A DNA stretch of 64,000 bases, from contig CAWFFN010000005.1 of NCBI GenBank assembly GCA_963815115.1, positions 1,632,001 to 1,696,000 of the forward strand. Reading direction: 5' to 3'. Both the position numbers and the translations under genes were made by a program. The notes beneath the pieces are model-generated. The model saw nothing but the letters and a program-made list of their open reading frames with translations, ran no database searches and was not told the DNA's origin. Below, in pieces: positions 1-64,000 of this stretch (positions are counted from its first letter, which is position 1; the number at the start of each line of letters is the position of its first letter). The stretch comes from an uncultured delta proteobacterium (lineage in GTDB: Bacteria; Desulfobacterota; Binatia; DP-6).

Positions 1-878
1 ACAATCGCGATGACTCGCTGGTCGCGCGTGCCACGATCGAGCAGGCGTACGACATCTACGGACCGACGTCGATGGGGATGCACGGCTGCGGCGCGTCGCC
101 GGTCTGGGGGAGCCATACCACCTTCCGCCGCGCGGCACTCGACAGCATCGCCGGCTATCAGCCGGGCCTTGCCGAGGACCTCCACACCTCGATGCGCCTG
201 CACGCGGCGGGCTGGCGCTCCGAATTTCTTCCGGCCGTGCACGCCTCGGGTCTCGTGCCGAGCGACTTCCGTGCCTTCACCATGCAGCAGCGCAAGTGGT
301 CGCGCGGCGTGTTCGGCGTCCTGATCGACGTGTACCCGCGCGTCTGGCGCCAGCTCTCCTGGTCGCAGCGAATCGCCTACCTGGTGCGCTCCAGCTACCA
401 CCTGATCGGACCGGTCTTCGCCGTGCACGCGTTCCTCGCGGTCTACCTGCTCCTCTTCGGCAGCGCCGCCGCCCTGGAAGGGTTCGCGGCGTATGTGCTC
501 GGGGCCGTGCCCCTGATCGCCGCCGTCGTCGGCGCCCGGGCGCTCGCGAACACCTTCTGGAACGTGCAGGCCGACGCGGTCGGGATCAAGTGGCGCGGCT
601 ACACGCTCGCCTTCGCGCTCTGGCCGATCTACCTAGGCACCTTGGTCCGTGCCGTTCTCGGCATTCCCTTGCCGCACATCGCGACGCCCAAGCGACGCGC
701 CGTGGAAGCCCATCCTCGACTCGTCGTTGCGCAGCTCGCGCTGATCGCGCTGCTCGCGCTGGGCATCGCGACGCGGCTGGGTGCCCCGATCAATCTCGGT
801 CTCGTCGTGACCACGGGCTTCGCGATCGGAGCCATCGCGATCCAGGCATACGCCGTCGCGGCTGCGATGCGTCCGTGA
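1..878 (+). CDS. Membrane GT2 glycosyltransferase (cellulose-synthase-like), 5' end outside the window
   Basis: LAEDLHTS (catalytic ED) and QQRKW (QxxRW-like) motifs followed by several TM helices. The frame is open to the window edge. Confidence 0.85.
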   Translation, partial: NRDDSLVARATIEQAYDIYGPTSMGMHGCGASPVWGSHTTFRRAALDSIAGYQPGLAEDLHTSMRLHAAGWRSEFLPAVHASGLVPSDFRAFTMQQRKWSRGVFGVLIDVYPRVWRQLSWSQRIAYLVRSSYHLIGPVFAVHAFLAVYLLLFGSAAALEGFAAYVLGAVPLIAAVVGARALANTFWNVQADAVGIKWRGYTLAFALWPIYLGTLVRAVLGIPLPHIATPKRRAVEAHPRLVVAQLALIALLALGIATRLGAPINLGLVVTTGFAIGAIAIQAYAVAAAMRP

Positions 879-2686
879 CGGACGAGACGGCCGCCGGGGC
901 CGATCGGCTACGCCCCTTCGCGGCGGTGCGCCTCCTGCGGCCGCTCCTGGCGGCCCACCCGTTCGCGGTCGGGCTCGTCGTCGCCCTGGGGATCCTCGCC
1001 TCGGCCGCCGAGGGCATCGGGATCACGCTCTTCATCCCGCTCGTGCAGAGCATCGACCCGGCGGCGACGACGGGCGCGCTGCCGTGGCCGCTGGCGCATC
1101 TCGTCGGGCTCGTGCCCGGCGATCGGCGGGTGATGGTCCTGCCCCTGCTGATCCTGGGGGCGATCCTGCTCAAGAACGCCCTCGGCTTCGCCAACCACTG
1201 CGTGGTGTCGCGGATGTTCGGCGAGGTGGGCGCGGAGCTCCGCGGGCGCCTCTTCGATCGCCTGCTCCGGATGGACTGGGCGGCCTTCGAGGGCGCCGAC
1301 TCGGGCGCGTTGCTGACCCTGCTCTCGAGCGAATCGTGGCGCGCGGCGCAGGCGGTCCAGCTGCTCCTCGCGATCCTGGTTCACCTCTGTACCATCGCCG
1401 TGCTGGTCGCGCTGCTGCTCGTCATCTCGTGGCGGCTGACCCTCGCGCTCGTCCTCGGCATCCTCGCGGTCTCGTGGCTCGTCCGGACGATGGCCGAGGG
1501 AGCGAAGCACACGGGAAGCGCCTCGGTGCAGGCGAATGCGCGCCTGGGTGAGCGCATGTGGGAGACCCTCGCGGGGCTGCGGACGGTGCAGGCCTTCGGC
1601 GTCGAGGATCACGAGCGCATGCGCTTCGCGGCGGCATCCGGCGAGGTGCGCCGGACCTTTCTCCGCCTCGACGTGATCTCCGGCCTGGTCGGTCCCGTCT
1701 CCGAGACGCTGCACGCCGCGCTCCTGCTCGTCATCGTGGTCGTGGCCCTGCGCGACCGCGGCATGCTCCCGGCGCTGCTCGCCTTCGCGCTCCTCGTGTA
1801 CCGGCTCCAGCCACAGATGCGGATGCTGGAGACCGCTCGGGCGGGACTCTTCGGCCTCCTCGGTGCGGTGCGCGACGTGCAGGCGTTTCTCGACGCCCCG
1901 GCCGGGCCGTCGCCCGCGCGCGTGCAGCGTACGATCCCGCGACCGCTTGCGGGCGGCGCGCTGGCGGTCGAGCAGGTCACCTTTCACTATCCCGGCGACG
2001 CGAAGGTCGTCCTGCGTGACGTCTCGTTCCGGATCGCCCGGAACCAGGTGACCGCGATCGTGGGAGGATCCGGCGCCGGGAAGACCACCCTCCTGCACCT
2101 GCTGTGCGGGTTCCTTACCCCGACCCTCGGGCGCATCGCCGTCGACGGCGTTCCGCTCGCCACGCTCGATCGCGCGGCGTGGCTGCAGCGGATCGGCCTG
2201 GTGAGCCAGGACACGTTCCTCTTCAACACCAGCATCCGCGACAACATCGCCTACGGGCGGCTGGACGCGGGCGAGGCCGAGATCGAGGACGCCGCGCGGC
2301 GGGCGCACGCGCACGAGTTCATCGTCGACCTGCCCGCCGGCTACGCCACCGTCGTCGGCGACCGCGGCGTGCGGCTGTCGGGGGGCCAGCGCCAGCGCAT
2401 CGCCCTGGCGCGCGCCTTCATCCGCCGGCCGGACCTCCTGATCCTGGACGAGGCGACGAACGCGCTCGACGGCGTCTCCGAGCATCTCGTGCGGCGATCG
2501 ATCGAGGAGGCGCGCGGGTCGTGCACGGTCGTGATCGTCGCGCACCGCCTCGACTCCATCCTCGATGCGGATCACGTCGTCGTCCTGGAAGGAGGCCGGA
2601 TCGTCGAGGAGGGGAAGATCGCGGCGTTGCTCGAACGGGACGGCACCTTCCGCCGGCTCTATGCGCGGCGGAGCGGCGCCGAGTGA
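875..2686 (+). CDS. ABC transporter permease/ATP-binding fusion (MsbA-like glycolipid/polysaccharide exporter)
   Basis: N-terminal TM domain, Walker A GGSGAGKTT, LSGGQRQR signature, LILDEAT Walker B. The GTG start overlaps the upstream TGA. Confidence 0.9.
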   Translation: MTDETAAGADRLRPFAAVRLLRPLLAAHPFAVGLVVALGILASAAEGIGITLFIPLVQSIDPAATTGALPWPLAHLVGLVPGDRRVMVLPLLILGAILLKNALGFANHCVVSRMFGEVGAELRGRLFDRLLRMDWAAFEGADSGALLTLLSSESWRAAQAVQLLLAILVHLCTIAVLVALLLVISWRLTLALVLGILAVSWLVRTMAEGAKHTGSASVQANARLGERMWETLAGLRTVQAFGVEDHERMRFAAASGEVRRTFLRLDVISGLVGPVSETLHAALLLVIVVVALRDRGMLPALLAFALLVYRLQPQMRMLETARAGLFGLLGAVRDVQAFLDAPAGPSPARVQRTIPRPLAGGALAVEQVTFHYPGDAKVVLRDVSFRIARNQVTAIVGGSGAGKTTLLHLLCGFLTPTLGRIAVDGVPLATLDRAAWLQRIGLVSQDTFLFNTSIRDNIAYGRLDAGEAEIEDAARRAHAHEFIVDLPAGYATVVGDRGVRLSGGQRQRIALARAFIRRPDLLILDEATNALDGVSEHLVRRSIEEARGSCTVVIVAHRLDSILDADHVVVLEGGRIVEEGKIAALLERDGTFRRLYARRSGAE

Positions 2687-2696
2687 GAGCGCGCAC

Positions 2697-3962
2697 GTGA
2701 CCGAGACCCGCTACCGGCTCGTGACGATCGACCTCGCCCGTCCGCTGCCCGCGATCGCCCTCGGCGCCGACGAGGCCGGCGTGGGGCTGACGGTACGTCT
2801 CGACGGACGGCCGATCGGCTTCGTCCTGCACGAGCTGCCGGCCGGCGCGACGCTCGATCCGGAGGGAGTCGGTCGATTGCTCGGGCCGGAGGAGCGGCTC
2901 GCGCTGATCGAGGAGCGCATCCGGCGGGAGCTCGTGGCGGAGACCGCGACCTGCCCGGCGCCGTCGGTGACGGCGGTCGTGTGCACGCACGATCGGCCGG
3001 ACTTGCTGGCGCGCTGCCTGGACTCCCTCGTCGCACTGCGCGAGCGCGGGCGGGCGAACACACCGGCGCTCGAGATCCTCGTCGTCGACAACGCCCCGTC
3101 CGACGAGGCGGCGCGCGACGTCGTCTCGCAGCGTCCTCGCATTCGCTACGTGCGCGAGCCGATCACCGGCCTCGACTTCGCGCGCAACCGCGGACTCGCA
3201 GAGGCTGCCGGCGAGTTCGTCGCCTATTTCGACGACGACGTCACCGTCGACCCGCGCTGGCTCGAGGGATTCGTGGAGGCCCGGACCGCCCATCCCGATG
3301 CCGCCGCCGTCACCGGGCCCGTGCTGCCGCTCGAGCTGGTCACGCGCGCCCAGGTCGAGTTCGAGCGACTGGGCGGCTTCGGCCACCGATTCCGGAGAAT
3401 GCGCTTCGGCACGACGCTCGCGGGCAACGACGCCTATCCCTGCGGCGCGGGCATCTTCGGAGCCGGCTGCAACATGGCATTCCGGCGGGACGCCGTGCGG
3501 GGGATCGGTGGCTTCGACGAGGCGCTCGACACCGGGGCACGGCTGCCGGGCGGCGGCGACCTCGACATCTTCTACCGCCTCGTGCGCGCCGGCCACGTGA
3601 TCGTCAGCGAGCCGCGCTGCCTCGTCCTGCACCAGCATCGGCGCACCCACGAGCAGCTGCGCCGCCAGCTCTGGACCTGGGGGCTGGGCTTCATGGCGTT
3701 CGTCGGCAAGTCGTATCGCGCCGATCCGACGCAGCGAGCGAAGTTCCGCCAGTTGCTCGCCTGGTGGCTCGTCAGCAAGGCGCGCCAGCTCGCGGGGCGG
3801 GCTCTCGGCCGGGACGCCCCGCCGGTCGACCTGACCCTGGCGGAGCTGGGCGGAGCCGCCGTCGGGCTGTGCGGTGAGTACGGGCGCTCGTGCCGGCGGG
3901 TCGAGCAGCTTCGCCGGGCACCGGCGACCGGCGGGTTACTCGCCAGCGGAGGAGCGCGATGA
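2697..3962 (+). CDS. GT2 family glycosyltransferase
   Basis: VVCTHDRP, VVDNAPSD, ARNRG, YFDDDV and GCNMAFRR motifs. Confidence 0.9.
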   Translation: MTETRYRLVTIDLARPLPAIALGADEAGVGLTVRLDGRPIGFVLHELPAGATLDPEGVGRLLGPEERLALIEERIRRELVAETATCPAPSVTAVVCTHDRPDLLARCLDSLVALRERGRANTPALEILVVDNAPSDEAARDVVSQRPRIRYVREPITGLDFARNRGLAEAAGEFVAYFDDDVTVDPRWLEGFVEARTAHPDAAAVTGPVLPLELVTRAQVEFERLGGFGHRFRRMRFGTTLAGNDAYPCGAGIFGAGCNMAFRRDAVRGIGGFDEALDTGARLPGGGDLDIFYRLVRAGHVIVSEPRCLVLHQHRRTHEQLRRQLWTWGLGFMAFVGKSYRADPTQRAKFRQLLAWWLVSKARQLAGRALGRDAPPVDLTLAELGGAAVGLCGEYGRSCRRVEQLRRAPATGGLLASGGAR

Positions 3963-5254
3963 GCGCGCCCGAGCCCGGCTGGCGCATCCTCCACGTCGAC
4001 CTCGGGAAGCCGCTTTGCGAGATCTCTTCGGACGGTGACCGCGCCGGCCTGCAGCTCGTGTTCTGGCTCGACGGCCTGCCCCTCGGCCGCTGCGAGGTGG
4101 CAGCGAGCGATCTGCCGCTGTCGGTGGCGACGATCGCGACCCTGGCGAGCCAGGCGGTGGCCCCCACGGTCGGCGGGCGTCTCTTCGCCGGGGACTTCGA
4201 GGCGCCGATGCCGGCGGCCGGCTCCGATGCCAGGCCGGCGCGGGACGCGGGCGCGCTCCTCGCGTGCCGGCGCCCACTCGCGGCGCTGCGAGCACGACTG
4301 GCCGGCGCCGGCGGCTCGGCGCAAACGGCCGACGTGTCGGTCGTCGTCTGCACGCGCGATCGCCCGGAGGCGCTCGCGCGCTGCCTCGAATCGTTGCGTT
4401 CGAGCCGGACGCGGCCGCGCGAGCTCCTGGTCGTCGACAACGCCTCGAGCGGCGAAGGCACGCATCGCGTGGTCGCGGGCATGCCCGGGGTGCGCTACCT
4501 CCGCGAGCCGCGTCCCGGCCTCGCCATCGCGCGCAACACCGGGGTCCGCGCGACGACCGGGGCGATCATCGCGTTCACCGACGACGACGTCGTGGTGGAT
4601 CCGGACTGGATGCCGCGCCTCGTGGGGCCATTCGCCGATCACCGGGTGATGGCCGTGACCGGCATCGTGCTGCCGGGCGAGCTCGAGAGCGCCGCGCAGC
4701 GCATGGCAGAGGATCGCATGTGGAGCTTCAACCGCGAGTTCCGGCCGCTCGTCTTCGATGCGCGGTACTTCGCGCGCATGCGAGCGCGCGGCGTTCCCGT
4801 ATGGCACATCGGCGCCGGGGCCAACATGGCCATTCGCCGCGAGGCCTTCACGCACGTCGGCCTCTTCGACGAGCGCCTCGGGGCGGGAGCTGCCGGCTGC
4901 AGCGAGGATTCCGAGCTCTGGTACCGGCTCCTGGCGGAGGGCTGGCAGTGCGTCTACGAGCCGTCCGCGGTGGTCTTCCACTACCATCGCGCGGACCCGG
5001 AGGCGCTTCGCCGGCAATGGCACGCGTACATGCGCGGCCACGTCGCCGCGCTCCTCGTCCAGTTCGCGCGCTATCGACACTGGGGCAACGTGCGTCGCAT
5101 CGTGCTGCAGCTCCCGATCTTCTACGCGGCCTGGCTGCGCGACGTGGCCCGGCGCCGGAAGATGGAAGGGCCGCTGTGGTGGGCCGCGGTGTCGGGGACG
5201 GTCGCCGGCGTCGGCTTCTACCTCCGCCATCGCAGCGCGCCACCGGTCGCATGA
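3959..5254 (+). CDS. GT2 family glycosyltransferase (paralog of the upstream gene)
   Basis: VVCTRDRP, VVDNAS, ARNTG, FTDDDV, GANMAIRR and EDSEL motifs. ATGA overlap with the upstream gene. Confidence 0.9.
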   Translation: MSAPEPGWRILHVDLGKPLCEISSDGDRAGLQLVFWLDGLPLGRCEVAASDLPLSVATIATLASQAVAPTVGGRLFAGDFEAPMPAAGSDARPARDAGALLACRRPLAALRARLAGAGGSAQTADVSVVVCTRDRPEALARCLESLRSSRTRPRELLVVDNASSGEGTHRVVAGMPGVRYLREPRPGLAIARNTGVRATTGAIIAFTDDDVVVDPDWMPRLVGPFADHRVMAVTGIVLPGELESAAQRMAEDRMWSFNREFRPLVFDARYFARMRARGVPVWHIGAGANMAIRREAFTHVGLFDERLGAGAAGCSEDSELWYRLLAEGWQCVYEPSAVVFHYHRADPEALRRQWHAYMRGHVAALLVQFARYRHWGNVRRIVLQLPIFYAAWLRDVARRRKMEGPLWWAAVSGTVAGVGFYLRHRSAPPVA

Positions 5255-6024
5255 GCGCCGATCGCGCCGTCCGGGTGTCGGGCGACGGGCGCGCCCCGCG
5301 GCGGGCGTTCCTGCGGGCCAATCCATTTCCCCATCCGCTGACGTCGGGCTTCTTCTATCGCGAGAAGATGCGCGCCATTCATCGCGTCGCCCCCGAGCGC
5401 GAGTTCGCGACCATCCTCGAGATCGGGGGCGGTCAGAGCGGCCTCACCGCGCTCCTCTACCCGCGGGCGCGGATCGTCAACCTGGACCGGGTCCGCGAGT
5501 ACGCTTCGGCGGCGCCGAATGCGCGGCCGGCGCTCAGCTTCGTCTGCGGCGACGCCACCATGCTGCCGTTCGCGCCGGCGAGCATGGATGCCGTCACCTG
5601 CTTCGACGTGCTCGAGCACGTCGGCGACGATCGGCGCGCGCTGGACGAGGCCCTGCGGGTACTCCGGCCGGGCGGCGCATTGCTGGTCAGCTCACCGAAC
5701 GAGCGCTGGCGCTTCCCGTATCATGCGGTGATGCGCGCCCTCTGTCCCGGCGAGGAGGCCATCATGAGGGAGTGGGGGCACGTGCGGCGCGGGTACGCCC
5801 TGTCCCGGCTGGACGCGATGCTGGCCCTGCCGCACGCGGGTGCCGCGTCCTTCATCACGCCGTGGACGGCGGTGTCCCACGACCTCGCGTTCTCGCGCCT
5901 GCCGGGCCCGCTGCGGACGCTCGCCTGCGCGGCCGTCGCGCCGGTCGTGTGGCTGGCCTCGCTCTTCGACGACTCGGGGCGCGGTACCGAGACCGTCGCG
6001 CTGTGGATCAAGACCGGCGGATGA
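5251..6024 (+). CDS. Class I SAM-dependent methyltransferase
   Basis: ILEIGGGQ motif I, GDATMLPF, FDVLEHV, RVLRPGG. Confidence 0.85.
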   Translation: MSADRAVRVSGDGRAPRRAFLRANPFPHPLTSGFFYREKMRAIHRVAPEREFATILEIGGGQSGLTALLYPRARIVNLDRVREYASAAPNARPALSFVCGDATMLPFAPASMDAVTCFDVLEHVGDDRRALDEALRVLRPGGALLVSSPNERWRFPYHAVMRALCPGEEAIMREWGHVRRGYALSRLDAMLALPHAGAASFITPWTAVSHDLAFSRLPGPLRTLACAAVAPVVWLASLFDDSGRGTETVALWIKTGG

Positions 6025-7355
6025 CTCCCACCCGGGCCGAGCATGGCGCACGGCCCATCCGCCGGGTCGCCCTCCTGCCGTGGGGCGACGTGATCGAGGA
6101 CTTTCTCGCTGGACTCGGGATGACGTTCTCCCAGTTCTGCGAGGAGATGACCGGGGGCTGGCTCTTCGGATACGTCGAAGCGCTGCGGCGCGCGCGCATC
6201 GAGGCGGTGATCGTCTGCGTATCGTCCGAGGTGGATGTCGTGACCCGTCGGACGCACCGGCCGACGGGTGCGCCGGTCTGCGTCCTGCCCGCACCGGCCG
6301 CCTACCGGAGGCTCCGGCGACACATGCGCGATCCCCTCGCCACGACTGCCGACGAGACGTTCGGACGGCTGCGCGTCCCGCTGCTTGCGTCCGCCTTGAA
6401 GGACGTCGCCTCGTATCTCGCGACCCCTCCGCGGCTCCTCGCGCGCGCGCTGCGCAGCGAGGGCTGCGAGGGGATCCTCTGCCAGGAGTACGAGTATCCT
6501 CGGTTCGACGTGTGCGTATCGGTCGGCCGGCTGGTCGGGTGCCCGGTCTTCGGGGTGTTCCAGGGCGGCAGCTTCCAGGTGAGCCGCCTCGAGCGTGTCG
6601 TGCGCCCGCTGGCCGTACGCGGCGCACGGGGCCTCGTCATCGGCGCCGCGGAGGAGACCGCGCGCGTCCGCGTCCGCTACGGGAGCCAGACCCCGATCGC
6701 CCGGATCGGCAATCCGCTCGATCTCGATCTCTGGCACGCCGGGGATCGCGCCGCCGCGCGGGCCGCGCTGGGGATCCCCGCAGCGGCTCGCGTGGTGGCC
6801 TGGCACGGTCGCGTCGACGTTCGCCGGAAGGGCCTCGACGTCCTCCTCGATGCCTGGCAGCGGCTGTCCGGCGAACGGCCGGAACGCGACCTCCGCCTGA
6901 TCCTCGTTGGCTCGGGGCACGACGCCGACCGCTTCCGCAGCCTGCTCGACGGGCGGGGGCCGCGCGCGGTCCACTGGCACGACGCCTACGTGCGTGATCC
7001 GTCCCTGATCCGGTGTCATCTCTCCGCCGCGGACGTCTACGTCCTGCCCTCGCGGCACGAGGGCTTCCCGGTTGCGCTGCTCGAGGCGATGGCGTGCCGG
7101 CTCCCGGTGGTCGCGACGGCGGTGGCCGGCGTCGCCGACATCCTCGGCGACGAGGCCGGCTCGGCTGGCCTCGTCGTTCCTCCCGAGCGATCGGACGCAC
7201 TCGCCGCGGCGCTGGGACGCTTCGTGGATGACGATGCGCTGGCACGGGCGGCCGGGGAGCGCGCGCGGCGGCGGGTCGAGCAGGAGTTCTCTCTGGACGT
7301 CGTCGGAGCGCGCCTGGGCGCCCTGCTGGACTCAGGGAGTCCGGGCCCGAGGTAG
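6021..7355 (+). CDS. GT4 family glycosyltransferase
   Basis: GRVDVRRKG and PSRHEGFPVALLEAMA (EX7E) motifs. ATGA overlap. Confidence 0.9.
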   Translation: MTPTRAEHGARPIRRVALLPWGDVIEDFLAGLGMTFSQFCEEMTGGWLFGYVEALRRARIEAVIVCVSSEVDVVTRRTHRPTGAPVCVLPAPAAYRRLRRHMRDPLATTADETFGRLRVPLLASALKDVASYLATPPRLLARALRSEGCEGILCQEYEYPRFDVCVSVGRLVGCPVFGVFQGGSFQVSRLERVVRPLAVRGARGLVIGAAEETARVRVRYGSQTPIARIGNPLDLDLWHAGDRAAARAALGIPAAARVVAWHGRVDVRRKGLDVLLDAWQRLSGERPERDLRLILVGSGHDADRFRSLLDGRGPRAVHWHDAYVRDPSLIRCHLSAADVYVLPSRHEGFPVALLEAMACRLPVVATAVAGVADILGDEAGSAGLVVPPERSDALAAALGRFVDDDALARAAGERARRRVEQEFSLDVVGARLGALLDSGSPGPR

Positions 7356-8912
7356 CTCCTGCGAGCCGTCCCGCCCGGTCTGGGGGTCGTCGAAGCGCAA
7401 GATGCGGATGCCGGGAAACCGGGCCACCTCCGCGCCGGCGCCCCGGGCTGCGATCGCCCGGTCGAGGTAGCCGGCGGGATCGTCCTCCCAGTCGCGGCTG
7501 AGGACGAGCCACCTCCCGGAGCCGGTCAGCGTCGCGAGGACCGTGTCCGCATCCGCGACGCTCTGCACCGGGTGGACCGGGAGCGGCTCCAGGCGCGGAG
7601 GAGCGTCGTAGTGCTCGAGCCCCTCGATCACGTAGTGGGCGCTCACCGTCACCGGGGCTCCGGCGCTCACGTGCTCGCGGAGATAGCGGGCTGCTCCACG
7701 GAGATCCTCGCGCGCGTAACGGGCGTCGAAACGATCGCGGCCGATCGAGAGCGCGGCGAGAAGGACGAGACCCGAGAGGCAGGTGATGCCATACCAGCGT
7801 GGGGCGCGGGCGAGGCCGGCCGCGGCCAGCAAGACGAAGGCAGGGAACGTTCCGAAGAGGTAGCGGACGTTGTACGCACCGTCCTTCAGCCAGGCGCCGC
7901 CGAAGGTCACCAGCGCCGGCACGAGGATCCAGAGCACGAGGTACAGCCCCCACTCGCCGAGCGACGGCAGCGCGCGTACGGCGGCCCAGGCGAGGGCCCC
8001 CCCGATCAGCAGGACGGCCGCGAAGTCTGGCCAGTAGGCTGCTGCGATCGTCGCGAGTCCCCGCTCTCGATGCAGGGTCTCGACCGGCGGTCCGAGGCCG
8101 AAGCCGCCGACGAAGGTGAACGCGGTGTACGGAACCGCGAGCCATTCGAAGGCGCGCTGGTGGCCGACGGCGGCCACCTCCCGGCCGAGCAGCCCGAAGG
8201 CGAGGGCGGCCACCGCGAGGAGAGCTCCCGCGGCGATCGCGAGCCGGCGGAGCGTGAGGCGATCGCCAAATCGCCGGAGAACGACGAACGCGGCCTGCGC
8301 CAGCACGATCGCACCGTAGAGGTAGTGGGTCAGGAGGCCGATTACCGTGACCAGAGCGTAGCCGATCCACGCGCCCGGACCGCCGTCGCGCAGCGCCCGC
8401 ACGAACAGCCACGATCCCGTCACGCTGCACGCAGCCACCAGCGCGTACATGCGGCCCTCGCGCGAGTACCACACGTGCAACGGCGCGGTCGCGAGAATGA
8501 ACGCGCCGAGCACCGCCGTGCGGCGGTCGGCGACCGCGCACCCGAGGGCGAGCAGCGCCGCCACCGTGCCGATGCCCGCGACGGCGGACACCAGGCGTCC
8601 GTTCACATCCGAATCCCGGAAGCGATCCAGCGCCTTCAAGAGGAGGCCGTAGAGCGGCGGATGTCCGTCCTGGACCGAGAGGAGAACCGGAAGAGGCCAG
8701 TGCGCGGAGTCAGCGCTGTAGATCTCGTCGGTCCACAAGCTCTGGTCGTCGAGACCGGGGAGGCGAAGGGCCGCCGCGAGCAGCAGGATCGCGACGCTGG
8801 CACCGATCAGACAGGTCCGCGTCACCCCCGCGAGTCTAGCGCGAAGGGCCGCGCGCGTGCGACCGGGCGCCGTCCGGTTCGCCCGCGCGAACGCCGCCAC
8901 GCGGACGCGCAC
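7332..8912 (-). CDS. GT-C membrane glycosyltransferase (ArnT/PMT, GT39/83-like)
   Basis: SLWTDEIYS, HPPLY and SREGRMY motifs with many TM helices. Start uncertain. Confidence 0.8.
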   Translation of the reverse strand: MRVRVAAFARANRTAPGRTRAALRARLAGVTRTCLIGASVAILLLAAALRLPGLDDQSLWTDEIYSADSAHWPLPVLLSVQDGHPPLYGLLLKALDRFRDSDVNGRLVSAVAGIGTVAALLALGCAVADRRTAVLGAFILATAPLHVWYSREGRMYALVAACSVTGSWLFVRALRDGGPGAWIGYALVTVIGLLTHYLYGAIVLAQAAFVVLRRFGDRLTLRRLAIAAGALLAVAALAFGLLGREVAAVGHQRAFEWLAVPYTAFTFVGGFGLGPPVETLHRERGLATIAAAYWPDFAAVLLIGGALAWAAVRALPSLGEWGLYLVLWILVPALVTFGGAWLKDGAYNVRYLFGTFPAFVLLAAAGLARAPRWYGITCLSGLVLLAALSIGRDRFDARYAREDLRGAARYLREHVSAGAPVTVSAHYVIEGLEHYDAPPRLEPLPVHPVQSVADADTVLATLTGSGRWLVLSRDWEDDPAGYLDRAIAARGAGAEVARFPGIRILRFDDPQTGRDGSQELPRARTP

Positions 8913-8945
8913 GGCATGGTCGAGCTTCGGGCGACCCTGGGCGAC

Positions 8946-9968
8946 CTACGTGGCGTCGTGGGACGACGGCACGTCGCCGGTGCACGTCGCGTTCCGCGTC
9001 GAGCGGGGCTCGGGCGCGGCGGTCGTGGCGGCGGTCGGTCCCCGTCGCTGAGGCGCCGGGTCGAGGACGGATCGCACGCGCGGGCGGATCCGGTGCCCGC
9101 CGCTGTAGACGTTGAAGCGGCGGTCGCGCACGAAGCCGAGCAGCGTCAGGTTGGCGTGGCGCGCGAGATCCGCCGCCAGGCTCGACGGGGCTCCGACGGC
9201 CGCGAGCATCGGGATGCCGGCGACGATCGCCTTCTGCACCAGCTCGTAGCCCGCGCGTCCGCTGACGAAGATCAAGCGGTCCGACAGCGGGACCGTGCCT
9301 GCGAGGAGCTGCCCGCCGACCAGCTTGTCGACCGCATTGTGGCGGCCGACGTCCTCGTGCACGTCGATCAGTCGGCCGTCGCCGTCGAACAGCGCCGCCG
9401 CATGCAGCCCGCCGGTCCGGTCGAACACCGCCTGCGCCCTGCGCAGGCGTTCCGGCAATTCGTGGACGAGAGAGGGCGGGGCCGCGAAGCCGTCGGGCAG
9501 GTGCAGGTGGCCCGTCGCCGGGAGGGCGTCGAGCGATGCCTTCCCGCACAGCCCGCAGCTCGAGCTGGTCAGGAAGCTCCGGGTCACGAGCCGCTCGTCG
9601 ACCGGGATGCTGGACGCGAGCTCCACGCGTACGATGTTGCGCACGCCGAGCGGGCCCGCCGGCGGGCCGCAGCTCTCGGCCCGTACGATGTCCTCGCGCC
9701 GGCGCACGACACCCTCGGCGAAGAGGAATCCGACGGCCAGCTCGACGTCGCGGCCGGGCGTGCGCATGGTCACCGTGATGCTGCGCCGGGTCCGCTCGGC
9801 GCCGGCCCCGTAGCCGAGCCGGATCTCGAGCGGCTCCTCGACGGCGAGCACATCACATCCGCTTGACGACGTGCTCCCGGCGATGCGCTGGACGACGACC
9901 TCGGTCAGGCCCTGCTCGGCGGGCGCTGATGGGCGAGCGGCGACCAGGCTTGACGGCTCGAAGCTCAT
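8946..9968 (-). CDS. fdhD: Formate dehydrogenase accessory sulfurtransferase FdhD
   Basis: VEEPLEI, TMRTPG, SSCGLCG, TGGLHAAALF, EDVGRHNAVDK and GAPSSLA motifs. Confidence 0.95.
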   Translation of the reverse strand: MSFEPSSLVAARPSAPAEQGLTEVVVQRIAGSTSSSGCDVLAVEEPLEIRLGYGAGAERTRRSITVTMRTPGRDVELAVGFLFAEGVVRRREDIVRAESCGPPAGPLGVRNIVRVELASSIPVDERLVTRSFLTSSSCGLCGKASLDALPATGHLHLPDGFAAPPSLVHELPERLRRAQAVFDRTGGLHAAALFDGDGRLIDVHEDVGRHNAVDKLVGGQLLAGTVPLSDRLIFVSGRAGYELVQKAIVAGIPMLAAVGAPSSLAADLARHANLTLLGFVRDRRFNVYSGGHRIRPRVRSVLDPAPQRRGPTAATTAAPEPRSTRNATCTGDVPSSHDAT

Positions 9969-10447
9969 CTCTTCGTCCCCTTGTGTACGCGCGACAGGTT
10001 CCAGCCGATCGCGACGAGAAGACCGTTCGCCGCTGCCAGTCCCCGCCGGAAGTCCTTGCTGAAGAACGTGCCGAGAAGCGCCAAGAGGCCCGGCGGCCGC
10101 GCGTCCTCGGCCCGGGTCTGCGCGAGTGCCGCCGGTATCGCACGGGTGAAATCGGCGACCACCGCGGGGTCGAGGCTGCCGAACGCCTGCGCCAGCAGGA
10201 CCAGGTTGCGCAGTCCGCGGGTCGCTTCCGGCGTGTCGGCCGCCTTGGCGGCGATCTCGACGAGGGCGTCCCGGGAGCCGAGGGCGCCGCGCAGGATGTC
10301 GAGGACCCCCTGGTCGTGCAGCCCGCGCAGGACCTCGTATGCCGCCAGGACCGCCTCGGCGTGCTCGATCGGCGCGGCGGCGAGGCGCGCTGCGAGCTCC
10401 GCGCGCTCGTCGCGAGGAGGCAGCTCGAGCCGAATCGGGTGGGCCAT
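9965..10447 (-). CDS. DUF1641-family FDH partner protein (YjgD/YrhD-like)
   Basis: MAHPI start, LHDQGVLDILRG and PPGLLALL...D.RRGL. Lies between fdh alpha and fdhD. Confidence 0.75.
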   Translation of the reverse strand: MAHPIRLELPPRDERAELAARLAAAPIEHAEAVLAAYEVLRGLHDQGVLDILRGALGSRDALVEIAAKAADTPEATRGLRNLVLLAQAFGSLDPAVVADFTRAIPAALAQTRAEDARPPGLLALLGTFFSKDFRRGLAAANGLLVAIGWNLSRVHKGTKR

Positions 10448-10453
10448 GGTCCC

Positions 10454-13400
10454 TCAGGCCGGGGGCCGGTAGTCGGCGCGCTGCCACTTGCGCTCGACCT
10501 CGACTCCCCGCTGCGGCGTCGGGTGTCCGAAGCGATGGTTCACGCGAGGCAGCGGACTCTCCCCGATCTCGGGCAGCACGCGCATCGCCACGACGGCCTC
10601 CTTGTATGCCGGTGTGTGCGTGACCGGATCGGTGTGGCTTCCGGTCAGCCGGTTGACGGGATTCTCGGTCGAGTTCATCGGCATGTACATGTCCCTGCCG
10701 TGGACCCGGTCCGTGACCAGCGCGCGAACCCGCACCTGGCCATAGCGCGAGGTCAGCTGTACCCAGGTCCCGTCCTCGATCCCGCGCTCGGCCGCCAGCT
10801 CCGGCGACACCTCCACGAACGTGTCCGGTGTCCTGGTGCGGATCCCCGCGCTTCGGTAGGTGAGGTTGCCCTCGTGGAAATGCTCGAGGAGGCGGCCGTT
10901 GTTGAGCCGGAGATCGAACTCGGCATCGGGCTGCTCGACGGGTTCCGTCCAGGCCACCGGGAAGAGCCTGGCCTTGCCGTCCGGGAAGGCGAACCCCTTC
11001 GTGTAGTGCAGCGGCTGGTCGGTGCCGTCCGCGGCGACAGGCCATTGCAGCGAACGGTATCCCTCCAGCCGCTCGTAGCTGACGCCGGCGAACATCGGGG
11101 TGAGCGCCGCGATCTCGCGCATGATCTCCGCGGGGTGATCGTAGTGCCAGCGCGCGCCGAGACGCCGTGCGAGATCCTGGAGGATCTCCCAGTCCGGCCG
11201 GCTGCCCTGGAGCGGCTCGAAGACACGGTAGAGGCGCTGGATCCGCCGCTCGGTGCTGGTGAACGTCCCTTCCTTCTCGAGGCTCGGGCAGGCGGGCAGG
11301 ACGACGTCGGCATAGCGGCAGGTCTCGCTGAAGAAGATGTCCTGTACGACGAAGAAGTCGAGCTTCGCCAGGGCGGCGTCGACGTAGTTCGCGTTCGAGT
11401 CGACGATGCCGAATTCCTCGCCGAGGAGATACAGGGCTCGGAGCCCGCCCCGGTGGATCGCGTCCACCATCTCGTGGTTGTCCAGCCCCTTGGTGGTGGG
11501 CAGCGCAACCTGCCACGCCCCCTCGAACCGTGCCCGGACCTGGGGGTCGCCGACCGGCTGGTAGCCGGGGAGCGTGTTGGGCATGGAGCCGTTGTCGCTC
11601 GTGCCCTGGACGTTGTTGTGTCCGCGGAGCGGATACGCGCCCGTGCCCGGCCGCATGTAGTTGCCGGTGAGGAGGAGGAGGTTCGAGATGGCCGTCGACG
11701 TATCGGAGCCGTTGATCTGCTGGGTGACGCCCATGGCCCAGAGAATGCAGACGCGCTCCGCTTCGGCGATCATGTGCGCGACCTGCTCGAGGGTATCGAC
11801 CGGCACGCCACAGATCCGCGCGGCCGCCTCCATCGAGAACGGCTCGAGGCTGCTGCGGTACGCATCCAGCCCGTGCACCCACTTCTGCAGGAACTCCGTA
11901 TTGGCCAGGTCGTTGTCGAGCAGATAGCGGCTGACCGCCGACAGCCAGACGAGATCGGTGGCCGTGTTGGTGCGCAGGAACACGTCGGCCCGCCGCGCCA
12001 TCTCGTGCTCTCGTCGATCCGAGACGATCAGCTTCTGGCCGCGGAGCTTGTGGGCGCGCTTCACCCGCGTCGCCAGCACCGGGTGACTCTCGGCGGTGTT
12101 GCTGCCGATGATGACCACGAGCGCGGCCTGCTCGATGTCGGCGATCGAGCCGGAATCGCCACCATGGCCGACCGTGCGAAACAGCCCCGTGGTCGCGGGC
12201 GCCTGGCAGTAGCGCGAGCAGTTGTCGATGTTGTTCGTGCCGACCACGGCGCGCGCCAGCTTCTGCATCAGGTAGCTCTCCTCGTTGGTACACTTCGAGG
12301 AGGCGATCAAGCCGATCGCGTCGGGACCGTGGGCCGCCTTCACGTCGCTCAGCCGGCGTGCCACCAGGTCGAGCGCTTCATCCCAGGTGGCGGAGCGAAA
12401 GCGGTCGCCCTCACGGATGAGCGGCTTCGTCAGCCGGTCGCTGCTGTTGACGTAGTCCCAGGCGAACTTTCCCTTCACGCAGGTGGAGATGCCGTTGGCC
12501 GGACCTTCCGCCGGCTCGACCTTCAGGATGTGGCGGTCCTTGGTCCAGACGTCGAAGGTGCAGCCGACGCCGCAGTAGGTGCAGACCGTCTTCGTGCGCC
12601 GGATGCGTGCCTCGCGCATCGCCGCCTCGGCTTCCGAGACCCGCAGGATCGGCCCGTATCCGGTCTCGGGCTCGACGGCCTTGACCACGTCGATCATGCC
12701 GTTCAACGCGGACGTCGGCAGCGCCGTCAAGAAGCCCGCGTGCCCGAGCATCGTCGTCTCCATCAGCGCGTTGCACGGGCACACGGTGACGCAGTGGCCG
12801 CACGAGACGCAGCTCGACTCGCCGATCGGGGCGCCGCCGTCCCACAGCACGCGCGGGTGGGGATCTTCCCAGCGGATCGACAGCGTCTCGTTCACCTGCA
12901 CGTTCTGGCACGCCTCGACGCAGCGCCCGCAGAGAATGCACTGGCTCGGGTCGTAGCGATAGAACGGATTGGAGTGATCGACCGGGTATGGCTTCGGCAG
13001 GAAGGGAATTCGCTGGTTCTCGACGCCCAGCAGCGTGGTGGTGTCGTGGACGAGGCAATTCCCGTTGTTGTTGTCACACACCGTGCAGTAGAGCTGGTGG
13101 TTGCCGAGGATGCGGTCGAACGCCGCGCGCTGCGCATGCCTCGCTGCCACGGACGTGGTCGACACCACCATGGCGTTCGTGGCCTCCACCGCGCACGCTC
13201 GCAGCAGCGCGCCGTCGACCTCCACCATGCAGGTGTCGCAGGTCTGTATGGGGCCGAGCTGCGGGTGATAGCAGACCTGCGGAACCTCGAGGCCGAAGCG
13301 GTTCAGCAGGTCGATGAGGCGCTCGCCCGGCGCTGCCTCGTGGAGCTTCCCGTCCACGATCACGTTCGTATCGAATCCCCCCCTTCGGGGTTGGTCAATA

Positions 13401-13555
13401 GCACACGGCGCCGGCTCCGTGGCGAGACCGGCTCGCGGCGATACCGCTCGAGTTCCCGCTGGGGTGAACCTCACACCGGTCCGTTGTGCATCATCCGGGC
13501 CAACGACCCGATCGGGCTGGCTGCCGATCCGACGCCATCGCGTCCGAATTGTCAT
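10454..13555 (-). CDS. fdhF: Formate dehydrogenase alpha subunit, molybdopterin (YjgC/YrhE type) with N-terminal 2Fe-2S/4Fe-4S clusters
   Basis: CYHP..CDTC, HxxxCxxC, CILCGRCVEAC, CVSCGHCVTVC, CTYCGVGC and LRGHNNVQG motifs. The true start may be the GTG at 13363, which has an AGGGGG upstream. Confidence 0.93.
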   Translation of the reverse strand: MTIRTRWRRIGSQPDRVVGPDDAQRTGVRFTPAGTRAVSPRAGLATEPAPCAIDQPRRGGFDTNVIVDGKLHEAAPGERLIDLLNRFGLEVPQVCYHPQLGPIQTCDTCMVEVDGALLRACAVEATNAMVVSTTSVAARHAQRAAFDRILGNHQLYCTVCDNNNGNCLVHDTTTLLGVENQRIPFLPKPYPVDHSNPFYRYDPSQCILCGRCVEACQNVQVNETLSIRWEDPHPRVLWDGGAPIGESSCVSCGHCVTVCPCNALMETTMLGHAGFLTALPTSALNGMIDVVKAVEPETGYGPILRVSEAEAAMREARIRRTKTVCTYCGVGCTFDVWTKDRHILKVEPAEGPANGISTCVKGKFAWDYVNSSDRLTKPLIREGDRFRSATWDEALDLVARRLSDVKAAHGPDAIGLIASSKCTNEESYLMQKLARAVVGTNNIDNCSRYCQAPATTGLFRTVGHGGDSGSIADIEQAALVVIIGSNTAESHPVLATRVKRAHKLRGQKLIVSDRREHEMARRADVFLRTNTATDLVWLSAVSRYLLDNDLANTEFLQKWVHGLDAYRSSLEPFSMEAAARICGVPVDTLEQVAHMIAEAERVCILWAMGVTQQINGSDTSTAISNLLLLTGNYMRPGTGAYPLRGHNNVQGTSDNGSMPNTLPGYQPVGDPQVRARFEGAWQVALPTTKGLDNHEMVDAIHRGGLRALYLLGEEFGIVDSNANYVDAALAKLDFFVVQDIFFSETCRYADVVLPACPSLEKEGTFTSTERRIQRLYRVFEPLQGSRPDWEILQDLARRLGARWHYDHPAEIMREIAALTPMFAGVSYERLEGYRSLQWPVAADGTDQPLHYTKGFAFPDGKARLFPVAWTEPVEQPDAEFDLRLNNGRLLEHFHEGNLTYRSAGIRTRTPDTFVEVSPELAAERGIEDGTWVQLTSRYGQVRVRALVTDRVHGRDMYMPMNSTENPVNRLTGSHTDPVTHTPAYKEAVVAMRVLPEIGESPLPRVNHRFGHPTPQRGVEVERKWQRADYRPPA

Positions 13556-13646
13556 TGACGCCGGGAAGGAAACAGGAATCCCTCGGAAGACTGAGTGACA
13601 GCCGCGATTGCCTCGACCGGACGTCGTCTCGACGGGGAGGGAACCG

Positions 13647-14072
13647 ATGAGGGCAAGGCTCGCAGCGCTGGTCGTCGTACTGGGCTCTGGCGGGATGGTT
13701 GCGTTCCCGACGTCCGGCTGGAGCGCGGACCCGTCGGACCAGGGCCGAACGTCGTCCGTGCCGGTCGCTCGGGAATACTCGGTGCTCGGCGCAGCGAGAG
13801 ACTCGCTCTTCGGCGATCCCTACGTCGATCCCGAACGGTGGCAGCCGCTGTCTCTCAGCACCTTCCTGAGCGAGGGGTGGGACGAGCCCTGGATCAATCC
13901 GCCGAAGGGCGGGGGCGGTGCCCCGAGGCAGAGCTGGCTCAACGCCTTCAACGGCGTCTTCTATCGCCTCTTCAGCTTCACGTTCGACTGGGCGCACGAT
14001 GGGGGCGACGACAACGAACCTGAGCCAGCTGACGGACAAACGGGGAGCCAGATCTCCATGGGAACCGGGTAG
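13647..14072 (+). pseudogene. Secreted/outer-membrane protein N-terminal fragment (apparently truncated)
   Basis: Signal peptide (MRARLAALVVVL) and a plausible folded segment (W.PLSLSTF.SEGW.EPW..PP..GGGAPRQ.WLN.F.GVFYR), then an abrupt run into a convergent fragment. Confidence 0.5.
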
Positions 14073-14450
14073 CGGGTCTCGCGATCGATGTCCGGGATGA
14101 CGAGCGGCCGCTGCGTCTGCCAGGCCGTGCCGGAGGGCGACTCGGCGACGGGTAGCACCGTCGGCGGGGCGACGGGATGCTTGACCGCCGCGGTCGTGTG
14201 CAGTCGCATGACGTCACCGACCGGATCGTGCAACACCATCACCATCTCGTTGAAGTGTGCCTCGCGGCTGAGGGCTGCGACGAGCTGGTGGAGCAGGCTC
14301 TCGAGGTCGCGGCACGAGGCGGTTGCCCAGGTGACCCCGAGCAGCGCCTGTGCGAGCTCCGCGGGCACGGCCGTGCCTGGACGGCGCGCACCGGTCGCGG
14401 TCCCCTCGGCCGGCCTGATCTGTGGCGCGGACAGGTCCTCCTCCCCATCT
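13961..14450 (-). pseudogene. GAF-domain fragment resembling the N-terminus of FhlA-type sigma54 activators
   Basis: LESLLHQLVAAL...VLHDPVGDVMRLH...ESPSGTAWQTQRPLVIPDIDRETRYP, then loss of similarity. No AAA+ or HTH domain follows. Boundaries approximate. Confidence 0.55.
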
Positions 14451-14574
14451 CCCGTGTAGACCCCCTCCCCGGCGAGGTAAACGCGGAAAGTGCCTTCAGG
14501 CGTTACATTTAATCGAACTCTCCGCCCCGGAAAGCCTCCCATTCCGCGGTTCCTTTGCGTTACATTCCGGGTCG

Positions 14575-16395
14575 ATGTCGGCGGAAGCCACCGGCCTCCA
14601 GGAGGAGCTGCGCTTCGAGGTCAATCGCCTGGTGGTCGACCGGACCAGGGTGGCGCTGTGGATCGGATTGACGACGGTGGTCACGTTTGCCGCCAGCAAC
14701 CACCTGTGGTCGTCCCGGCCACCCCTGTGGAGCGACGTGATGAACCTCGTCACCGCCGTGCTCATCGGCATCGCCTTCGCGGTGCTGACGCTTCCGTCGA
14801 TCCAGCGCCGGCCGGTTCCCTTCGCCCTGGTCATCTTCGCCTTCGGGTGCTGCTCCCGGGCGATCGCCGGCGTGGGCCACGGCGACGTCGCCACGACCGC
14901 CATCACCCTCGTGGCGCTGGCGCTCATCGGCGCGGCCACGATGCCCTGGGGAGTGGTGGCCCAGGTGGCCACGGCAGGAATCGCCGGAAGCGCGATCGTG
15001 ACCAACAGCTATTTCGTCACCGGCGATCTCGCCGGGCCGCCCGGGCAGGCCGCCACGGCGGTGGCGCTCGCGCTCGTGGTCTCGGTCGGGCTCGCCGTCG
15101 AGCTGCAGCGCCATCGCGTGCGCATGCTCGGCGAGATACTGCGACGCCGGCATGCCGAGGCGAGCCTGGCACAGCTCAACGCCGAGCTCGAGCATCGGGT
15201 GCAGCAACGTACCGAGCAGCTCGACGGCACCACCCGCCACCTCGCGCGCGAGGTGCAGGAGCACCAGCACGCCATCGCGGGCATGCGAGAGAGCGAGCGT
15301 CGCCTGCAGGAGGTGCTGGATCACGCCATGGTCGCGATCTATCTGCGGGATGCGGAGGGGCGCTACGTGCTGGTCAATCGCCACTGGGAGCGACGGGCCG
15401 GACGCCAGGCGGCGGACGTCGTCGGCAAGGGTGTCGAGGAGATCATGCCGCCGGAGGCAGTCGACGCGCTGAACGCGCACAATCGCCAGGTGCTCGAGTC
15501 ACGACAGCCGATGCAGTTCGAGGAGACCATCCCGCAAGCCGACGGGGTGCGCACGTGGGTGTCGGTCAAGTTCCCGCAGTTCGATGCCAACGGCGAGCCG
15601 GTCGGGGTCTGGGGAATCTCGACCGACATCACCGGGCGCAAGCGGGCCGAGGAGCAGGCGCGGCAGCATCAGGCCGAGCTGGCGCACGTGCTCCGGGTCG
15701 GGACCATCGGGGAGATGGCGGCCGGCTTTGCGCACGAGATCAATCAACCGCTCGGCGCCGTGGCCAACTACGCACAGGGTGCGGTGCTGCGGATGCGCAA
15801 CGGCACCGTGCAACCCGCGGAGCTGCTCCCGGTCCTGGAGGCGATGGCGCACGAGGCGCTCCGCGCCGGCGAGATCGTCAGGCGCATCCGGGACCTGGTG
15901 CGCAAGGAGCCCAGCGAGCAGAAGCCGTTCGACCTGAATACGCTGGTGCGCGACTCGGCCCGGATCATGGAGGGCGAGGCAGGTCAGCTCGGCATCCGGA
16001 TGCGGCTCGACCTGGCCGGGGAGCTGCCGCCGGTCGTGTGCAACGGCGTGCAGATCGAGCAGGTCATCCTGAACCTCGTGCGCAACGCGCTCGATGCCGT
16101 GCAGAGCCACGCCGACGCGGGGTGCATCGCCATCTCCAGCGCCCCGGCGGGACGCGATGCCGTCGAGGTCTCGGTGCGCGACAACGGCGTCGGCCTGCCC
16201 GAGGAGCCGGTCGACGTGTTCGCGCCGTTCTATAGCACCAAGGCGAACGGCCTGGGCATGGGCCTGTCGATCAGCCGCTCGATCATCGAGGCGCACCACG
16301 GACAGGTGTGGGCCAAGCGCAACGCGGCCGGGGGGACCACCTTCTCCTTCACGCTGCCGCTCGGGGACGGCCGCACAGAAGGGCTGCGCCCCTAG
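14575..16395 (+). CDS. Membrane PAS-domain sensor histidine kinase (FixL/TtrS-like)
   Basis: About 5 TM helices, PAS/PAC, H-box AHEINQPL, N-box NLVRNALDA, G-boxes DNGVG and GLGMGLSIS. Confidence 0.92.
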   Translation: MSAEATGLQEELRFEVNRLVVDRTRVALWIGLTTVVTFAASNHLWSSRPPLWSDVMNLVTAVLIGIAFAVLTLPSIQRRPVPFALVIFAFGCCSRAIAGVGHGDVATTAITLVALALIGAATMPWGVVAQVATAGIAGSAIVTNSYFVTGDLAGPPGQAATAVALALVVSVGLAVELQRHRVRMLGEILRRRHAEASLAQLNAELEHRVQQRTEQLDGTTRHLAREVQEHQHAIAGMRESERRLQEVLDHAMVAIYLRDAEGRYVLVNRHWERRAGRQAADVVGKGVEEIMPPEAVDALNAHNRQVLESRQPMQFEETIPQADGVRTWVSVKFPQFDANGEPVGVWGISTDITGRKRAEEQARQHQAELAHVLRVGTIGEMAAGFAHEINQPLGAVANYAQGAVLRMRNGTVQPAELLPVLEAMAHEALRAGEIVRRIRDLVRKEPSEQKPFDLNTLVRDSARIMEGEAGQLGIRMRLDLAGELPPVVCNGVQIEQVILNLVRNALDAVQSHADAGCIAISSAPAGRDAVEVSVRDNGVGLPEEPVDVFAPFYSTKANGLGMGLSISRSIIEAHHGQVWAKRNAAGGTTFSFTLPLGDGRTEGLRP

Positions 16396-16430
16396 CCAGG
16401 CGGGCTGCGCCCGCGGGCGAGGGCTACGGG

Positions 16431-19400
16431 CTACTGCTCGAGTATGGCCTGCGCGAGGCGCAGGTCGCGCAGGTCCAGGCCTTCGCTGAACGCTGCGACC
16501 AGCGGCCGGAGGAGCGCCACGGCTTCGAGGCGCCGTCCCTGCTCCGACCAGAGCCGCGCCAGGTCGGTTGCCGCTCGCAGCTCGTGCATCGAGGCGTCGA
16601 ACTCCCGCGCCAGGTCGAGCGCGCGTCGGAAGCAGGCTTCCACCTCGGCTGCTCGTGCCGCCGGGTCGGTTCCCCAGAGCAGCAGGTCGCCGCGGGTGAG
16701 GTTCAGCTGGATGAGGTGGAAGCGCTGGCTCGTGCGCTCCGCGTCGGCCATCCCCTCGGCAACGAGTGCGAGCCCTTCGGCCACGCGACCCGTCATCCCC
16801 GTTGCGTGGGCGAGCAGCGCGATGGTCCCGGGCCGGGCCACGGCCGCGCCCGTGGCCTCGTAGCCGGCGAGGGAGTCGCGCAGACGGGCGATCGCGTCGT
16901 CGGGACGCCCCTGCAGCAGGCATGCCCAGCCCTCCAGGGTGGCGCCGACGGCGCGCTGGTACGCGAAGCCCTCCTCGTCCGAGATGGCAGAGGCGCGCGC
17001 GAGATGGGTCAGGGCAGCCTCCGACTCCCACCGGAACAGGCGGACCATGGCGGCCGACAGGTGCGCGAAGGTGAGTGAGAACGGATGCCCGAGGCGCTCG
17101 GCCAGCGCGAGCCCTTCCTCGACGCTCCGCAGGGCCTGGTCGGGAAGGCCACGTGCCCACTGCACCCACCCGAGCCAGCTCCGGCACGCGACGCCGGGAT
17201 CGTAGCCGCCGTACACGGACACGTGCACGGGATGGGTGTAGGGATCGTAGAGCACGAGCGCGCGCTCGAGGTGAACCTGCGCGCGTTCGAGCTTGACCAG
17301 GTCGTACAGCGTGACGCCGTGGCCGTAGTGGGCCTGGACCTGTGCCACCAGATCGTGCGTCTTCTCGCAGAGCGCGAGCAGCTCTTCGCCGACGTCGCGC
17401 GCCCTGCGATGCTCCGCACGCACCTGGTAGAACGACACCAGACCGCGGAGCAACGGGAAGAGGTGGGGTCCGCCGGTCGTCAGGCGCGAGAGGGCGTGCG
17501 CACGCTCGAAGACGCGTTCGACCACCGGCGCGGCGTAGCCGCGCGTGGACATGAGCGGCGTGGCGAGCTTCACCTGCAGCGCCAGCTCGAGCTCGTTGCG
17601 CTCCGCCGTCTCCGGCAGGGTGGCGAGCTGGCGGAGCGCCTTCGTGAAGTGCTCGATGGCCTCGTGGTCGGCGTGGCGTGCGACGGCGTTGTCACCCGCC
17701 CGCGTGTGGTACGACATGGCCTGTCGCGTGTCGCGCGCGGCCGCGAAGTGCGCGGCGAGCTCGCCGGCGATCTCGCCGGCATGGGCGCCGAATGCGGCCA
17801 CCTTGCGCGCGGCGATGCGCCGGTGCAGCCGGACGCGCCGCGCCTCGGCCACGCGGTCGTAGAGGACGTCGCGGTAGAGCGCGTGCACGAAGCGGTAGCG
17901 GCCGCTGATGGTTCCATCGGGCCACTCCTCGACACCGGCCGCGTGGATGAAGTGTCCCTTCCACGCCAGCGCCTCGAAGCGGTCGTCGAGCGCCTCGGCG
18001 TCGCACTGGAGCGCGGTCGCCACGCCGGCGATCGAGAACTCGGAGCCCATCACGCTGGCCGCCTCGAGCGCCTGTCGATCGTCGGGAGCGAGGGTCTCGA
18101 GCTGGCGCTCGATCATCTGCCGCAGGCTGTCGGGTACGGCCGACTCCAGGGCGCCGGCCCCGCCGCGCAGCGTCCAGCGTCCCGACTCCTCGGCGAGGAA
18201 GCCCTCGCGGACCGCGAAGTCGACCACGTTGACGAGGAAGAGTGGATGCCCGTCCGTGCGCTGATGGATCAGGCGCGCCAGGTCGTCGTCGACCCGGCCC
18301 CCCAAGAGGCGGCCGCGCAGGTAGTCGCCGACGTGCGGCGGTGCGAGCGGCGCGAGCTGGATCTCCTCGCCGCAGCGGCGCGCCTGGAGCTCCTGCGCGA
18401 TCGCGCGCAGCGGCAAATCGCCGCGCTTGGCCTCGGCGGGCCTGTAGGTGCCGATCAGCAGGAGGCGCGCGGTCGTCCGTCGCTGCGCGATGTAGGCGAT
18501 CAGCTCGAGCGTGGAGTGATCGCTCCAGTGCAGGTCCTCGAGCACCAGGACCATCGGTCGCTCTGCCGTGGCCGCTTCGAGCAGCTCGGCCATCTCGCGC
18601 AGCATGCGCTCGCGGGTAGCCCCCTGCGCGCGGTTCCGCAGTGCGCCGTGCTCCGACGGATCGAGCAGGGTGGGAAGCTGGGCCAGCCAGGTCGGCGCGT
18701 GGAGGCGCAGGTGGCTCATCAGGGACTCGCCGGCGGCGGTGCGCGCGAGGTGCGTCCATGCCTCGAGCACGGGCAGGTACGCCTCGCCGATCCCGTACTG
18801 CTCGACCGACTGTCCGCGCGCGACATGGGTGCCACCGGCGGCCTGGACGCGCTCGAGGAAGGCGTCCACGAGGGTCGTCTTGCCGATCCCTGCCGGGCCG
18901 CAGATGAAGGTCACTCCGCGGGTACCCCGGCGCGCGCGATCGAGCGCCTCCTGGAGGTGCGCGAGCTCGCGCTCGCGCCCGACCACCTGCGCCGCGAGCG
19001 CCAGGACGCCCACCGCGGTGGCCTCCGCCTCCTGAGCCCGCGCCGACACCTGGACGGCGAAGCGGTACTCCCGCTCCGGGGCCGGCGCCGCCGCGAGGCG
19101 CGCTACCGGCGCCGCCTCCCCGGGCGGCAGCGGTGTGAAGGCCGGGTCGCCGTAGAGGAGATAGCTCGCCCACGTGAGCCCCTGCCGGCCGCGCTGCGCG
19201 ATGATGGCATGGCGGGCCTCGAGGAGCGCCTGGCCGAGGCTCGCGCCCGTCGCCAGGGCGCGGTAGCACATGCTGGCGAAGAGCACGCTCTCGTCGTCGT
19301 GCACGACCCAGAACGTGCCCACGTAGTTGCGCACGCCGGCCAGTAGGAACGCGCTCCCGAGCCCGAAGGCGTGACCCTCGTATCGGTAGCCTCCCTCCCA

Positions 19401-20171
19401 GGGCGGACTCGTCCCCGCCTCGCACGAGTTCGAGAACACGAGCGCCGGGGCCGGCCGCAGCTTCGAGAGGTCGCTGGCGGTGAGCATGCCCTGGGCGAGC
19501 TGCCAGCCGCTGCGCGCGGGCGTCTCGGGATCGTAGCGGCTGTGGCCCGCGAAGTGCACGACGTCGTGCTCCTGGAGCGCGGCCAGCAGCGGGATGCGGC
19601 GCACACTCTTCCCGGCGATGAGCGTGACGTCGACGGCTGGCAGGGCGTCGAGCAGGCTGCAGAGCTGCTCGGCCTCGTCCCCCGCCTGCGGCAGCGTCTC
19701 CGTCGGATCCGCCACGAGGAGCACGCGAAGGTGTCTCCCGGGCTCACGCACCGGACCGGGCTCCGGGATCCGCCCGCTCGTGATCACCTGCCGCCCCATG
19801 CGGAACTTCGTCACCAGGAAGTCGCGGCCGTCGTGGCACAGCTCCCAGGGCACGTGGACCAGGCGCTCGTCCAGGCGCAGGTAGAGGTCGGCAGGCGCCG
19901 CCTCGCGCAGGCGCAGGCGTGCGGGCTCGGTCAGGAGGTGCGAGAAGACGAGGCCGCCGACGCGCTCGAGTGCCCGGGCCGACGCCCCGGCACCGCCGCG
20001 GGCCGCCGCGGCGAGGCGAGCCGTCTCGGCGGCGAGGTCACGGAGAAAGTCGTCGTCGACGTGCGTCTCGCTGCGGGGGATCAGCGATCCCAGCTCGGCG
20101 AGGTCGACGATGTTGAGATCACCCTGACGAAGGATGGTGAGCTGGATCGGAGTGCGTGACCGGTCCGGCAC
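16431..20171 (-). CDS. CHAT (caspase-like) protease + STAND/AAA ATPase + TPR-like helical repeat protein
   Basis: CHAT motifs VPWELCHDG, VHFAGHS (His), FSNSCEAG (Cys) and YLLYGDP. Walker A GPAGIGKTT, Walker B LVLEDLHW, GHPLF. C-terminal helical repeats. Confidence 0.88.
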   Translation of the reverse strand: MPDRSRTPIQLTILRQGDLNIVDLAELGSLIPRSETHVDDDFLRDLAAETARLAAAARGGAGASARALERVGGLVFSHLLTEPARLRLREAAPADLYLRLDERLVHVPWELCHDGRDFLVTKFRMGRQVITSGRIPEPGPVREPGRHLRVLLVADPTETLPQAGDEAEQLCSLLDALPAVDVTLIAGKSVRRIPLLAALQEHDVVHFAGHSRYDPETPARSGWQLAQGMLTASDLSKLRPAPALVFSNSCEAGTSPPWEGGYRYEGHAFGLGSAFLLAGVRNYVGTFWVVHDDESVLFASMCYRALATGASLGQALLEARHAIIAQRGRQGLTWASYLLYGDPAFTPLPPGEAAPVARLAAAPAPEREYRFAVQVSARAQEAEATAVGVLALAAQVVGRERELAHLQEALDRARRGTRGVTFICGPAGIGKTTLVDAFLERVQAAGGTHVARGQSVEQYGIGEAYLPVLEAWTHLARTAAGESLMSHLRLHAPTWLAQLPTLLDPSEHGALRNRAQGATRERMLREMAELLEAATAERPMVLVLEDLHWSDHSTLELIAYIAQRRTTARLLLIGTYRPAEAKRGDLPLRAIAQELQARRCGEEIQLAPLAPPHVGDYLRGRLLGGRVDDDLARLIHQRTDGHPLFLVNVVDFAVREGFLAEESGRWTLRGGAGALESAVPDSLRQMIERQLETLAPDDRQALEAASVMGSEFSIAGVATALQCDAEALDDRFEALAWKGHFIHAAGVEEWPDGTISGRYRFVHALYRDVLYDRVAEARRVRLHRRIAARKVAAFGAHAGEIAGELAAHFAAARDTRQAMSYHTRAGDNAVARHADHEAIEHFTKALRQLATLPETAERNELELALQVKLATPLMSTRGYAAPVVERVFERAHALSRLTTGGPHLFPLLRGLVSFYQVRAEHRRARDVGEELLALCEKTHDLVAQVQAHYGHGVTLYDLVKLERAQVHLERALVLYDPYTHPVHVSVYGGYDPGVACRSWLGWVQWARGLPDQALRSVEEGLALAERLGHPFSLTFAHLSAAMVRLFRWESEAALTHLARASAISDEEGFAYQRAVGATLEGWACLLQGRPDDAIARLRDSLAGYEATGAAVARPGTIALLAHATGMTGRVAEGLALVAEGMADAERTSQRFHLIQLNLTRGDLLLWGTDPAARAAEVEACFRRALDLAREFDASMHELRAATDLARLWSEQGRRLEAVALLRPLVAAFSEGLDLRDLRLAQAILEQ

Positions 20172-20232
20172 GGGCCCGGGGCAGGTCTATCAGGCGCCCC
20201 CGGGCGTCGAAAGGGCGTGGCCCGCTCCCCGA

Positions 20233-21063
20233 CTATGGCCGCAGATCGAGCCGGAAGCTCGTCCCGATCCCCGGGCAGGCGATCTCGTAGACCCCGGGCT
20301 CGAGGTGCGGCATGGCGAGGGCGCCCGCAGCGTCGGTGCGTGCCGAGTAGATCGAGCGGCCATGCCGCCGCAGGACGACACGCTGTCCGCCGAGCGCGTC
20401 GTCGTTGCTTCCCAGCAGCGTGAGAGTGAGACCGACGGCCTCGCCCTCGGCGACGACGGTGGCGCGGATCTGCGCCTCCGGGGCGAGGATGCGGAAGCTG
20501 ATCGCGTCCGTGCGGTCTCCCGTTCGACGCGCGACGGCTGCGCGGGCGACCTCTTCGACCCCGACCACCGGCGCCACGACGTGGCGTTCCAGGAGCACCA
20601 GCCCCGCGCGTGCGACCCGGATCGCCAGCGTGGTGAGGGACTCCTCGGCCGGTGGCGCGGGCCAGCGCGAGGCCACGCGGGCCTGGAGGGTGGCCGGGAC
20701 GGCCAGCGCGGGTCCCGCATCCAGCTTCGTCATCAAGCGGGCTGCCCCGATCGCCTCCTCGAGGCAGACGTCGCAGCCCGCGAGGTGACCGTCGATGGGG
20801 CGCATCTCGTCGGGAGGCAGGGCGCGTGCAGCCCATCCCGCCAGGCGGTCGGGCGCGAGACAGTCCGCGCCCGGTGCCCCGGTCGATACCCGCGGGCGCG
20901 CCGCCATCGCCGCGCGGCCGGCCGCCGTCGCCCGCTCGAGCCGCTCGAGCCAGGCCTGGCACGTATCGCAGGTGTCCACGTGAGGCCGGATCGACGCCGC
21001 CTCGGTGGCGGCCAGCTCCCCGTCGAGCAGCTGGGAGAGGAGCATGAGATCGGGGCAGCTCAC
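20233..21063 (-). CDS. Cytoplasmic zinc-finger (zf-HC2/ZAS) anti-sigma-like protein with two HxxxCxxC motifs and a C-terminal beta-sandwich domain
   Basis: CPD...HVDTCDTC and CLAPD...HLAGCDVC. The GTG start overlaps the sigma-factor stop. No TM helix. Confidence 0.75.
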   Translation of the reverse strand: MSCPDLMLLSQLLDGELAATEAASIRPHVDTCDTCQAWLERLERATAAGRAAMAARPRVSTGAPGADCLAPDRLAGWAARALPPDEMRPIDGHLAGCDVCLEEAIGAARLMTKLDAGPALAVPATLQARVASRWPAPPAEESLTTLAIRVARAGLVLLERHVVAPVVGVEEVARAAVARRTGDRTDAISFRILAPEAQIRATVVAEGEAVGLTLTLLGSNDDALGGQRVVLRRHGRSIYSARTDAAGALAMPHLEPGVYEIACPGIGTSFRLDLRP

Positions 21064-21998
21064 GGCTTTGCCTCCGCCGGCTTCCACCGTTGCTCCAGGC
21101 GCTGACGCAGCCGGAAGATACGCGAGCACACGGTACCGACCGGGGAGTTCAGCAGACGCGCAATGTCCTTGTACGGCGTGGTCATCTTGAACTCCCGAAT
21201 CTCGTCGAGGAGCCCCTCACGCTGGCGCATGCGCTTTGCGAGCGCATGTTCGAGATCGCCCCGGCGTTCGACGAGTCGCCGTGCCGTGGCCGAATTGTGG
21301 TTTGACCCTATGAGACGCAATCGCTCGTTCGTTTCTTGCAGCTCGCGCTGGCGAAGCACGATCCACCCCCAAACCGAGTCCAGATCGTCGCGCAGCCGGG
21401 TCAGCTTGACGTCGCGTCCGCGCAGCCCGGCCTCCACCTCGGCGAGGAGCGCGGCGGTGTCCGGGAGGGATCGCCCCGACAGCCGGGAGAGCAGGCGGAT
21501 GTCGTCGGACGTGAGCTGGTACTCCAGCAGCGAGAGGAGCTTCAGATCGAGCTGCTCCTCGGGGTCGAGCGTTGCCCAGACGGTGGCAATCCCGTCGGCG
21601 GCGGGGGCCACAGCGGTCTCCTCGCGGGTCCCGGGATCGGAAGCGGACCCGTCGTCCGCTCCGAGGTGGCGGTCGCTCAGCGAGACCGTATCGAGCTCGC
21701 GGTTTCGCCGCTGCCACTCGAGAAAGAGGCTGCGCAGGACGTAGTAGCCGAGGAAGGTGCGGAACTGGATGCCGTTCCGCCCTTCGAACGTCCGCATGCG
21801 GGTGAATATCCGGTCGCGCTCGAAGACGTAGACGTAGAAATCGACCGCTCGCTCGGTCGGCACGCCGTAGATCTTGACCGGGAAGTTGTAGATGTCCTCG
21901 CCGTAGCGCTCCTGGAACGCGCGGCGCGCCGCGGCATCCGCGTCGGCGCAGGCGCGAACGAGATCGCGGACGTCGTCGGGGTCGATCCGGCGGCGCAT
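21060..21998 (-). CDS. ECF-type sigma-70 factor with a long helical insertion
   Basis: Region 2-like LVRAC..D..A...F..RY...IY...FRTFL and region 4 HTH YKDIARLLNSPVGTVCSRIFRLRQRL. Confidence 0.8.
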   Translation of the reverse strand: MRRRIDPDDVRDLVRACADADAAARRAFQERYGEDIYNFPVKIYGVPTERAVDFYVYVFERDRIFTRMRTFEGRNGIQFRTFLGYYVLRSLFLEWQRRNRELDTVSLSDRHLGADDGSASDPGTREETAVAPAADGIATVWATLDPEEQLDLKLLSLLEYQLTSDDIRLLSRLSGRSLPDTAALLAEVEAGLRGRDVKLTRLRDDLDSVWGWIVLRQRELQETNERLRLIGSNHNSATARRLVERRGDLEHALAKRMRQREGLLDEIREFKMTTPYKDIARLLNSPVGTVCSRIFRLRQRLEQRWKPAEAKP

Positions 21999-22010
21999 GG
22001 CTCCCGAGTA

Positions 22011-22532
22011 TCACGGGGCTCGGCGGGTGTCTGCCGTCTCGGGGAGCGGACCCTCGCGGCCGGCGCGCGCCGCCCGGATGCCCTTGTCGATCGCCGACTG
22101 CATGAAGCGATCGTTGTCCTTCGAGATGAATCGATGGACCCGGCGCTCGAGCAGTGCGCGGAGGATCGGGTTGAAGGCCTCGTACGTCTCGCGGAAGTGG
22201 ACGCGCGTGCGGCCGTCGCCGAGGTCCTCCAGGCGGGTCCAGCCCGTGGCGCGCGACCACAGCGGCTTGCCGATGGCGTCGTAACGCCAGGACTCGCACG
22301 GCCTCACCTCGGTGAGCCACTCCCACGACCGTCCGATCCCGCCGGAGAGGAGATAGCGCGGGACGGGAAAGTGGCAGTGACGGATGCGGCCTTCCCCCGT
22401 GTCGTCACCCCAGTGGAGATACTCGATCCGTACGTCGCCGTGCTGGACGATGCGGTTGCGGTGTCCCCAGAAGAGCGCCCAGATCTCGCGTGGGGTGGCG
22501 GAGACCACGAACGAGAAGGAGTGGTCCTGCAT
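22011..22532 (-). CDS. SRPBCC/polyketide cyclase-like ligand-binding protein
   Basis: F.V.ATPREIWALF...EVRP..SWRY...TRVHFRETY pattern with a C-terminal helix. Confidence 0.65.
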   Translation of the reverse strand: MQDHSFSFVVSATPREIWALFWGHRNRIVQHGDVRIEYLHWGDDTGEGRIRHCHFPVPRYLLSGGIGRSWEWLTEVRPCESWRYDAIGKPLWSRATGWTRLEDLGDGRTRVHFRETYEAFNPILRALLERRVHRFISKDNDRFMQSAIDKGIRAARAGREGPLPETADTRRAP

Positions 22533-22611
22533 CGCCCCCGAGCTTTGAACGGCCGCGCGCATGCTGTCCAGCGCATTGACCCGGCACGCGACGGGCTCCT
22601 AGAAGAGACGG

Positions 22612-24373
<1,762 letters not shown>

Positions 24374-24376
24374 GCC

Positions 24377-25774
24377 ATGACGACGATCTACCGCGACGAC
24401 CAGGGCGACCTCGCCATGCTGCGCGACCGGCGCGTGGCGGTGGTGGGATACGGCAACCAGGGGCGCTCCTGGGCGCTCAACCTGCGTGACTCGGGCTGCG
24501 ACGTCGGCGTGTACGTACGCGACGACGCGACGCGCGGGCGCGCCCTGGCCGACGGCTTCTCGATCGGCGAGGTCGAGGAGGCGAGCGCCGCCCCGGTGGT
24601 CTGCGTGCTGGTGCCCGACGACGTGATCCCGAGGCTGCCGCTGGTCCGCCCCGACGACGGCCTCACCATCGTGGCGAGCGGGTACTCGCTGGCGTTCGGC
24701 GGCTTCGCGCCCGCCGGCGACGTGGGTCTGATCGCGCCGCGCATGCTGGGGCCGGAGGTGCGCCGGTGCTACGTGGAGGGCGGCGGGTTCATCACGGCGC
24801 TCGGCGTGCACGAGGATCGTACCGGGCACGCCCTGGAGCGCGTCCTCGCGGTCGCCAAGGCGATCGGCGGGCTGCGCCAGGGGGCGATCGAGATGACGCC
24901 GCACCAGGAGGCACTCCTCGATCTCGCCGTCGAGCAGGCCCTGTCGCCGATCCTGACGCATGCCAGTGGGGCATTCGTCATGGCGCTCCTCGAGCGCGGC
25001 ATCCCGATCGAAGCCATCCTCACCGAGCTCTATCTGTCGGGCGAGGTCGAGCGGAACTACCGGCTCCTGCGCGAGGAGGGATTCGTGCGCCAGCTCGACT
25101 ACCACTCGCCGACCAGCCAGTACGGCCAGCTGTCGCGGCGCGGCGCGTTCGATCACCTCGACGTGCTGTCGCGCATGCGCGATCTGATGGACGACATCGC
25201 TTCGGGTCGCTTCGCCGCCGAGTGGGACGCCGAGAGCCGGGCCGGCCACCCGCGACTGGCGGAGCTCCGAGCCCTGCACGCCGGTCCGGGAGCGCGGGAG
25301 TTCGAGGACTCGGTGCGCCGGTCGCTCGGCCTGACCGCGGCTGCTCCGTCCGCGCTGCGCGACCGCCGCGAGGCAGTCGTCCGCGAGCACATGGAGTCGG
25401 AGAACCGCCAGGACTTCGCCGCCACCCTCGCGACGTTCGCGCACCCGCGCTACGAGATCGTGCCCACGGACCAGGTGTTCGACGGCGCGGAGGCCGTACG
25501 GCAGTACTACGCGGCGTCACGGGCGGCGTTCCCGGACCAGCGCAACGAGCTGCGCACCCTCCGGCACGCCGACGACGCGGTGATCGTCGAGTTCGATCTG
25601 CTCGGCACGCATCGCGGGACGTTCCTCGGTACACCGCCGACGGGTCGCGACTTCCGCTGCCCGATGGTCGCGCTCTTCGTCTTCGAGAACGGCGGCGATC
25701 GCCTCACCTGCGAGCGGGTCTACTTCGACGCCGCCACCGTCCTGCGCCAGCTCGGTCTCGCCGCCACCCCCTAA
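24377..25774 (+). CDS. Ketol-acid reductoisomerase (IlvC)-like protein fused to a C-terminal SnoaL-like/ester cyclase domain
   Basis: VVGYGNQG...ALNLRDSG, IAPRMLG, EALLDLAVEQ, SPTSQYG. C-terminal HMESEN...AAFPDQRNE...GTHRG...PPTGR...ERVYFD. Confidence 0.8.
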   Translation: MTTIYRDDQGDLAMLRDRRVAVVGYGNQGRSWALNLRDSGCDVGVYVRDDATRGRALADGFSIGEVEEASAAPVVCVLVPDDVIPRLPLVRPDDGLTIVASGYSLAFGGFAPAGDVGLIAPRMLGPEVRRCYVEGGGFITALGVHEDRTGHALERVLAVAKAIGGLRQGAIEMTPHQEALLDLAVEQALSPILTHASGAFVMALLERGIPIEAILTELYLSGEVERNYRLLREEGFVRQLDYHSPTSQYGQLSRRGAFDHLDVLSRMRDLMDDIASGRFAAEWDAESRAGHPRLAELRALHAGPGAREFEDSVRRSLGLTAAAPSALRDRREAVVREHMESENRQDFAATLATFAHPRYEIVPTDQVFDGAEAVRQYYAASRAAFPDQRNELRTLRHADDAVIVEFDLLGTHRGTFLGTPPTGRDFRCPMVALFVFENGGDRLTCERVYFDAATVLRQLGLAATP

Positions 25775-26442
25775 GGAGCGCCTAGGTCGATTCGCTCACT
25801 ACCCCCGGCGTCGCTTGCCAGCGGGTCGAAGAGTCGGGCGCGTCCCACGGTCCGACGCGCGGCTGGTACTGGAGCAGCAGCGTCGTTCCTGATCTTACAT
25901 ATGCCGCCGCTGACGATACAGGAGGCCGACGGCGGAACCACGAGGGGCAAATTCTCCTGGTCGGCAGCCGTGCTCGACTAACTCAGGTGGAAGTGAGTGT
26001 TCGTCCTCGGGAAGGTCTCCGGGCACGTCGGCCGCGACCGCCGTGGACTCCTCTTCCTCGTGCATGATCCCTCCAGTGCGCTTCCGCGCCGCGAGATGCA
26101 GCGTCACCCCGGATACCAGCACAAGGGCGACGCCGGAAGCTCGGGAAACTCCTTGCGTAGTCCTACGCGGGTTGCATCCGTGTCTGCTGGTAACAGCAGA
26201 TGAAGCGCCAGGTTTTGTCGCCTGAGCCGCCGCAGGCCGTCTCGTCATGCGTGTCTTCGGTCGCGAGCCGGCGCTTCAAACTGAGTTCAGTACGTGCTCC
26301 CCGATCGATTTGCATTCCGGTGGCGAAGGCATAGGCTCCCCAGCACTCCCTGCTGCGCTCGCGTACAGGCTCCCCGCGCGTACCTCGAGCGGCGCACACC
26401 GGCGCCCGCTATGGTTCTCGAGCCCATCGATGGAGGCTCGTC

Positions 26443-26646
26443 ATGCTCGAGGGGGCGCAGCGCGTGGAGATCGCGGACGTGGAGGTGATGGACAGCGGCA
26501 GCCTGGTCATGCGCTGCCGGATTGGCGACAGAGTCTTGTGGGTGCCATCCCTGGGGACGCTTCCCGGTACGGAGATCGCGCGCCAGGGAGACAGGGGGCG
26601 GCTCGTCCTTCCGCAAGACCTCGCTGTCGATCTCGGTCTCGCCTAG
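26443..26646 (+). CDS. Small hypothetical protein
   Basis: GGAGG Shine-Dalgarno upstream of the ATG, 67 aa, plausible globular composition. Confidence 0.6.
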   Translation: MLEGAQRVEIADVEVMDSGSLVMRCRIGDRVLWVPSLGTLPGTEIARQGDRGRLVLPQDLAVDLGLA

Positions 26647-26675
26647 CCGTTGGCTAGAGGAGGTGTCGCGCGCCG

Positions 26676-26978
26676 ATGAGCCTCGACCGCAAGCTCGCGC
26701 GCTGGGAAGACGCTGGCCTGATCGACGGCGACACCCGGGCGCGCATCCGGGCGTTCGAGCAATCGGAGCGCGCGCCGGTCGCCCTCTACGCCCTGGGCGT
26801 GCTCGGGGCCGGCACCCTGGCGCTGGGCGTCGTGTCGGTCGTCGCCGCGAACTGGGACGGCATTCCGGGAAGCGTGAAGCTCGGCGGCGACCTGCTGATC
26901 GGCGCGGTGCTCGCGATGTCGACGTACGTCGCCGTCCGGCGTGGCCCTCGTTCGAATGTCATGAGGAACACCTCCTGA
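26676..26978 (+). pseudogene. DUF2157-like membrane protein, N-terminal fragment
   Basis: L.RW..AGLID...RI...VAANW..IP..VKL. It ends after 2 TM helices, whereas this family normally has many. Confidence 0.6.
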
Positions 26979-27051
26979 CCTTGATGGAGTCGGGAGGACC
27001 CGAAAGGTGCCCGCGCCGCGGATCCCGCGACGACGTCTCGTGGGCCGGGGA

Positions 27052-27954
27052 TCAGACGACCCCGGCGCAGCCGAGGTGGCCCATCGGCCGGGCCCGGTAG
27101 CCGTCGGTACGCGTGTCGAGGTAGCGTCGCTGAATCTCGGGGGGATCGAGCTGCTCGATCAGCGTCCATCCCGTTGCCTGCAGGTCGGCCTCCAGGGTGG
27201 TGGGATCGAGACCCGTGATGATCGGCTCGCCGACCGCACGAGCACGCTCCAGCGTCTTCCGACCGCGCTCTGATCCGGCCCCGGAGAGCGCCTGCGGATG
27301 GATGAAGTCGAATATCAGCTCGCTGCCGCTCGCGGCGACCGTTCGCACGGCACGCCACGTGTCGTCGATCGCGACGCGCGTGAGGTACATGGTGACCCCG
27401 AGCCATGAGAAGATCGCCGGTTGCTCGGCGCGGAACGGGAGGCGGCCGAGCGCATCGGCGACGCTCTCGCGCTCGAAATCGACCACCCCGAAGTGAAGGT
27501 TGGGCGGATCCGTGAGACCGGCGGCGGCGAGGCGCGCCCGCTTGAACGCCTGGCTCCGGGGATGGTCCAGCTCGAAGACCTGGACCCGGTCGCGCACGTC
27601 GGCGCGCCGGAAGGCGAAGGTGTCGAGCCCGGCGCCGATCAGAACGTACTGGCTCACCCCGCGGTCCACGGCCATCGCGAGCCGATCCTCGCTGTAGCGA
27701 GCGCGGGCCAGCACGAGCGAAGCGGGGGTGGTCAGGCGCAGCGCGCGCGCCAGCACGGCGTGCGGATCCCCGGGCGGGAGCCCTGCCTCGAGCCCGTCGC
27801 GCGTGCGCCGGTCCTCGAACGCCGCCATCTCGGCCGGGGTCAGCAGCCGGTGTGCGTAGGGGTCGTCCAGAAGCTTCGGCTCGTCGTGCAGATGGTGCTG
27901 CGCCCGGTAGAACGCCGCGGCGAGGGCGGTCTTGCTGTACTGGCCTGTCTGCAT
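27052..27954 (-). CDS. SAM-dependent methyltransferase (LCM/TIGR00027 family)
   Basis: SKTA..AA..RA, DDPYA, QYVLIGAGLDT, VFELDHP and WLGVTMYL motifs. Confidence 0.9.
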   Translation of the reverse strand: MQTGQYSKTALAAAFYRAQHHLHDEPKLLDDPYAHRLLTPAEMAAFEDRRTRDGLEAGLPPGDPHAVLARALRLTTPASLVLARARYSEDRLAMAVDRGVSQYVLIGAGLDTFAFRRADVRDRVQVFELDHPRSQAFKRARLAAAGLTDPPNLHFGVVDFERESVADALGRLPFRAEQPAIFSWLGVTMYLTRVAIDDTWRAVRTVAASGSELIFDFIHPQALSGAGSERGRKTLERARAVGEPIITGLDPTTLEADLQATGWTLIEQLDPPEIQRRYLDTRTDGYRARPMGHLGCAGVV

Positions 27955-28060
27955 GGGGGAGAAACCCTATCCTCCCGTGCACGCCGTCGCGACCGGTGGC
28001 CCGAAGGACCGCGCTCACGGCTCGCGTCCTCCCGCGGTTTATCGTAGTCGGCGAGACCAG

Positions 28061-29215
28061 ATGGGCCGACGGGTCCTGCTCGTGCAGCTGTCGCTGCAAC
28101 CGCCGGGAGGTGGCAACGGCGTCGCTGCGTGGTTTCTCCAGGCGCTCGCGCGCGAGCATCGGGTGACCGTCCTCTCGTGGTGGCCAGTCGACGTCGCGCC
28201 CATCGACCGGTTCTTCGGCACCAGCCTGCGCGAGGTCGGGTTCGACACCCTCGGCCCGCCGCCCGCCTGGGTGACGATGCTGGACCGCCTCCCGATTCCG
28301 GCGAGTCTCCTCAGAAACGCGCTCCTCATGCGGTTCACCCGGCGGGTGAGCTCGCGCTACGAGGTCGTGCTGGGCGTGCACAACGAGGCCGACTTCGGCC
28401 GGCGCGGCATCCAGTACGTGCACTACCCGACCTACCTGCGCCCACGCCCGCGCGTCGACATGCGCTGGTACCACCAGTCGCGGCGCCTGCTGGACGGCTA
28501 CTACCGGCTCGCGGATCGGGCGGCCGGCCTGTCGTTCGACCGGGTGCGCTCGAATCTCACGCTCGCCAACTCCGACTGGACCGCGCGGCACGTGGAGCGG
28601 CTGCTCGGCGTGCCGGCACGCACCGTCTACCCACCCGTGGCCGATCCCGACCCGCCACCGCCATGGGAAGAGCGCGCGCGCCGCTTCCTCCTCGTCGGTC
28701 GCATCTCTCCGGAGAAGGAGATCGAGCGCGCGATGCGGATCGTTGCCCGCGTGCGGCGCCAGGCTCCGGGCGTCGAGCTGACGATCGTGGGCACCTGCGA
28801 CGCCCGGGCGCGGCGCTATCATCGCAGGCTCACCCGCCTCGCCGCGTCGCTCGGTCCGTGGATCACGTTCCGCGAGAACCCGTCACGGGAAGCGCTGCGT
28901 GCGCTGATGGCCTCGTCGCGCTACGGCATCCACGGCATGCGAGAGGAGCACTTCGGCATGGCGCCGGCCGAGCTCGTGCGGGCGGGGGCGCTCGTCTGGC
29001 TCGGACGCGGCGGCGGCCAGGTCGAGATCGTCGGCGGCGAGGACGCGCTCCTGTACGACACCGAGGAGGAGGCGGCCGAGAAGATCACCACCGTGCTGGC
29101 GAACCCGGCGGAGGAGCGGCGGCTGCGCGAGCATCTCCGTGCGCGCGCGGAGCGGTTCGCCCCGGCCCGCTTCGTCGACGAGGTGCGCGAGATCGTGGCG
29201 GCCTTCGAGACCTGA
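28061..29215 (+). CDS. GT4 glycosyltransferase
   Basis: YVHYP, ANSDWT, VYPPV, GRISPEK and EEHFGMAPAE motifs. Confidence 0.85.
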   Translation: MGRRVLLVQLSLQPPGGGNGVAAWFLQALAREHRVTVLSWWPVDVAPIDRFFGTSLREVGFDTLGPPPAWVTMLDRLPIPASLLRNALLMRFTRRVSSRYEVVLGVHNEADFGRRGIQYVHYPTYLRPRPRVDMRWYHQSRRLLDGYYRLADRAAGLSFDRVRSNLTLANSDWTARHVERLLGVPARTVYPPVADPDPPPPWEERARRFLLVGRISPEKEIERAMRIVARVRRQAPGVELTIVGTCDARARRYHRRLTRLAASLGPWITFRENPSREALRALMASSRYGIHGMREEHFGMAPAELVRAGALVWLGRGGGQVEIVGGEDALLYDTEEEAAEKITTVLANPAEERRLREHLRARAERFAPARFVDEVREIVAAFET

Positions 29216-29216
29216 C

Positions 29217-31793
29217 ATGGGCGGCGCACGCCTCCGGTGGCCCGCTGCGCTGCTCGCCGCGGCTGCGGTGGTCGCAGTGACGTGGATCCGCCAGCGGCCG
29301 CTGGGACTCCACGGCCTCGACGTCCATGCGGCGGCCGAGGTGCGGGACCGGCTGGCGGGAGCGAGGCATCTCGACGACGCGGCCGTCGATGCGTGGATCG
29401 CCGAGCATCGGGCGCGTTACGCCCGCAAGGTGGCGTCGACGCGGGACCGGCTGGCGCGACCCTATACGTACAGGGCCCAGGACGGGCGCGACCACGTCTA
29501 CCTCGGGGACTACGACAGCTATCTGTGGCTGCGGCGCGCGCGGCAGTACCTCCGGGCGGGAACCACCTGCGACGCCGTGGCGCACGGAGACTGCCGGGAC
29601 CTCCACACGCTGGCGCCCGTCGGCGGCTCGATGCGCTACGGGCGATCGATCCACATCGCGGCGATCGTTGCCGTGCAGCGGATCGCGGCGCGGCTCCGGC
29701 CGGGCTGGCCGCTGCCGTCGAGCGCCATGCTCGTCCCGATCATCGTGGGCGCGCTCGGCGTGCTGCCCGCATTCGCGCTCGGCCGCCGGCTCGCGGGCGA
29801 CGCGGGCGGTCTGTGCGCGGCGATCGTCGGCGGGACCAACGCCGTGTTCCTCGGACGCAGCATCGGCGGTGACGACGACGTGTGGAACGTCGTGCTGCCG
29901 CTCGCGGTCGTGTGGGCCGTCTCGGCCGCACTCGAAGCACGTCGCCCGATCGCATGCATGGGCTTCGCGGCGCTGGCGGCCGGGTTCCAGGCAGTGCACG
30001 CGCTCAGCTGGCGCGGGGCGCTGGTCACGTGGGGCGTGGTGGTCGGAGCGCTCGCCCTCGACGTCGCCGTGTCCGCGGCGCGCGCGCTCGGCCCCCGGCA
30101 CCGTGCAGCGGCGACCGGCGCGCTCGGTCGCACGAGTCTGACGCTCGTCGTGCTCTGCCTCGCCGGTCTCGGGCTCGCCGCCTTGCGAGGCGAGGCGCGC
30201 GCCTTCCTCCGCGTGCCACTGGACGCGCTGACCGCGCTCGTCGGTCCGGGGAACGTGCCGGCCCCGTCCGGCGAGCATTGGCCGGACACGCTGGCGACGG
30301 TCTCCGAGCTGTCGCACTCCGGCCTCGCGGGTATCGCGAGCGGCGTGGGCGGCGCGCTCTTCTGCTTCGTCGGCTGGCTCGGCCTGCTCCTGCTGGTGCT
30401 CCCGCGCCGGAACTGGGGACCGGCCCACTTCGCCGTGCTCATCGCGGGAACGCTCCTCTATCGCGGGCTGCTGGCAGCGCCCGAGATGAGCCGGGCGATC
30501 CTGCTGGGGCTCGTCGCGCTGCCGCTGGTCGCCGCGCTGGTCGTGTCCATCGGTGAGGATGACGACGACCAGGAGCGCGCTACCCGGCTGCTCGTCGTGG
30601 TGTGGTTTCTCGCCACGTTCCTGCTCGCGTGGGAATGGGTGCGCTTCACGATCCTGCTCGTGGCGCCGTTCGCGCTCGCGTTCGGCGTCGCGCTCGGCCG
30701 CCTGACGTCGTGGTTCGAGGAGGCGGCTGGTCCGTGGCGTCCGGCCGCGCGAGTGGCCGGCTGGCTCGTGGTCGCGGCCGTTCTCCTGCAGCCGCTCCGG
30801 AACGGACTCGACGCTGCGGACGCTTATCTGCCGCGCATGCGGGACGCCTGGTGGGACGGCCTGACCCGGCTCCGCCGCGAGGCGTCCGAGGACGCGGTCG
30901 TCGTCGCGTGGTGGGACTACGGCTACTTCGTGGAGTACGTCGCCGAGCGGGCGAGCGCGGCCGACGGGAGCACGCTCCTCACGCACGCGCCGCACTGGAT
31001 CGCCCGCGCGCTCCTCGCCCAGAGCGAGCGCGAGAGCGCGGGTCTGCTCCGCATGATCGCCTGCGGCTCGGACGCGTCGCCGCACCCGGAGGGCGCGCGG
31101 GGCGCATGGGGAAAGCTGGTCGCCCACGGCATCGACGGCGGGACCGCACACGATCTGGTCATCGCCGTGGCCAGCCTCGATCGAGCGGCCGCAGCCGGGC
31201 GCCTCGGGGCGGCGGGCCTCGATGCGGCCGCGGTCGAGGACGTTCTCGCCTCGACGCACTGCACGCCTCCGCCGACCTACGTTGTGCTGAGCAGTGCGCA
31301 GGCCGCAGCGACGACGTGGACCGTGCTCGGCTCCTGGAGTGACGAGCCCGAGGCGCTGGAGCTGTCGGGCGATGCCACGCCCTGCCGTCCCGACGGCCAT
31401 GGCACCCGCACGTGTGCCGTGCGAGCGGCGCTCGCGGATTCGCTGATCGAGCGCTTCGTCTATGCGGAGGCCGACCCGGCGGCGGGGCGGTTCGTGGTCC
31501 AGTCCTTCGACGGCGGGCCAGCGCGCGAGATGGCGCCGGCGGTCGTGATGCTCGCGGCCGGCGGTCAGGTGCGATCGCTCGAGCCGTCAGCCGCCGATCG
31601 CAGCCCGGTGGGAGTGCTCCTCAACGTCGAGCATGCCCGCGCCGTGGTGGGGACGCCGGCGTTGCTGCGCTCCACGTTCGCTCGCCTGATGTTTCTCGGC
31701 GACGGCGCGGGGAGCCCGTTCGAGCAGGTCGACGAGCGGACGGCGGCCGGCGAGCGGGTCGTGACCTGGCGAGTCCGCTACTTTCCCGATTGA
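29217..31793 (+). CDS. STT3-family oligosaccharyltransferase (PglB/AglB)
   Basis: DYDSY, RSIGGDDD (DxD), TVSE (TIXE/SVSE-like) and WWDYGY motifs. Multi-TM N-terminus with a soluble C-terminal domain. Confidence 0.9.
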   Translation: MGGARLRWPAALLAAAAVVAVTWIRQRPLGLHGLDVHAAAEVRDRLAGARHLDDAAVDAWIAEHRARYARKVASTRDRLARPYTYRAQDGRDHVYLGDYDSYLWLRRARQYLRAGTTCDAVAHGDCRDLHTLAPVGGSMRYGRSIHIAAIVAVQRIAARLRPGWPLPSSAMLVPIIVGALGVLPAFALGRRLAGDAGGLCAAIVGGTNAVFLGRSIGGDDDVWNVVLPLAVVWAVSAALEARRPIACMGFAALAAGFQAVHALSWRGALVTWGVVVGALALDVAVSAARALGPRHRAAATGALGRTSLTLVVLCLAGLGLAALRGEARAFLRVPLDALTALVGPGNVPAPSGEHWPDTLATVSELSHSGLAGIASGVGGALFCFVGWLGLLLLVLPRRNWGPAHFAVLIAGTLLYRGLLAAPEMSRAILLGLVALPLVAALVVSIGEDDDDQERATRLLVVVWFLATFLLAWEWVRFTILLVAPFALAFGVALGRLTSWFEEAAGPWRPAARVAGWLVVAAVLLQPLRNGLDAADAYLPRMRDAWWDGLTRLRREASEDAVVVAWWDYGYFVEYVAERASAADGSTLLTHAPHWIARALLAQSERESAGLLRMIACGSDASPHPEGARGAWGKLVAHGIDGGTAHDLVIAVASLDRAAAAGRLGAAGLDAAAVEDVLASTHCTPPPTYVVLSSAQAAATTWTVLGSWSDEPEALELSGDATPCRPDGHGTRTCAVRAALADSLIERFVYAEADPAAGRFVVQSFDGGPAREMAPAVVMLAAGGQVRSLEPSAADRSPVGVLLNVEHARAVVGTPALLRSTFARLMFLGDGAGSPFEQVDERTAAGERVVTWRVRYFPD

Positions 31794-32212
31794 CGGACCG
31801 CGAGCGTGCAGAAGGTCTTCGACTTCTTGAGCGCCAGCGAGCCGTTGAACGGGAAATCGAGGGCGCCGACTCCCACCGTCGCTCCCGGGAACTTCGGCGT
31901 GCCCGAGTCGTCCTTGATGCTGAAGCAGACCAGGCTCAGCGCCGTATCGTTGGAGCCTCCGTTGTTGATGGGGTCGCAGTAGAGGACGGGCTTGAGGGCC
32001 TGCCCGGTCGTGCCCTGGAGGGTGCCGTTGAAGATCATGTCGACCGGCACGAACTTCGGCGAGCCCTTGGGCGGCTTCCCGGGGTAGCAGCGCCATCCCT
32101 GCGGGGCGATCTGCGTGGACGCGGTGTCCGTCCAGAGCAGCGACAGAACCGTTGCCGCGACCACGACGGCGGCGCACACGGCCCACGCTGGCCGGCGGCG
32201 GGTTCCTTCCAT
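31778..32212 (-). CDS. Small secreted Cys-containing hypothetical protein
   Basis: GGAGGA SD, signal peptide, 4 Cys in the mature part. Confidence 0.6.
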   Translation of the reverse strand: MEGTRRRPAWAVCAAVVVAATVLSLLWTDTASTQIAPQGWRCYPGKPPKGSPKFVPVDMIFNGTLQGTTGQALKPVLYCDPINNGGSNDTALSLVCFSIKDDSGTPKFPGATVGVGALDFPFNGSLALKKSKTFCTLAVRQSGK

Positions 32213-32279
32213 CGCTCGTCCTCCGTAGGCCGAGGTATCACGGCGCGGCTATTCGTGTCCAGGAGAATCCGGGGATGGA

Positions 32280-34052
32280 TCATCCCTCGGCGGCGGCCAG
32301 GTGCCGGAAGGCAGCGTTGTCGCTCAGGAGGTCCTCGTAGCGGCCCTCGGCGGCGATGCGGCCATCGGCGAGCAGGACCAGGCGATCGCAGCAGCGGACG
32401 CTGGTCAGGCGGTGCGCGACGACCACCAGCGTGAGGACCCCGCGCAGCGGCTCGATGGCGCGCAGCAGCTCTGCCTCCGTGTGGTTGTCCAGCGCCGCGG
32501 TCGCCTCGTCGAACACCAGGACGTGGGGCCGGTGGTACAGCGCGCGCGCGATCCCGACTCGCTGGCGCTGCCCGCCCGAGAGACGGGCGCCTCGCTCGCC
32601 GACGGTGGTGGCGAGCCCCTGGGGCAGGCCCGCGACGAACTCGTCGAGCTGCGCCATGCGCACGACCTCACCCACCCGCTCCTCGTCGACGGCATCGTCC
32701 GCGACGCCGAGCGCGATGTTGCGGCGCAACGAGTCGTCCACGAGCGCGACGGTCTGCGGCACGTACCCGATCGCACGTCCCCAGGCGCGGCGGACCTCAC
32801 GGAGATCGCGCCCGTCGATCGTGATGCGGCCGGCCGTCGGGGAGAGCAGTCCGCAGAGCAGGTCCACGAGCGTGCTCTTGCCCGCGCCGGTCGCACCGAC
32901 GACGCCGACCGATTCGCCGCGCCGGATGGTGAGGTCGAGATCGGCCAGCGCGGGTCCCGGTGCGCCATCGTAGGCGAACGACGCGTTTGCCAGCACGATC
33001 GCGTTGCTGAAGGGAAGCGGTGCCCCGCCGGCGTCGCTGGCGAGCGCGGGAGCGGCGCCGGCCAGGTCCGCGTGCAGCGCGCGCACGGACGCCCCGCCGG
33101 CCCGGATCTCGTTCACCAGCATGAGGATGCGGTTGGCGGAGGGAATCACGCGAAAGCCCGCGTAGGCGTAGAGTCCGAGCAGCGGGACGACGTCCGGGCC
33201 GGGTCTGCCGAGGCGAACGAGTGCCACCACGACCGCCAGCGCCCCGAGCACGAAGACCGATTCGACCAGCACCCGGGGCAGGGCCGCGAGGGTGTCGGTC
33301 AGGTGCCGGACGCGCGCCAGTGCGTCCTGGCTGCGGGCGAACTGGCGGAAGAAGAAGCTCTCGCGGCCGAGGACCTTGATCTCCTTCACGGCGCCGAGGG
33401 TGGCCTGCACCCCTCCCAGCATGTCACGCTCCAGCGCGTACGTGCGCTCGCCCCAGCGGCGGGCGCGCGCCCGCGTCGCGTGCAGCAGGATCGCGCCCGT
33501 GGCGCCGAGCGCGAGCACGAGCCCGAGCGTCATGGCGGGTGACGTGAAACCGAGGACGGCCGTGATGGCGAGGACGACGAGCATCTCGGTGGCCACGGTG
33601 ACGGCGGGCGCGAGCACCCGGCGGCAGACGTCGTCGGCGCCGGTGGTGACGTTGTGGATGAGCTCGGCCGAGTTGCGGCGGAGGTGAAAAGGGTAGGGCG
33701 CTCCCAGATAGACGGCGAGCGCGCGGCGCGCGATCTCGGCGCGTCCCTCGGCCACGCGTGCGGTCTGCACCCACGCCTGCCAGACCTGGAAGGCGTTCTT
33801 CGCCAGGTAGAAGAACGCCAGCAGGACCGTGAAGATCACCACGGTTCCACGCCAGTCGCCTCCGGCGAGCGCCGCGACCACGGGCAGGCGGCCTGCCGCC
33901 GCCGGATCCCCCACGATGCGGATGAGCACGTAGAGGGCGGCCGCGCCGAGCGCCTCCGCTCCCGCGGCGGCGAGCGACAGCGGCACGAGCGCCGCCCACT
34001 GCCGTCGCATGGCGGGTGGCAGAAGCGCGAGGGCGTTCCGGATGGTGGTCAT
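32280..34052 (-). CDS. ABC transporter, PglK/WlaB-like lipid-linked oligosaccharide flippase
   Basis: PY.FHL.RNSAELI, GATGAGKST, LSGGQRQR and FDEATAALD motifs. Translationally coupled to the ALG1-like gene. Confidence 0.85.
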   Translation of the reverse strand: MTTIRNALALLPPAMRRQWAALVPLSLAAAGAEALGAAALYVLIRIVGDPAAAGRLPVVAALAGGDWRGTVVIFTVLLAFFYLAKNAFQVWQAWVQTARVAEGRAEIARRALAVYLGAPYPFHLRRNSAELIHNVTTGADDVCRRVLAPAVTVATEMLVVLAITAVLGFTSPAMTLGLVLALGATGAILLHATRARARRWGERTYALERDMLGGVQATLGAVKEIKVLGRESFFFRQFARSQDALARVRHLTDTLAALPRVLVESVFVLGALAVVVALVRLGRPGPDVVPLLGLYAYAGFRVIPSANRILMLVNEIRAGGASVRALHADLAGAAPALASDAGGAPLPFSNAIVLANASFAYDGAPGPALADLDLTIRRGESVGVVGATGAGKSTLVDLLCGLLSPTAGRITIDGRDLREVRRAWGRAIGYVPQTVALVDDSLRRNIALGVADDAVDEERVGEVVRMAQLDEFVAGLPQGLATTVGERGARLSGGQRQRVGIARALYHRPHVLVFDEATAALDNHTEAELLRAIEPLRGVLTLVVVAHRLTSVRCCDRLVLLADGRIAAEGRYEDLLSDNAAFRHLAAAEG

Positions 34053-35316
34053 CACGCCAGGTCCGGAACGAGCACCGGGCGGGCCGCTGCCGTCCAGGCG
34101 TCCGCCCAGCGCTGATCCGTCTCGCGTGCCACGCCTGCCCGGAGGCGGTCGAGCAGCGCGGCCTGATCGGGGAACCCATCGAGAACGCGGCGCAGGCACT
34201 CCACCAGCTCCTCGGCGCTGCGGAAGAGGAGGGCGTTGTCTCCCTCGCGTGCGAGCTCGCCCAGACACGGTCCGTAGTCGAACGCCACGACGGGCACCCC
34301 CGCGCCGAACAGGTCGGCCACCTTCATCGGGAGGTCGAGTCCCGACGCCGAGCGGTGCAGGCAGAGCCCGAGATCGGCCGCGCCGAGGAATCGGCGATAC
34401 TCCGCGGAGGGCAGCCACAGGGTGCGCAGGTGAACCCGCTCGAGCCGGAGCGCCGCGAAGCGGCGCTCGTAGTCCGCCCTGAGCGGTCCCTGACCCGTGA
34501 CCACGATCGCGAGCCGCGCCCGCGTCGTCCCGACGCGCCGGTCCCACTTGAGGGCGGCGTCCACGAGCAGCTCGAAGTCCTCGTCGGCCGTCCAGCTGGT
34601 CGGACTGACGACGAGTGCCGGGCGTCCCTCGTCACCGTCGCCGGCGAGTCCGGGGAGGTCGAGGCGTAACGCCAGCTCGTCGAGCACTGCTCGCCGGTCG
34701 TCGGGAAGGAGCGGCTCGAAGCCCGCGCCGGGCCGGTCACGAAAGACCGTCGCACGACCGACCTTCCAGCGGACGAGCTCGGCGGCGAGCGCGCGCGAGA
34801 CGCAGAGATGCGCGTCCGCGCATCGTCCGAGGCCCCGTTCGAGACCGCGCGACGAGACCGACCAGGGGGTGTCGCGGGCCCAGGCGCAACGCCAGCATCG
34901 CCCAGCCGAGGTTGTGCCAGTCGACGACCAGGCGGGCGCTCCGGATGCGGCAGACGGCGAGCGCCACCACGAGCGCCGGGATCGTGGGCGGGTTCTGCAC
35001 CAGGATCACGCTGCGGGGCTCGACGGTGCCGGAGAGCGTCGCGAGGAGCGCGGCGGCTGCGCGGACGGCGTTCCAGAGGGCGACGGCCAGGAAGAGCGGG
35101 CGGGGCAGCCCGTGGCGTCGGGCGCCAGCCGGCGCCGCGAGGATGTGCACCACGACGCGGGGGTCGTTTGCGATCTCGGACGGGATACTCGGTCTCCTCG
35201 TAGCCCACGAGGTGCACGTCCGCGCCGCTGTCGGCCAGCGCACGTGCGTGGTACAGCATCCGCGGGCTGCGCCCCAGATCCCCCAGCACCACCACGGTCA
35301 CGCGGAAGCGAGGCAT
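34052..35316 (-). CDS. ALG1-like beta-1,4-mannosyltransferase (GT33), interrupted by two +1 frameshifts (about 35190 and 34844)
   Basis: VVLGDLGRSPRMLYHA, LVQNPPTIP, VDWHNLG, LCVSRAL, SPTSWTADEDF, VTGQGP and GLCLHRSASGLDLPMKVADLFG match eukaryotic ALG1 hallmark motifs across three frames. Confidence 0.85.
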
Positions 35317-36460
35317 GGAGACGGCCGGTGTCATAGCCCACCCGCCGCGGACGCTCCACGGGCGCCGCATCGCCATCGCGGGGGGTGGAACCGCGGGCCA
35401 CGTGCAGCCGGCGCTCGCCGTCGCCGAGGCGTACCGCGCCGCGGTGCCCGACGTCGAGGTCCTCTTCCTGGGGACGCCGACCGGAGCCGAGAGCCGGCTG
35501 GTGCCGGCGCACGGCCATCGGCTCGCGACGGTGACGGCGGCGCCGTTCTTCGGCGTCGGACCGGTCGGCCGGCTGCGCAGCGTCACGGCGCTGGCTGCCG
35601 GCGCCGCGCAGGCGCGCCGCGTGCTGCGCGCCGAGGGGATCGAGCTCATCCTCGGCCTCGGCAACTTCGCAGCCGCCGGCGCAGTCCTGGGCGCCCGGAC
35701 GCTCGGACTCCCCACCGTGATCCACGAGGCCAACGCCGTGGCGGGGGTGGCGAACCGGCTGCTCGGCCGGCTGGTCGATCGCGTGCTGCTCGGCTTCGCC
35801 GACGCCGCGCCGGCCTTTCCACGCGGCGCGACACTGCTCACCGGCACGCCGGTCCGGGCCGCGCTCGGCGGGCTGGCGACCTCGCGCGAGACGCGTGCCC
35901 CGGGAGCGATTCGACTCCTCGTCCTCGGCGGATCGCAGGGCTCGCCGTTCCTGAACGCGCGCGTGCCGGAGGCGGCGGGGCGCGTGGCGGGTCGCGGGCT
36001 CGCGGTGGAGGTCTGGCACCAGACCGGCCGTGGCGACACCGATCCGGTGCGCGCCGACTATCAGCGCAACGGCGTGCCCGCCCGCGTCGTGTCATCCCTC
36101 GACGACATGACGGACGCCTACCGCTGGGCAGACATCGCGATCGCGTGTGCCGGTGCAGTCACGCTGGCCGAGCTGGCCGTCGTCGCGCTCCCGGCGCTCC
36201 TGGTGCCGCTCGCGACGGCGGCGCTCGACCACCAGCGCGCGAACGCGAGCGCCTTCGCCGCTGCCGCCGGCGTATGGTGGACGGGCGAGAACGCCTGGGA
36301 TGCGACCGTCGTCGAGGAGCGGCTCGCCGCGCTGGTCGCCTCGCCGGATGAACGGCGCACTGCCAGGATACGGATCGCCGCCGCGGCCAGGCCGGAGGCG
36401 GCTGCCGACGTGGTGGCGGCCTGCGAGGCTCTCCTCCGGTCGGCCGGTGCGCGCAGGTGA
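35315..36460 (+). CDS. MurG-like GT28 UDP-GlcNAc transferase (outside a dcw cluster)
   Basis: AGGGTAGHVQP, IHEANAVAG.ANR, TGTPVR, LGGSQG, AGAVTLAE and HQ..NA motifs. Confidence 0.88.
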   Translation: METAGVIAHPPRTLHGRRIAIAGGGTAGHVQPALAVAEAYRAAVPDVEVLFLGTPTGAESRLVPAHGHRLATVTAAPFFGVGPVGRLRSVTALAAGAAQARRVLRAEGIELILGLGNFAAAGAVLGARTLGLPTVIHEANAVAGVANRLLGRLVDRVLLGFADAAPAFPRGATLLTGTPVRAALGGLATSRETRAPGAIRLLVLGGSQGSPFLNARVPEAAGRVAGRGLAVEVWHQTGRGDTDPVRADYQRNGVPARVVSSLDDMTDAYRWADIAIACAGAVTLAELAVVALPALLVPLATAALDHQRANASAFAAAAGVWWTGENAWDATVVEERLAALVASPDERRTARIRIAAAARPEAAADVVAACEALLRSAGARR

Positions 36461-36467
36461 CGAGGGC

Positions 36468-37517
36468 TCACCGGGAGCCGCGCGCGCGCAGCCATCGCGC
36501 CGTGACGGCGATGGCGAGCACGGCGCCGCCGACGGCGGCGATCGTTGCGGGGCGTCCGGCGACGACGGCGACGACGGCGACGGCGCCGAACGTGGCGCAA
36601 ACCCCGTAGAGGAGCAGCACGGCGCCGCGGTGGCTCATCCCGTCGCCGAGCAGGCGGTGATGGATGTGTCCCTGGTCCGCCCGCGCGATGCCCCCGACAC
36701 CGGCGGCGAGCACGCGCCGCAGCACGGCCAGCGCCGTGTCTGCGACGGGGAGCCCGAGGGCCAGCACCGGTGCGAGCACGACGACGGCGGTCGCGCTCTT
36801 GGCCAGCGACTCCAGCGCGAGAATCGCCATCGTGTAGCCGATGAGCAGGCTTCCCGTGTCTCCCAGGAAGATCGAGGCGGGCGGAAAGTTGTAGGCGAGG
36901 AACCCGGCCAGTCCACCGCCGAGGGCAGCCCACATGCCGGCGGCGTCGTACCGCCCCTCGGCCAGACAGACCAGGCACAGCGCCGTCGCGGCGATCGCAC
37001 CGGTGCCGGCGGCGAGACCGTCGAGGCCGTCGATCAGGTTGATGGCGTTGGTGATGGCGACGATCCAGGCGACGGTGAGCACGCCACCGGCGCCGCCGAG
37101 GTCGAGCCAGTGTCCGGTGAAGGGATTGGTGAGACCCTCGAGGGTGTAGCCGCCGGCGACGGCGAGCGTGGCGGCGAGCACCTGGAGGGCGAGCTTGGGG
37201 GCGACCGGGAGCCCGGCCAGGTCGTCAGCCACGCCGATTGCGACGATCACCGTGAAGCCCGCGATCAGCAGCCCCGGGGTGCGCCCTGGCGCAGCCAGCG
37301 CGTGGAGTGCGCTGCCCCCCGCGAGCCCGTCCAGGACGAGCGCGCCAGCGACGGCGACGAGGACCGCCAGTCCGCCGAGCCGCGGAGTGGGGCGGACGTG
37401 CACGCGGCGCGGACCTGGATCGTCGACGGCCCCGATGCGCCTGGCGGCGGCGCGCACCACGGGAGTGACCAGCAGAGCGAGCGCTGCCGCGGTCGCGGCG
37501 AGGATCAGGTATTCCAC
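36468..37517 (-). CDS. wecA: Polyprenyl-phosphate GlcNAc-1-phosphate transferase (WecA/TagO; MraY/ALG7 superfamily)
   Basis: D.PG.RRVH..PTPRLGG, G..DD, NAINLIDGLDGL, YNFPPASIFLGDTGS and DQGHIHHRL motifs. Confidence 0.9.
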   Translation of the reverse strand: MEYLILAATAAALALLVTPVVRAAARRIGAVDDPGPRRVHVRPTPRLGGLAVLVAVAGALVLDGLAGGSALHALAAPGRTPGLLIAGFTVIVAIGVADDLAGLPVAPKLALQVLAATLAVAGGYTLEGLTNPFTGHWLDLGGAGGVLTVAWIVAITNAINLIDGLDGLAAGTGAIAATALCLVCLAEGRYDAAGMWAALGGGLAGFLAYNFPPASIFLGDTGSLLIGYTMAILALESLAKSATAVVVLAPVLALGLPVADTALAVLRRVLAAGVGGIARADQGHIHHRLLGDGMSHRGAVLLLYGVCATFGAVAVVAVVAGRPATIAAVGGAVLAIAVTARWLRARGSR

Positions 37518-37646
37518 CGTCGCTCACCCGCCCCAGACGAGGGTGCTACCACCGCCCCGCCGGCGCACGCCACCGCGGGTGAGGCGGCGCGTGCTGGTCT
37601 TGCCGGCGGTGCCGAGGTAAGCGGGCGAGTGCCGGCAAGAGACCGC

Positions 37647-38528
37647 GTGCCGCGCCTGCCGCGCTCCAGGATCGCGCTCCGCCACTACGCCCTCGTGAGC
37701 GCCCCTGCGTTCGTGGCATCGCGCGTGCTCGATCGGCTGGTGCGGCCGCGGGTCTATCTCGGCGACCATACCCTGATGACCCGGACGGTCTTCGGTCACG
37801 TCCTCTACCTGGACACACGCGACGACAGCCTGTTGCCGGCGCTCGCCCTGCGCGGGGTCTGGGAGCCGAACGTCACGCGTGTCTTCCTGCGCCTGCTGCG
37901 GCCCGGCATGCGAGTGGTCGAGATCGGAGCGAACGTGGGCTACTACACCGTTCTGGCGGGCTCGTGCGTCGGCCCGTCGGGCAGCGTGGTCGCCTTCGAG
38001 GCCAATCCGCGCGCCGCGGAGCGCCTGCGACGCGCCGTCATCGTGAACGGCTACCAGTGGTGGACGCGCGTGGTCGTGTCGGCCGTCGCGGACCGCCAGG
38101 GTCGGGCGACGCTCCACCTGCTCGAGCGCCAGCAGGGAAGCTCGAGTCTCTTCCCGCGAGGCGACGCGTACCTCGAGCACCACGCCGAACAGGCGAGCCC
38201 GCTCGAGGTGCCCGTGACCACGCTCGACGGGTTTCTCGGGCCAGACCCCGCGCCGATCGATCTGCTGAAGATCGACGCGGAGGGCACCGAGCCGTTGATC
38301 TTCGCGGGCATGAGCGAGCTGCTCGCGCGCAGCCCGCATCTGCGCGCGGTGATCGAATTCGCCCCGCCGCTCATGGCGAACGCCGGGCGCGACGCGGGAG
38401 CATTTCTCGACACGCTCGCGTCACTCGGCTTTCACATCGACGTGATCGACGCGCGCGGCGGCCTTTGCACCGCGACGACCGCGCAGCTCCTCGCCGCCGA
38501 ATCGAGCGAGCTGCTGCTCTCGCGCTGA
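37647..38528 (+). CDS. FkbM family methyltransferase
   Basis: WEP..T, EIGANVGYYT, AFEANP and LKIDAEG motifs. Start uncertain. Confidence 0.88.
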   Translation: MPRLPRSRIALRHYALVSAPAFVASRVLDRLVRPRVYLGDHTLMTRTVFGHVLYLDTRDDSLLPALALRGVWEPNVTRVFLRLLRPGMRVVEIGANVGYYTVLAGSCVGPSGSVVAFEANPRAAERLRRAVIVNGYQWWTRVVVSAVADRQGRATLHLLERQQGSSSLFPRGDAYLEHHAEQASPLEVPVTTLDGFLGPDPAPIDLLKIDAEGTEPLIFAGMSELLARSPHLRAVIEFAPPLMANAGRDAGAFLDTLASLGFHIDVIDARGGLCTATTAQLLAAESSELLLSR

Positions 38529-38534
38529 GCGCGC

Positions 38535-40025
38535 TCAGAGATCGAACGCGGCGCTCAGGTCTCCCATCCCTCGCCGCACGCCCGGCAGCGGCTCGAGATC
38601 GAAGCGGCGCGTGATGAACTTCAGGATCGAGGTCGTGTCGTAGCGGGTGTGATCGACGAAGCCGCGCCGGGCGAAGGGCGAGATGACGATGGTGGGGATG
38701 CGGGTGGCCGGCCCCCAGCGGTCGCCCGCGGGCGGCGGGACGTGATCCCAGAAACCCCCGTTCTCGTCGTAGGTGACGATGATCGCCGTGCTCTGCCAGA
38801 GCGGGCTCGCCTGGATGCGCGCGACGATCTCGGCGATGTGCCGGTCGCCCGGCAGGATCGTGGTGTAGCCGGGATGCTCGTTCAGGCTGCCCTCGGGCTT
38901 GTAGAAGGCGACCTGGGGCAGGGCGCCCGAGTCGATGTCCGCCAGGAGCTGGTGGAGGTCCTTCAGATGATCGGTGCGGTCTGCCGTGCCGGGAGCGAAG
39001 CGCGCGAAGTAGTTGAACGGCTGGTGATGGGGCTGGAAGTTGACGGGGTTCTCGTAGATCACGCTGCGCTTGACGTCCGGGGGCTGCATCCCGTCTCTGG
39101 TAGCGGCTTCCCAGGCTCCCGCGTACCAGGCCCACGAGATTCCCCTCGCGGACAGCGTGTCGCCGATGGTCTTCTGACGCTGGGGCGGTAGCGGATGCTT
39201 CGACGGATCCGCGAGGCGCGGATCGCCGCCGGGCGCGGGAGGAATCTGGCTGGGCTGGAACGGCGGCTGCTCGGTGTTCACGGCGTATCCGTCGGGCGTC
39301 ACGCTGCCGTCGAAGAGAAACGGCGGCCCCGACATCGCGGAGGCCGGGGAGCCGGGTCTGGCGAGCAGCTCCCCGTTCTGGTCGAGCATCACGCGCACCG
39401 ACCACGGCGCGTCGGGATCCACGGGCGTGCACGCGCAGACGAGCCAGAAGTGGTTCAGGAACGACCCGCCGAATGCGCCCATGAAGAAGTTGTCGGCCAG
39501 CGTGTACTGGCGTGCCAGGGCCCACATCGGCAGCGTCGCGCCGTCGTAGTAGCCCATGGGCAGGGCGCCGCCGTCGGACATCGCGACGTACCGGTCGAGC
39601 TTGCCGCCGTCGATCTGCGCCCGGTTCTGGTAGTAGCGATGGACGAGATCCCGCGTCCGCTCCGCGATGGACCGGTTGATCGGCGCCGCGTCGATGCGGA
39701 ACGTCGCGTTCGGAAGGTTCGTCGGAAAGGTGGGATCGGGCACGTTGCCATTCCACACCGGTCCGGGAGCGCTGGGCTTCCATACCGGCGGGAGCACCGG
39801 CAGCGGCTTGCCGTCGCGATCGACCTGGATGGTTCGCCTGGCGTTGCCGATCCCGTTGGCGCCCGGGAACAGGCCGTAGAGGTGATCGAAGCTGCGGTTC
39901 TCGGCGTAGATGACGACGATGTGCTGGATCGCGTCGAGTCGCCTCGGCCCCTGGCCGGCTCGATACGGCGAGCACCCGGCGAGGGACAGGAGGGCCAGGA
40001 GGAGGAGACGGAAGACCAGGCGCAA
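38535..40025 (-). CDS. acpA: Acid phosphatase AcpA / phosphoesterase (phospholipase C family), predicted lipoprotein
   Basis: VVIYAENRSFD, DNFFMGAFGGSFLNH, NEHPG and TYDENGGFWDHV motifs. Lipobox LAGC. Confidence 0.88.
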   Translation of the reverse strand: MRLVFRLLLLALLSLAGCSPYRAGQGPRRLDAIQHIVVIYAENRSFDHLYGLFPGANGIGNARRTIQVDRDGKPLPVLPPVWKPSAPGPVWNGNVPDPTFPTNLPNATFRIDAAPINRSIAERTRDLVHRYYQNRAQIDGGKLDRYVAMSDGGALPMGYYDGATLPMWALARQYTLADNFFMGAFGGSFLNHFWLVCACTPVDPDAPWSVRVMLDQNGELLARPGSPASAMSGPPFLFDGSVTPDGYAVNTEQPPFQPSQIPPAPGGDPRLADPSKHPLPPQRQKTIGDTLSARGISWAWYAGAWEAATRDGMQPPDVKRSVIYENPVNFQPHHQPFNYFARFAPGTADRTDHLKDLHQLLADIDSGALPQVAFYKPEGSLNEHPGYTTILPGDRHIAEIVARIQASPLWQSTAIIVTYDENGGFWDHVPPPAGDRWGPATRIPTIVISPFARRGFVDHTRYDTTSILKFITRRFDLEPLPGVRRGMGDLSAAFDL

Positions 40026-40078
40026 CGCTCACCTTCCGCGACGGGGGCGTATCACCGATGGCGTGCGACGGCGAACGA

Positions 40079-40552
40079 CTACTTGACGGTGATCGTTCCT
40101 TGCCGGCCCAGCTTCTCGTCCATCGGCCGCGCCTGGTCCATCACCTTGACGGTGAAGGCGTAGTAGCCCGGCGCGAACGAGCAGACGCTTCCGAAGTCAC
40201 CTGGCGGCATGTCCGCGACGAGATGGCCATCCTCCCCGGTGCGGAACTCCGCCCACGGCGCCTCGCCACGTTCCAGCCGCTTCGGGTCTGCCAGGCGGCA
40301 CGTGACCTTTCCGGCCTGTACGCTGGGAGTCACGAACTCGACCCGCAGGGGCTGGTCCGCCGTGCTGGTGAACCCGACGGTCTCCGCCGTTCCGATCGTC
40401 AGATCCGGCGGATCGATGATGCTCCGGCCGATCAAGATCGTCTTGCGGGCCGGCGCCGCGCTGGAGGTGGGGGCGGGTCGGGTCTGCCCCGCACACCCGG
40501 CCAGCGCCGCCAGTCCAAGTCCTGCCCCGAGCACACGCGTCCATCGGGTCAT
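40079..40552 (-). CDS. Hypothetical lipoprotein (possibly cupredoxin-like fold)
   Basis: Lipobox LAGC. P.DLTI and PGYYAFTV...GTITVK resemble cupredoxin strands, but canonical Cu ligands are not evident. Confidence 0.6.
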   Translation of the reverse strand: MTRWTRVLGAGLGLAALAGCAGQTRPAPTSSAAPARKTILIGRSIIDPPDLTIGTAETVGFTSTADQPLRVEFVTPSVQAGKVTCRLADPKRLERGEAPWAEFRTGEDGHLVADMPPGDFGSVCSFAPGYYAFTVKVMDQARPMDEKLGRQGTITVK

Positions 40553-40685
40553 CGATGGGCTCCCCCTTTCGTCCGGTGATGAGGCTTCTGGCGTGACGCA
40601 CTCTTCCCTGTCAAGGAGCGCGTACTCCGACCTCGCGCCTCGCCCGACCCTTGACCGCTACACCGCGCGACGCGAGAAGGGGGAC

Positions 40686-41459
40686 ATGAGCGGCGTCGAC
40701 CTGCGCGGCCGCACGGCGATCGTCACCGGCGCCGGGCGAGGCATCGGGGCGGCCATCGCACGCGGGCTCGACGCCGCCGGCGCCCGGGTGGCGCTGGTTG
40801 CGCGCACGGAGACCGAGCTGCGCGAGGTGGCTGCAGGCCTTCGCAACGACCCCGTCGTCGTGACGGCCGATCTCGGCACGGCGGGGGGACCGGCCGCAGC
40901 CGCCGCCGCCGCGCTCGACGCATTGGGTGGACGGCTCGACGTGCTCGTGAACAACGCCGGTGCCGGCGTCCGCAAGGACAGCCACACCCTGACGGTCGAG
41001 GAGATGGATCGTCTGTGGCACGTCAACGTGCGCGCCGCGCTCCTGCTCGGCGCAGCCGTCCTGCCCGCGATGATCGCCCGCGGCTCGGGCTCGATCGTGA
41101 GCATCTCCTCGATCTCCGGGCGCCGCGGGGCGCCGCGGCGCGCGCTCTACGCGGCCACCAAGGCCGCCCTCGACGGCATGACGCGTGCGCTCGCCATGGA
41201 GTACGGCCCGCGCGGCATCCGGGCGAATGCGGTGGCGCCGGGCGTGGTGGAGACCGCGATGTGGCGCGAGCATCTCGCCGAGCCCGGCGTGGCCGACGCG
41301 GTGCTCGGCGTGATTCCGATGCGCAGGCTCTCGACGGCGGAGGAGGTCGCGGACGTGGTGGTCTTCCTGGCTTCCGACGCGGCGCGCGCGATCACCGGCG
41401 AGGTGATCTCGGCGGACGGCGGCATCCACTCGACGGTCAACCTCTGGCCGACGGTGTGA
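40686..41459 (+). CDS. SDR family oxidoreductase
   Basis: TGAGRGIG, NNAG, YAATK and ANAVAPG motifs. Confidence 0.93.
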   Translation: MSGVDLRGRTAIVTGAGRGIGAAIARGLDAAGARVALVARTETELREVAAGLRNDPVVVTADLGTAGGPAAAAAAALDALGGRLDVLVNNAGAGVRKDSHTLTVEEMDRLWHVNVRAALLLGAAVLPAMIARGSGSIVSISSISGRRGAPRRALYAATKAALDGMTRALAMEYGPRGIRANAVAPGVVETAMWREHLAEPGVADAVLGVIPMRRLSTAEEVADVVVFLASDAARAITGEVISADGGIHSTVNLWPTV

Positions 41460-41482
41460 CGGGTGACACGGCCGCTGCCGCC

Positions 41483-44400
41483 TCAGGGGAGGCCGGCGCC
41501 GTGCTTGCCCTTCGGCTGCAGGCTCAGCCGACCCGCCGCGCACTGGCTCCCGGTGTCGATCGTGATCTCCACCGGCGACAGCAGTGGACTCCCGGGCTTC
41601 ATCCGCCCGAGGATCACCGTCGCCTTCGCCGGTCCCGTCCTGGGCACCACCAGGCGAACGCATTTGATGGGCGGGCAGAGCGTCATCCGCTGGTCGAAGA
41701 ATCCGTACGTCTGGTGGAAGAGCTTCTGCCACTGCTGCGTTCCGATGGTGCAGCAGACCTGCTCGCCCGAATCGGCGCGGATCTGCACGCGCACGTCCTG
41801 GGCGCGCGGGTCGACCCCGGCGAACGCGCCGGGGGCCAGCGTGGCCGTGGCGCGCAGCGTGGACTTCCCCGGGCGGAAGCGTGCCTGCGTGAAGGTGAGG
41901 GACTGGGCCGTGCAGCACGCCGGGTCCTCGGCGTCGACGAGCCCGTTCTGGTCGTCGTCGATGCAGTTGCCGCAGTCCTCCGGCGTCAGGCCCGGGGTTG
42001 CGACGGTCGCGGTGTCGTCGGAGGGATTCGGATCGGGCTCCGTGGCCGTCACGGTGGCCGTGTTGCTGAACGCGTTGTCGTTCGCGCGCGTTCCGACGAT
42101 GGCCACGGTCGCGGTGGCACCCGACGCGAGGTCGCCGAGGACGCACGTGACGACCTGCACGGCGGTGGTGCAGGTGCCCTGGCTCGGCGTCAACGTACCC
42201 GGGGTCACGGCAGAGGGCAGGGGATCGACCACGGTGACGTTCGTCGCCTTCGCCGGACCCGCGTTGGTGACCGTGAGCGTATAGCTGAGCGCCTCGCCGT
42301 TCCTCGGCTGCGCCGGGCTGACGCTCTTCGTGAGGTGGAGGTCGGCCTGCGCCGGAACGGTCGTCTGTGCCGTGGCGCCGTTGTTCGTCGCGACCGGGTC
42401 GGGCTGATCGCTCCTGACCGTCGCGGTGTCGACCAGCGCGCCGGACGCACTCGGCAGGACGCGCACGACGATGGTGGCCGTCAGCGTACCGCCGCTCGCG
42501 AGGCTGGCGACCGTGCAAGTGATCGGGTTGCCGCCGGTGCAGGCTCCGGCGCTCGCGGTGGCGGACACGAGCTGGACGCCGGCCGGTAGCGTGTCGGTGA
42601 GGAGCACGTTGCTCGCCGAGGCCGGGCCGTGGTTCACGACCCGCAGGGTGTAGGTGACCTGGGTACCGGATGCTGCGCTCGTGGGCGTGCCGGTCTTGCT
42701 GACCTCGAGATCGGCGTCGGTCGGTGGTGGAGGCGACACGAGCCCGACCTCCGTGGTGACGCTGCCGGTGTCGTCGGACGCATCGGGATCTGGAGTCGAG
42801 CTTGCCACCGTGGCGCTGTTCACGACCTCGGTGGCCTCGGGCAGCACGGTGTAGGTCGCGACGATGGTGCGCGAGCCGCTCGGCGCGATCGTCCCCAGCG
42901 CGCACGGGAACGCGGTCATGCAATCGCCGCCGTTGGACACGAAGGCGAGACCCGGCGGCGTCGGGTCGGTCACCACCACATCGGTCGCGGTCGACGCCCC
43001 CGCGTTGCTCACCACGATGGTGTAGGACACGCGCTCTCCGGGGAACGCGCTCGCCGGGCCGGCCTTCGTCACGCCGAGGTTCGCCGAGGATGTGAGATCC
43101 GTCGAGTCGGTGGCGTCGTCGCTCGTCGGGTCGGGATCGACGGTCCCGGTGGGCGCCCGCACGCTCGCGGTGTTCGTCACCGCGCCCGTGGCATCGGGCG
43201 GCACCGTGGCGGTCGCGATGAACGTGGCGCCGCCGCCGGCCGGCAGATCGACGGTCGTCGCGATGGCCCCCGTACCGCCGGGGGTGCCGCAGCTTCCGCC
43301 AGGAGTCGCGCTGCACGACCAGCTCGCGCCCGTCAGCGGCCCCGGGAAGGTGTCGCCGACTGGCGCCCCGGCGACGTCGCTGGGTCCGGCGTTCTGGACG
43401 GTGATGGTGTAGGTCAGCGGGGCGCCGGGAAGAGCCAGCGTCTGGCCGTCGGTCTTGGTGATGGAGAGGTCGGCGACCAGCGCCGTCGTGCCCGGTACGC
43501 TGCTCGCGTCGTTCGCCGGGTTGGGGTCGATCTCGTTCCCGGCGGTGCGGCTGGCGGTGTTCGTGAAGGAGCCCAGCCTGGTGACCCGTGCCGTGATGGA
43601 GAGGATGGCCGAGCGGGTGGCCGGGAGGTTGCCGACCGTCCACGTGCCGGAGTCCTCGTCGTAGGTGCCCTGCGACGCCGGGGCCGACACGACGGCAAAC
43701 CCGGGCGGCAGCAGGTCGGTGACCACGACGCCGGTGGCTGGGCTCGGCCCGTGGTTGGTCGCGGTGACCGTGAAGCTGACCTGGCCTCCGACCGCCGGCG
43801 AGGCGGTGCTGATCGTCTTGCCGACGTCGATGTCGGCGGTGGCGGCGGCGTTGAGCGACAGGCTCGCCTGGTCGTTGAGCGGGTTGGGGTCGATCTCGGT
43901 CTGGCCGGTCTTCCGCGCCACGTTGACCAGCGTGCCCGTCGTGTTGACCGACGCGACGACGGTCAAGGTGGCCGACGTCGAGGCGGTGAGGTCCCCCACC
44001 GTCCAGATGCCGCTGGCCGCGTCGTAGGTGCCCTGCGACGGAGCGGCCGATGTCAGCGCGAGGCCTGCCGGCAGCGCGTCCTGCACCTCGACGCCGGTGG
44101 CGTCGCTCGGCCCGCGGTTGGTCGCGGTCACGGTGAAGGTGACGCTCTCGCCGACCGAGGGTGTCGTCTTGTCGGCCGTCTTCTGGACGGCCACGTCGGC
44201 CGCGGCGGCGACGTTGATGGTGGCGGCACCCGACTCGTTGCCCGGGTTGGGGTCGGGCTCGTTGCCGCCCGTGCGAATGGCGAGGTTGGTGATGTCGCCG
44301 GGCTGCGTCACCTGCGCCTGGATCGTCAGCTCGACCGACTGGCCGGCGGCGAGGGCGGAGATCACCCACTCGCCGCTCGAGTCCGTGTAGGCGCCCTGCG

Positions 44401-47400
44401 TGGGCGACGCCGACACGAAGGACAGGCCGGCCGGCAGGAGGTCCGTGACGACGACTCCCGTCGCAGCGTTGGGGCCGTTGTTGCGCGCCTGGATCGTGAA
44501 GCTGACGGAGTCGCCAACCAGGATTCCGGTCGCGGGAGCGACGGACTTGGTCACCTCCACGTCGGCATTGGCGTCGACCGGCGTCTGTACGCTGGCGGAG
44601 TCGTTCCCCGGGACGGGGTCGGGTGTCTGGCTCGACACGCTCGCCGTCTGCACGATCGGGTTCGGCGTCTGGTAGCCCGGCGGCACGAGCAGGGTGGTGG
44701 TGATGGTCCGAGACGCTCGCGGGGCGAGCGTGGCCAGCGTGCACGGGAACGGCGTCGTGCAGTCGCCGCTGTTGGAGACGAAGGTCAGACCGCTCGGTGT
44801 CGAGTCGTTCACCACGACGTTGGTCGCGGTGGACGGCCCCTCGTTCGTCACGACGATGGTGTAGACGGCGGCGTTGCCCGGAACCACGGTCGGCGGTCCG
44901 GACTTCGTCAGGGCCAGATCCGCCTGCGGCGTCAGCTCATCGGTGTCGGTGGCGACGCCGGAGCCAGGATTGGCGAAGCCCGCAGGAGGCATCGCTTCGG
45001 CGGTATTGGTCAGCGTCCCCGTGGCATCCGCCGGGACGGTGCCCGTCAGCACGAACGTCGCGGCAGTGTTCGCGGGCAAGTTGACGGTCGTGTCGATCGA
45101 GCCCGCCCCGGTCGGCGTCGTGCAGCTCCCGCCGCCCGTCGCGCTGCACGTCCACGTCGCGCCGCTCAGCACCGTCACCTGATCCTGCACGCTGACACCG
45201 CTGGCATCGCTCGGGCCGCTGTTGGTGACGGTGATGGTGTACGTGGTCGGATTGCCCGGTACCACGCTGGCCGTCCCGTCGTCCTTCGTCACCGTCAGCG
45301 TGGCCTGCCGGTCGCTCAGGCTCGCGCTCGCGCTACCGGCGTTGTTCGCCGGAACCGGATCGGGCGTGGCGCTCGACGCCGTGGCCGTGTTCTCGATCGG
45401 ATCGGGGCCGGCGTAGTTGCCCGGGATGTGGAAGAGCGAGGTGATGGTGGCGCTCGCCCCCGGCGCGAGGGTGCCGAGGGTGCAGGGGAACACGGTCGTG
45501 CAGGCGTCGCCGTTCGAGGTGAACGTCAGCCCCGTCGGGGTCGGGTCGTCGACCACGACGCCGACGGCCGTCGAGGGACCGATATTGGTGACGACGGTCG
45601 TGAAGGTGATGTCGTCGCCGGCCGTCACCGAGCCCGAGCTCGCCGTCTTGCTCACCTGCACGTCCGCGGAGGGGGTGATGGCCGTCGTGTCGGTCGCCGT
45701 GTCGTCTCCGGGTGTCGGATCGGTGGTGCCGGCGGGCGGCGTGACGCTGGCGCTGTTGGCGAGGGCTCCGATGGCGTCCGGTGTCACCGTGACCGTGGCG
45801 GTGAAGATCGCGGCCGCGCCCGCCGGCAGGTCGACCGTGGTCGCGATGGGACCGTCGCCGCTCGCCGTCCCGCAGGCGCCCCCGTCGGTGGCGCTGCACG
45901 TCCAGGTGACGCCCGTCAGCACCACCGGGAACGTGTCGCTCACCGATGCGCCGGTCACGGTGCTGGGTCCGGCGTTGGCGACCGTGATCGTGTAGATCTC
46001 CATCGCGCCGGCAACCACGGTGTCGAGTCCGTCCGTCTTCGTCACGGACAGATCGGCCACGCGACCCGCCGTCGCCGTGACGCTCCCCGAGTCGTTGCCG
46101 GGGTTCGGATCTTCCTCGCTGGCCGAGGTCTTGATGGCGGTGTTGGTGAACGGGCCGGGCTGCGCGACCAGCGCCGTGATCGAGAGCACGGCCGACTGGG
46201 ACGCCGCGATGCTCCCCGCGGTCCAGGCGCCGCTCGCCGGGTCGTAGGTGCCCTGCGAAGGCGTGGCCGACACGAACGTCAGTTCCGCAGGCAGCTGGTC
46301 CGTGATCAGCACGCCCGTGGCGGGGCTCGGGCCGAGGTTGGTCGCCGTCACGGTGAACGTCACCTGCTGGTCGACCGCGGGCGTCGGGTTGCTGATCGCC
46401 TTGGTGACCCGGATGTCGGCCGTGGTGCCGGCGTTGAGCGAGACGCTGGACTCGTCGTTGGCCGGATTGGGATCGGCCTCGGTCTGCGTCTTGTTCGCCG
46501 TGTTGACGATCATCCCGGGCGTGTTCACGGAGGCGAGCACGGTGAGGGTGGCCGAACCCGGGAACGGAATCGCGCCGACCGTCCACGCCCCGGTGGCCGC
46601 GTCATAGGTCCCCTGCGACGGCGTGGAGGCGACCAGCGCGAGACCCGCCGGCAGCGCGTCGGTGACCGTGATCCCGCTCGCGTTGCTCGGTCCGTTGTTG
46701 GTCGCGGTCACGACGAAGGTCACGATCTGACCGACCGATGGCGTCGGGTTGTCCACCGCCTTCTGGATGGCGACGTCGGCCGCGGCAGCGGCGTTCAGCG
46801 TGGCGACCGCGGAATCGTTGCTGGTGTCGGGATCGGGTTCGTTCGCCGACGTCTTGGTGGCGGTATTGGTGATCGTCCCCGCCTGGGTGAGCACCGCCGT
46901 CATGGTCAGCGTCGCGTTGGCGCCGTTCTGGAGGTCGCCCACCTGCCACTGTCCCGAGGACGGGACGTACGATCCCTGCTGCGGCGAGGCCGAGACGAAG
47001 GTCATGCCGGCGGGGAGCACGTCGGTGATGACGACCCCGCTCGCCTGGTTCGGGCCGTTGTTGAGGACGCTGACGAACAGCGTCACCGTGTCGCCGACGA
47101 GCGCCGAGGTCGGCGCGACGCTCTTCAGGACCGCGACGTCGGCGTTCAGGTCGACCGGGGTCTGCGCGCTCGTGCTCCGGTTGCCCGGGTTCGGGTCCGT
47201 CGTGGTGTCGAACACGCTGGCCGTGTTCACGATCGGATTGGGCGAGGTGTAGCCGAGCGGGACCTCGAAGGTGGCGGTGATGGTACGGGTCTCTCCGGGT
47301 AGCAGCGTCCCGAACTCGCACGGGAATGCCGTGTTGCAGTCACCGGAGGTCGACACGAAGTTCAGCCCGGCCGGCGTCGGGTCGTTCACGGAGGCATCGC

Positions 47401-50254
47401 GGGCGGTGGACGGCCCCGCGTTGCGGACGACCAGCGTGTAGACGACGTTGGTGCCGGGGACGGCGGCGGTCAGCGGGCCCGTCTTGACGACAGAGAGGTC
47501 GGCCAGCCCATTCACCTGGTCGGTGTCGGTGTCAGCGACCTGGGAGGTTCCGCCCACTCCCGGCGGGTTCGCGGCGGTCGCCGTGTTGCTCACCGCCTCG
47601 CGGGCGTCGGCCGCGATCGTCGCGGTCAGCAGGAAGGTCGCGCTGGTCCCCACCGGCAGGTTCACCGTCGTGTCCAGGGCGCCGGAGCCGCTGCCCGCGG
47701 CGCAGCTTGCGCCTCCGCTTCCGCTGCACGTCCAGATGAAGCCACTCAGCTCGGGTGTCACCGGATCGGTCACGCGGACGCCGGTCACGGCGCTCGGCCC
47801 CGTGTTGCCGACCGTGATGGTGTAGGTCGTGGTGTTCCCCGGGACGGCGCTCGACGTGCCGTCGGTCTTCGTGATCGTCAGGTTGGCAACCGGCGCCGCG
47901 ACACTCACCGACGCCTGCGCCGCGTTGTTGCCCGTCGCCGGGTCGGGCGTGTCGCTCGTCACGCTCGCCAGGTTCACGATCGGATCGGGAGTCGTGTAGG
48001 TGCCGGGTACGGAGAACGTCGTCGTGACGGTCCGGGTGGCACCCGGCGCCAGGGTCCCCAGGGCACACGGGAACGCGGTCGTGCAGGCGCCGCTGTTGGA
48101 GACGAAGCCGAGGCCGGGGGGCGTGGGATCGGCGAGGACCACGTTGGTCGCGACCGACGGTCCGTCGTTGGTCACGGTGATCGTGAAGGTGACGTTCGTT
48201 CCCGCCACGGCGCGGTCGGGGCCGTCCTTCGCGACGGTCACGTCGGCCATGGCCGCCACCGGGCTGATGACCGCGGCCGGGAACGGCTGGAGCGACCCCG
48301 GCCCGTCCGCGTCGATCGTCGCGGTGTTCGTGATCGGCATCGTCGCGCTCGGGTCGACGACGACCTGGAACACCAGGCTCGCGGAGCGGCTGGCGGCGAT
48401 GACGCCTGGCGGATCGCCGGAATCGTTGATCAGCGCGCCCAGGGCGAAGGGCATCATGCCGCCGACGTCGGGGATGGCGACGGCGTTCAGGGTCGTGCTG
48501 CCCGGGATGTACGTCGTCCCCGCGGGGATGGGGTCGGTCAGCGTCACCCCGGTCGCTGCGGCGGTGCCGGTGTTCTGGATCGCCACCGCGTACTCGAGCG
48601 GCGCACCGGGCACGGCCGGTGTCGGCGATGCGGTCTTGGCGGCCTCGATGCGCGGCACCAGGGTCGTCACGGTGTTGGTCGTGAAGGTGCCGTTCTGCGT
48701 GGGCTGCCCCGCACAGCTCACGTACTGATACGTGAAGCTCGCCGTGGCGTCGTACTGCGCCGGCGCCGGGCTGGCGGGGATCGAGTTCACCCTCACCTGG
48801 AACTGCACCGTTTTCGAGCCGCCGCCGGCAACGGTGCCGAGGTTGACGCCAGCACCCGGGTTGGCGCCGGGCTGGACGACGCCGTCCACCTTGAAGCTCC
48901 CCGCAATGAACGTCGTGCCCGGGGGGGGCGGATCGGTGAACACGACGTTGGTCGCGTCGACGATCCCGGTGTTCGACACCGTCGTCGTGTAGGTGAGCGT
49001 GTCGCCCACGAAGGTCGTCGCCTTGTCGACCGACTTGGCTTGCGGGAACACCGGCGCGCCGACGTCGATCTGGAGCCCGAGGGCGGAGATCACGTAGGTG
49101 TCGCCGCTCGTCGTGCCCTGCGCGAACGCCTGGGTCTGCCCGTTCCTCAGCTGCGCCGAGACGTCGACGTTGGTGATGTCCCAGCCCTGACGGCCGCCCG
49201 AGGTGAGGCTGCTCGTGAAGGCGTTGGCGTTGCGGGTGCCGAAGGTGCCGCCGGTGTCGAGCGTACCGTCGTCGCGGTTCACCTGGGAGGCGAAGAAGTT
49301 GGTCTGCGGATTGTTCGGCCCCTTCAGCTGGTTCGTCGTCCCCAGCGGCGTCGCCGGGCCGAACAGCATCGTGTCGTTGGTCTTGTTGGCGTCGCCCTCC
49401 ATCGCGCTGACGGCGAGTCGACCGGAGAGCTTCCCCGCCGGCGGCGTGCAGAAGCCGCTCGTCGACGCCGCCGGTGCGCCGGACAGCTCCGAGCCGACGA
49501 AGAGCGCCAGGTTACGCACCGGCTTGGAGAAGTCCTGATAGACGACCGCGAGCGTCCAGCCCGCAGAGTTGTTGGTGTTGTCCGATGCGCCGACCGTCGC
49601 CGGCACGCCGCCGACCGTGTAGGTTCCGGTTCCGCCCGCCTGGATCAGCGAGGTGACGTTCGCCGTCCGGACGTAGAAGCAGTTGCTGGTGCAGCCAGCG
49701 CCCGTGTTCGGGCTGCCGAGCTGGCGCTGGAACGCCGGGTCCGGGGTGACGGTCGACGTCCCTGCCGGGGTCGTCAGCGTGATCGGGTTGTTGCGAGACC
49801 CGCTCACGTCCTGCCCGCCGAGGCCATAGCTGCCGCCCCACGTGAGCTCGGCGTAGAGCACCGTGCTGTTCGCGGGCAGGTTCAACGTGGCGCTCGAGGA
49901 GTTCTGCGCGAAGGCCAGGGTCGTGCCCGGGGGAAACGTCCCGACCTGGAGCGCCGTGTTGGTGGTGGTGAAGGCGCCGATCGCGTCCTGGGTGCCCGGC
50001 TGGTTCAGGTTCGACGCCTTGCTCAGGCCGAGGGTGTTGCCGGTGAAGCTGACGGCGCCGTTCGTGATGGTGCTGAAGCGCGTGACGTACTGCGCGTGGG
50101 CGGCCGTCGCGCCGAGCAGCATCACGATGATGGCCGAGGCCTCCAGCCAACGTGGGCGACCGGGACGCGCGATCTTGCCTACGGTACCCTCGGCCCGCGG
50201 TCGCATCGGCATCCTGCTCGTGCTCCTGACGGCCACCTCGGCCGGCTTGTCCAC
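41483..50254 (-). CDS. Giant secreted DUF11 (conserved repeat domain) surface protein, about 19 Ig-like repeats
   Basis: Signal peptide (..LLGATAAHA|Q), repeated DL.VTK....G....YTITV.N.GPS.A..V.V.D.LP, C-terminal CGNCIDDDQNGLVDAEDPAC. The start may be slightly downstream. Confidence 0.9.
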   Translation of the reverse strand: MDKPAEVAVRSTSRMPMRPRAEGTVGKIARPGRPRWLEASAIIVMLLGATAAHAQYVTRFSTITNGAVSFTGNTLGLSKASNLNQPGTQDAIGAFTTTNTALQVGTFPPGTTLAFAQNSSSATLNLPANSTVLYAELTWGGSYGLGGQDVSGSRNNPITLTTPAGTSTVTPDPAFQRQLGSPNTGAGCTSNCFYVRTANVTSLIQAGGTGTYTVGGVPATVGASDNTNNSAGWTLAVVYQDFSKPVRNLALFVGSELSGAPAASTSGFCTPPAGKLSGRLAVSAMEGDANKTNDTMLFGPATPLGTTNQLKGPNNPQTNFFASQVNRDDGTLDTGGTFGTRNANAFTSSLTSGGRQGWDITNVDVSAQLRNGQTQAFAQGTTSGDTYVISALGLQIDVGAPVFPQAKSVDKATTFVGDTLTYTTTVSNTGIVDATNVVFTDPPPPGTTFIAGSFKVDGVVQPGANPGAGVNLGTVAGGGSKTVQFQVRVNSIPASPAPAQYDATASFTYQYVSCAGQPTQNGTFTTNTVTTLVPRIEAAKTASPTPAVPGAPLEYAVAIQNTGTAAATGVTLTDPIPAGTTYIPGSTTLNAVAIPDVGGMMPFALGALINDSGDPPGVIAASRSASLVFQVVVDPSATMPITNTATIDADGPGSLQPFPAAVISPVAAMADVTVAKDGPDRAVAGTNVTFTITVTNDGPSVATNVVLADPTPPGLGFVSNSGACTTAFPCALGTLAPGATRTVTTTFSVPGTYTTPDPIVNLASVTSDTPDPATGNNAAQASVSVAAPVANLTITKTDGTSSAVPGNTTTYTITVGNTGPSAVTGVRVTDPVTPELSGFIWTCSGSGGASCAAGSGSGALDTTVNLPVGTSATFLLTATIAADAREAVSNTATAANPPGVGGTSQVADTDTDQVNGLADLSVVKTGPLTAAVPGTNVVYTLVVRNAGPSTARDASVNDPTPAGLNFVSTSGDCNTAFPCEFGTLLPGETRTITATFEVPLGYTSPNPIVNTASVFDTTTDPNPGNRSTSAQTPVDLNADVAVLKSVAPTSALVGDTVTLFVSVLNNGPNQASGVVITDVLPAGMTFVSASPQQGSYVPSSGQWQVGDLQNGANATLTMTAVLTQAGTITNTATKTSANEPDPDTSNDSAVATLNAAAAADVAIQKAVDNPTPSVGQIVTFVVTATNNGPSNASGITVTDALPAGLALVASTPSQGTYDAATGAWTVGAIPFPGSATLTVLASVNTPGMIVNTANKTQTEADPNPANDESSVSLNAGTTADIRVTKAISNPTPAVDQQVTFTVTATNLGPSPATGVLITDQLPAELTFVSATPSQGTYDPASGAWTAGSIAASQSAVLSITALVAQPGPFTNTAIKTSASEEDPNPGNDSGSVTATAGRVADLSVTKTDGLDTVVAGAMEIYTITVANAGPSTVTGASVSDTFPVVLTGVTWTCSATDGGACGTASGDGPIATTVDLPAGAAAIFTATVTVTPDAIGALANSASVTPPAGTTDPTPGDDTATDTTAITPSADVQVSKTASSGSVTAGDDITFTTVVTNIGPSTAVGVVVDDPTPTGLTFTSNGDACTTVFPCTLGTLAPGASATITSLFHIPGNYAGPDPIENTATASSATPDPVPANNAGSASASLSDRQATLTVTKDDGTASVVPGNPTTYTITVTNSGPSDASGVSVQDQVTVLSGATWTCSATGGGSCTTPTGAGSIDTTVNLPANTAATFVLTGTVPADATGTLTNTAEAMPPAGFANPGSGVATDTDELTPQADLALTKSGPPTVVPGNAAVYTIVVTNEGPSTATNVVVNDSTPSGLTFVSNSGDCTTPFPCTLATLAPRASRTITTTLLVPPGYQTPNPIVQTASVSSQTPDPVPGNDSASVQTPVDANADVEVTKSVAPATGILVGDSVSFTIQARNNGPNAATGVVVTDLLPAGLSFVSASPTQGAYTDSSGEWVISALAAGQSVELTIQAQVTQPGDITNLAIRTGGNEPDPNPGNESGAATINVAAAADVAVQKTADKTTPSVGESVTFTVTATNRGPSDATGVEVQDALPAGLALTSAAPSQGTYDAASGIWTVGDLTASTSATLTVVASVNTTGTLVNVARKTGQTEIDPNPLNDQASLSLNAAATADIDVGKTISTASPAVGGQVSFTVTATNHGPSPATGVVVTDLLPPGFAVVSAPASQGTYDEDSGTWTVGNLPATRSAILSITARVTRLGSFTNTASRTAGNEIDPNPANDASSVPGTTALVADLSITKTDGQTLALPGAPLTYTITVQNAGPSDVAGAPVGDTFPGPLTGASWSCSATPGGSCGTPGGTGAIATTVDLPAGGGATFIATATVPPDATGAVTNTASVRAPTGTVDPDPTSDDATDSTDLTSSANLGVTKAGPASAFPGERVSYTIVVSNAGASTATDVVVTDPTPPGLAFVSNGGDCMTAFPCALGTIAPSGSRTIVATYTVLPEATEVVNSATVASSTPDPDASDDTGSVTTEVGLVSPPPPTDADLEVSKTGTPTSAASGTQVTYTLRVVNHGPASASNVLLTDTLPAGVQLVSATASAGACTGGNPITCTVASLASGGTLTATIVVRVLPSASGALVDTATVRSDQPDPVATNNGATAQTTVPAQADLHLTKSVSPAQPRNGEALSYTLTVTNAGPAKATNVTVVDPLPSAVTPGTLTPSQGTCTTAVQVVTCVLGDLASGATATVAIVGTRANDNAFSNTATVTATEPDPNPSDDTATVATPGLTPEDCGNCIDDDQNGLVDAEDPACCTAQSLTFTQARFRPGKSTLRATATLAPGAFAGVDPRAQDVRVQIRADSGEQVCCTIGTQQWQKLFHQTYGFFDQRMTLCPPIKCVRLVVPRTGPAKATVILGRMKPGSPLLSPVEITIDTGSQCAAGRLSLQPKGKHGAGLP
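43082..48244 (-). repeat. Higher-order tandem duplication of a 7-domain DUF11 block (about 2.58 kb period)
   Basis: Repeat subtypes occur in the order A-B-A-C-C-C-B twice, with block starts at about 48244, 45664 and 43082. Confidence 0.7.
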
Positions 50255-50432
50255 TGAATCGACCTGCGCGCTCGTCTGTGCGCGGGACTATCGCCAATCG
50301 GAACGGATCGTGTCCAGAGGGTAGCGCGCGGGGCTGGCAGTGGGGTGCTTGGAATCGTTCCCCGCGACCTTCCGGGCCGCGCGCCAGCCTGCTGGCCTCC
50401 AGGCGCCATGGAGCTCGACGGCATCCATCCAG

Positions 50433-50468
50433 TGTCGCAGCTGTCGCACGAGTGTCGCACGTGTCGCA
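50433..50468. promoter_or_regulatory. Four TGTCGCA direct repeats, a putative transcription-factor operator
   Basis: TGTCGCA at 50433, 50442, 50453 and 50462 in the divergent intergenic region upstream of the DUF11 gene. Confidence 0.5.
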
Positions 50469-50665
50469 TCGACGAGGGCTGATGGTCGACGTTCGAGGCC
50501 CCTCGCCGCGACGCGCGGAGCAGCAACGTGATGACAATCGCGGCTGCGGCCGCCGTGGTCGACCCGGCCGCGTGATCTCGCCTGGCGGGTGCTCGGTCTG
50601 CGGTGAGGACAGCCGCGCCCCGCGATCTTCCCGGTCGGGCGGTGCCCTGCTAGGCTCCGTGCGCC

Positions 50666-51226
50666 ATGGAACGCGACGGCCTCCAGATGGTGGCGGAGCT
50701 GTCACACCGGGAACTCGTCCGCATCGCCACGGCAAGGGGAAGCCTCATTGACGAGAGCGACAAGGTCGGTGCCTTGCGCGCCGCTGGCCGGCTCCTCGAC
50801 GACTTGGGAGCGCGGTGGGCGCTGATCGGGGGGGTGGCCGTCGGTATCCGGTCCGGCGTCCCACGGGCCACTCTGGACACCGATCTCGCGGTGGCGAGCG
50901 AGGTCGAGCGGGACGCCGTCGTACGCGCGCTCACGGTTGCCGGATTCTCGCTGCGCGGCGAGTTCGCCCATAGCGTGAATTTCCGCCACGCCAGCGGCGA
51001 GCCCGTCCGGATCGTGTTCGATCCACGGTTCGATCCCATGATCGAGCGAGCCGAAGAGATCCGGTTCGGTGACATCACGGTGCGAGTCGTCACGACGGCG
51101 GATCTGATCGAGATGAAGGACCGCGCCGCCGCGGATCCGGCACGGCGTCGGAGCAAGGCGCTCCGTGACGCTGCGGACGCCGCCCTCCTCCGTGGCGACG
51201 TGCCCGATCCCGATGAAGGCTGGTAG
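50666..51226 (+). CDS. Nucleotidyltransferase family protein (DUF6036/AbiEii-like)
   Basis: WALIGGVAV....PRATLDTD and DLIEMK..A.....R..K...D motifs. Confidence 0.7.
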   Translation: MERDGLQMVAELSHRELVRIATARGSLIDESDKVGALRAAGRLLDDLGARWALIGGVAVGIRSGVPRATLDTDLAVASEVERDAVVRALTVAGFSLRGEFAHSVNFRHASGEPVRIVFDPRFDPMIERAEEIRFGDITVRVVTTADLIEMKDRAAADPARRRSKALRDAADAALLRGDVPDPDEGW

Positions 51227-51243
51227 GCCAGTCGTCCCGCCGG

Positions 51244-52170
51244 ATGCACTTCGGGATCCAGACGCCCCAGGAAGGCTCCACGTTCGAGGCTCTCGCCGCG
51301 CACTGGCGCTGCGCCGACGACTTGGGCTTCGACTCGGTCTGGCTCGACGACCACTTCTACTCGGTGGTCCGGCCGCGCGCGGAGGCGCAGGCGGAGGCCT
51401 GGACGCTGCTCGCCGCGCTCGCCCGCGAGACCGCGCGCGTGCGCATCGGCATCCTCGTCACCTGCAACTCGTACCGCAACCCCGCGCTGCTCGCGAAGAT
51501 GGCGGCGACCGTGGACGTGCTGTCGAACGGCCGACTGATCCACGGCCTCGGCTCCGGCTGGTTCGAGGACGAGTATCAGGGCTACGGCTACGAGTTCCCC
51601 GACGTGAAGACGCGACTCGCGCAGCTCGACGAGTCGCTCCGGCTGCAGAAGCTTCTCTGGACCACGGACCGCCCGTCGTTCGACGGCCGCTTCTATCGCC
51701 TGCGCGACGCCTGGTGCGAGCCGCGCCCCGTGCAGAAGCCGTACCCTCCGATCCTCATCGGCGGTGGCGGTGAGAAGATACTCCTCCGCCTGGTCGCGCG
51801 CCACGCCGACATGTGGAACTGCTCCGGCACGCCCGAGGAGCTGGCGGGAAAGATCGAGGTCCTCCGCGCGCACTGCGCCGCCGAGAATCGCTCCCTCGAC
51901 GCCATCGAGCGGACCTGGTTCGGCAACGTCGTCATCGACGTCGATGCCGGGCGGGCACGCGCCCGGCTGGAGCGGCTGGCGGCGGCATGGGGCGTGTCAC
52001 CGGACCAGATGGCCGCCCGCGCGCTCGCCGGCACCCCGGACGAGGTGATCGACCGCATCCACGCCTATCGGGATGCGGGCATCACCGGGTTCATCGGGAT
52101 GTACGGGCGGGTCGAGGACCAGCGCAGCACGCGGCTGGTCGCGGAGCGCGTGATGCCGGCCTTTCGCTGA
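51244..52170 (+). CDS. LLM-class (probably F420-dependent) oxidoreductase
   Basis: GFDSVWLDDHF, YRNPALLAKMAATVD.LSNGR and PPILIGGGGEK motifs. Confidence 0.92.
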   Translation: MHFGIQTPQEGSTFEALAAHWRCADDLGFDSVWLDDHFYSVVRPRAEAQAEAWTLLAALARETARVRIGILVTCNSYRNPALLAKMAATVDVLSNGRLIHGLGSGWFEDEYQGYGYEFPDVKTRLAQLDESLRLQKLLWTTDRPSFDGRFYRLRDAWCEPRPVQKPYPPILIGGGGEKILLRLVARHADMWNCSGTPEELAGKIEVLRAHCAAENRSLDAIERTWFGNVVIDVDAGRARARLERLAAAWGVSPDQMAARALAGTPDEVIDRIHAYRDAGITGFIGMYGRVEDQRSTRLVAERVMPAFR

Positions 52171-52184
52171 CCGGGCGGGCGCGC

Positions 52185-52454
52185 TCAGTCGTCCGGCGGA
52201 GGGTCGGGCCGGGGAGCGCGGCCACGCGTGATCGCCAGGCGCAGCAGCTTCTGGAGCGACTCGAACCCCGGGAAGCTCTGCGTCATGGTGAGGAACGAGC
52301 GCAGCAGCGAGAGCGGGTCGAACCCGTCGACGCCCGCGACCATGCGCTCGCGAATCGCGTCGACGACCTCCTTCTGGAGCTGCTCGACGTCGGGAAGGCC
52401 GAGCATCCGGCGGACCTCGGTGGCCGAGATGTCGAACTCCAGGCGAATCTTCAT
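52185..52454 (-). CDS. Small hypothetical protein (DUF6489-like)
   Basis: MKI...DI...E.RR.LGLPDV..LQ N-terminus. Confidence 0.7.
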   Translation of the reverse strand: MKIRLEFDISATEVRRMLGLPDVEQLQKEVVDAIRERMVAGVDGFDPLSLLRSFLTMTQSFPGFESLQKLLRLAITRGRAPRPDPPPDD

Positions 52455-52527
52455 GTCGCGTCCCCGCAACCCCCGGCTCCGGCGATGACGGAATCCGCCG
52501 GCGCCGGGCCGGGGTGGAGCGGTTCTA

Positions 52528-53139
52528 TCAGCCGGCGCTCGCGCGCTGGAAGGCCGGGCGCGCCGCGCACCGCCCGAGATAGGCGGTCGCGTTGGGAGAC
52601 TTGTCGCCCATCGAGCCCATCATCTGGCACCAGGCGAGCGTCGAGCCCACCATGACGTCGGCGGCGGTGAACTGGGAGCCGAGGATCCATTCGCGCCCCG
52701 CGAGCGCGCCGTCCACCACCGTGATCGCCGCGGCGAGCTGCTGCCGCGCTTCGTCGACGAGCTTCGGGATGCGCTCCGCCTCGGGCAGCCGCACGCTGTG
52801 CAGGAAGATCGTGACCGCCGGCGGCTCGATGCCGCACATCGCGTAGTGCACCCACTGGTAATACTTGCCGCGCTCGGGCGTCCCCACCGGCGGTGCGAGG
52901 CGCTTCTCGGGGAACTTGTCGGCCAGATACTGGCAGATGGCCGCCGACTCCCACAGGACGAGGTCCCCATCGACCAGCGTCGGGACGGCACCGTTCGGAT
53001 TGAGCTTCAGGTAGTCGGGCTTCTTCTGGTCACCGTCGGCGAGACTGATCGTCTTCACCTCGTATGGCACGGCGAGCTCTTCGAGCAGCCAGCGTGGACG
53101 GATCGAGCGACTCTGCGGGGAATGGTACAGCGTCAGCAT
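52528..53139 (-). CDS. Glutathione S-transferase family protein
   Basis: LYHSPQSRS, YLKLNPNGAVP, ESAAI and FTAADV motifs. Confidence 0.93.
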   Translation of the reverse strand: MLTLYHSPQSRSIRPRWLLEELAVPYEVKTISLADGDQKKPDYLKLNPNGAVPTLVDGDLVLWESAAICQYLADKFPEKRLAPPVGTPERGKYYQWVHYAMCGIEPPAVTIFLHSVRLPEAERIPKLVDEARQQLAAAITVVDGALAGREWILGSQFTAADVMVGSTLAWCQMMGSMGDKSPNATAYLGRCAARPAFQRASAG

Positions 53140-53258
53140 GGGCTTCCTCCCTCCGTCCGAACCATGCGCGGCCGCCGGTGCTGGAGCAAGTGCTCGCCCG
53201 GCGAACATGCGGCGTCCGGGGCGTTGACCGCGGAGCGGCTCCCCCGCTACACGGCGAC

Positions 53259-53714
53259 ATGGCCCGGCAGCCGACGTTCGCGCACTTCGACCAGAAGGTC
53301 GCCGACACGTTCAAGGCGATGAGCGAACAGGCGACCGGGCTGCCGGGTTACCTCGGCATCCGCTTCGTCGAGATGTCGCCCGGGCGCCTGGTGGCCACGA
53401 TGGCGGTGCGCGACGAGCTCCTGACGCCGTTCAAGACGCTCCATGGGGGCGTCATGGCGGGTCTGGTCGACCACGTGCTCGGCTGCGTCCTCTATCCGCT
53501 CATGCCTCGCGGACAGTGGGCCGCCACGACCGAGTTCAAGCTCAACTACCTGGCGCCGGTCTTCGCCGGTGCCGAGCTGCGCGCGGAATCGACCGTGGTG
53601 TCGCTCGGAAAGCGCACCGCCGTCGTACGGGTCGAGGTGACGAGCGGAGAGCAGGCCGTGTGCGTCGCCCAGGGGACGCTCCTCGTGAGCGACCCGGCGA
53701 AGCGAGACGGCTGA
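53259..53714 (+). CDS. PaaI family thioesterase
   Basis: LHGGVMAGLVD and TTEFKLNYLAP motifs. Confidence 0.9.
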   Translation: MARQPTFAHFDQKVADTFKAMSEQATGLPGYLGIRFVEMSPGRLVATMAVRDELLTPFKTLHGGVMAGLVDHVLGCVLYPLMPRGQWAATTEFKLNYLAPVFAGAELRAESTVVSLGKRTAVVRVEVTSGEQAVCVAQGTLLVSDPAKRDG

Positions 53715-53856
53715 GCCAGCGGCTCCCACCGATCGCAGCCAAGGGCGATTCAGGTTGACACTCGTGCCGTGCGCCGATAGGTAGCTACGTCCTCGCAGTC
53801 CGGACAGGAGGTGGGGGATTCCAGCTCGGGTTCGCCGTGGACGTCGGGCTCTTCTG

Positions 53857-54390
53857 GTGGCCATTCCGGCCCTGGTCCTGCTTTCCATCTTCGCCGTCCG
53901 AAGCTTCGCCACGATCTTTTCCGGCGGCGGGCCGCTGCCCAACGGAAGCGCCCTCGGCAGCGACTGCTACGCCTACGCCGAGTTCAGGGGGACGCTGGCG
54001 GTCCGGCAGGAGAAGTTCGTCAACTGCGCCGACGGGGATCCGACCTGCGACCTGGATGGGGTGTGCAACGGCCGCTGCGAGTTCCAGGCTCGCATCTGTA
54101 CCGGTCAGCCCGATGCGGTGCAGTGCGCTCTGCCGCCATCGCTCGCCCGCCTGCACGTGAGCCGGCGGTGCCCGCTGCCGCCGCCGACGACGTTGACGGG
54201 GTCGGCGTGCGGGGCCTTCGTCGATTTCGCCGTGCCGCTCAAGCAGGGCGGCCGCCGGCGCGGTCGCGTGCGCTGCGCGGCACGGGCAACGGCTCCGCGG
54301 GACGTCAAGCCCCGCACGGATCAGGACGTCTTCGTCTTCGCGTGTCTGCCGTGTGGCGCGTCGCCCAGTGGTGCCTTCGTCTCCGAGTGA
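53857..54390 (+). CDS. Secreted Cys-rich hypothetical protein
   Basis: Signal peptide, DCY.EF, C.DGDPTCDLDG..NG.C.F and C-terminal SPSGAF. Confidence 0.65.
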   Translation: MAIPALVLLSIFAVRSFATIFSGGGPLPNGSALGSDCYAYAEFRGTLAVRQEKFVNCADGDPTCDLDGVCNGRCEFQARICTGQPDAVQCALPPSLARLHVSRRCPLPPPTTLTGSACGAFVDFAVPLKQGGRRRGRVRCAARATAPRDVKPRTDQDVFVFACLPCGASPSGAFVSE

Positions 54391-54536
54391 GGCCCGCACC
54401 AGCGTGAAGAAGCGCTCGTCGTCGTCCTGGTAGGCGGGCTGCCCGGCCGCCGTGCGCGAAGCGGTCCGGCTCGGCGCAGGGTCCAGGGATTCTGCGGGTT
54501 TGTGCCCGAAGGGCGGCCTCGCGGAGGTTGATCTTC

Positions 54537-54962
54537 ATGCGTGTCCGCCGCCTCCTGCCGCTCGCCCTCCTCGTGCTCTCCTCGCCCGCTCTCGCCGTCC
54601 AGGTCGCCGCGGTCTTTGGCGGTCGCGTGCCGTGCGTCGAGCGCGACGGCGTCCAGTTCTGCCAGGGGAGCATGGGGGCGCGGGTCGAGAGCTTCGACGG
54701 CGTGCCGCTCGACGCCGACGTCACCCTGCCGCCGGCCGACCAGACAGGCCCCTTCCCGGTCATCTTCGATCTCCACGCGCGCGCCTATCTGGATCCTGCC
54801 GGTGGCTCCGATGGCGTGCGCGTCGTCCGCTTCGGCGGCCGAGGCGGGAGCCGGCTCAGCGTGAAGCTCAGCGCGAGGCTGGGCACGACGCCCGTCAGAC
54901 ACGCACGGGCGCAGCTCTTGAGCGGGCCCGGCGGCTGCCTCGAGACGGCGCGCCGCCGCTGA
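54537..54962 (+). pseudogene. Fragment of a secreted CocE/esterase-like protein (internally deleted)
   Basis: Signal peptide and SFDGVPLDADVTLPP....PFP.I (N-terminus of alpha/beta hydrolases), but no catalytic core. GGAGG SD upstream. Confidence 0.45.
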
Positions 54963-54977
54963 CGCCGAGCGCGTCCC

Positions 54978-56246
54978 TCAGCGGAACAGCCATCCGGAGA
55001 AGATCAGGAGCCCGAAGCAGAAGAGGTTGACGGTGAGGACGATGCCGGCGACGTGACCCAGGCGGCCCTCCGGGAGCACGCGGCGGCGCTTGTTCCAGCG
55101 CTCGACGACGTCGTAAGCCACCAGCATCGCCCCCTGGTAGAGGCCGTACACGACGTACTGCGGCTGCAGCCCGTGCCAGCAGCCCATCAGGCCCATCGTC
55201 AGCATGAGGCCGACGTGATGGGCGCGCTGGCGGTTGCCGCCGAACCAGCGATGACGGGCGGCGGTCAGCATGAACCGCATGTAGACGTGGTCGCGCAGCC
55301 ACCAGGAGAGCGTGATGTGCCAGCGGTCCCACATCTCGCGGAAGTTGCGGCTCAGGAACGGGGCGTTGAAGTTCTCCGGCACACGGACGCCGAAGAAATG
55401 GCCGACGCCGATGGCGAACGCGCTGTACCCGGCGAAGTCGAAGAAGAGGTAGAGGCTGAAGGCGTACATGTAGCTGATGCTCGCCGCCAGCCCGGAGTGA
55501 TGCGCGGCGGGCGCCAGCCAGTGCTGGTACACGAGCGCCGCGACGATGAACTTGTAGAGGAAGCCCTGCGCGATGCGCTGGATGCCCGCCTCGACGTTGC
55601 GCAGGGCGCCGAACCCCCGGGGCGGGAGCGCATCGAGCTCGCTCGTGAAGTGATGGAAGCGGTCGATCGGCCCGGCGCTGACGGTCGGGGCGAAGAGCAG
55701 GTAGCTCGCCACGTCCGTCGCCCTGGGCATTCCCGTGACGACGCCGTCGCGGAGCACGACGATGGCGTCCACCACCCGGAGCGCCATGTACGAGATGCCG
55801 AGGAAGCCGAAGGCGTCGAAGAATCCGGTCGTGACGGCCGGAACGCCGGGCACCGCGGCGCCCTGCTTGACCGCGCCGCTCGCCGGTGCCGCGAGCAGCA
55901 ACCCGTGCAGCACGGGGTAGACCTTCAGCGCGACGAGCGGAGCGAGCGCGAGCGCGACGGCGGCGTAGAACGGCGCACCGCCGGCGTGCCGTCGCCGGAT
56001 GGCGGCATACGCCAGCACCAGCGCCACGCTTCCCGCGGCGTAGGCGGTGAGGAAGCCGAGCTGTCCGAACCCCGTGACCGGCGATCCTGCGAGACCCAGC
56101 GGGTCGCCGTACTGGAAGAGCAGGATCGCGATGCTGGCGAGCAGGACGACCGGGCGCCGGAGCAGGCCGAGCAGCGCCAGGACCACCAGCGCAGCCAGCG
56201 GGTAGAGGAGGAACAGGAAGTAGTGGAGATCGACGTACGGCGTCAC
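54978..56246 (-). CDS. dltB: D-alanyl transfer MBOAT protein DltB
   Basis: FLGISY, FAPTVSAGPIDRF, LFFDFAGYS.FA, PENF..PF, WHITLS.W.RD.VYMRF and MG.WHG motifs. Confidence 0.92.
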   Translation of the reverse strand: MTPYVDLHYFLFLLYPLAALVVLALLGLLRRPVVLLASIAILLFQYGDPLGLAGSPVTGFGQLGFLTAYAAGSVALVLAYAAIRRRHAGGAPFYAAVALALAPLVALKVYPVLHGLLLAAPASGAVKQGAAVPGVPAVTTGFFDAFGFLGISYMALRVVDAIVVLRDGVVTGMPRATDVASYLLFAPTVSAGPIDRFHHFTSELDALPPRGFGALRNVEAGIQRIAQGFLYKFIVAALVYQHWLAPAAHHSGLAASISYMYAFSLYLFFDFAGYSAFAIGVGHFFGVRVPENFNAPFLSRNFREMWDRWHITLSWWLRDHVYMRFMLTAARHRWFGGNRQRAHHVGLMLTMGLMGCWHGLQPQYVVYGLYQGAMLVAYDVVERWNKRRRVLPEGRLGHVAGIVLTVNLFCFGLLIFSGWLFR

Positions 56247-57814
56247 CCCAGCGTCTCGCGGAGGGCGCGCCTGTCGACCTTGCCATTGCTGGTCAGCGGC
56301 AGCGCCGGCACGCGCCGCACGAGGCGCGGGAGGGCGTAGTCCGGGAGCGACTCGGCCAGGGCGGCACGCACGCGCTGGGTGAGCGGCCTGCCGCCGTCCG
56401 GCAGCGCCGACGGGTCGCCGGGCGTCCCGACGACCACCGCCACGAGATGGTCTGGCCGCCCGTCGCGATCGATGGCCAGCACGGCGCCGTCCGAGACGCC
56501 CGGGACCACCCGCAGGTGTGCCTCGATCTCCTCGAGCTCGAGGCGATAGCCGTGCAGCTTGATCTGGCCGTCCAGCCGCCCCGCGCACGCGATCGAGCCG
56601 TCGCCGGGGTCGATGGAGCCGAGGTCGCCCGTCCGGTAGGCGCGCCGGCCGTCCGGGAGCGTGAAGAACGGGCTCGGCGCCGCGTCTCCGGCATGCAGAT
56701 AGCCTGCCGCGACCTGCGGTCCCGCGATGACGATCTCGCCGCGCGTGCCGTCCGGAAGACGCCGCAGCGGATCGTCGGGGTCGGCGATCCAGAGGTCGAT
56801 GTCGGGTGCCGCCCGCCCGACCGGGAGCGGCCGGTCCGACGCGACCATCGCTGCGGTGATGCGGACGTCGGTGACGGCGACCGTCGTCTCGGTCGGACCG
56901 TACATGTTCCACACCTCGGCGCGGGGAAAGCGGGCGAGCAGCTGGCGTGCGACGCCGACCGGGAGCGTCTCGCCGCAGAAGAGGAAGCGGCGCAGCGCCG
57001 GCAGCATGTCCTGTGCGAAGCGCGGCTCCGCCAGGCAGAAGCGGGCGAAGGACGGCGTGGAGACCCACACCGTGAGGGGCGCGCCGTCGAGGCGGCGGAA
57101 GAGACGGCGGGGATCGACGAGCTCGTCGCGGCTGATCGCGAAGAAGGTGCTGCCGGTGAGGAGCGCGCCGTACAGGTCCATGACGGAGAGGTCGAAGCTC
57201 AGCGGCGCCTGGTTCAGGAAGACCTCGCCGCCCGGAACGAACCCGTGGGTCGCCAGCAACCAGTCGGCGAAGTGGCCGAGCGCCCGGTGCGGGATCGGGA
57301 CGCCCTTCGGAACGCCGGTGGTCCCCGAGGTGAAGACGATGTACGCGGGCGTTTCCGCATCGGCCGCCGCGGGCTCCGTGGCCGGGGCGGGACGCTCGGC
57401 CTCCGCGGCGAGGCCGGCAGCCAGCGGATCGAGCGTGAAGCGACGGATCCCGCGTGCCGCCAGCTCTCCGGCGAGCGCGGGCGGCGCCTCCTGCGCGAGC
57501 ACGGCGTCGGCGGGGGACGCCGCCGCCAGCATGCGCGAGATCCGCGCCGGGGGCGCGGAGGGATCGACGGGAACGTAGGGTCGGCCGAGCCGGAGCGCCG
57601 CCAGGATGCCGACGATCGCCGCAGGCTGCTTGTGCCCGTAGACCAGCACCGGAGCGGTGCCGGGGCCGACGCGGGCCGCCAGGCGACGCGCGCGATCCAG
57701 CAACTCGGCGTAGCTGAGCGCTCCCTCGGGGCCGACCACTGCCCGCCGCTCGAGGTCCGGCGCGGCGGCAATGCGGGCGAAGAGCGAGCCTATGGCACGC
57801 GCTGCGAACGGCAT
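56243..57814 (-). CDS. dltA: D-alanine--D-alanyl carrier protein ligase DltA
   Basis: YGHK, FTSGTTGVPKGV, NQAPLSFDLSVMD, WVSTPSF, FCGE, YGPTE and QIKLHGYRLELEEIE motifs. Confidence 0.93.
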   Translation of the reverse strand: MPFAARAIGSLFARIAAAPDLERRAVVGPEGALSYAELLDRARRLAARVGPGTAPVLVYGHKQPAAIVGILAALRLGRPYVPVDPSAPPARISRMLAAASPADAVLAQEAPPALAGELAARGIRRFTLDPLAAGLAAEAERPAPATEPAAADAETPAYIVFTSGTTGVPKGVPIPHRALGHFADWLLATHGFVPGGEVFLNQAPLSFDLSVMDLYGALLTGSTFFAISRDELVDPRRLFRRLDGAPLTVWVSTPSFARFCLAEPRFAQDMLPALRRFLFCGETLPVGVARQLLARFPRAEVWNMYGPTETTVAVTDVRITAAMVASDRPLPVGRAAPDIDLWIADPDDPLRRLPDGTRGEIVIAGPQVAAGYLHAGDAAPSPFFTLPDGRRAYRTGDLGSIDPGDGSIACAGRLDGQIKLHGYRLELEEIEAHLRVVPGVSDGAVLAIDRDGRPDHLVAVVVGTPGDPSALPDGGRPLTQRVRAALAESLPDYALPRLVRRVPALPLTSNGKVDRRALRETLG

Positions 57815-57836
57815 CTCTCGAGGCGCCGCCGCGGCG

Positions 57837-58007
57837 TCAGAACTCCTGGTAGATGAAGGGCGGTGGCTTGAACTGCCGCTCGCCGTGGATCGCCGCGACG
57901 CCGGCGATGATGCCGAGGTAGTAGAGCGTCAGCGCGATGAACCGCACCGCGTCCGACGCCCAGGCGCGTCGCACTCGCTGCTCGGCACGCTGGACGGCGC
58001 CCATCAT
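57837..58007 (-). CDS. dltX: DltX small membrane protein
   Basis: RFIALTLYY.. TM helix ending FIYQEF (DltX C-terminal motif). ATGA overlap with dltC. Confidence 0.8.
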   Translation of the reverse strand: MMGAVQRAEQRVRRAWASDAVRFIALTLYYLGIIAGVAAIHGERQFKPPPFIYQEF

Positions 58008-58300
58008 CCGGCGCTTCCTTCGGAGCTTCCTTGCGACATCCGTCGCTCGATGTCGGCGACCAGCGCGCGCGGCGTCTCCCACGCTCCGCGGTCGAACTCC
58101 GCCGGCGAGATGGTCAGCCCGAAATTCTCCTCGAATGCGACGATGAGGCTGACGGTGGCGAGGGAATCGAGCAGGCCCGACGTGTAGAGCGGCAGGTCAG
58201 GGTCGGCGAGCACCCCCTCGTCGCCGGTCACCTGCTGCAGGATGGCGAGGGCGCGCTCGCCCACGTCCGAGCGGTCCCGGGCAGTACCGTTCGCCGTCAT
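58004..58300 (-). CDS. dltC: D-alanyl carrier protein DltC
   Basis: GLLDSLATVSL phosphopantetheine site and ISPAEFDR..W.TP. Confidence 0.9.
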   Translation of the reverse strand: MTANGTARDRSDVGERALAILQQVTGDEGVLADPDLPLYTSGLLDSLATVSLIVAFEENFGLTISPAEFDRGAWETPRALVADIERRMSQGSSEGSAG

Positions 58301-59718
58301 CGCGATCCGGAGCCTCGCACACGGGCGCGCCGCTCCCACGTGGTGGCCGTTCGGGGCGGCGGTACGTCCTGGGCCAGGGTGTCGAGCGCGGCACGGATCT
58401 CGTCGTTCGACTTTCCATGCCAGAACATGTCCAGCGCCCGGTCCGCGAAGGTCCAGCCGCGCGGGCTCAAGTGCGCTCCGGTATCGGTCATGAAGAAGAT
58501 ATCCTCGTCCGCGGATCGAAAGTCGAGCCAGGGTACTCGCAGCTTCGACAGCTCCCGTTCCCAGCGATCGTAGTACGCCCGTCGCGCGGTGGCAGAGATC
58601 GGCGTGTAGTCGTCGTAGACCCCCGGGAGCGGCATGGTCCAGACGAACGGCTGTGCGCCGAGCTCGCGCAGGACGGCCACGGCGAGGCCCAGATCCGACC
58701 ACTCGGTCGACCTGGACATGCTGTCCTGCCACGCGGCCGGTGGCGGATAGCTCTGGCCGTCGCGGTTGGTCGATCCGTTCCGGTAGAGCGCGAGCGCGCC
58801 CATGATGTCGCCCTTCTTGAGCAGGCGCGCGTAGGTCTCGTTCGGGAAGCCGAAAGGATTGGTCGAATCGCGGCGATCGGCGATCTTGGTACCGCGCGCC
58901 GCCAGGGTGGGCCAGTCGAAGCGTCTCCGCCGGACGAGCGACGGTGGCGCCGGGGAGCGCAGGCGGCGGACGAAGCGTCGCACCAGCCTGGCGCCGCGAA
59001 CCCGTTCGATCCAGGCTTCCAGACGGCCGACCGGCACGAGCGCCCGGTACGTCGCGAGGTGCAGCGGCGTCGGGTCGGCGAGCGCACGCACGGCCGCGCC
59101 CAGCACCGGGTCGTCGGCAAGCGTTTCGGGAAAGTCGAGCATGCGGCGGGCAATGGCCTCGCGCAGGGCCGGCGAGATAGGCGATTCGAAGATGAAGGTC
59201 CGGGCGACCTCGGGCGAGTAGTTGAGGGAATAGGAGCGCAGGTCGACCGCGCTCGCGTTGGAGAACCAGGGGGGCGAGTCGATGATCACCAGCTTCCTGC
59301 CCTCGAGCGCCCGTCCGAGGGCTGCGAACGTCTGGGCGAAGAGCAGGTTCCCGATGCCGTAGCGACCGAGCGCGAAGACGTCGAATCCCGTCGGCTGCGA
59401 TGCGAAGAGCTGCGTCGGGCGATAGGGGTCGCCGCAGCAGTACAGCTCCGAGCTGCCGTAGATCGGAAGCGTGTGGCCGGTCGCGAGCGCGGCGCGCTGG
59501 AAGGGAAGGGTGAGGAACTTGATCGGCGCACGCAGCCCGGCCACGGAACGCTGGTAGCGGCTCGCCTCGTGGAACGCCTGGACCTGCCAGCTCCACGACA
59601 CGGCGACGGCGATGGCGACGGCGAGCGCGGCTGCGAGGACGCCGACCGGACGGCGTACGGAGACGGTCGCCGGGCCGATCCCGGCCCGCACCCCTCCTGG
59701 AGTCCTCGTCGCGTTCAT
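58297..59718 (-). CDS. dltD: D-alanyl transfer protein DltD
   Basis: N-terminal TM, PIYGSSEL, SP.WF and D..HL..RGW motifs. An alternative start lies at 59784. Confidence 0.85.
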   Translation of the reverse strand: MNATRTPGGVRAGIGPATVSVRRPVGVLAAALAVAIAVAVSWSWQVQAFHEASRYQRSVAGLRAPIKFLTLPFQRAALATGHTLPIYGSSELYCCGDPYRPTQLFASQPTGFDVFALGRYGIGNLLFAQTFAALGRALEGRKLVIIDSPPWFSNASAVDLRSYSLNYSPEVARTFIFESPISPALREAIARRMLDFPETLADDPVLGAAVRALADPTPLHLATYRALVPVGRLEAWIERVRGARLVRRFVRRLRSPAPPSLVRRRRFDWPTLAARGTKIADRRDSTNPFGFPNETYARLLKKGDIMGALALYRNGSTNRDGQSYPPPAAWQDSMSRSTEWSDLGLAVAVLRELGAQPFVWTMPLPGVYDDYTPISATARRAYYDRWERELSKLRVPWLDFRSADEDIFFMTDTGAHLSPRGWTFADRALDMFWHGKSNDEIRAALDTLAQDVPPPRTATTWERRARVRGSGSR

Positions 59719-59959
59719 CCCCCGCTGTGCCTCCCGCGCGACCACCCGGCCGACTGCACCTCGCCTCGACGGAGTCCGGGACATTCCCGGCTCATCGCCG
59801 GCACGTCTCCTGTCCGTCGAAAAGCAACGAGCATGCCAGGATACCGGCGGCGACCTCGCCCCTCATCCAGGGGTTTTCGGGGCAGAGCCGGGGCGTTGCG
59901 ACGCTCTCGGCGTGGCACTTTGCCCCGTGCCTAGGGGGCGGCTCGAGCAAGATATGCAC

Positions 59960-60940
59960 TCACCAGCGGTGATGGACGTGCGCGCGGACGTACCGGTCGT
60001 AGATCTCGCGGCAGGCGTCCATGGTGTCGGCGTCCAGGGGCGGGAGCGCGGCGGCGGCAAAGTTGTCCGCCGCCTGGGCGGGACCCCTGCACCCGGGAAT
60101 GGCGATGGTGACGGCGTCATGCATCAGGATCCAGCGAAGGGCGAGCTGCGCAAGCGTGGCGCCGGACGGAACGAGGGGGCGAAGCGCATCGACGGCCCGG
60201 GCGGCGGCATCGAGCGGGACGCCCGAGAAGGTTTCGCCGACGTCGAACGCTTCGCCGCGGCGGTTGAACGTCCGGTGGTCGTCGGCGGGGAAGGTCGTGT
60301 CGGGCGTGATGCGGCCCGAGAGCAGCCCGCTGGCGAGCGGGACGCGGGCGATGATCGCGACCCCGCGCTCGCTGGCGGCGGGAAAGAGCTCCTCCGCGGG
60401 GCGCTGGCGGAACAGGTTGAAGATGATCTGGATCGACTGGACGCCCGGATATCGCAGGGCGAGGAGGGCCTCGTCGATGCGCTCGACGGAGACGCCGTAG
60501 TGGCGGATGCGGCCATCGCGGACGAGGTCGTCCAGGAGCCGGAACACGCGATCGTCGCGATAGAGGTCGGTGGGAGGGCAGTGGAGCTGGAGGAGATCGA
60601 GCGCCTCGACGCCGAGCCGGCGGCGGCTGCGATCCACCCAGGAAGCGAGGTTGTCGCGCGAGTAGCCGCCGACGGTCTGCTCCGGCAAGCGGCGGCCCGC
60701 CTTCGTGGCGACGAGGACCTCGGGCCGCCGCGCGCGACCCACCAGGGTTTCGCTGTGCCCGTCGCCGTAGACGTCGGCGGTGTCGATGAAGGTCACCCCG
60801 AGGTCCATCGCCCGTTCGAGGGCGGCGAGCGAGGTGGCGTCGTCGGTGGCGCCCCACGATCCGCCGATGGCCCAGGCCCCGAAGCCGAGCCTGGAAACGT
60901 GGCGGCCGGTGCGACCGAAGGGGACGGTCGGTATCGCCAT
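59960..60940 (-). CDS. Aldo/keto reductase
   Basis: LGFGAWAIGG, IDTADVYGDG, ATK, LLQLHCP and PLASGLL motifs. Confidence 0.93.
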   Translation of the reverse strand: MAIPTVPFGRTGRHVSRLGFGAWAIGGSWGATDDATSLAALERAMDLGVTFIDTADVYGDGHSETLVGRARRPEVLVATKAGRRLPEQTVGGYSRDNLASWVDRSRRRLGVEALDLLQLHCPPTDLYRDDRVFRLLDDLVRDGRIRHYGVSVERIDEALLALRYPGVQSIQIIFNLFRQRPAEELFPAASERGVAIIARVPLASGLLSGRITPDTTFPADDHRTFNRRGEAFDVGETFSGVPLDAAARAVDALRPLVPSGATLAQLALRWILMHDAVTIAIPGCRGPAQAADNFAAAALPPLDADTMDACREIYDRYVRAHVHHRW

Positions 60941-60951
60941 CGTGGCGTGAC

Positions 60952-61671
60952 TCAGCGTCGCCGGCCGAGCGTCGAGCGCACGCGCTCCTTCGTCTCGGGC
61001 GCGCACCACGCCGGGACCAGCTGCTCGCGGAAGTACCGGCGCTCGTCGTCGGACAGGGCGAGCGTTCCGCTCCGCAGGGTCCGCTTCGTCGCCGCATACA
61101 CGGCGGGCGGATGTGCCGAGAGGCGCTCCAGGCAAGCACGAGCGCTCGTGGTGACGTCGTCGGCGAGCTCGTCCACCAGCCCGAGGCCCAGCGCCGTCCG
61201 CGGGTCGTACAGACCGCCTTCGAGCACGACGCGCTGGATCGCGTGCGCGGGGATTCGCTGCCGGGCCAGCGCCATGATCTTGGGTGGGAACTCGAGGCCG
61301 AGCGCCACCTCGTTCAGGCCGATGCGGATGCGCGGATCGTTCGCCGCGATGCGCATGTCGCAGCACAGCGCGACGACGCATCCACCCGCGATCGCGTGCC
61401 CGTTGACGGCGGCTACCATGACGCCCGGATAGCCGTACAGGGCGTCGATGAGGTCATCGAGCAGGAGGAGGTATCGCTCCATGCCCGGTCGATCGAGCGC
61501 GGCGACCTCCTTCAGGTTCAGCCCGGCCGAGAAGGCGTCGCCGGCGCCGGTCACCAGCAGCGGCCGGCCGGCGGCCGCCCGGATCTCCGCCACGACGCTC
61601 TCCATCAGCGGGGTGGTGAGCGAATTCTTCCCCGGCCCGCTCAGCGTGAGCTCGTACGCGTCCATTGGCAT
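60952..61671 (-). CDS. Enoyl-CoA hydratase/isomerase family protein
   Basis: FSAGLNL, AAVNGHAIAGGC and IGLNEV motifs. Confidence 0.9.
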   Translation of the reverse strand: MPMDAYELTLSGPGKNSLTTPLMESVVAEIRAAAGRPLLVTGAGDAFSAGLNLKEVAALDRPGMERYLLLLDDLIDALYGYPGVMVAAVNGHAIAGGCVVALCCDMRIAANDPRIRIGLNEVALGLEFPPKIMALARQRIPAHAIQRVVLEGGLYDPRTALGLGLVDELADDVTTSARACLERLSAHPPAVYAATKRTLRSGTLALSDDERRYFREQLVPAWCAPETKERVRSTLGRRR

Positions 61672-61760
61672 GCGGCGTTTCTAGCGCGGGCGAAGATCTA
61701 GTTCCACGGCGGATGACTCGCCCGTGGCACGGGAGCCTCGGCGGTCTTCCCGCGACCTAT

Positions 61761-62483
61761 TCAGCCGCGTCGCGGGCGGAGGGGGCCGACCGTCACCACC
61801 CGGTTCCGGCCCGCCGCGACGTCGATGCGCTGTTCGTACTCCTCGTAGCCGTCGGCACGGACCGCGATGGTGTGGAAGCCCGCGGGCAGCGCGAGCCAGC
61901 GACCGCTCAGGTTGCGCCCGTCGAGCCAGCGACGCCCATCGAGGTCGACCGTCGCGCTCTCGGGAACGCCACGCAGCTGAATCAGGCCGTAGCTCGAGTC
62001 GTCATCCGCGGCGGCGTCGGCCTCAGCGGCGAGGCCGGGCTGGTCGGAGGGAAGCTGCGCGGCCGCTGGAGGGATGCTCGATTGATCGGGCGCCGGAGCC
62101 TGGGTCCCGGGGGGCGGGTAGTCCGGGGCGCCCGCGTCGTACGGCGGCGGATAGCCGTAGCCGTAGCCTCCATAGGGGTATGGATAGGGGTAGGGGTACG
62201 CGCCGTATGGGTAGCCCCAGTAGTAGGGCCAGCCGAAGAAGGGCGAGCCGTACAGGAAACCGCCGCCCACGACGAAGCGCGGTCCGAAGAACCCGCGATG
62301 GCCGTACCAACCGGAGTGGCCCCATCCCCCATGCCCGCCACCCCATCCGCCGTGGCCACCGCCCCACCCGCCGTGGCCGCCACCCATCCCGCCTCCGCCG
62401 CGCGCGTCTCCAGCCGGCGGGGCGAGCAGCAGGACAGCCGCTGCGAGCAGCGCCGTCGCAATTCGGCGCCAGCGGGCGGTCAT
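61761..62483 (-). CDS. Secreted Gly/His/Trp- and Tyr/Pro-rich protein with a C-terminal PEGA domain
   Basis: Signal peptide, (GGGHGGW)x3, YPYPY tract, PEGA-like P..ATV.LDG...LPAG.HTI.V...GY. Confidence 0.75.
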   Translation of the reverse strand: MTARWRRIATALLAAAVLLLAPPAGDARGGGGMGGGHGGWGGGHGGWGGGHGGWGHSGWYGHRGFFGPRFVVGGGFLYGSPFFGWPYYWGYPYGAYPYPYPYPYGGYGYGYPPPYDAGAPDYPPPGTQAPAPDQSSIPPAAAQLPSDQPGLAAEADAAADDDSSYGLIQLRGVPESATVDLDGRRWLDGRNLSGRWLALPAGFHTIAVRADGYEEYEQRIDVAAGRNRVVTVGPLRPRRG

Positions 62484-62854
62484 GAGCCTTCTCCCGGCGG
62501 GGGTGCCGGAGGAGGAGCCGGGGGCGGCGGCGGAGGCCGGTGCTCGACGCCGCCCTCGACGCCGTAGGTCATCGCGCGGGTGAGCACCTCGACCGGCGCC
62601 ACCAGTGCGTAATAGAGGCCGTAGCGCAGAACGAGCCCCGTGACATAGAAGGGTGCATAGATGGCCCGCATCATCGGTGACAGCGGGGGAGGATTGGGGT
62701 CGATGACGCGTGGTGGCGGATACGCGGCCTGTGGCGGTGGCGCGGACTGCGGGTACGGGGGGTAGGGTGGATACGGGCCGGCCGCGCCCGCTGGTGCCGC
62801 GAGGATGGCGGCGGCCAGCACGATGGCCGCGGTGCGACGATCGAGCATGGTCAT
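62480..62854 (-). CDS. Small Pro-rich secreted/membrane hypothetical protein
   Basis: Signal peptide. ATGA overlaps on both sides. Confidence 0.6.
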   Translation of the reverse strand: MTMLDRRTAAIVLAAAILAAPAGAAGPYPPYPPYPQSAPPPQAAYPPPRVIDPNPPPLSPMMRAIYAPFYVTGLVLRYGLYYALVAPVEVLTRAMTYGVEGGVEHRPPPPPPAPPPAPPPGEGS

Positions 62855-63144
62855 TGGAGATGAGGCGGCATCCAGACCCGGACCGACTGCCCTGATGGAT
62901 TCTGGCGCCACTCCCAGTGTCCGGCAACCCAGCCAGGCGGAGGAACGCTCGACGGGCCATAGTAGGGATACGGGTAGGGATACGGATACGGGTAGGGATA
63001 GTACGGGTAGCCGAACGGATATCCCGGCACACCGAAGGCTCCGCCGACGACGACCCGCGGGCCTGCGAGCGCCGGGCCGGTCGCGAGCACCAGAATGATC
63101 GCGCCGATGCCGAGCGCGAGCCGCACGGGCCGGCTGCCTTTCAT
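62851..63144 (-). CDS. Small secreted Tyr/Pro-rich protein with a YXWGXW-like (WVAGHW) repeat
   Basis: Signal peptide, (YP)n tract, WVAGHWEW...VWMPPH. Confidence 0.65.
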   Translation of the reverse strand: MKGSRPVRLALGIGAIILVLATGPALAGPRVVVGGAFGVPGYPFGYPYYPYPYPYPYPYPYYGPSSVPPPGWVAGHWEWRQNPSGQSVRVWMPPHLQ

Positions 63145-63227
63145 GGTCTCGACAACCTAACACGTCGTTGCCGACAACGTTACACCGGTCGCGCTCGCGT
63201 TCCGGGACGCCTCCGCTCGCAAGGTGG

Positions 63228-64000
63228 TCACCGAGTCGCGGGCGGGTGCGAGGCGAAGAGGAGATGCCGACCCGCTCCCAGCTCGGAGAACGGACCAGCC
63301 TCCAGCACCTCCGGAACATGCGGGGCGTCGGTCACCACGAAGACCAGGCGTCGCCGGCGGAGCACGTGGCGGAGCTGGTCGATCCGGTCCAGCCGCCTGA
63401 CGGGACCGTCGTGATAGAAGCCCAGGGACGGGGCCTGGACCGCGTAGGCGATCACCGGAACCTGCCCGTCCGGAGCCGCCGCCGCGATCTGCCGGGCGAT
63501 CTCCCGGTCGCTCGCAATGCGGCCCAGGAGCGGCGCCGTCCGTCCATAGAAGGTGAGCGCCGCCACGATCCCGACGAGCGCGACGGCGGGAGCTGCGAGG
63601 TCGGCTCGCCGCGCCGCGACCGGGCCGAGCAGCAACGCGGCGATCAGCATGGCCGCGATCGGCGGGAGGGCCGCGGGTGCGAGCACCGGCGACCAGCGAT
63701 CGGCGCCGGAGCGAATCGCTGCGAGCGCCAGCAGCGCCGCGACTCCCCCGACCGCGAGGCCGCCGAGCACCAGGCGGCGCTCGGAGGATCGAGCCGACGC
63801 GGGCGGATCATGCGCCGTCACGAAGCGGCCGGTCAGCAGCGCGAGCGCCGGCATCGCGGGCAGCACGTAGGTCCCGAGGCCTCCTCGCGACAGGCTGAAG
63901 AAGCCGACGACGCCGAGCGCCCAGCAGACGCAGAACCACGATGCGTCGTCGTCGCGCCGCATGGCCAGCCGACGCCCCACCGCCGGCAGCATGAGCGTCC
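63228..64000 (-). CDS. ArnT-like GT-C glycosyltransferase, C-terminal part (5' end outside the window)
   Basis: FFSLS......YVLPAMPALAL, TM helices and PSL.FY soluble tail. Confidence 0.75.
   Translation of the reverse strand, partial: TLMLPAVGRRLAMRRDDDASWFCVCWALGVVGFFSLSRGGLGTYVLPAMPALALLTGRFVTAHDPPASARSSERRLVLGGLAVGGVAALLALAAIRSGADRWSPVLAPAALPPIAAMLIAALLLGPVAARRADLAAPAVALVGIVAALTFYGRTAPLLGRIASDREIARQIAAAAPDGQVPVIAYAVQAPSLGFYHDGPVRRLDRIDQLRHVLRRRRLVFVVTDAPHVPEVLEAGPFSELGAGRHLLFASHPPATR

Follow-up and report, generated by a model that had tools for sequence, protein, structure and literature searches.

The window analysed here is a stretch of DNA of 64 kb, and the locus of interest consists of three genes all located on its minus strand. 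The gene of an ECF-like sigma factor (positions 21060–21998, 312 aa) is followed by that of a soluble anti-sigma factor (20233–21063, 276 aa) and by that of a 1246 aa protein (16431–20171) in which Pfam and NCBIfam models recognised a CHAT domain, an AAA_16 (STAND) ATPase and helical repeats. The ORF positions agreed with the initial annotation, which had described three co-oriented genes and a GTGA overlap: on the minus strand, the TGA stop codon of the sigma gene (21062–21060) shares these four bases with the GTG start codon of the anti-sigma gene (21063–21061). The same 4-nt overlap was present in 12 of the 15 loci in which both genes were called. The longest ORF of the anti-sigma (20233–21129) was too long, and the start at position 21063 was in agreement with all homologues. 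No terminator-like site was seen between the genes of the module, and a search for a target promoter of the sigma factor returned none. An SRPBCC (Polyketide_cyc2-like) gene on the same strand (22011–22562; Pfam 2.9e-5, under the cut-off) ends 12 nt before the sigma start and is possibly co-transcribed with it. Locus L002 was the only other one with this gene directly upstream of the sigma gene, and in L001 it lies at another place on the contig; it does not count among the conserved members of the module.

The sigma factor was assigned from the TIGR02937 model (45.9 bits, for a cut-off of 42.9), from its AF2 model (pLDDT 78.8) and from its homologues. The Pfam model Sigma70_r4_2 scored just below its cut-off (23.2 against 25.7 bits), and the sigma profile matched the sigma4 domain of sigma-H/AlgU-type chains in the PDB (E 2e-5). 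The best Foldseek match was region 2 of sigmaE (4lup_C with TMt 0.64 and prob 1.00; 2map with TMt 0.68), with weak E-values of 0.2–0.6. In the AF2 model, a sigma2-like domain (residues ~7–103) is followed by a disordered variable linker (101–134), by a segment composed of three short helices and a long helical hairpin of ~90 aa (133–268), and by the sigma4 HTH (276–305). The Sigma2 domain and the Sigma4 HTH are those of ECF (group 4) factors, and in this respect the annotation as an ECF sigma stands, but the protein is not a standard one. In place of the compact two-domain build with a short linker, a 34-aa disordered stretch and helices lie between the domains, and an insertion of ~130 aa, structured in the model, is kept throughout the family. 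Conservation extended over the full length in 343 homologues, and the family profile found only 288 cluster representatives among 1.84 billion. Judged from the sequences and the model, this is a small divergent family of non-standard ECF factors.

The anti-sigma factor was recognised by zf-HC2 (PF13490, 42.9 bits) over two stretches, and its AF2 model (pLDDT 78.5) had the anti-sigma ChrR as top Foldseek match (2q1z_D, E 2.5e-3, prob 0.97). The RsrA model TIGR03988 matched at 2.7e-8, below its cut-off. The predicted order is two tandem ZAS-type three-helix units (residues 6–54 and 71–116), a helical linker, a loop in which one Arg is invariant and, at the C-terminus, a beta-sandwich. ZAS motif 1, H28-x3-C32-x2-C35 (20959–20982, minus strand) with C3 upstream (21055–21057), was found in 13 of 16 aligned anti-sigmas and was missing from L019, L017 and L018; the L014 protein had no upstream Cys. 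In motif 2 (20764–20787, minus strand), H93-x3-C97-x2-C100, the three residues were invariant (16/16) and the upstream C68 was kept in at least 90% of the sequences. Two copies of HxxxCxxC with an upstream Cys, together with the helical fold, correspond to ZAS class I. From what is known of the family, the protein would bind and inhibit the sigma, and the gene overlap also speaks for binding. By the crude heuristic of the Kyte–Doolittle mean over 19 residues, the anti-sigma has no TM-like segment (maximum 1.27, compared with 1.93 in its membrane-anchored L018 relative), as had been annotated.

The invariant Arg belongs to the motif A178-x-R180 (20524–20532, minus strand), in a poorly ordered loop (pLDDT ~61–66) before the beta-sandwich. 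R180 was invariant in 14/14 sequences of alignment A4 and 16/16 of alignment A2, the adjacent columns being conserved at 0.29–0.57, and the Leptospira homologue reads APSMRS at this site. The loop is a candidate site of cleavage or recognition. The beta-sandwich itself (residues 187–274; 20242–20505, minus strand), by which the anti-sigma is predicted to dock on CHAT, is composed of strands with a pLDDT of 86–94 and gave Ig/MG-like Foldseek matches. PF13620 (CarboxypepD_reg) was precomputed on four homologues and matched weakly in L019.

In the third protein, all features of which are on the minus strand, the CHAT caspase-like domain covers residues 79–342 (19146–19937; PF12770, 107.6 bits, 1.1e-30), with the His motif HFAGHS at residue 206 (19539–19556) and the Cys motif FSNSC at residue 246 (19422–19436). 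Both columns were invariant in the 13 aligned domains (13/13). The Pfam CHAT domain and the His-Cys dyad point to clan CD and to a putative endopeptidase activity. The AAA_16 STAND-type NTPase (residues 395–573; 18453–18989; PF13191, 100.3 bits, 2.2e-28) possesses a Walker A motif, GPAGIGKT, at residue 425 (18876–18899) and a Walker B motif, VLVLEDLHW, at residue 541 (18525–18551). These were intact in the window protein and in all seven STAND-type orthologues examined; in L012 the Walker motifs were divided between two ORFs. The C-terminal helical repeats (TPR/MalT-like; 16434–17834) are the presumed sensor. TPR_12, TPR_1, TPR_2 and TPR_4 scored under their curated cut-offs in this region, the kinase/cyclase-fusion model TIGR03903 covered residues 393–1206 with 255 bits, under its own cut-off, and homologues bear PF13424 and PF17874 (TPR_MalT). 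A P-loop NTPase bearing both Walker motifs, with helical repeats behind it, is the build of the STAND (MalT/AAA_16) type. The dyad, fused P-loop ATPase and helical repeats of the initial annotation were thus recovered with the motifs as quoted, by PF12770, PF13191 and the TIGR03903 alignment. No TM-like segment was found by Kyte–Doolittle, and the orthologues in L002–L006 and L014 measure 1229–1245 aa.

A scan of genome contigs returned 20 loci, 19 of them with near-full-length sigma relatives; among these 19, the flanks were readable in 17. The CHAT gene adjoined the sigma/anti-sigma pair in 13 of these 17 (L001–L010, L012, L014 and L019). The others showed the 3′ end of a gene for a STAND-TPR protein, at the edge of the contig (L011, 1/17), a Peptidase_C14 caspase gene (L017 and L018, 2/17) or a Peptidase_M48 gene (L016, 1/17). 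The gene order recurred over sigma identities from 80% to 28% and over three phylum-level labels. It was unchanged in a Leptospira interrogans record, where the sigma gene is followed by a +1 protein without zinc motif and by a 403-aa CHAT which possesses the dyad and stands alone, without any sensor domain. The triad was also kept in L019, whose anti-sigma has a single zinc motif. The co-occurrence of the three genes across lineages, which the initial annotation presupposed, was therefore borne out by the 13 informative loci and the Leptospira record. The Spearman correlation of pairwise identities among the three proteins was 0.87–0.92 (66 pairs), which only shows co-inheritance and would be obtained likewise with any linked genes.

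The C-terminal part of the CHAT protein was variable: among the 120 homologues listed, 44 carried AAA_16, 23 SnoaL_3, 18 a cyclase and 7 a kinase. The C14 protein of L018 and a CHAT-SnoaL_3 protein (P0148) had ~320 C-terminal residues in common, with 34% identity (E 2e-51); on sequence grounds, this is a swap of the protease domain on a common module. More distant relatives display a C14 caspase in place of CHAT and an SH3 domain in place of the handle. The conserved core is composed of the sigma, the anti-sigma and CHAT, and the STAND-TPR part is swappable with TM+TPR, TM+SnoaL, a cyclase, a kinase or nothing. The NLR-like STAND/TPR architecture claimed initially is present here, but it is one of several exchangeable C-terminal modules and not a conserved element.

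When the CHAT domain was modelled in complex with the anti-sigma, ipSAE values of 0.70, 0.72 and 0.70 were obtained, against 0.00 for the best of three controls, with at least 64% contact agreement between runs and a partner pLDDT of at least 76. Of the solved complexes, 116 of 157 reach the ipSAE mark, as do 2 of 215 mismatched pairs, a benchmark which is only rough here because our own alignments were used. In the predicted complex, the beta-sandwich pairs with an edge strand of CHAT: DVTLIAG (residues 181–187; 19611–19631, minus strand) is aligned with anti-sigma strand 236–242, and the anti-sigma interface consists of residues 228, 236–242 and 252–255. The contacts of lowest error (CHAT–anti-sigma) were 184–240, 184–239 and 183–240. 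V182, T183 and L184 of CHAT were at least 92% conserved and G187 was invariant; the interface contains the invariant R228, S240, D175 and G187. On the CHAT side, conservation of the interface was not in excess of that of the rest of the domain (0.79 versus 0.78), and on the anti-sigma side the excess was modest (0.73 versus 0.64). The model supports docking of the beta-sandwich on the CHAT edge strand, and hence the physical contact that the initial annotation required. The predicted contact is an exosite, away from the CHAT active site.

We propose that the three proteins constitute a cytoplasmic signalling module triggered by a protease, in which the anti-sigma is cut to free the sigma, and we give this reading a probability of about one half. 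In this model, the N-terminal zinc-finger helical bundles of the soluble anti-sigma would hold the sigma inactive, and the beta-sandwich would serve as a handle strand-paired onto the CHAT edge strand, as predicted against controls. A cytoplasmic cue perceived by the repeats would induce a nucleotide-dependent oligomerisation of the STAND part and switch on the protease. Activated CHAT would cut the tethered anti-sigma in the flexible R180 loop, between the sigma-binding half and the handle. In analogy to RseA and Csx30, housekeeping proteases would then remove the remnant and the freed sigma would join RNA polymerase. In sister lineages the core is wired to a membrane-anchored TPR or SnoaL, to cyclase or kinase fusions, or to none; the Leptospira CHAT has no sensor domain and therefore sensor-driven activation is not general. 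Metacaspases cleave with Arg as P1. From them, and by analogy with separase (PMC11506125), our guess is that Arg may be P1 here as well. The CHAT proteases with known sites cut after Leu or Met, that of Runella after L247 (bioRxiv 10.1101/2021.06.07.447441).

Other explanations were weighed against this proteolytic switch. A chance adjacency of unrelated genes is extremely improbable: the arrangement is beyond chance because it is recurrent in other species, over the wide range of sigma identities and phylum-level labels described above, and caspase-fold proteases replace each other at one position. The anti-sigma might instead be a thiol/zinc (ZAS) redox switch like RsrA; CHAT-STAND would then be no more than a co-transcribed output of the sigma, such as a protease induced under stress. 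The two HxxxCxxC motifs, the match to the RsrA model and the lack of a terminator-like site between the genes are in keeping with such a switch, but the triad is retained in loci with a single zinc motif or none, the anti-sigma is predicted to dock on CHAT, and most ZAS proteins are not known to be redox sensors; we consider it improbable. It is unlikely, too, that CHAT acts without proteolysis as an anti-anti-sigma or a scaffold on the beta-sandwich, or that the anti-sigma inhibits, in the manner of securin, a protease whose true substrates are others, the sigma being released by sequestration. The invariance of the His/Cys dyad, found also in Leptospira, and the replacement of CHAT by a caspase-fold C14 peptidase and not by a non-enzymatic binder speak against these schemes. 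Nevertheless, since the predicted contact is an exosite outside the catalytic cleft, a non-catalytic partnership fits it equally well; separase is held in check by the binding of securin, its inhibitor (PMC11506125), and the Leptospira CHAT has no sensor.

The initial annotation had suggested a defence or stress circuit. In an Avs/NLR-like anti-phage system, the STAND-TPR part would sense a phage protein and CHAT would free the sigma for defence genes. The architecture is like that of STAND defence proteins and gasdermin-associated proteases (bioRxiv 10.1101/2021.06.07.447441), and the craspase and DdvA precedents are linked to defence (PMC10028731, PMC11506125). However, PADLOC matched 0 of the 5 proteins tested, no CRISPR-like array or short-spaced direct repeat family was found in the 64-kb window, and no cas or other recognised defence domain was present in the window ORFs scanned with Pfam. 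Genes with metabolic or envelope functions flank the module in the window and in 10 loci, conservation is high and tracks lineage, and among 72,556 plasmids the anti-sigma had no match and the sole sigma match was on a chromosome-like record. We consider the anti-phage system quite improbable and the claim of a defence role was not retained; the module likely serves in a response to stress or to the environment, conserved by lineage.

Regulated proteolysis of anti-sigma factors is known chiefly from membrane cascades (DegS/RseP) and lately from CRISPR-linked proteases. If true, the proteolytic switch would represent a distinct route to sigma activation, via a caspase-like protease that is cytoplasmic, stands alone, accepts plug-in sensors and is tethered to the anti-sigma through a docking domain. 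It would provide a physiological substrate for many orphan bacterial CHAT-STAND proteins and would offer an explanation for the puzzling gene context of ECF54. Because the parts are small and Leptospira, a genus in culture, contains a relative, the hypothesis is open to direct testing; in synthetic biology, the docking handle and cleavable loop could be used together as a compact transcription switch gated by a protease.

Several known systems share traits with the module. ChrR, which controls SigE in Rhodobacter sphaeroides (2q1z), is likewise a soluble two-domain anti-sigma, its N-terminal zinc ASD binding the sigma and its beta-rich C-terminal domain receiving the signal. This C-domain is a cupin, in contrast with the Ig-like sandwich here, and ChrR possesses one ASD and no adjoining gene for a dedicated caspase-like protease. 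Bacterial proteases of the CHAT and C14 types that carry a fused NACHT domain or repeats (TPR, LRR, WD40) are reported to cleave a neighbouring gasdermin (bioRxiv 10.1101/2021.06.07.447441). The sensor-fused protease beside a substrate gene and the interchange of CHAT and C14 are as here, but that substrate is a pore-former killing the cell whereas the neighbour here is a transcription inhibitor. The EACC2-caspase systems (ECF sigma and DUF1822 TPR genes) combine a constant caspase, variable C-terminal sensors and an ECF sigma gene, and their coupling was proposed from comparative genomics (PMC8195603). They are defined by EACC2 and TRADD-N, neither of which was reported by the Pfam scans here, though both may lack Pfam models, and a ZAS anti-sigma does not figure in the description of these systems in PMC8195603.

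In the actinobacterial ECF54 group, a +1 carboxypeptidase-regulatory-like protein and nearby CHAT(-TPR) genes have been reported and proteolytic regulation was already proposed (PMC7826278, PMC8999054); given this neighbourhood, the idea of a proteolytic switch is not wholly new. ECF54 is described in these sources as having no anti-sigma and as linked to subtilase too, and the comparison is one of gene context alone, the sigma here having a 130-aa insertion. A general CRISPR-independent caspase-to-sigma pathway is possible but doubtful: a docking CHAT would cut a conserved PAxR loop in response to interchangeable inputs. The module would act as a core regulator of Binatia and of Leptospira, in evolutionary continuity with the ECF54 context and perhaps with craspase/Csx30. 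In such a pathway many cues would converge on one unusual long sigma, and the ECF54 "+1 carboxypeptidase-regulatory-like" protein would be an overlooked anti-sigma.

DdvA of Myxococcus xanthus is a TPR-CHAT anti-sigma that couples a three-helix anti-sigma domain with CHCC-type zinc binding to CHAT, and cleavage by CHAT is proposed as the first step freeing the ECF sigma DdvS; the system controls a CBASS/CRISPR island (PMC11506125). There, the ZAS domain, a TM helix and a periplasmic TPR-CHAT form one polypeptide, with RseP acting next (PMC11506125), whereas here two proteins without TM-like segment are found, the protease being separate and cytoplasmic and the contact predicted to occur via a dedicated beta-sandwich. 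In craspase, the CHAT protease Csx29 (TPR-CHAT) is encoded next to a sigma inhibitor and an ECF-type sigma: it cleaves Csx30, the inhibitor of CASP-sigma, which is proposed to lift inhibition, the remnant being degraded later (PMC10028731). The present locus has no Cas7-11 or CRISPR array and is not of type III-E. Its inhibitor, an anti-sigma of the ZAS type, possesses a beta-sandwich and no similarity to Csx30 was seen in it, and its sigma carries a large insertion. The trigger of craspase is target RNA, whereas here it would be the STAND ATPase or another fused module.

Within the window, whose G+C content is about 72%, the sigma factor gene (21060-21998, minus strand, 312 aa) is followed on the same strand by the anti-sigma gene (20233-21063, 276 aa), whose GTG start overlaps the sigma stop as GTGA. 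The gene encoding the 1246 aa CHAT/AAA_16/repeat protein (16431-20171, minus strand) lies 61 nt after the anti-sigma gene. These ORF coordinates bear out the co-orientation and the overlap reported in the initial annotation, and the His/Cys dyad and P-loop motifs quoted there were found in the CHAT protein, which displays HFAGHS (206), FSNSC (246), GPAGIGKT (425) and VLVLEDLHW (541). The Pfam/NCBIfam scan of this protein gave a CHAT domain at residues 79-342 (107.6 bits), AAA_16 at residues 395-573 (100.3 bits) and several TPR models with scores under their cut-offs; TIGR03903, a kinase/cyclase-STAND fusion model, aligned to residues 393-1206. The sigma factor matched TIGR02937 (sigma-70/ECF superfamily) with 45.9 bits for a cut-off of 42.9, and the anti-sigma showed two zf-HC2 matches. 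By hydropathy, a crude measure, no TM-like segment was visible in the CHAT protein (maximum 1.36) or in the anti-sigma (maximum 1.27), the latter already described as devoid of a TM helix. A consensus scan of positions 16000-23000 gave neither sigma-70-like promoter sites nor terminator-like sites.

The collection genome_contigs was scanned once with the sigma alignment, yielding 34 pattern matches and 20 confirmed loci (L001-L020). L020, a partial sigma4-like match of 152 aa, was left out of the counts, and L013 and L015 were uninformative, their contigs ending at or just past the sigma/anti-sigma pair. A CHAT gene adjoins the pair in 13 of the 17 loci that remain (L001-L010, L012, L014, L019), so the gene neighbourhood put forward for comparison in the initial annotation is conserved, and both the His and the Cys of CHAT are kept in 13/13 aligned domains. 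In L011, the 3' end of a STAND-TPR gene adjoins the contig edge; like the CHAT gene of L012, it lies upstream. L017 and L018 carry a divergently transcribed Peptidase_C14 caspase gene together with a membrane-anchored zf-HC2/SH3 anti-sigma, and in L016 a TM protein and a Peptidase_M48 gene lie beside the sigma gene. Every informative locus has a peptidase gene beside sigma. The pairwise identities of the three proteins covary (Spearman 0.87-0.92 over 66 non-independent pairs from 12 loci), which indicates co-inheritance and nothing more. The homologue lists of sigma and CHAT have 15 apparent source genomes in common by manual, indirect reading, three of them being those of L005, L006 and L010. 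The three-gene observation is real and conserved, and more specific than could be seen from the window alone.

Several loci showed peculiarities. The CHAT-STAND-TPR gene of L012 (4115-7920, plus strand) is located upstream of sigma rather than downstream. Two ORFs make up this gene, the first carrying Walker A and the second Walker B, as a result of either a frameshift or an assembly error. L009 and L011 are titled Klebsiella pneumoniae or Enterobacteriaceae MAGs yet carry the Binatia-type triad of sigma, anti-sigma and CHAT genes; L009 is identical in coordinates and layout to the "Deltaproteobacteria" contigs L007 and L008, and mis-binning or mislabelling of L009 and L011 is likely. An SH3-domain protein is encoded directly after the CHAT gene in L009 and L010, and L010 possesses, about 2.3 kb downstream of its CHAT-TPR gene, a second caspase-fold gene (14480-16441, plus strand) with Peptidase_C14 and FGE-sulfatase domains. 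Only in L004 is the CHAT-STAND gene followed, after about 1.3 kb, by a Trypsin_2 and PDZ (HtrA/DegP-like) protease gene (14729-16531, plus strand). The protein encoded directly after sigma (the "+1" protein) in L016 was rejected as an anti-sigma, being a TM protein without HxxxCxxC that reached 9% probability against the anti-sigma profile.

The initial annotation treated the CHAT, STAND and TPR parts as one unit. The CHAT domain does accompany the sigma/anti-sigma pair, and it is this domain, not the STAND part, that is the conserved partner. AAA_16 and repeats follow CHAT in the window, L002-L006, L012 and L014, and TPRs without NTPase do so in L009, L010 and L019. With residues 1-380 of the CHAT protein as query, 198 proteins were retrieved; the best 120 of these are 51-83% identical within the first 380 residues and differ in their C-termini. 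Among these 120, a manual count gave 44 with AAA_16, 23 with SnoaL_3, 18 with a class III cyclase and 7 with a protein kinase, the others being mostly TPR only. In TPR-only and SnoaL_3 forms, a TM-like segment occurs just past CHAT (at 408 in P0171, 410 in P0148 and 416 in P0156, three of the homologues), an arrangement that would leave CHAT in the cytoplasm and place the variable part outside it. About 320 C-terminal residues of the L018 C14 protein are shared with the CHAT-SnoaL_3 protein P0148 (34% identity, E 2e-51). Comparison of the L018 C14 domain with the CHAT profile by hhalign gave no meaningful match, so that at this level no common family can be detected for the two protease domains. 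On a shared module, and still next to one family of sigmas, a caspase-fold peptidase has taken the place of another, and we take this swap as the strongest comparative argument that the locus needs peptidase activity, the activity itself being predicted. Among PDB sequences, the CHAT profile gave only a spurious match to CLN8.

Of 8000 scored candidates, 343 were homologues of the sigma factor at E <= 0.001; the best 120 share 56-90% identity along almost the whole length, and at least two among the matches listed are named Candidatus Binatia. The ESM Atlas placed the nearest sigma clusters in Candidatus Binatota, which serves as a lead only. In the AF2 model (pLDDT 78.8, pTM 0.50), residues 7-103 form a helical sigma2-like domain and residues 101-134 are disordered and variable; then come three short helices (133-174), an extended helical hairpin (178-268) and the sigma4 HTH (276-305). 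In an alignment of 21 sequences, conservation extends through a long region between sigma2 and the HTH. The best Foldseek matches were to region 2 of sigmaE (TMt 0.64-0.68, with weak E-values), and sequence-profile matches in the PDB were to sigma4 only. Against 1.84 billion cluster representatives, the family profile found 288 at E <= 0.001, 163 at 1e-10 and 68 at 1e-30, with full-length matches of about 295-335 aa. This family of "long" ECF-like sigmas is therefore small and divergent, and distinct from the standard ECF. Two representatives far above the family size, P0290 (696 aa) and P0343 (516 aa), matched only half of the profile, the N-terminus of P0290 corresponding to profile positions 142-311; they may be fused or mis-called forms.

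The anti-sigma was aligned with its homologues in two sets, A2 (16 sequences) and A4 (14 sequences). In A2, the second zinc motif (H93, C97, C100) is invariant in 16/16 sequences and the first is kept in 13/16. R180 is the sole invariant residue of a variable stretch in which the neighbouring columns are 0.29-0.57 conserved. The AF2 model (pLDDT 78.5) shows two three-helix units (6-54 and 71-116), two helices of lower confidence, a loop (173-186) holding R180 and a confident beta-sandwich (187-274). The closest structure is the soluble anti-sigma ChrR (E 2.5e-3, probability 0.97), and the C-terminal domain resembles Ig/macroglobulin-type sandwiches. A precomputed CarboxypepD_reg domain is present on four homologues, and ESM Atlas clusters from Spirochaetota, Armatimonadota and Verrucomicrobiota approach the C-terminal part at 0.90-0.91, as leads only.

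A relative belonging to a cultured genus was provided by a tblastn search of 72,556 plasmid records with sigma, which gave one match, Leptospira interrogans pLiSL25. Its sigma factor likewise belongs to the long type, with 28% identity across 89% of the query, and the gene order is that of the window: sigma, a 242-aa "+1" protein without any HxxxCxxC motif, and an intact stand-alone CHAT ORF of 403 aa with HYSGHL and FSNSC (30% identity, E 7e-44). Aligned to the anti-sigma profile by hhalign (probability 80.6%, E 1.3e-5), the 242-aa protein matches in a region spanning the linker helix, the Arg loop (APSMRS) and the beta-sandwich. What is conserved in the "+1" protein is therefore a core of linker, Arg loop and sandwich; neither the zinc motif nor the sensor domain is indispensable. 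The record (NZ_CP092665.1, 38478-53281) is labelled as a 109-kb plasmid, and its content looks chromosomal because dnaE, gatB and thiD are present; the intact CHAT ORF (8739-9950 in the locus) is absent from the PLSDB gene table. In the same plasmid collection, the anti-sigma found no match and the CHAT matches were generic.

When CHAT residues 1-400 (CHAT alignment A3) and the anti-sigma (A2) were modelled together, a contact was predicted with ipSAE values of 0.70, 0.72 and 0.70, as compared to 0.00 for the best of three controls; agreement between runs is at least 64% of contacts, and partner pLDDT is at least 76. Among solved complexes, 116 of 157 reach the mark used for docking, as do 2 of 215 mismatched pairs; these counts are approximate here, our own alignments having been used. 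The predicted contact pairs a strand of CHAT (181-187, DVTLIAG) with one of the anti-sigma (236-242, RSIYSAR), in addition to positions 228 and 252-255, and the invariant D175, G187, R228 and S240 fall within it. Conservation of the interface is just slightly above that of its surroundings on the anti-sigma side (0.73 versus 0.64) and no higher on the CHAT side (0.79 versus 0.78). The model supports binding of the beta-sandwich to the CHAT domain; the initial annotation had suggested modelling CHAT with the anti-sigma. The predicted contact being at an exosite, it speaks for tethering and not for cleavage itself.

We propose a proteolytic switch, to which we give a probability of about 0.5. 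In this model, the ZAS units would hold sigma, and the STAND-TPR part would switch the protease on through cue-driven oligomerisation. The sandwich, as predicted with controls, would dock on the CHAT domain, and the protease would cleave the anti-sigma, held in this way, within the R180 loop. What is left of it would then be degraded and sigma freed, as proposed for RseA and Csx30 (PMC10028731). Arginine as the cut site is a guess: separase cleaves after Arg (PMC11506125), and the Runella CHAT protease after Leu (bioRxiv 10.1101/2021.06.07.447441).

The initial annotation considered a CRISPR-independent defence circuit, for which the surroundings offered no sign: PADLOC matched 0 of 5 proteins, CRISPR-like repeats were absent from the window, and no recognised defence domain was seen in 37 flank ORFs of 10 loci (ORF calling being crude, and 16 of the 37 having no Pfam match at 1e-5). 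The other genes of the window encode a formate dehydrogenase, a PAS histidine kinase, an amidohydrolase, KARI, glycosyltransferases, STT3 and a giant DUF11 protein. The flanks differ between loci, making the triad itself the conserved unit, and we read it as a lineage-conserved regulatory module. No ECF-type motif upstream of sigma is shared by the 19 loci. A sigma-70-like TTGATC/TTGTCA-N17-18-TAGC element was seen by eye upstream of sigma in L003 (around 7826-7853), L004, L006, L014 and L015; the exact TTGATC-N18-TAGC pattern occurs in L003 and L004 only, and a looser pattern gave no match. In L014 and L015, 6 nt separate the end of this element from the predicted GTG start, so that the transcript would be leaderless.

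Among the neighbours of the triad, the Amidohydro_3 gene (22612-24373, plus strand) is apparently split over two overlapping frames, 22612-23355 corresponding to profile positions 2-144 and 23093-24373 to positions 177-471, by either a frameshift (pseudogene) or a sequence error. The ketol-acid reductoisomerase (24377-25774, plus strand; KARI_N and KARI_C) bears a C-terminal SnoaL-like domain, an unusual fusion. The giant ORF of 2934 aa (41483-50287, minus strand), presumably a surface protein, contains 19 DUF11 repeats and DUF7507, CARDB-like and MG10-like domains, and is shadowed by many high-GC3 antisense ORFs.

The literature search found no account of the Binatia/Leptospira module, no STAND-fused CHAT beside a ZAS anti-sigma and no docking of a sandwich on CHAT, although the remainder of the PMC7826278 supplement and Huang et al. 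2015 might bear on these points; it likewise returned nothing on Binatota sigma factors or on a Leptospira ECF with a CHAT domain. A Streptomyces match to CHAT in the plasmid collection (H12) was discarded as an example of ECF54, its TIR/MoxR/CHAT-TPR locus having no sigma. That a caspase-like protease may gate a sigma factor is an idea with precedents. CalpL/CalpT/CalpS is one of them. Craspase (PMC10028731) is another, and caspase/ECF neighbourhoods had been seen earlier through comparative genomics (PMC8195603). Gasdermin-linked proteases of the CHAT and C14 types, bearing NACHT or repeat domains, are described in bioRxiv 10.1101/2021.06.07.447441. According to PMC7826278 (supplementary file 1 and main text) and PMC8999054, ECF54 genes lie near genes for a "+1" carboxypeptidase-regulatory-like protein, a subtilase and CHAT(-TPR) proteins; this group is said there to be without anti-sigma, and its control by proteolysis has been suggested.

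What the first reader, a model, noticed from the sequence alone, without database searches (positions are those of the whole stretch)
28061..38528. Bacterial locus that appears to encode a eukaryote-like N-glycosylation pathway (ALG7, ALG13/14 and ALG1 equivalents plus flippase and STT3)
Seen in sequence: within about 10 kb lie a WecA-like GlcNAc-1-P transferase, a stand-alone MurG-like GT28, a protein carrying ALG1 hallmark motifs, a coupled PglK-like ABC exporter, a GT4, an FkbM methyltransferase and an STT3 OST with WWDYG. Established: eukaryotic LLO synthesis starts ALG7 (WecA/MraY superfamily), then ALG13/14 (MurG-homologous, adds the second GlcNAc), then ALG1 (beta-1,4-Man). Campylobacter-type pgl systems instead use PglC and bacillosamine. 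Inference: this organism may build a Man-beta1,4-GlcNAc2-PP-lipid core, extend or methylate it, flip it and transfer it to Asn. That would matter for the origin of eukaryotic N-glycosylation and for glycoengineering.
Basis: partly seen in the sequence, partly recalled or inferred. Interest (0 to 1): 0.93.

Follow-up and report, generated by a model that had tools for sequence, protein, structure and literature searches.

The report
Bacterial N-glycosylation cluster with ALG1 homologue
An uncultured soil bacterium carries one gene cluster that looks able to build the first sugars of the eukaryotic N-glycan on a lipid, flip it and attach it to proteins, although one key gene reads as broken in this assembly.

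Summary
There is also a small sequon-rich secreted protein. The genome has a separate dcw murG, so that refutation test fails.

The ALG1-like gene sits in three frames because of two +1 insertions. It still keeps 55 of 55 family-conserved positions. About 5 of 101 sampled genes in this assembly are frame-broken in the same way, so a dead gene and an assembly error cannot be told apart.

The gene set is conserved:
- In a 121-genome class sample, 16 of 18 genomes with the ALG1-like gene also have STT3, against 12 of 103 without it.
- Of 80 ALG1-like loci from several phyla, 28 hold an STT3 and 34 hold the MurG paralogue; 25 hold both.
- 22 of the 80 also hold an ALG2-like gene. This genome has none.

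A 2025 preprint already shows that bacterial ALG1 homologues, one from Binatia, make Man-GlcNAc2-PP-lipid. It does not mention STT3 or operons. My seven searches of the held library found no paper describing the linkage to an OST and a dedicated MurG paralogue.

The parts
28061..29215 (+). GT4 glycosyltransferase, called 'type A' here. It is a retaining GT-B enzyme with the EX7E motif EHFGMAPAE and probably extends the glycan.
   Evidence: Pfam Glycos_transf_1 1.3e-15. EX7E at residue 296 and G-loop PPGGGNGV. Homologues lie beside ALG1-like in 41 of 80 loci. Its stop is 1 nt before the STT3 ATG. It is not ALG2-like.
29217..31793 (+). STT3-family oligosaccharyltransferase, 858 aa, with WWDYG.
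   Evidence: PF02516 60.6 bits, over the cut-off. It is the only STT3 in the genome. D100, D219, W566 and G569 are invariant in a 20-sequence alignment. The AlphaFold model has pLDDT 86.1. The best PDB folds are PglB (E 1.6e-15), human STT3A, AglB and yeast STT3.
31778..32212 (-). Small 144-aa protein with an N-terminal hydrophobic segment and three N-X-S/T sequons. It lies downstream of the ABC gene on the same strand and is a candidate acceptor or accessory protein.
   Evidence: Translation. GC3 0.90. GGAGGA lies 8 nt before the ATG. It has no Pfam or NCBIfam family. Its sequon density of 2.1 per 100 aa is above the genome's 99th percentile of 1.15. It is not conserved in relatives' loci.
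32280..34052 (-). Half-size ABC exporter (TMD + NBD), PglK/MsbA-like. It is the presumed flippase of the lipid-linked glycan.
   Evidence: Pfam ABC_membrane + ABC_tran. The best NCBIfam model is PglK NF050066 at 263.5 bits (cut-off 1000), just ahead of MsbA at 253.3. Its start overlaps the ALG1-like stop as TGATG. An ABC homologue lies beside ALG1-like in 47 of 80 loci.
34052..35316 (-). ALG1-like beta-1,4-mannosyltransferase homologue. It is full length but split over three frames by two +1 insertions, near 35190 and near 34855.
   Evidence: Three-frame translation. Three tblastn segments cover residues 1-409 of the 412-residue intact G006 orthologue at 71%, 59% and 62% identity. DNA at the break sites. 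It keeps 55 of 55 columns that are at least 95% conserved across 83 family rows. Orthologues are intact in 4 of 4 relatives examined.
35315..36460 (+). Extra MurG-like GT28, the inferred GlcNAc transferase that makes the chitobiose core. It sits head-to-head with ALG1-like, and the two start codons overlap as CATG.
   Evidence: PF03033 + PF04101. TIGR01133 243.1 bits, just under the 250.25 cut-off. It is separate from the dcw murG. It falls in a 31-row group of ALG1-linked GT28s, with 100/99 support, apart from 5 housekeeping MurGs. GGTAGH motif. Start overlap.
36468..37517 (-). WecA-like polyprenyl-phosphate HexNAc-1-phosphate transferase, the initiating enzyme.
   Evidence: PF00953 7e-38. 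TIGR02380 wecA 118.7 bits, below the 326 cut-off. It is the only PF00953 gene in the genome apart from mraY. Same-genus genomes without the locus have only mraY. It lies beside ALG1-like in 44 of 80 loci.
37629..38528 (+). FkbM-family SAM methyltransferase, inferred to methylate a sugar. The start is uncertain, between 37629 and 37776.
   Evidence: PF05050 1.6e-14. TIGR01444 82.3 bits, over the 37.7 cut-off. In-frame start candidates. It is present in the clusters of G006 and G023 but in only 2 of 80 surveyed loci.

Best explanation
The locus encodes an OST-dependent protein N-glycosylation pathway in a Binatia-class bacterium. Its lipid-linked glycan starts like the eukaryotic one.

Proposed steps:
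1. The WecA-like enzyme puts GlcNAc-1-P on undecaprenyl phosphate (family level shown; sugar inferred).
2. The dedicated MurG paralogue adds a second GlcNAc to give chitobiose-PP-lipid (inferred from co-occurrence and from analogy to Alg13/14 and Agl24).
3. The ALG1 homologue adds beta-1,4-mannose (activity shown in print for a Binatia homologue, not for this gene).
4. The EX7E GT4 and the FkbM methyltransferase extend and methylate the glycan (inferred).
5. The translationally coupled ABC exporter flips it (inferred).
6. The STT3 enzyme transfers it to Asn of exported proteins (fold and motifs shown; activity inferred).

The cluster is an accessory cassette shared patchily among several soil phyla. 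In this assembly the ALG1 gene carries two single-base insertions, which may be assembly errors or a very recent inactivation.
For: Gene content and motifs.

OST fold: AlphaFold model pLDDT 86.1. The top 19 Foldseek hits are PglB, STT3 or AglB chains. Acidic residues and WWDYG are conserved across 20 sequences.

Separate housekeeping murG and mraY.

GDP-mannose pathway present.

Same gene set in 4 relatives at 38-62% identity, each with an intact ALG1-like gene.

Class sample of 121 genomes: 16 of 18 ALG1-like genomes have STT3 over the cut-off, against 12 of 103 others. In 11 of the 16, the two genes lie within 10 kb on one contig.

The 80 ALG1-like loci: 28 have STT3. Of the 34 with GT28, 25 have STT3. 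Of the 46 without GT28, 3 have STT3.

The ALG1-linked GT28s form their own well-supported group.

The Atlas places the family next to eukaryotic ALG1. JGI names members beta-1,4-mannosyltransferase.

The preprint 10.1101/2025.10.15.682550 (sections 5, 8, 9, 10 read) reports that a Binatia homologue complements yeast alg1-delta and makes Man1GlcNAc2.

The window copy keeps 55 of 55 conserved positions.
Against: - The ALG1-like gene is frame-broken twice here. Two breaks in one 1.26-kb gene is more than the sampled background of about 5 breaks in 101 genes predicts.
- The locus was not found in 4 of 4 same-genus genomes, so it is dispensable.
- G037's cluster has no GT28. Also 46 of 80 ALG1-like loci lack GT28, so ALG1-like enzymes need not always act on chitobiose.
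- In the preprint, 2 of 5 bacterial ALG1 homologues (Deltaproteobacteria, Methylomirabilota) were inactive in both assays.
- The WecA, MurG, PglK and PglB equivalog cut-offs are all missed, so specificities are inferred.
- No glycan, glycoprotein or expression data exist.
- Sequons are not enriched genome-wide (2752 observed against 2640 expected) or in the neighbouring giant surface protein (22 against 33).
Confidence: 0.6

Rival explanations
1. The cluster is a decaying accessory island in this genome. The ALG1-like gene is truly dead. At most a truncated glycan, such as GlcNAc2 possibly extended by the GT4, is made and transferred, or nothing is.
For: Two independent +1 frameshifts lie in one gene, while the six neighbouring genes that have orthologues in the relatives give single unbroken matches. 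The locus was not found in 4 of 4 same-genus genomes. At roughly one frame break per 20-25 kb of sampled genes, two in 1.26 kb is unlikely by chance.
Against: The copy keeps 55 of 55 family-conserved positions. GC3 stays near 0.9 in each segment. Identity to the G006 orthologue (59-71%) is as high as for its neighbours. The assembly shows frame breaks in about 5 of 101 sampled orthologues, 4 of the 5 of the same +1 type, and another in a GMP/PMI gene. That pattern points to systematic indel error.
Confidence: 0.25
2. The cassette builds a lipid-linked oligosaccharide for a non-protein product such as an exopolysaccharide, glycolipid or cell-envelope polymer. The STT3-like protein then has another acceptor or role.
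For: 52 of 80 ALG1-like loci have no STT3 within the held flanks. Among the 28 STT3-negative loci with full flanks, many still have WecA (15), ABC (17) and GT4 (15). One of 5 genomes checked had no STT3 anywhere. ABC exporters of this type also export lipid A and glucans.
Against: Where STT3 is present, it carries WWDYG in 19 of 28 loci, and in the 20-sequence alignment the acidic residues are conserved. The fold matches are OSTs first; ArnT and PMT come much lower. GT28 follows STT3 closely (25 of 34 against 3 of 46).
Confidence: 0.1
3. It is an N-glycosylation system, but the glycan is not eukaryote-like. The MurG paralogue and/or the ALG1-like enzyme use other donors or acceptors, so the resemblance lies only in enzyme families.
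For: The GT28 matches MurG models, not Alg14. 2 of 5 bacterial ALG1 homologues were inactive on GlcNAc2-PP-Phy. G037 has ALG1-like and STT3 without GT28. The window's GT4 is not ALG2-like.
Against: 3 of 5 tested bacterial homologues, including the Binatia one, made Man1GlcNAc2, which human ALG2 accepted. 13 of 80 loci combine STT3, GT28, ALG1-like, ALG2-like and ABC.
Confidence: 0.12

Closest known systems
Eukaryotic cytosolic LLO pathway plus OST (ALG7, ALG13/ALG14, ALG1, ALG2, STT3)
   Same: The enzyme families appear in the same order. There is an MraY/WecA-superfamily initiator, a MurG-fold second GlcNAc transferase, an ALG1-family enzyme (Atlas TM 0.91-0.95 to eukaryotic ALG1 clusters) and an STT3 with WWDYG. 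Many related bacterial clusters also carry a GT4 with both ALG2 signature motifs.
   Different: All genes sit in one cluster. The second enzyme is a fused MurG paralogue, not split Alg13/Alg14. The flippase is an ABC exporter. The lipid is presumably undecaprenol. There are no lumenal ALG3/9/12-type enzymes. This genome has no ALG2-like gene but has a different GT4 and a methyltransferase.
Bacterial ALG1 and ALG2 homologues of Xu et al. (bioRxiv 10.1101/2025.10.15.682550)
   Same: It is very likely the same ALG1-like family. The taxon labels match (Binatia, Polyangia, Gammaproteobacteria, Deltaproteobacteria, Methylomirabilota). The preprint reports beta-1,4-mannosyltransferase activity for the Binatia homologue.
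   Different: The preprint's main text never mentions STT3, PglB, operon or neighbourhood (0 occurrences). I could not see its supplementary accession tables, so identity with any locus here is unchecked.
Campylobacter jejuni pgl system (PglB, PglK, PglC and others)
   Same: It is a single cluster with a single-subunit OST and an ABC flippase. PglK is the best NCBIfam model for the exporter, and PglB is the best structural match for the OST.
   Different: The STT3 scores 22.8 bits against the PglB equivalog (cut-off 1300) and scores higher on an archaeal STT3 model (43.9 bits). The initiator is WecA-type. No PglC-type or bacillosamine genes appear among the locus proteins.
Crenarchaeal chitobiose-core pathway (AglH, Agl24, AglB; eLife 2022, PMC8993221)
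   Same: A fused MurG-fold enzyme with the conserved GGxGGH-type histidine makes GlcNAc2 on a diphosphate lipid ahead of an STT3-family OST (passages read). The window's GT28 has GGTAGH.
   Different: The window's GT28 is close to bacterial MurG (243 bits on TIGR01133), not to Agl24. Archaea lack reliable ALG1 homologues according to the preprint.
Desulfovibrio-type PglB single-subunit OSTs (Nat Commun 2025, PMC12229607; search listing and one reference passage seen)
   Same: These are bacterial OSTs outside Campylobacterota, from lineages once labelled Deltaproteobacteria.
   Different: I made no sequence comparison with them. The PglB model match is very weak. An ALG1 or MurG-paralogue context is not mentioned in that paper (0 hits for 'alg1' and 'gene cluster').

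Membership tests
ALG1 / beta-1,4-mannosyltransferase (CAZy GT33) | Full-length sequence and fold likeness to eukaryotic ALG1 rather than to generic GT4 | tested here: met
   I tested the intact G006 orthologue (59-71% identical to the three window segments). The nearest Atlas clusters include eukaryotic 'chitobiosyldiphosphodolichol beta-mannosyltransferase', at cosine 0.98-0.99 and TM 0.91-0.95 (lead-grade evidence). JGI names many members beta-1,4-mannosyltransferase. I could not build an explicit tree with eukaryotic sequences, and I did not run a dbCAN/GT33 assignment.
ALG1 / beta-1,4-mannosyltransferase (CAZy GT33) | Intact open reading frame | tested here: not met
   Two +1 insertions split the window copy into three frames. 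55 of 55 conserved positions are kept. Assembly error is not excluded.
ALG1 / beta-1,4-mannosyltransferase (CAZy GT33) | Transfers Man from GDP-Man to GlcNAc2-PP-lipid in beta-1,4 linkage | not testable with these tools
   Reported for Binatia, Polyangia and Gammaproteobacteria homologues, and not for two others (preprint section 9).
STT3 / OST catalytic subunit (GT66) | Pfam STT3 over the gathering score, plus the WWDXG motif | tested here: met
   PF02516 60.6 bits against a 24.5 cut-off, and STT3-PglB_core 32.8 bits. WWDYG at residues 565-569.
STT3 / OST catalytic subunit (GT66) | GT-C fold of solved OSTs with conserved acidic residues in the first external loop and the DxD region | tested here: met
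   Model pLDDT 86.1. The top folds are PglB, STT3A, AglB and STT3. D100 and D219 are invariant and D119 nearly so in 20 sequences. Matching these residues to the catalytic residues of solved OSTs is from recall, not from a superposition.
PglB (NCBIfam NF050801 equivalog) | Score over the equivalog cut-off | tested here: not met
   22.8 bits against a cut-off of 1300. The archaeal STT3 subfamily model scores higher, at 43.9 bits.
MurG (TIGR01133 equivalog, lipid II synthesis) | Score over the cut-off and a dcw-cluster context | tested here: not met
   243.1 bits against 250.25. It is not in the dcw cluster. The genome's dcw murG scores 296.2 and sits next to ftsW. The cluster-linked copies form a separate group and score 234-250 against 266-308 for the housekeeping copies.
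Alg13/Alg14 | Match to the Alg14 family (PF08660) and a split architecture | tested here: not met
   The only matches are PF03033, PF04101 and a weak PF13579 hit, on one fused 381-aa protein. It may work like Alg13/14 but is not a member.
WecA (TIGR02380) | Score over the cut-off; UDP-GlcNAc specificity | tested here: inconclusive
   118.7 bits against 326. The PF00953 family is met. An HIHH string is present; its link to GlcNAc recognition is from recall.
PglK (NF050066) | Score over the equivalog cut-off | tested here: not met
   263.5 bits against 1000. It is still the best-scoring model, just ahead of MsbA at 253.3.
ALG2 (for the window's GT4) | G-rich loop GIGGAER and EX7E EHFGIVPLE (motifs as given in the preprint) | tested here: not met
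   The window's GT4 has PPGGGNGV and EHFGMAPAE. No gene in the genome has both motifs or exceeds about 60 bits against an ALG2-like query. 22 of 80 related loci do carry such a gene.

The most novel reading that the evidence does not exclude
Soil bacteria of several phyla (Binatota, Methylomirabilota, Acidobacteriota, Verrucomicrobiota and others) N-glycosylate proteins with the eukaryotic core Man(1-3)GlcNAc2. They build it from one mobile cluster that encodes ALG7-, ALG13/14-, ALG1- and often ALG2-type enzymes, an ABC flippase and an STT3 that is neither PglB nor AglB. This cassette would then be the bacterial sister or source of the cytosolic half of the eukaryotic pathway.
Probability: 0.3. 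Interest if true: 0.9.

Novelty: new variant of a known kind. Interest (0 to 1): 0.74.

Why it matters
A 2022 paper states that OST-dependent N-glycosylation in bacteria seems restricted to Delta- and Epsilonproteobacteria. The origin of ALG1 was unknown in 2016 and was assigned to bacteria only in a 2025 preprint that did not look at gene context.

The linkage found here gives those bacterial ALG homologues a native role. They sit with a WecA-type initiator, a dedicated MurG paralogue, a flippase and an STT3. That role is testable, because one can clone an intact cluster and read the lipid-linked glycan and the glycoproteins. The linkage also extends OST-type N-glycosylation to several uncultured soil phyla. 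It offers compact natural operons for making eukaryote-type N-glycan cores in bacteria.

For this window alone, the value is lower. The ALG1 gene reads as broken, and the ALG2-like gene is absent.

Tried and rejected
Reads. The look-up of sequencing runs listed 11 runs, none holding more than 0.14 of the sampled words. Laying 4 of the 11 gave no cover at either frameshift site, so the runs say nothing about the insertions. No RNA holder was listed.

Solved structures. The PDB sequence search with the ALG1-like profile found nothing.

Island boundaries. The same-genus genomes share the flanking genes, but these are scattered over different contigs, so no insertion site could be defined.

First STT3 count. 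My first count, 13 of 80 loci by tblastn at 1e-8, was an undercount. One search found divergent STT3 genes inside two loci I had scored negative. I replaced the count with a jackhmmer search, which gave 28 of 80. 9 of those 28 lack a W[WF]DxG string; they are truncated at contig ends or carry variant motifs that I did not inspect further.

Frameshift screen. 11 of 101 orthologues were flagged as lying in more than one frame. I set aside 5 as artefacts: 4 wrong-frame ORF extensions or spurious ORFs, and 1 with a large gap. I kept 1 as ambiguous.

GT4 as ALG2. Rejected.

Acceptor candidates. The giant DUF11 surface protein shows no sequon enrichment (22 against 33 expected). Genome-wide there is none either (2752 against 2640).

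Steps not done. I built no tree of ALG1-like or STT3 with eukaryotic, archaeal and PglB sequences, because no tool gave me named reference sequences. I ran no CAZy/dbCAN assignment. I did not see the preprint's supplementary tables, which hold the accession lists, so I could not check whether these loci are among its 204 bacterial ALG1 homologues.
Full report
OBSERVATION. The window is 72% G+C, so I called genes from third-position GC and frame plots and then from Pfam. Between 28061 and 38528 lie the following genes:
- a GT4 (28061-29215, +);
- an STT3-family gene (29217-31793, +; PF02516 60.6 bits against a 24.5 cut-off; WWDYG);
- a 144-aa ORF with no family (31778-32212, -);
- an ABC exporter (32280-34052, -);
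- an ALG1-like glycosyltransferase (34052-35316, -);
- a GT28 with both MurG domains (35315-36460, +);
- a WecA/MraY-family gene (36468-37517, -);
- an FkbM methyltransferase (about 37629-38528, +).

The flanking genes are unrelated and are not conserved next to the cluster elsewhere. They are an LCM-type methyltransferase at 27052-27954 and an acid phosphatase at 38535-40025.

The junctions show tight packing. The ALG1-like stop and the ABC start overlap as TGATG. The GT4 stop is 1 nt before the STT3 ATG. The ALG1-like and GT28 start codons overlap head-to-head as CATG. The small ORF has GGAGGA 8 nt upstream of its ATG.

THE BROKEN GENE. The ALG1-like gene is full length but lies in three frames. 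tblastn with the intact G006 orthologue gives three abutting segments covering residues 1-409 of 412. The DNA fits two single-base insertions, one near 35190 and one near 34855.

No public run covered these sites. To judge the assembly, I compared 191 long ORFs from 400 kb of a same-genus genome with this genome. Of 101 assessable orthologues, 11 matched in more than one frame. After a GC3 check, 5 were credible frame breaks and 1 was ambiguous. 4 of the 5 were of the same +1 type. A GMP/PMI gene on another contig is also split.

Read through with X at the two breaks, the window copy keeps 55 of 55 columns that are at least 95% conserved across 83 family rows. It is as similar to its G006 orthologue as its neighbours are to theirs. 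So the gene is either intact in reality or inactivated very recently. I rate these as roughly even. Two breaks in one gene is more than the background rate predicts.

GENOME CONTEXT.
- The genome has three PF03033 matches. One is the dcw murG (TIGR01133 296.2 bits, over the cut-off, next to ftsW). One is the cluster copy (243.1 bits, just under). One is a GT1 of the macrolide-glycosyltransferase type.
- STT3 is single-copy.
- The cluster's WecA-like gene is the only PF00953 gene apart from mraY. Same-genus genomes that lack the cluster have only mraY. The initiator therefore belongs to the cassette.
- GDP-mannose synthesis genes are present.

CONSERVATION.
Forty relatives. Among 40 relatives plus this genome, STT3 was found in 5 and ALG1-like in 6 (5 shared). 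Neither was found in 4 of 4 same-genus genomes. The four relatives' loci hold the same genes with intact ALG1-like. One of them, G037, lacks GT28. Record titles of matching contigs place the lineage in Candidatus Binatia.

Class sample. This covered 121 genomes at least 90% complete. ALG1-like occurred in 18 and STT3 over the cut-off in 28. Both occurred in 16, ALG1-like alone in 2, STT3 alone in 12, and neither in 91. In 11 of the 16 with both, the genes lie within 10 kb on one contig. Related genomes are not independent, so I give no test statistic.

Wider scan. A scan of one genome per species with the ALG1-like profile found 167 relatives, of which 80 loci were kept. Their record titles name Binatia, Acidobacteriota/Vicinamibacterales, Rokubacteria/Methylomirabilota, Myxococcota, Verrucomicrobiia, Bryobacterales, Latescibacterota and others. 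Within the held flanks (41 of 80 have the full 10 kb on both sides) I found:
- ABC in 47, WecA in 44, type A GT4 in 41, GT28 in 34 and FkbM in 2;
- STT3 in 28, by iterative profile search, 19 of them with W[WF]DxG;
- an ALG2-like GT4 in 22, carrying the preprint's GIGGAER and EHFG-VPLE signatures.

GT28 tracks STT3. 25 of 34 GT28-positive loci have STT3, against 3 of 46 GT28-negative loci. Only 1 of the 28 full-flank STT3-negative loci has GT28. Thirteen loci combine STT3, GT28, ALG1-like, ALG2-like and ABC, and 9 of those also have WecA. Twelve loci have ALG1-like with none of the other genes.

Of 5 genomes that I had first scored STT3-negative at the locus, 4 have an STT3: 2 inside the locus and 2 elsewhere in the genome.

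This genome has no ALG2-like gene anywhere.

THE MurG PARALOGUE. In a maximum-likelihood tree of 38 rows, the 31 ALG1-linked GT28s form one group with 100/99 support. This group is apart from the 5 housekeeping MurGs of the same or related genomes. Two Myxococcota rows fall on the housekeeping side. Verrucomicrobiia and 'Proteobacteria' rows nest among Binatia rows, which fits transfer of the cassette between lineages. The protein keeps the GGxGGH-type histidine as GGTAGH (motif as described in PMC8993221). That it makes chitobiose-PP-lipid is an inference from this pattern and from analogy to Alg13/14 and Agl24.

THE OST. Sequence matches to solved OSTs are weak and similar for AglB, eukaryotic STT3 and PglB (E about 1e-3). 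NCBIfam scores an archaeal STT3 model (43.9 bits) above PglB (22.8 bits). An AlphaFold model built from a 20-sequence alignment has pLDDT 86.1 and pTM 0.87. Its best PDB matches are PglB (E 1.6e-15, TM 0.64 by target), then human STT3A, AglB and yeast STT3, with DPY19, ArnT and PMT far behind. D100, D219, W566 and G569 are invariant in the alignment.

LITERATURE. Seven searches were run.
- Lombard 2016 (PMC4973528; passages read) left the origin of Alg1 unknown.
- Xu et al., bioRxiv 10.1101/2025.10.15.682550 (outline, sections 5, 8, 9, 10 and term searches). They found 204 bacterial ALG1 homologues by BLASTp. They showed that homologues from Binatia, Polyangia and Gammaproteobacteria complement yeast alg1-delta and make Man1GlcNAc2-PP-Phy, which human ALG2 accepts. 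Homologues from Deltaproteobacteria and Methylomirabilota did not. Their main text has no occurrence of STT3, PglB, operon or 'neighbo'.
- Meyer et al. 2022 (PMC8993221; passages) state that OST-type bacterial N-glycosylation seems restricted to Delta- and Epsilonproteobacteria.

None of the seven searches found a paper in the held library that describes the cluster. Supplements were closed.

MECHANISM AND RIVALS. The best reading, at about 0.6, is an OST-dependent N-glycosylation cassette. Its lipid-linked glycan starts GlcNAc-GlcNAc-Man. In this lineage it is extended by an EX7E GT4 and methylated, then flipped by the coupled ABC exporter and transferred by STT3. What is shown: gene families, motifs, fold, linkage and co-occurrence. 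What is inferred: every substrate and the acceptor.

The rivals are:
- a truly dead ALG1 gene and a decaying island here (0.25);
- a non-protein product (0.1);
- an N-glycan that is not eukaryote-like (0.12).

The 144-aa secreted neighbour has 3 sequons, or 2.1 per 100 aa, against a genome 99th percentile of 1.15. It is a lead for an acceptor but is not conserved.

VERDICT. It is a new variant of a known kind. Bacterial ALG1 and ALG2 homologues and bacterial OSTs are each known. I did not find in print their physical linkage with a dedicated MurG paralogue, a WecA-type initiator and a non-PglB STT3 across several uncultured phyla.

Noticed in passing
L023:11152-12465 (same contig as L018), L028, L035, L039, L041, L043, L053, L065, L071, L077 and others: Many related clusters carry, right beside ALG1-like, a second GT4 with both ALG2 signature motifs (GIGGAER-type loop and EHFG-VPLE). 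22 of 80 loci have it, and 13 of those loci also have STT3, GT28 and ABC. The window's genome has none.
   Followed up: partly
window 41483-50254 (-): A 2923-aa ORF with 19 DUF11 stretches plus DUF7507 and a signal-like N-terminus. This giant surface protein lies 3 kb from the cluster. It has 22 N-X-S/T sequons against 33 expected from its composition, so sequons are not enriched.
   Followed up: partly
window 31778-32212 (-): A 144-aa protein with a hydrophobic N-terminus, 4 Cys and 3 sequons among its 5 Asn. It has a good Shine-Dalgarno sequence and lies downstream of the ABC gene. Its only relatives are weak paralogues in the same genome (E 2e-4 to 0.02).
   Followed up: partly
window 35314-35317; also L018, L019, L020: The ALG1-like and GT28 genes are divergent, and in the window their start codons overlap as CATG. 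In three relatives the gap is only about 18-30 nt. Both promoters must therefore lie inside the partner's coding region.
   Followed up: no
G000 C5:883101-883109, C5:923346-923383, C5:924114-924127, C9:207089-207150, C9:1459991-1460012, C7:64348-64353: Further genes of this assembly are split between frames relative to a same-genus genome or a family model. About 5 of 101 sampled orthologues are affected, mostly with a +1 shift. This points to systematic indel error or to many young pseudogenes.
   Followed up: partly
class sample, e.g. G072, G120, G093, G121, G086, G038, G114, G079: 12 of 103 Binatia-class genomes without ALG1-like still have an STT3-family gene over the Pfam cut-off, 8 of them strongly. 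Other N-glycan types probably exist in this class.
   Followed up: no
L067, L074-L076, L078-L082, L087-L092 and others (titles mostly Vicinamibacterales/Acidobacteriota): A second conserved cassette type has the order ABC, type A GT4 (about 60% identical to the window's), WecA, ALG1-like. It has no GT28 or STT3 within 10 kb. One such genome (G044) has STT3 on another contig.
   Followed up: partly
window 16431-20171 (-): A 1246-aa protein with CHAT protease, AAA_16 ATPase and TPR domains.
   Followed up: no
window 24377-25774 (+): A ketol-acid reductoisomerase (KARI_N + KARI_C) fused to a C-terminal SnoaL-like domain.
   Followed up: no
G002:C5:562851-563400: The mraY match in a same-genus genome is split into two adjacent pieces, so frame breaks are not confined to the window's assembly.
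   Followed up: no

Follow-up and report, generated by a model that had tools for sequence, protein, structure and literature searches.

The closest described relatives of the gene analysed here are the bacterial homologues of ALG1, of which 204 were reported recently (Xu et al. 2025, bioRxiv, 10.1101/2025.10.15.682550). According to the accessible part of that preprint, homologues from Gammaproteobacteria, Polyangia and Binatia (GaALG1, PoALG1, BiALG1) complement the yeast alg1 deletion and make Man1GlcNAc2-PP-phytanyl, so that three of five bacterial homologues are active, those from Deltaproteobacteria and Methylomirabilota being inactive. These active proteins overturn the view of 2016, as given in the consulted part of its source, that ALG1 is possibly a eukaryotic invention without a traceable prokaryotic relative (Lombard, PMC4973528). 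Relatives of the gene described below come from the same taxa, and its homology to the ALG1 of eukaryotes is of the same sort. It is a further member of this reported and assayed group, and hence is no discovery in itself. However, in the searched text of the preprint the words operon, STT3 and PglB do not occur and the four uses of 'cluster' are phylogenetic, so the genomic context is additional to that text. We also found no description in the literature of an ALG1-like gene next to an oligosaccharyltransferase (OST), a MurG and a flippase. What the locus adds is this context, namely the translational coupling to a PglK-like flippase, a WecA-like enzyme, a spare MurG, a GT4 enzyme and an STT3-family OST.

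Two described glycosylation systems resemble the cluster. Like the Campylobacter pgl locus (PglC/A/J/H/I, PglK, PglB), it groups an initiating phosphoglycosyl transferase and cytoplasmic glycosyltransferases with an ABC flippase, whose best NCBIfam model is PglK, and a single-subunit STT3-family OST. Unlike in Campylobacter, the initiating enzyme is of the WecA type and not of the PglC type, the PglB equivalog model gives the OST 22.7 bits (cut-off 1300), and the MurG-like and ALG1-like enzymes point to a GlcNAc2-Man core rather than to the bacillosamine heptasaccharide. The archaeal Agl pathways (Agl24, AglB) likewise build a chitobiose core with a MurG/ALG13-14-like enzyme and use an STT3 homologue for transfer, and the best NCBIfam model for the OST is the archaeal STT3 subfamily (43.8 bits, below cut-off). 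In contrast to this locus with its ALG1-type enzyme, archaea have no reliable ALG1 homologue according to the accessible text of 10.1101/2025.10.15.682550.

The window, that is, the whole analysed stretch of 64,000 nucleotides, belongs to a genome that by kinship falls within the Binatia. The host is a soil bacterium. Our main reading, to which we give a probability of roughly three in four, is that the window carries one 420-aa cytoplasmic ALG1/GT33 gene, taking part in the pathway proposed below for its cluster, and that the breaks in its frame are assembly errors. The features are as follows, in window positions.

28061-29215, plus strand, GT4 glycosyltransferase (Glycos_transf_1, 58.2 bits)
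29247-31793, plus strand, STT3/AglB/PglB-family oligosaccharyltransferase (PF02516, 60.6 bits, cut-off 24.5)
31778-32212, minus strand, predicted secreted protein of 144 aa adjoining the OST gene, with three N-X-S/T sequons
32280-34052, minus strand, ABC exporter of the PglK/MsbA kind (ABC_tran, 112.2 bits)
34052-34843, minus strand, ALG1-like piece C, 263 codons (34843-34055) and stop TGA (34054-34052)
34844, minus strand, second break, a single extra T (coding strand CGG-T-CTC) that intact homologues lack
34845-35186, minus strand, ALG1-like piece B, 114 codons, with QNPPTIP and VVDWHNLGW
35187, minus strand, first break, a single extra T (coding strand GAG-T-ATC) that all intact homologues lack
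35188-35316, minus strand, ALG1-like piece A, 43 codons, ATG at 35316-35314
35315-36460, plus strand, second MurG paralogue (GT28; PF03033 and PF04101), divergent from the ALG1-like gene
36468-37517, minus strand, WecA-like phosphotransferase (PF00953, 130.6 bits; wecA model 118.7 bits, below cut-off)
37650-38528, plus strand, FkbM-type methyltransferase (PF05050, 57.6 bits), at the cluster edge

No single open reading frame spans the ALG1-like gene. On the minus strand at 34052-35316 three frames join into one 420-aa GT-B glycosyltransferase, with two +1 breaks in the given assembly. The protein opens with MPRFRVTVVVLGDLG, right at the conserved core, like its bacterial homologues, and in the alignment the MPRFRV/MPRIRV start is common to homologues P0004, P0005 and P0016. 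Piece A reads MPRFRVTVVVLGDLGRSPRMLYHA...GYEETE and holds the N-terminal G-rich motif VVVLGDLGRSPRMLYHA. Piece B continues with IPSEIAND...QNPPTIP...DWHNLGW...HPLVGLVAR, and piece C, the C-terminal GT-B half, with LERGLGRCADAHLCVSRALA...TSWTADEDF...LHRSASGLDLPMKV..., matching Glyco_trans_1_4 with 41.2 bits. Alignment with 20 intact homologues shows that each break is exactly one surplus base, its exact identity being ambiguous by a base or two, and that no residue is lost. Joined, the pieces give a protein that has 82.6% identity to the intact metagenome protein P0016 (419 columns) and keeps 74 of the 74 columns invariant among the 20 homologues, an agreement far beyond chance. The earlier note had proposed two hidden frameshifts, at about 35190 and 34844, in one gene of some 420 aa; the pieces indeed sum to 420 residues, the breaks lie within 3 and 0 bases of those positions, and all motifs that it quoted are present in the pieces. 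Only its end coordinate of 35334 needs correction, lying 18 bases past the start codon (ATG at 35316).

The homology to ALG1/GT33, also claimed earlier, is supported by the window's own C-terminal piece. This piece (P0002, 265 aa), searched against 5.8 billion sequences with subjects limited to proteins longer than 464 aa, gives 63 matches, among which eukaryotic proteins named ALG1 or GT33 appear at E of 4.7e-48 to 1e-30. They include a Mycena 'Chitobiosyldiphosphodolichol beta-mannosyltransferase' (E 8.9e-41, 35% identity, 100% coverage) and a Schizophyllum 'glycosyltransferase family 33 protein' (E 1.6e-39 and weaker); a Porphyridium 'UDP-glycosyltransferase TURAN' and an Ustilago 'related to ALG1' are matched as well. 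Named ALG1/GT33 proteins of fungi, plants and algae are 32-37% identical to the piece in rows that span 90% or more of it, the N-terminal half being compared through the model of orthologue P0004 only. The full-length GT-B architecture is common to both groups. The Atlas model of P0004, which stands in for the window's own protein, superimposes on eukaryotic ALG1 clusters with TM 0.90-0.95 over residues 1-412, and its two domains are Glyco_trans_4_4 (residues 19-191) and Glyco_trans_1_4 (251-375). Both groups also have in common the motif series listed in the earlier note, which we take to be the eukaryotic ALG1 signature. Eukaryotic ALG1 members carry an N-terminal transmembrane anchor. In the bacterial protein only 8 residues precede the first conserved glycine motif, leaving no room for one, and its length is about 420 aa as against 440-560 aa in the eukaryotic clusters. 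It also differs in its lipid carrier, which would be a polyprenol of the bacterial kind instead of dolichol, and in that its gene lies within an operon-like cluster.

One may ask whether this is a common bacterial polysaccharide glycosyltransferase of family GT4 whose likeness to ALG1 stems from the shared GT-B fold alone. Pfam indeed shows just generic GT1/GT4 domains, the searched libraries holding no GT33-specific model, and none of the curated bacterial families fits the protein (the best NCBIfam model, WcaI, gives 46 bits where 276 are required). However, the full-length matches to ALG1/GT33-named eukaryotic proteins, with E down to 1e-48, and the tree, in which a branch with SH-aLRT 99 sets the ALG1 family, bacterial and eukaryotic, apart from three GT4 proteins used as outgroup, make this very improbable, as does the beta-1,4-mannosyltransferase activity assayed in homologues from the same taxa (accessible part of 10.1101/2025.10.15.682550). 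Thus the sequence evidence supports that the locus encodes a member of the ALG1/GT33 family. Many bacterial members already carry the JGI name 'beta-1,4-mannosyltransferase'; that automated pipelines do label intact members of the family qualifies the earlier expectation that annotation would likely miss or fragment the gene.

Most likely both breaks are single-base insertion errors of the long-contig assembly and the real gene is intact; of the two origins named earlier, assembly error or very recent inactivation, our tests favour the former. The same lesions are found across the genome. With 362 ORF segments of a same-genus genome (G003) as tblastn queries, 292 have an orthologous locus in this assembly (G000), and 17 of these are frameshifted (22 junctions at 20 distinct sites, or 6.6 per 100 kb); +1 shifts make up 18 of the 22 junctions. 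Alignment of 16 junctions at the DNA level gives 13 single-base insertions in G000, clustered and mostly outside homopolymers. The reciprocal control on G003 yields 6 junctions in 6 of 282 queries (2.1%), which points either to a background of the method or to errors in both assemblies; a scan of intrinsic codon scores gave no separation between G000 and two control genomes. In the window itself an Amidohydro_3 gene (22612-24373), 11 kb from the ALG1-like gene, is split by a +1 shift. A peat-metagenome contig, about 90% identical over 558 nt (34866-35424), has one base fewer exactly at 35187. It covers this break only, no long contig extending over 34844, and the near-identical metagenome contigs (33608-33917, 33829-34075, 34175-34422) fall outside both breaks. 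In the best public read run 0.10 of the sampled words are present.

A genuine, very recent pseudogene, with two real single-base insertions perhaps in an accessory glycosylation cluster that begins to decay, is unlikely. It would fit the position of both breaks outside homopolymers and the reach of the metagenome sequence to the first break alone, and it would also fit four searched genomes of the same genus, which lack both the ALG1-like gene and the OST; this absence makes the cluster accessory and dispensable, and thus possibly decaying. Against it stand the retention of every invariant column, the lack of in-frame stops within pieces A, B and C, the open frames of all remaining cluster genes and the occurrence of the same +1 insertions genome-wide and 11 kb away, a break load unexpected for a free-living genome scored 100% complete. 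That the breaks are programmed, as two +1 ribosomal frameshifts or as boundaries of separate polypeptides, is suggested by nothing beyond their common +1 sense and their position after a G-T step, and we give it next to no credence: all 20 aligned homologues, one of them at 82.6% identity, are single-frame at both places, the sites have no known slippery motif in common, the same shifts are scattered across unrelated genes, and pieces B and C lack a conserved start. Since about 6% of the tested conserved genes carry frame breaks, mostly +1, apparent pseudogenes in this assembly are not to be trusted outright.

The ATG of the ABC exporter overlaps the stop of the ALG1-like gene (ATGA). This exporter scores best with PglK (263.5 bits, not reaching the cut-off of 1000), followed by MsbA (253.3 bits), and judged by sequence is likely the lipid-linked-oligosaccharide flippase. 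The MurG paralogue, at 242.8 bits, stays below the equivalog cut-off of 250.25 for the peptidoglycan lipid II synthase and is not the only copy in the genome, a canonical murG (295.9 bits) lying on contig C9; the paralogue is a candidate for making the GlcNAc-GlcNAc core, in the role of ALG13/14. The OST gene, whose end lies 2.3 kb away from the stop of the ALG1-like gene, is open without stops (alternative GTG start at 29139). Its product has the STT3 membrane domain and, in the C-terminal core (STT3-PglB_core PF21436, 32.8 bits, cut-off 23), the WWDYG motif at 30909. The GT4 enzyme is likely the next sugar transferase of the pathway.

This gene content is conserved. Among 80 related loci the ALG1-like gene is flanked by MurG-like (31), ABC (28), GT4 (17), OST (16) and WecA-like (15) genes, and in 16 of the 80 the OST, MurG-like and ABC genes, partly with WecA-like and GT4, occur together. 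Six of 41 genomes (G000 and 40 relatives) match the ALG1-like gene strongly, with E 3.4e-43 or better; the OST is present in five of these six and in none of the other 35. Relatives carrying the homologue belong to Binatia, Polyangia, Methylomirabilota and 'Deltaproteobacteria'. Natural fusions join the ALG1-like domain to a PF00953 phosphotransferase (P0127, P0130) and to an AglB core (P0138). The recurrent context and the fused genes make the native role of bacterial ALG1 directly testable.

Beyond the family membership and the conserved gene content, which the data show, we infer the following order of steps and glycan. The WecA-like enzyme would load GlcNAc-1-P onto polyprenyl phosphate, and the extra MurG paralogue would attach the second GlcNAc. 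The ALG1-like enzyme would then add a beta-1,4 mannose with GDP-mannose as donor, an activity suggested by analogy with another Binatia homologue (accessible part of 10.1101/2025.10.15.682550). After lengthening by GT4, the lipid-linked glycan would be flipped by the PglK-like exporter, translationally coupled to the ALG1-like gene, and the STT3-family OST would move it onto protein. We suggest tentatively, at somewhat less than even odds, that the cluster as a whole performs native bacterial N-glycosylation, with Man-beta1,4-GlcNAc-beta1,4-GlcNAc on polyprenyl diphosphate transferred to Asn. If true, Binatia and allied uncultured soil lineages would hold, in one operon-like unit, all of the cytoplasmic logic behind early N-glycan assembly in eukaryotes, which would assign a physiological role to the ALG1 homologues of bacteria and provide a candidate donor pathway for eukaryogenesis.

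The 144-aa predicted secreted protein has three of its five Asn within sequons. Pfam and NCBIfam give no family match for it, none of the 80 related loci contains a homologue, and it might, speculatively, be a glycan acceptor. An FkbM-type methyltransferase gene stands beside the ALG1-like gene in one of the 80 related loci only.

The ALG1-like gene of the window occupies positions 34052-35316 of the minus strand and is read in three successive frames:

Starting with the ATG at 35316, minus strand: frame 1, 43 codons, which reads MPRFRVTVVVLGDLGRSPRMLYHARALADSGADVHLVGYEETE
Between the two breaks, minus strand: frame 2, 114 codons, which reads IPSEIANDPRVVVH and proceeds through QNPPTIP and VVDWHNLGW to HPLVGLVAR
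Ending with the TGA at 34054-34052, minus strand: frame 3, 263 codons, which reads LERGLGRCADAHLCVSRALA and proceeds via TSWTADEDF and LHRSASGLDLPMKV

The pieces sum to 420 codons. Alignment with 20 intact homologues demonstrates that removal of one base per junction restores the frame with zero residues missing. The extra bases are located at 35187 and 34844, with positions uncertain by a base or two, and each is a T after a G in a non-homopolymer context. Thus, the earlier note, which described a gene hidden by two frameshifts, was right almost to the base. The stitched protein preserves all 74 columns invariant among the 20 homologues, and its identity to P0016, an intact metagenome protein, is 82.6%.

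Pfam recognizes only the generic GT-B halves of the protein, and none of the curated NCBIfam models claims it (top score 46 bits vs a cut-off of 276). The window's own C-terminal piece of 265 residues (P0002) was searched against proteins longer than 464 residues, which stops eukaryotic sequences from being crowded out, and gives 63 matches there. Among them are a Mycena chitobiosyldiphosphodolichol beta-mannosyltransferase (35% identity at full coverage, E 8.9e-41), a protein of Salix (E 4.7e-48), a 'glycosyltransferase family 33 protein' of Schizophyllum, TURAN of Porphyridium and a protein 'related to ALG1' of Ustilago. The intact orthologue P0004 from the compared genome G006 matches 2739 of the 8000 scored candidates at E up to 1e-5; JGI calls many of these 'beta-1,4-mannosyltransferase'. 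The Atlas model of P0004 superposes on eukaryotic ALG1 clusters with TM 0.90-0.95 over residues 1-412. Searches for a solved structure, by phmmer from P0002 and by a profile built on the 20 homologues, give none at E up to 0.01. Four related genomes carry intact relatives of the gene, with 43-64% identity in the C-terminal part, and a fifth genome has one at 42%. The eukaryotic names, the fold and the 74 preserved columns together support the ALG1/GT33 homology that had been proposed from motifs.

Prokaryotic relatives of ALG1 were not found by Lombard (2016; PMC4973528), who thought a eukaryotic innovation possible. Xu et al. (2025; 10.1101/2025.10.15.682550) report 204 bacterial homologues, whose BLAST E-values with human ALG1 range from 6e-22 to 1e-104; those from Gammaproteobacteria, Polyangia and Binatia rescue the yeast alg1 deletion and make Man1GlcNAc2-PP-phytanyl, and those from Deltaproteobacteria and Methylomirabilota give neither rescue nor product. 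Our scan of one genome per species confirms 207 ALG1-like loci, whose MAG labels are Binatia, Vicinamibacterales/Acidobacteriota, Rokubacteria/Methylomirabilota, Polyangia, Latescibacterota, Verrucomicrobiia and various 'proteobacteria', the same taxonomic groups as in that study. The protein of G023, a genome placed in the same family as G000 (the genome holding the window), is itself labelled Candidatus Binatia. Hence, the gene adds to an already known family, and its membership of the recently described bacterial ALG1 family is supported.

A quick tree was built from 20 of the 120 listed bacterial matches, all near relatives of P0004, 9 of the eukaryote-named matches (not including the long fusion proteins and most of the Schizophyllum duplicates) and an outgroup of three GT4 proteins with long branches. 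A branch with SH-aLRT 99 parts the bacterial and eukaryotic ALG1 rows from the outgroup. The window's protein forms a group with support 100 together with P0016 and P0018, well inside the bacterial rows, a placement that excludes recent transfer from eukaryotes into G000. A further branch (SH-aLRT 88, not starred) has the bacterial rows on one side, and the eukaryotes are without resolved order. Of the transfer question raised in the earlier note, only a recent event is thus excluded, and on the deeper direction the quick tree gives no firm signal.

The frame breaks may be consensus errors of the long-contig assembly, or the gene may be a true recent pseudogene. Programmed frameshifting was rejected, as every homologue is in a single frame. 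A codon-score frameshift scan was also rejected as non-discriminating: with 200-kb samples of G006 (45 per Mb) and G037 (65 per Mb) as controls, G000 scored 84 candidates per Mb, and its two false positives in the window are the DltD/DltC and DltC/next-gene boundaries. It was therefore replaced by a homology test, which did discriminate and in which tblastn placed 362 coding segments, taken from 400 kb of a single contig of the same-genus genome G003, on G000. An orthologous locus, defined by coverage of at least 80%, was obtained for 292 segments. In G000, 17 of these 292 orthologues are frameshifted, with 22 junctions (adjacent matches in different frames) at 20 distinct sites, a density of 6.6 per 100 kb in the coding sequence tested, and the shift is +1 at 18 of the 22. 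Sixteen junctions were aligned at the DNA level, leaving out two duplicates from a second query and four with low identity or wide gaps; 13 of them are insertions of a single base in G000, one is a two-base insertion and two are deletions. The majority do not fall in homopolymers, and there is local clustering, with six inside 5.4 kb of contig C9 and four inside 0.9 kb of contig C8 (examples are C9:640146-645510 and C8:565910-566776). The reciprocal test, with queries from C8 and C9 only, finds 6 of 282 queries frameshifted in G003, with 6 junctions between them, about a third of the G000 rate.

The window itself fits this picture. An Amidohydro_3 (D-aminoacylase-like) gene at 22612-24373 on the plus strand is split by a +1 shift near 23295; one frame covers Pfam profile positions 2-144 and the following frame 177-471. 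Together with the two breaks of the ALG1-like gene this makes three +1 breaks in 64 kb, which agrees with the genome-wide rate; the remaining cluster genes are all open. The assembly consists of 12 contigs, the largest of 1.9 Mb, and is scored 100% complete. Because insertions of one and the same type interrupt about 6% of the conserved genes in a genome that is free-living and scored complete, we prefer assembly error, with a probability of about 0.8, and consider a genuine recent pseudogene unlikely. The earlier note had left the choice between error and very recent inactivation; the 17 frameshifted orthologues, mostly +1, favour the former. We note that apparent pseudogenes in this assembly are in general suspect.

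Public reads bear on one of the two sites. The best run contains a fraction of 0.10 of the words sampled from the sequence, and short near-identical contigs from four runs fall outside both breaks, the uncovered parts not being counted as evidence. A peat-metagenome contig of 558 nt (34866-35424, ~90% identity) leaves out one base exactly at 35187. At the first break, then, the nearest relative observed reads in frame, which settles that site only; the second break is without cover.

The gene is surrounded by the following features:

Start overlapping the ALG1-like stop (ATGA): ABC exporter, best NCBIfam models PglK and MsbA, both below cut-off
Far side of the exporter: STT3-family oligosaccharyltransferase (OST) with WWDYG, PF02516 at 60.6 bits
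Far side of the exporter, same side as the OST: GT4 gene
31778-32212, minus strand, directly after the OST: predicted secreted protein of 144 residues, 3 of its 5 Asn in N-X-S/T sequons
Divergent from the ALG1-like gene: MurG-like GT28, score just under the murG cut-off
Next after the MurG-like gene: WecA/MraY-family phosphotransferase

A canonical murG of G000 is on another contig. At CATG (35314-35317) the ALG1-like and MurG-like start codons overlap with zero intergenic space; hence the promoter of each gene is inside the other, or the MurG-like start is elsewhere. The 144-residue protein matches no family, and 80 related loci contain no homologue of it; it is possibly an OST acceptor, or its sequons are a coincidence.

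The survey of these 80 loci took in at most 10 kb of flank, and only 45 of them reach 15 kb. Genes found there beside the ALG1-like gene are MurG-like (31 loci), ABC (28), GT4 (17), OST (16) and WecA-like (15). Loci that share the order OST-MurG-ALG1-ABC carry the labels Binatia, 'Deltaproteobacteria', 'proteobacteria' and Verrucomicrobiia. Rokubacteria/Methylomirabilota loci have GT, ABC and WecA genes and no OST within reach of the flank, and most Vicinamibacterales loci show none of these genes within the available flank. Among 41 genomes (G000 and 40 relatives), a strong ALG1-like match occurs in 6, and OST is present in 5 of these 6 vs 0 of the 35 others, in kin that are not independent. 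Gene fusions join a PF00953 phosphotransferase to an ALG1-like domain (P0127, P0130) and an ALG1-like domain to an AglB core (P0138; its contig is only 3.2 kb, which calls for care). Beside the ALG1-like gene of G027 (42% identity), a single ORF of L006 (G027:C44, 1-1440, minus strand), its translation read by eye, is a candidate fusion of a bacterial sugar-transferase domain of PglC/WbaP type with a MurG-like domain. We suggest that the conserved link to an oligosaccharyltransferase, more than the gene itself, is the part worth pursuing.

Judging by their families, the WecA-like enzyme would form GlcNAc-PP-polyprenol and the spare MurG would add the second GlcNAc, i.e., take the ALG13/14 role. 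The ALG1-like enzyme would then add beta-1,4-mannose, the GT4 would extend the glycan, the ABC exporter would flip it and the OST would transfer it onto Asn. Of these steps, that of ALG1 alone is backed by experiment, in homologues. We found no paper describing an ALG1-OST cluster in bacteria in the literature covered, mostly outside subscription journals, and the available text of 10.1101/2025.10.15.682550 does not mention operon, STT3 or PglB.

The names ALG2 and ALG11 were dropped for the cluster's GT4, as the Atlas clusters of its orthologue are all generic GT4. Directly downstream of the ALG1-like gene of G036 there is a 412-residue GT4 (L004, G036:C71, 299-1537, minus strand), whose N-terminus presumably resembles ALG2; with it as query, no ALG2-type gene is found in G000 (best E 3e-15, C-terminal third). 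At 4 kb from the cluster, the minus strand encodes an Asn-rich, putatively surface-type protein of 2887 residues (41486-50146; 149 N, 22 sequons). A dlt-like set at 54984-59784, minus strand, comprises an adenylating enzyme, a PP-binding carrier protein and DltD (PF04914, 146.8 bits); such sets are unusual outside Gram-positive bacteria.
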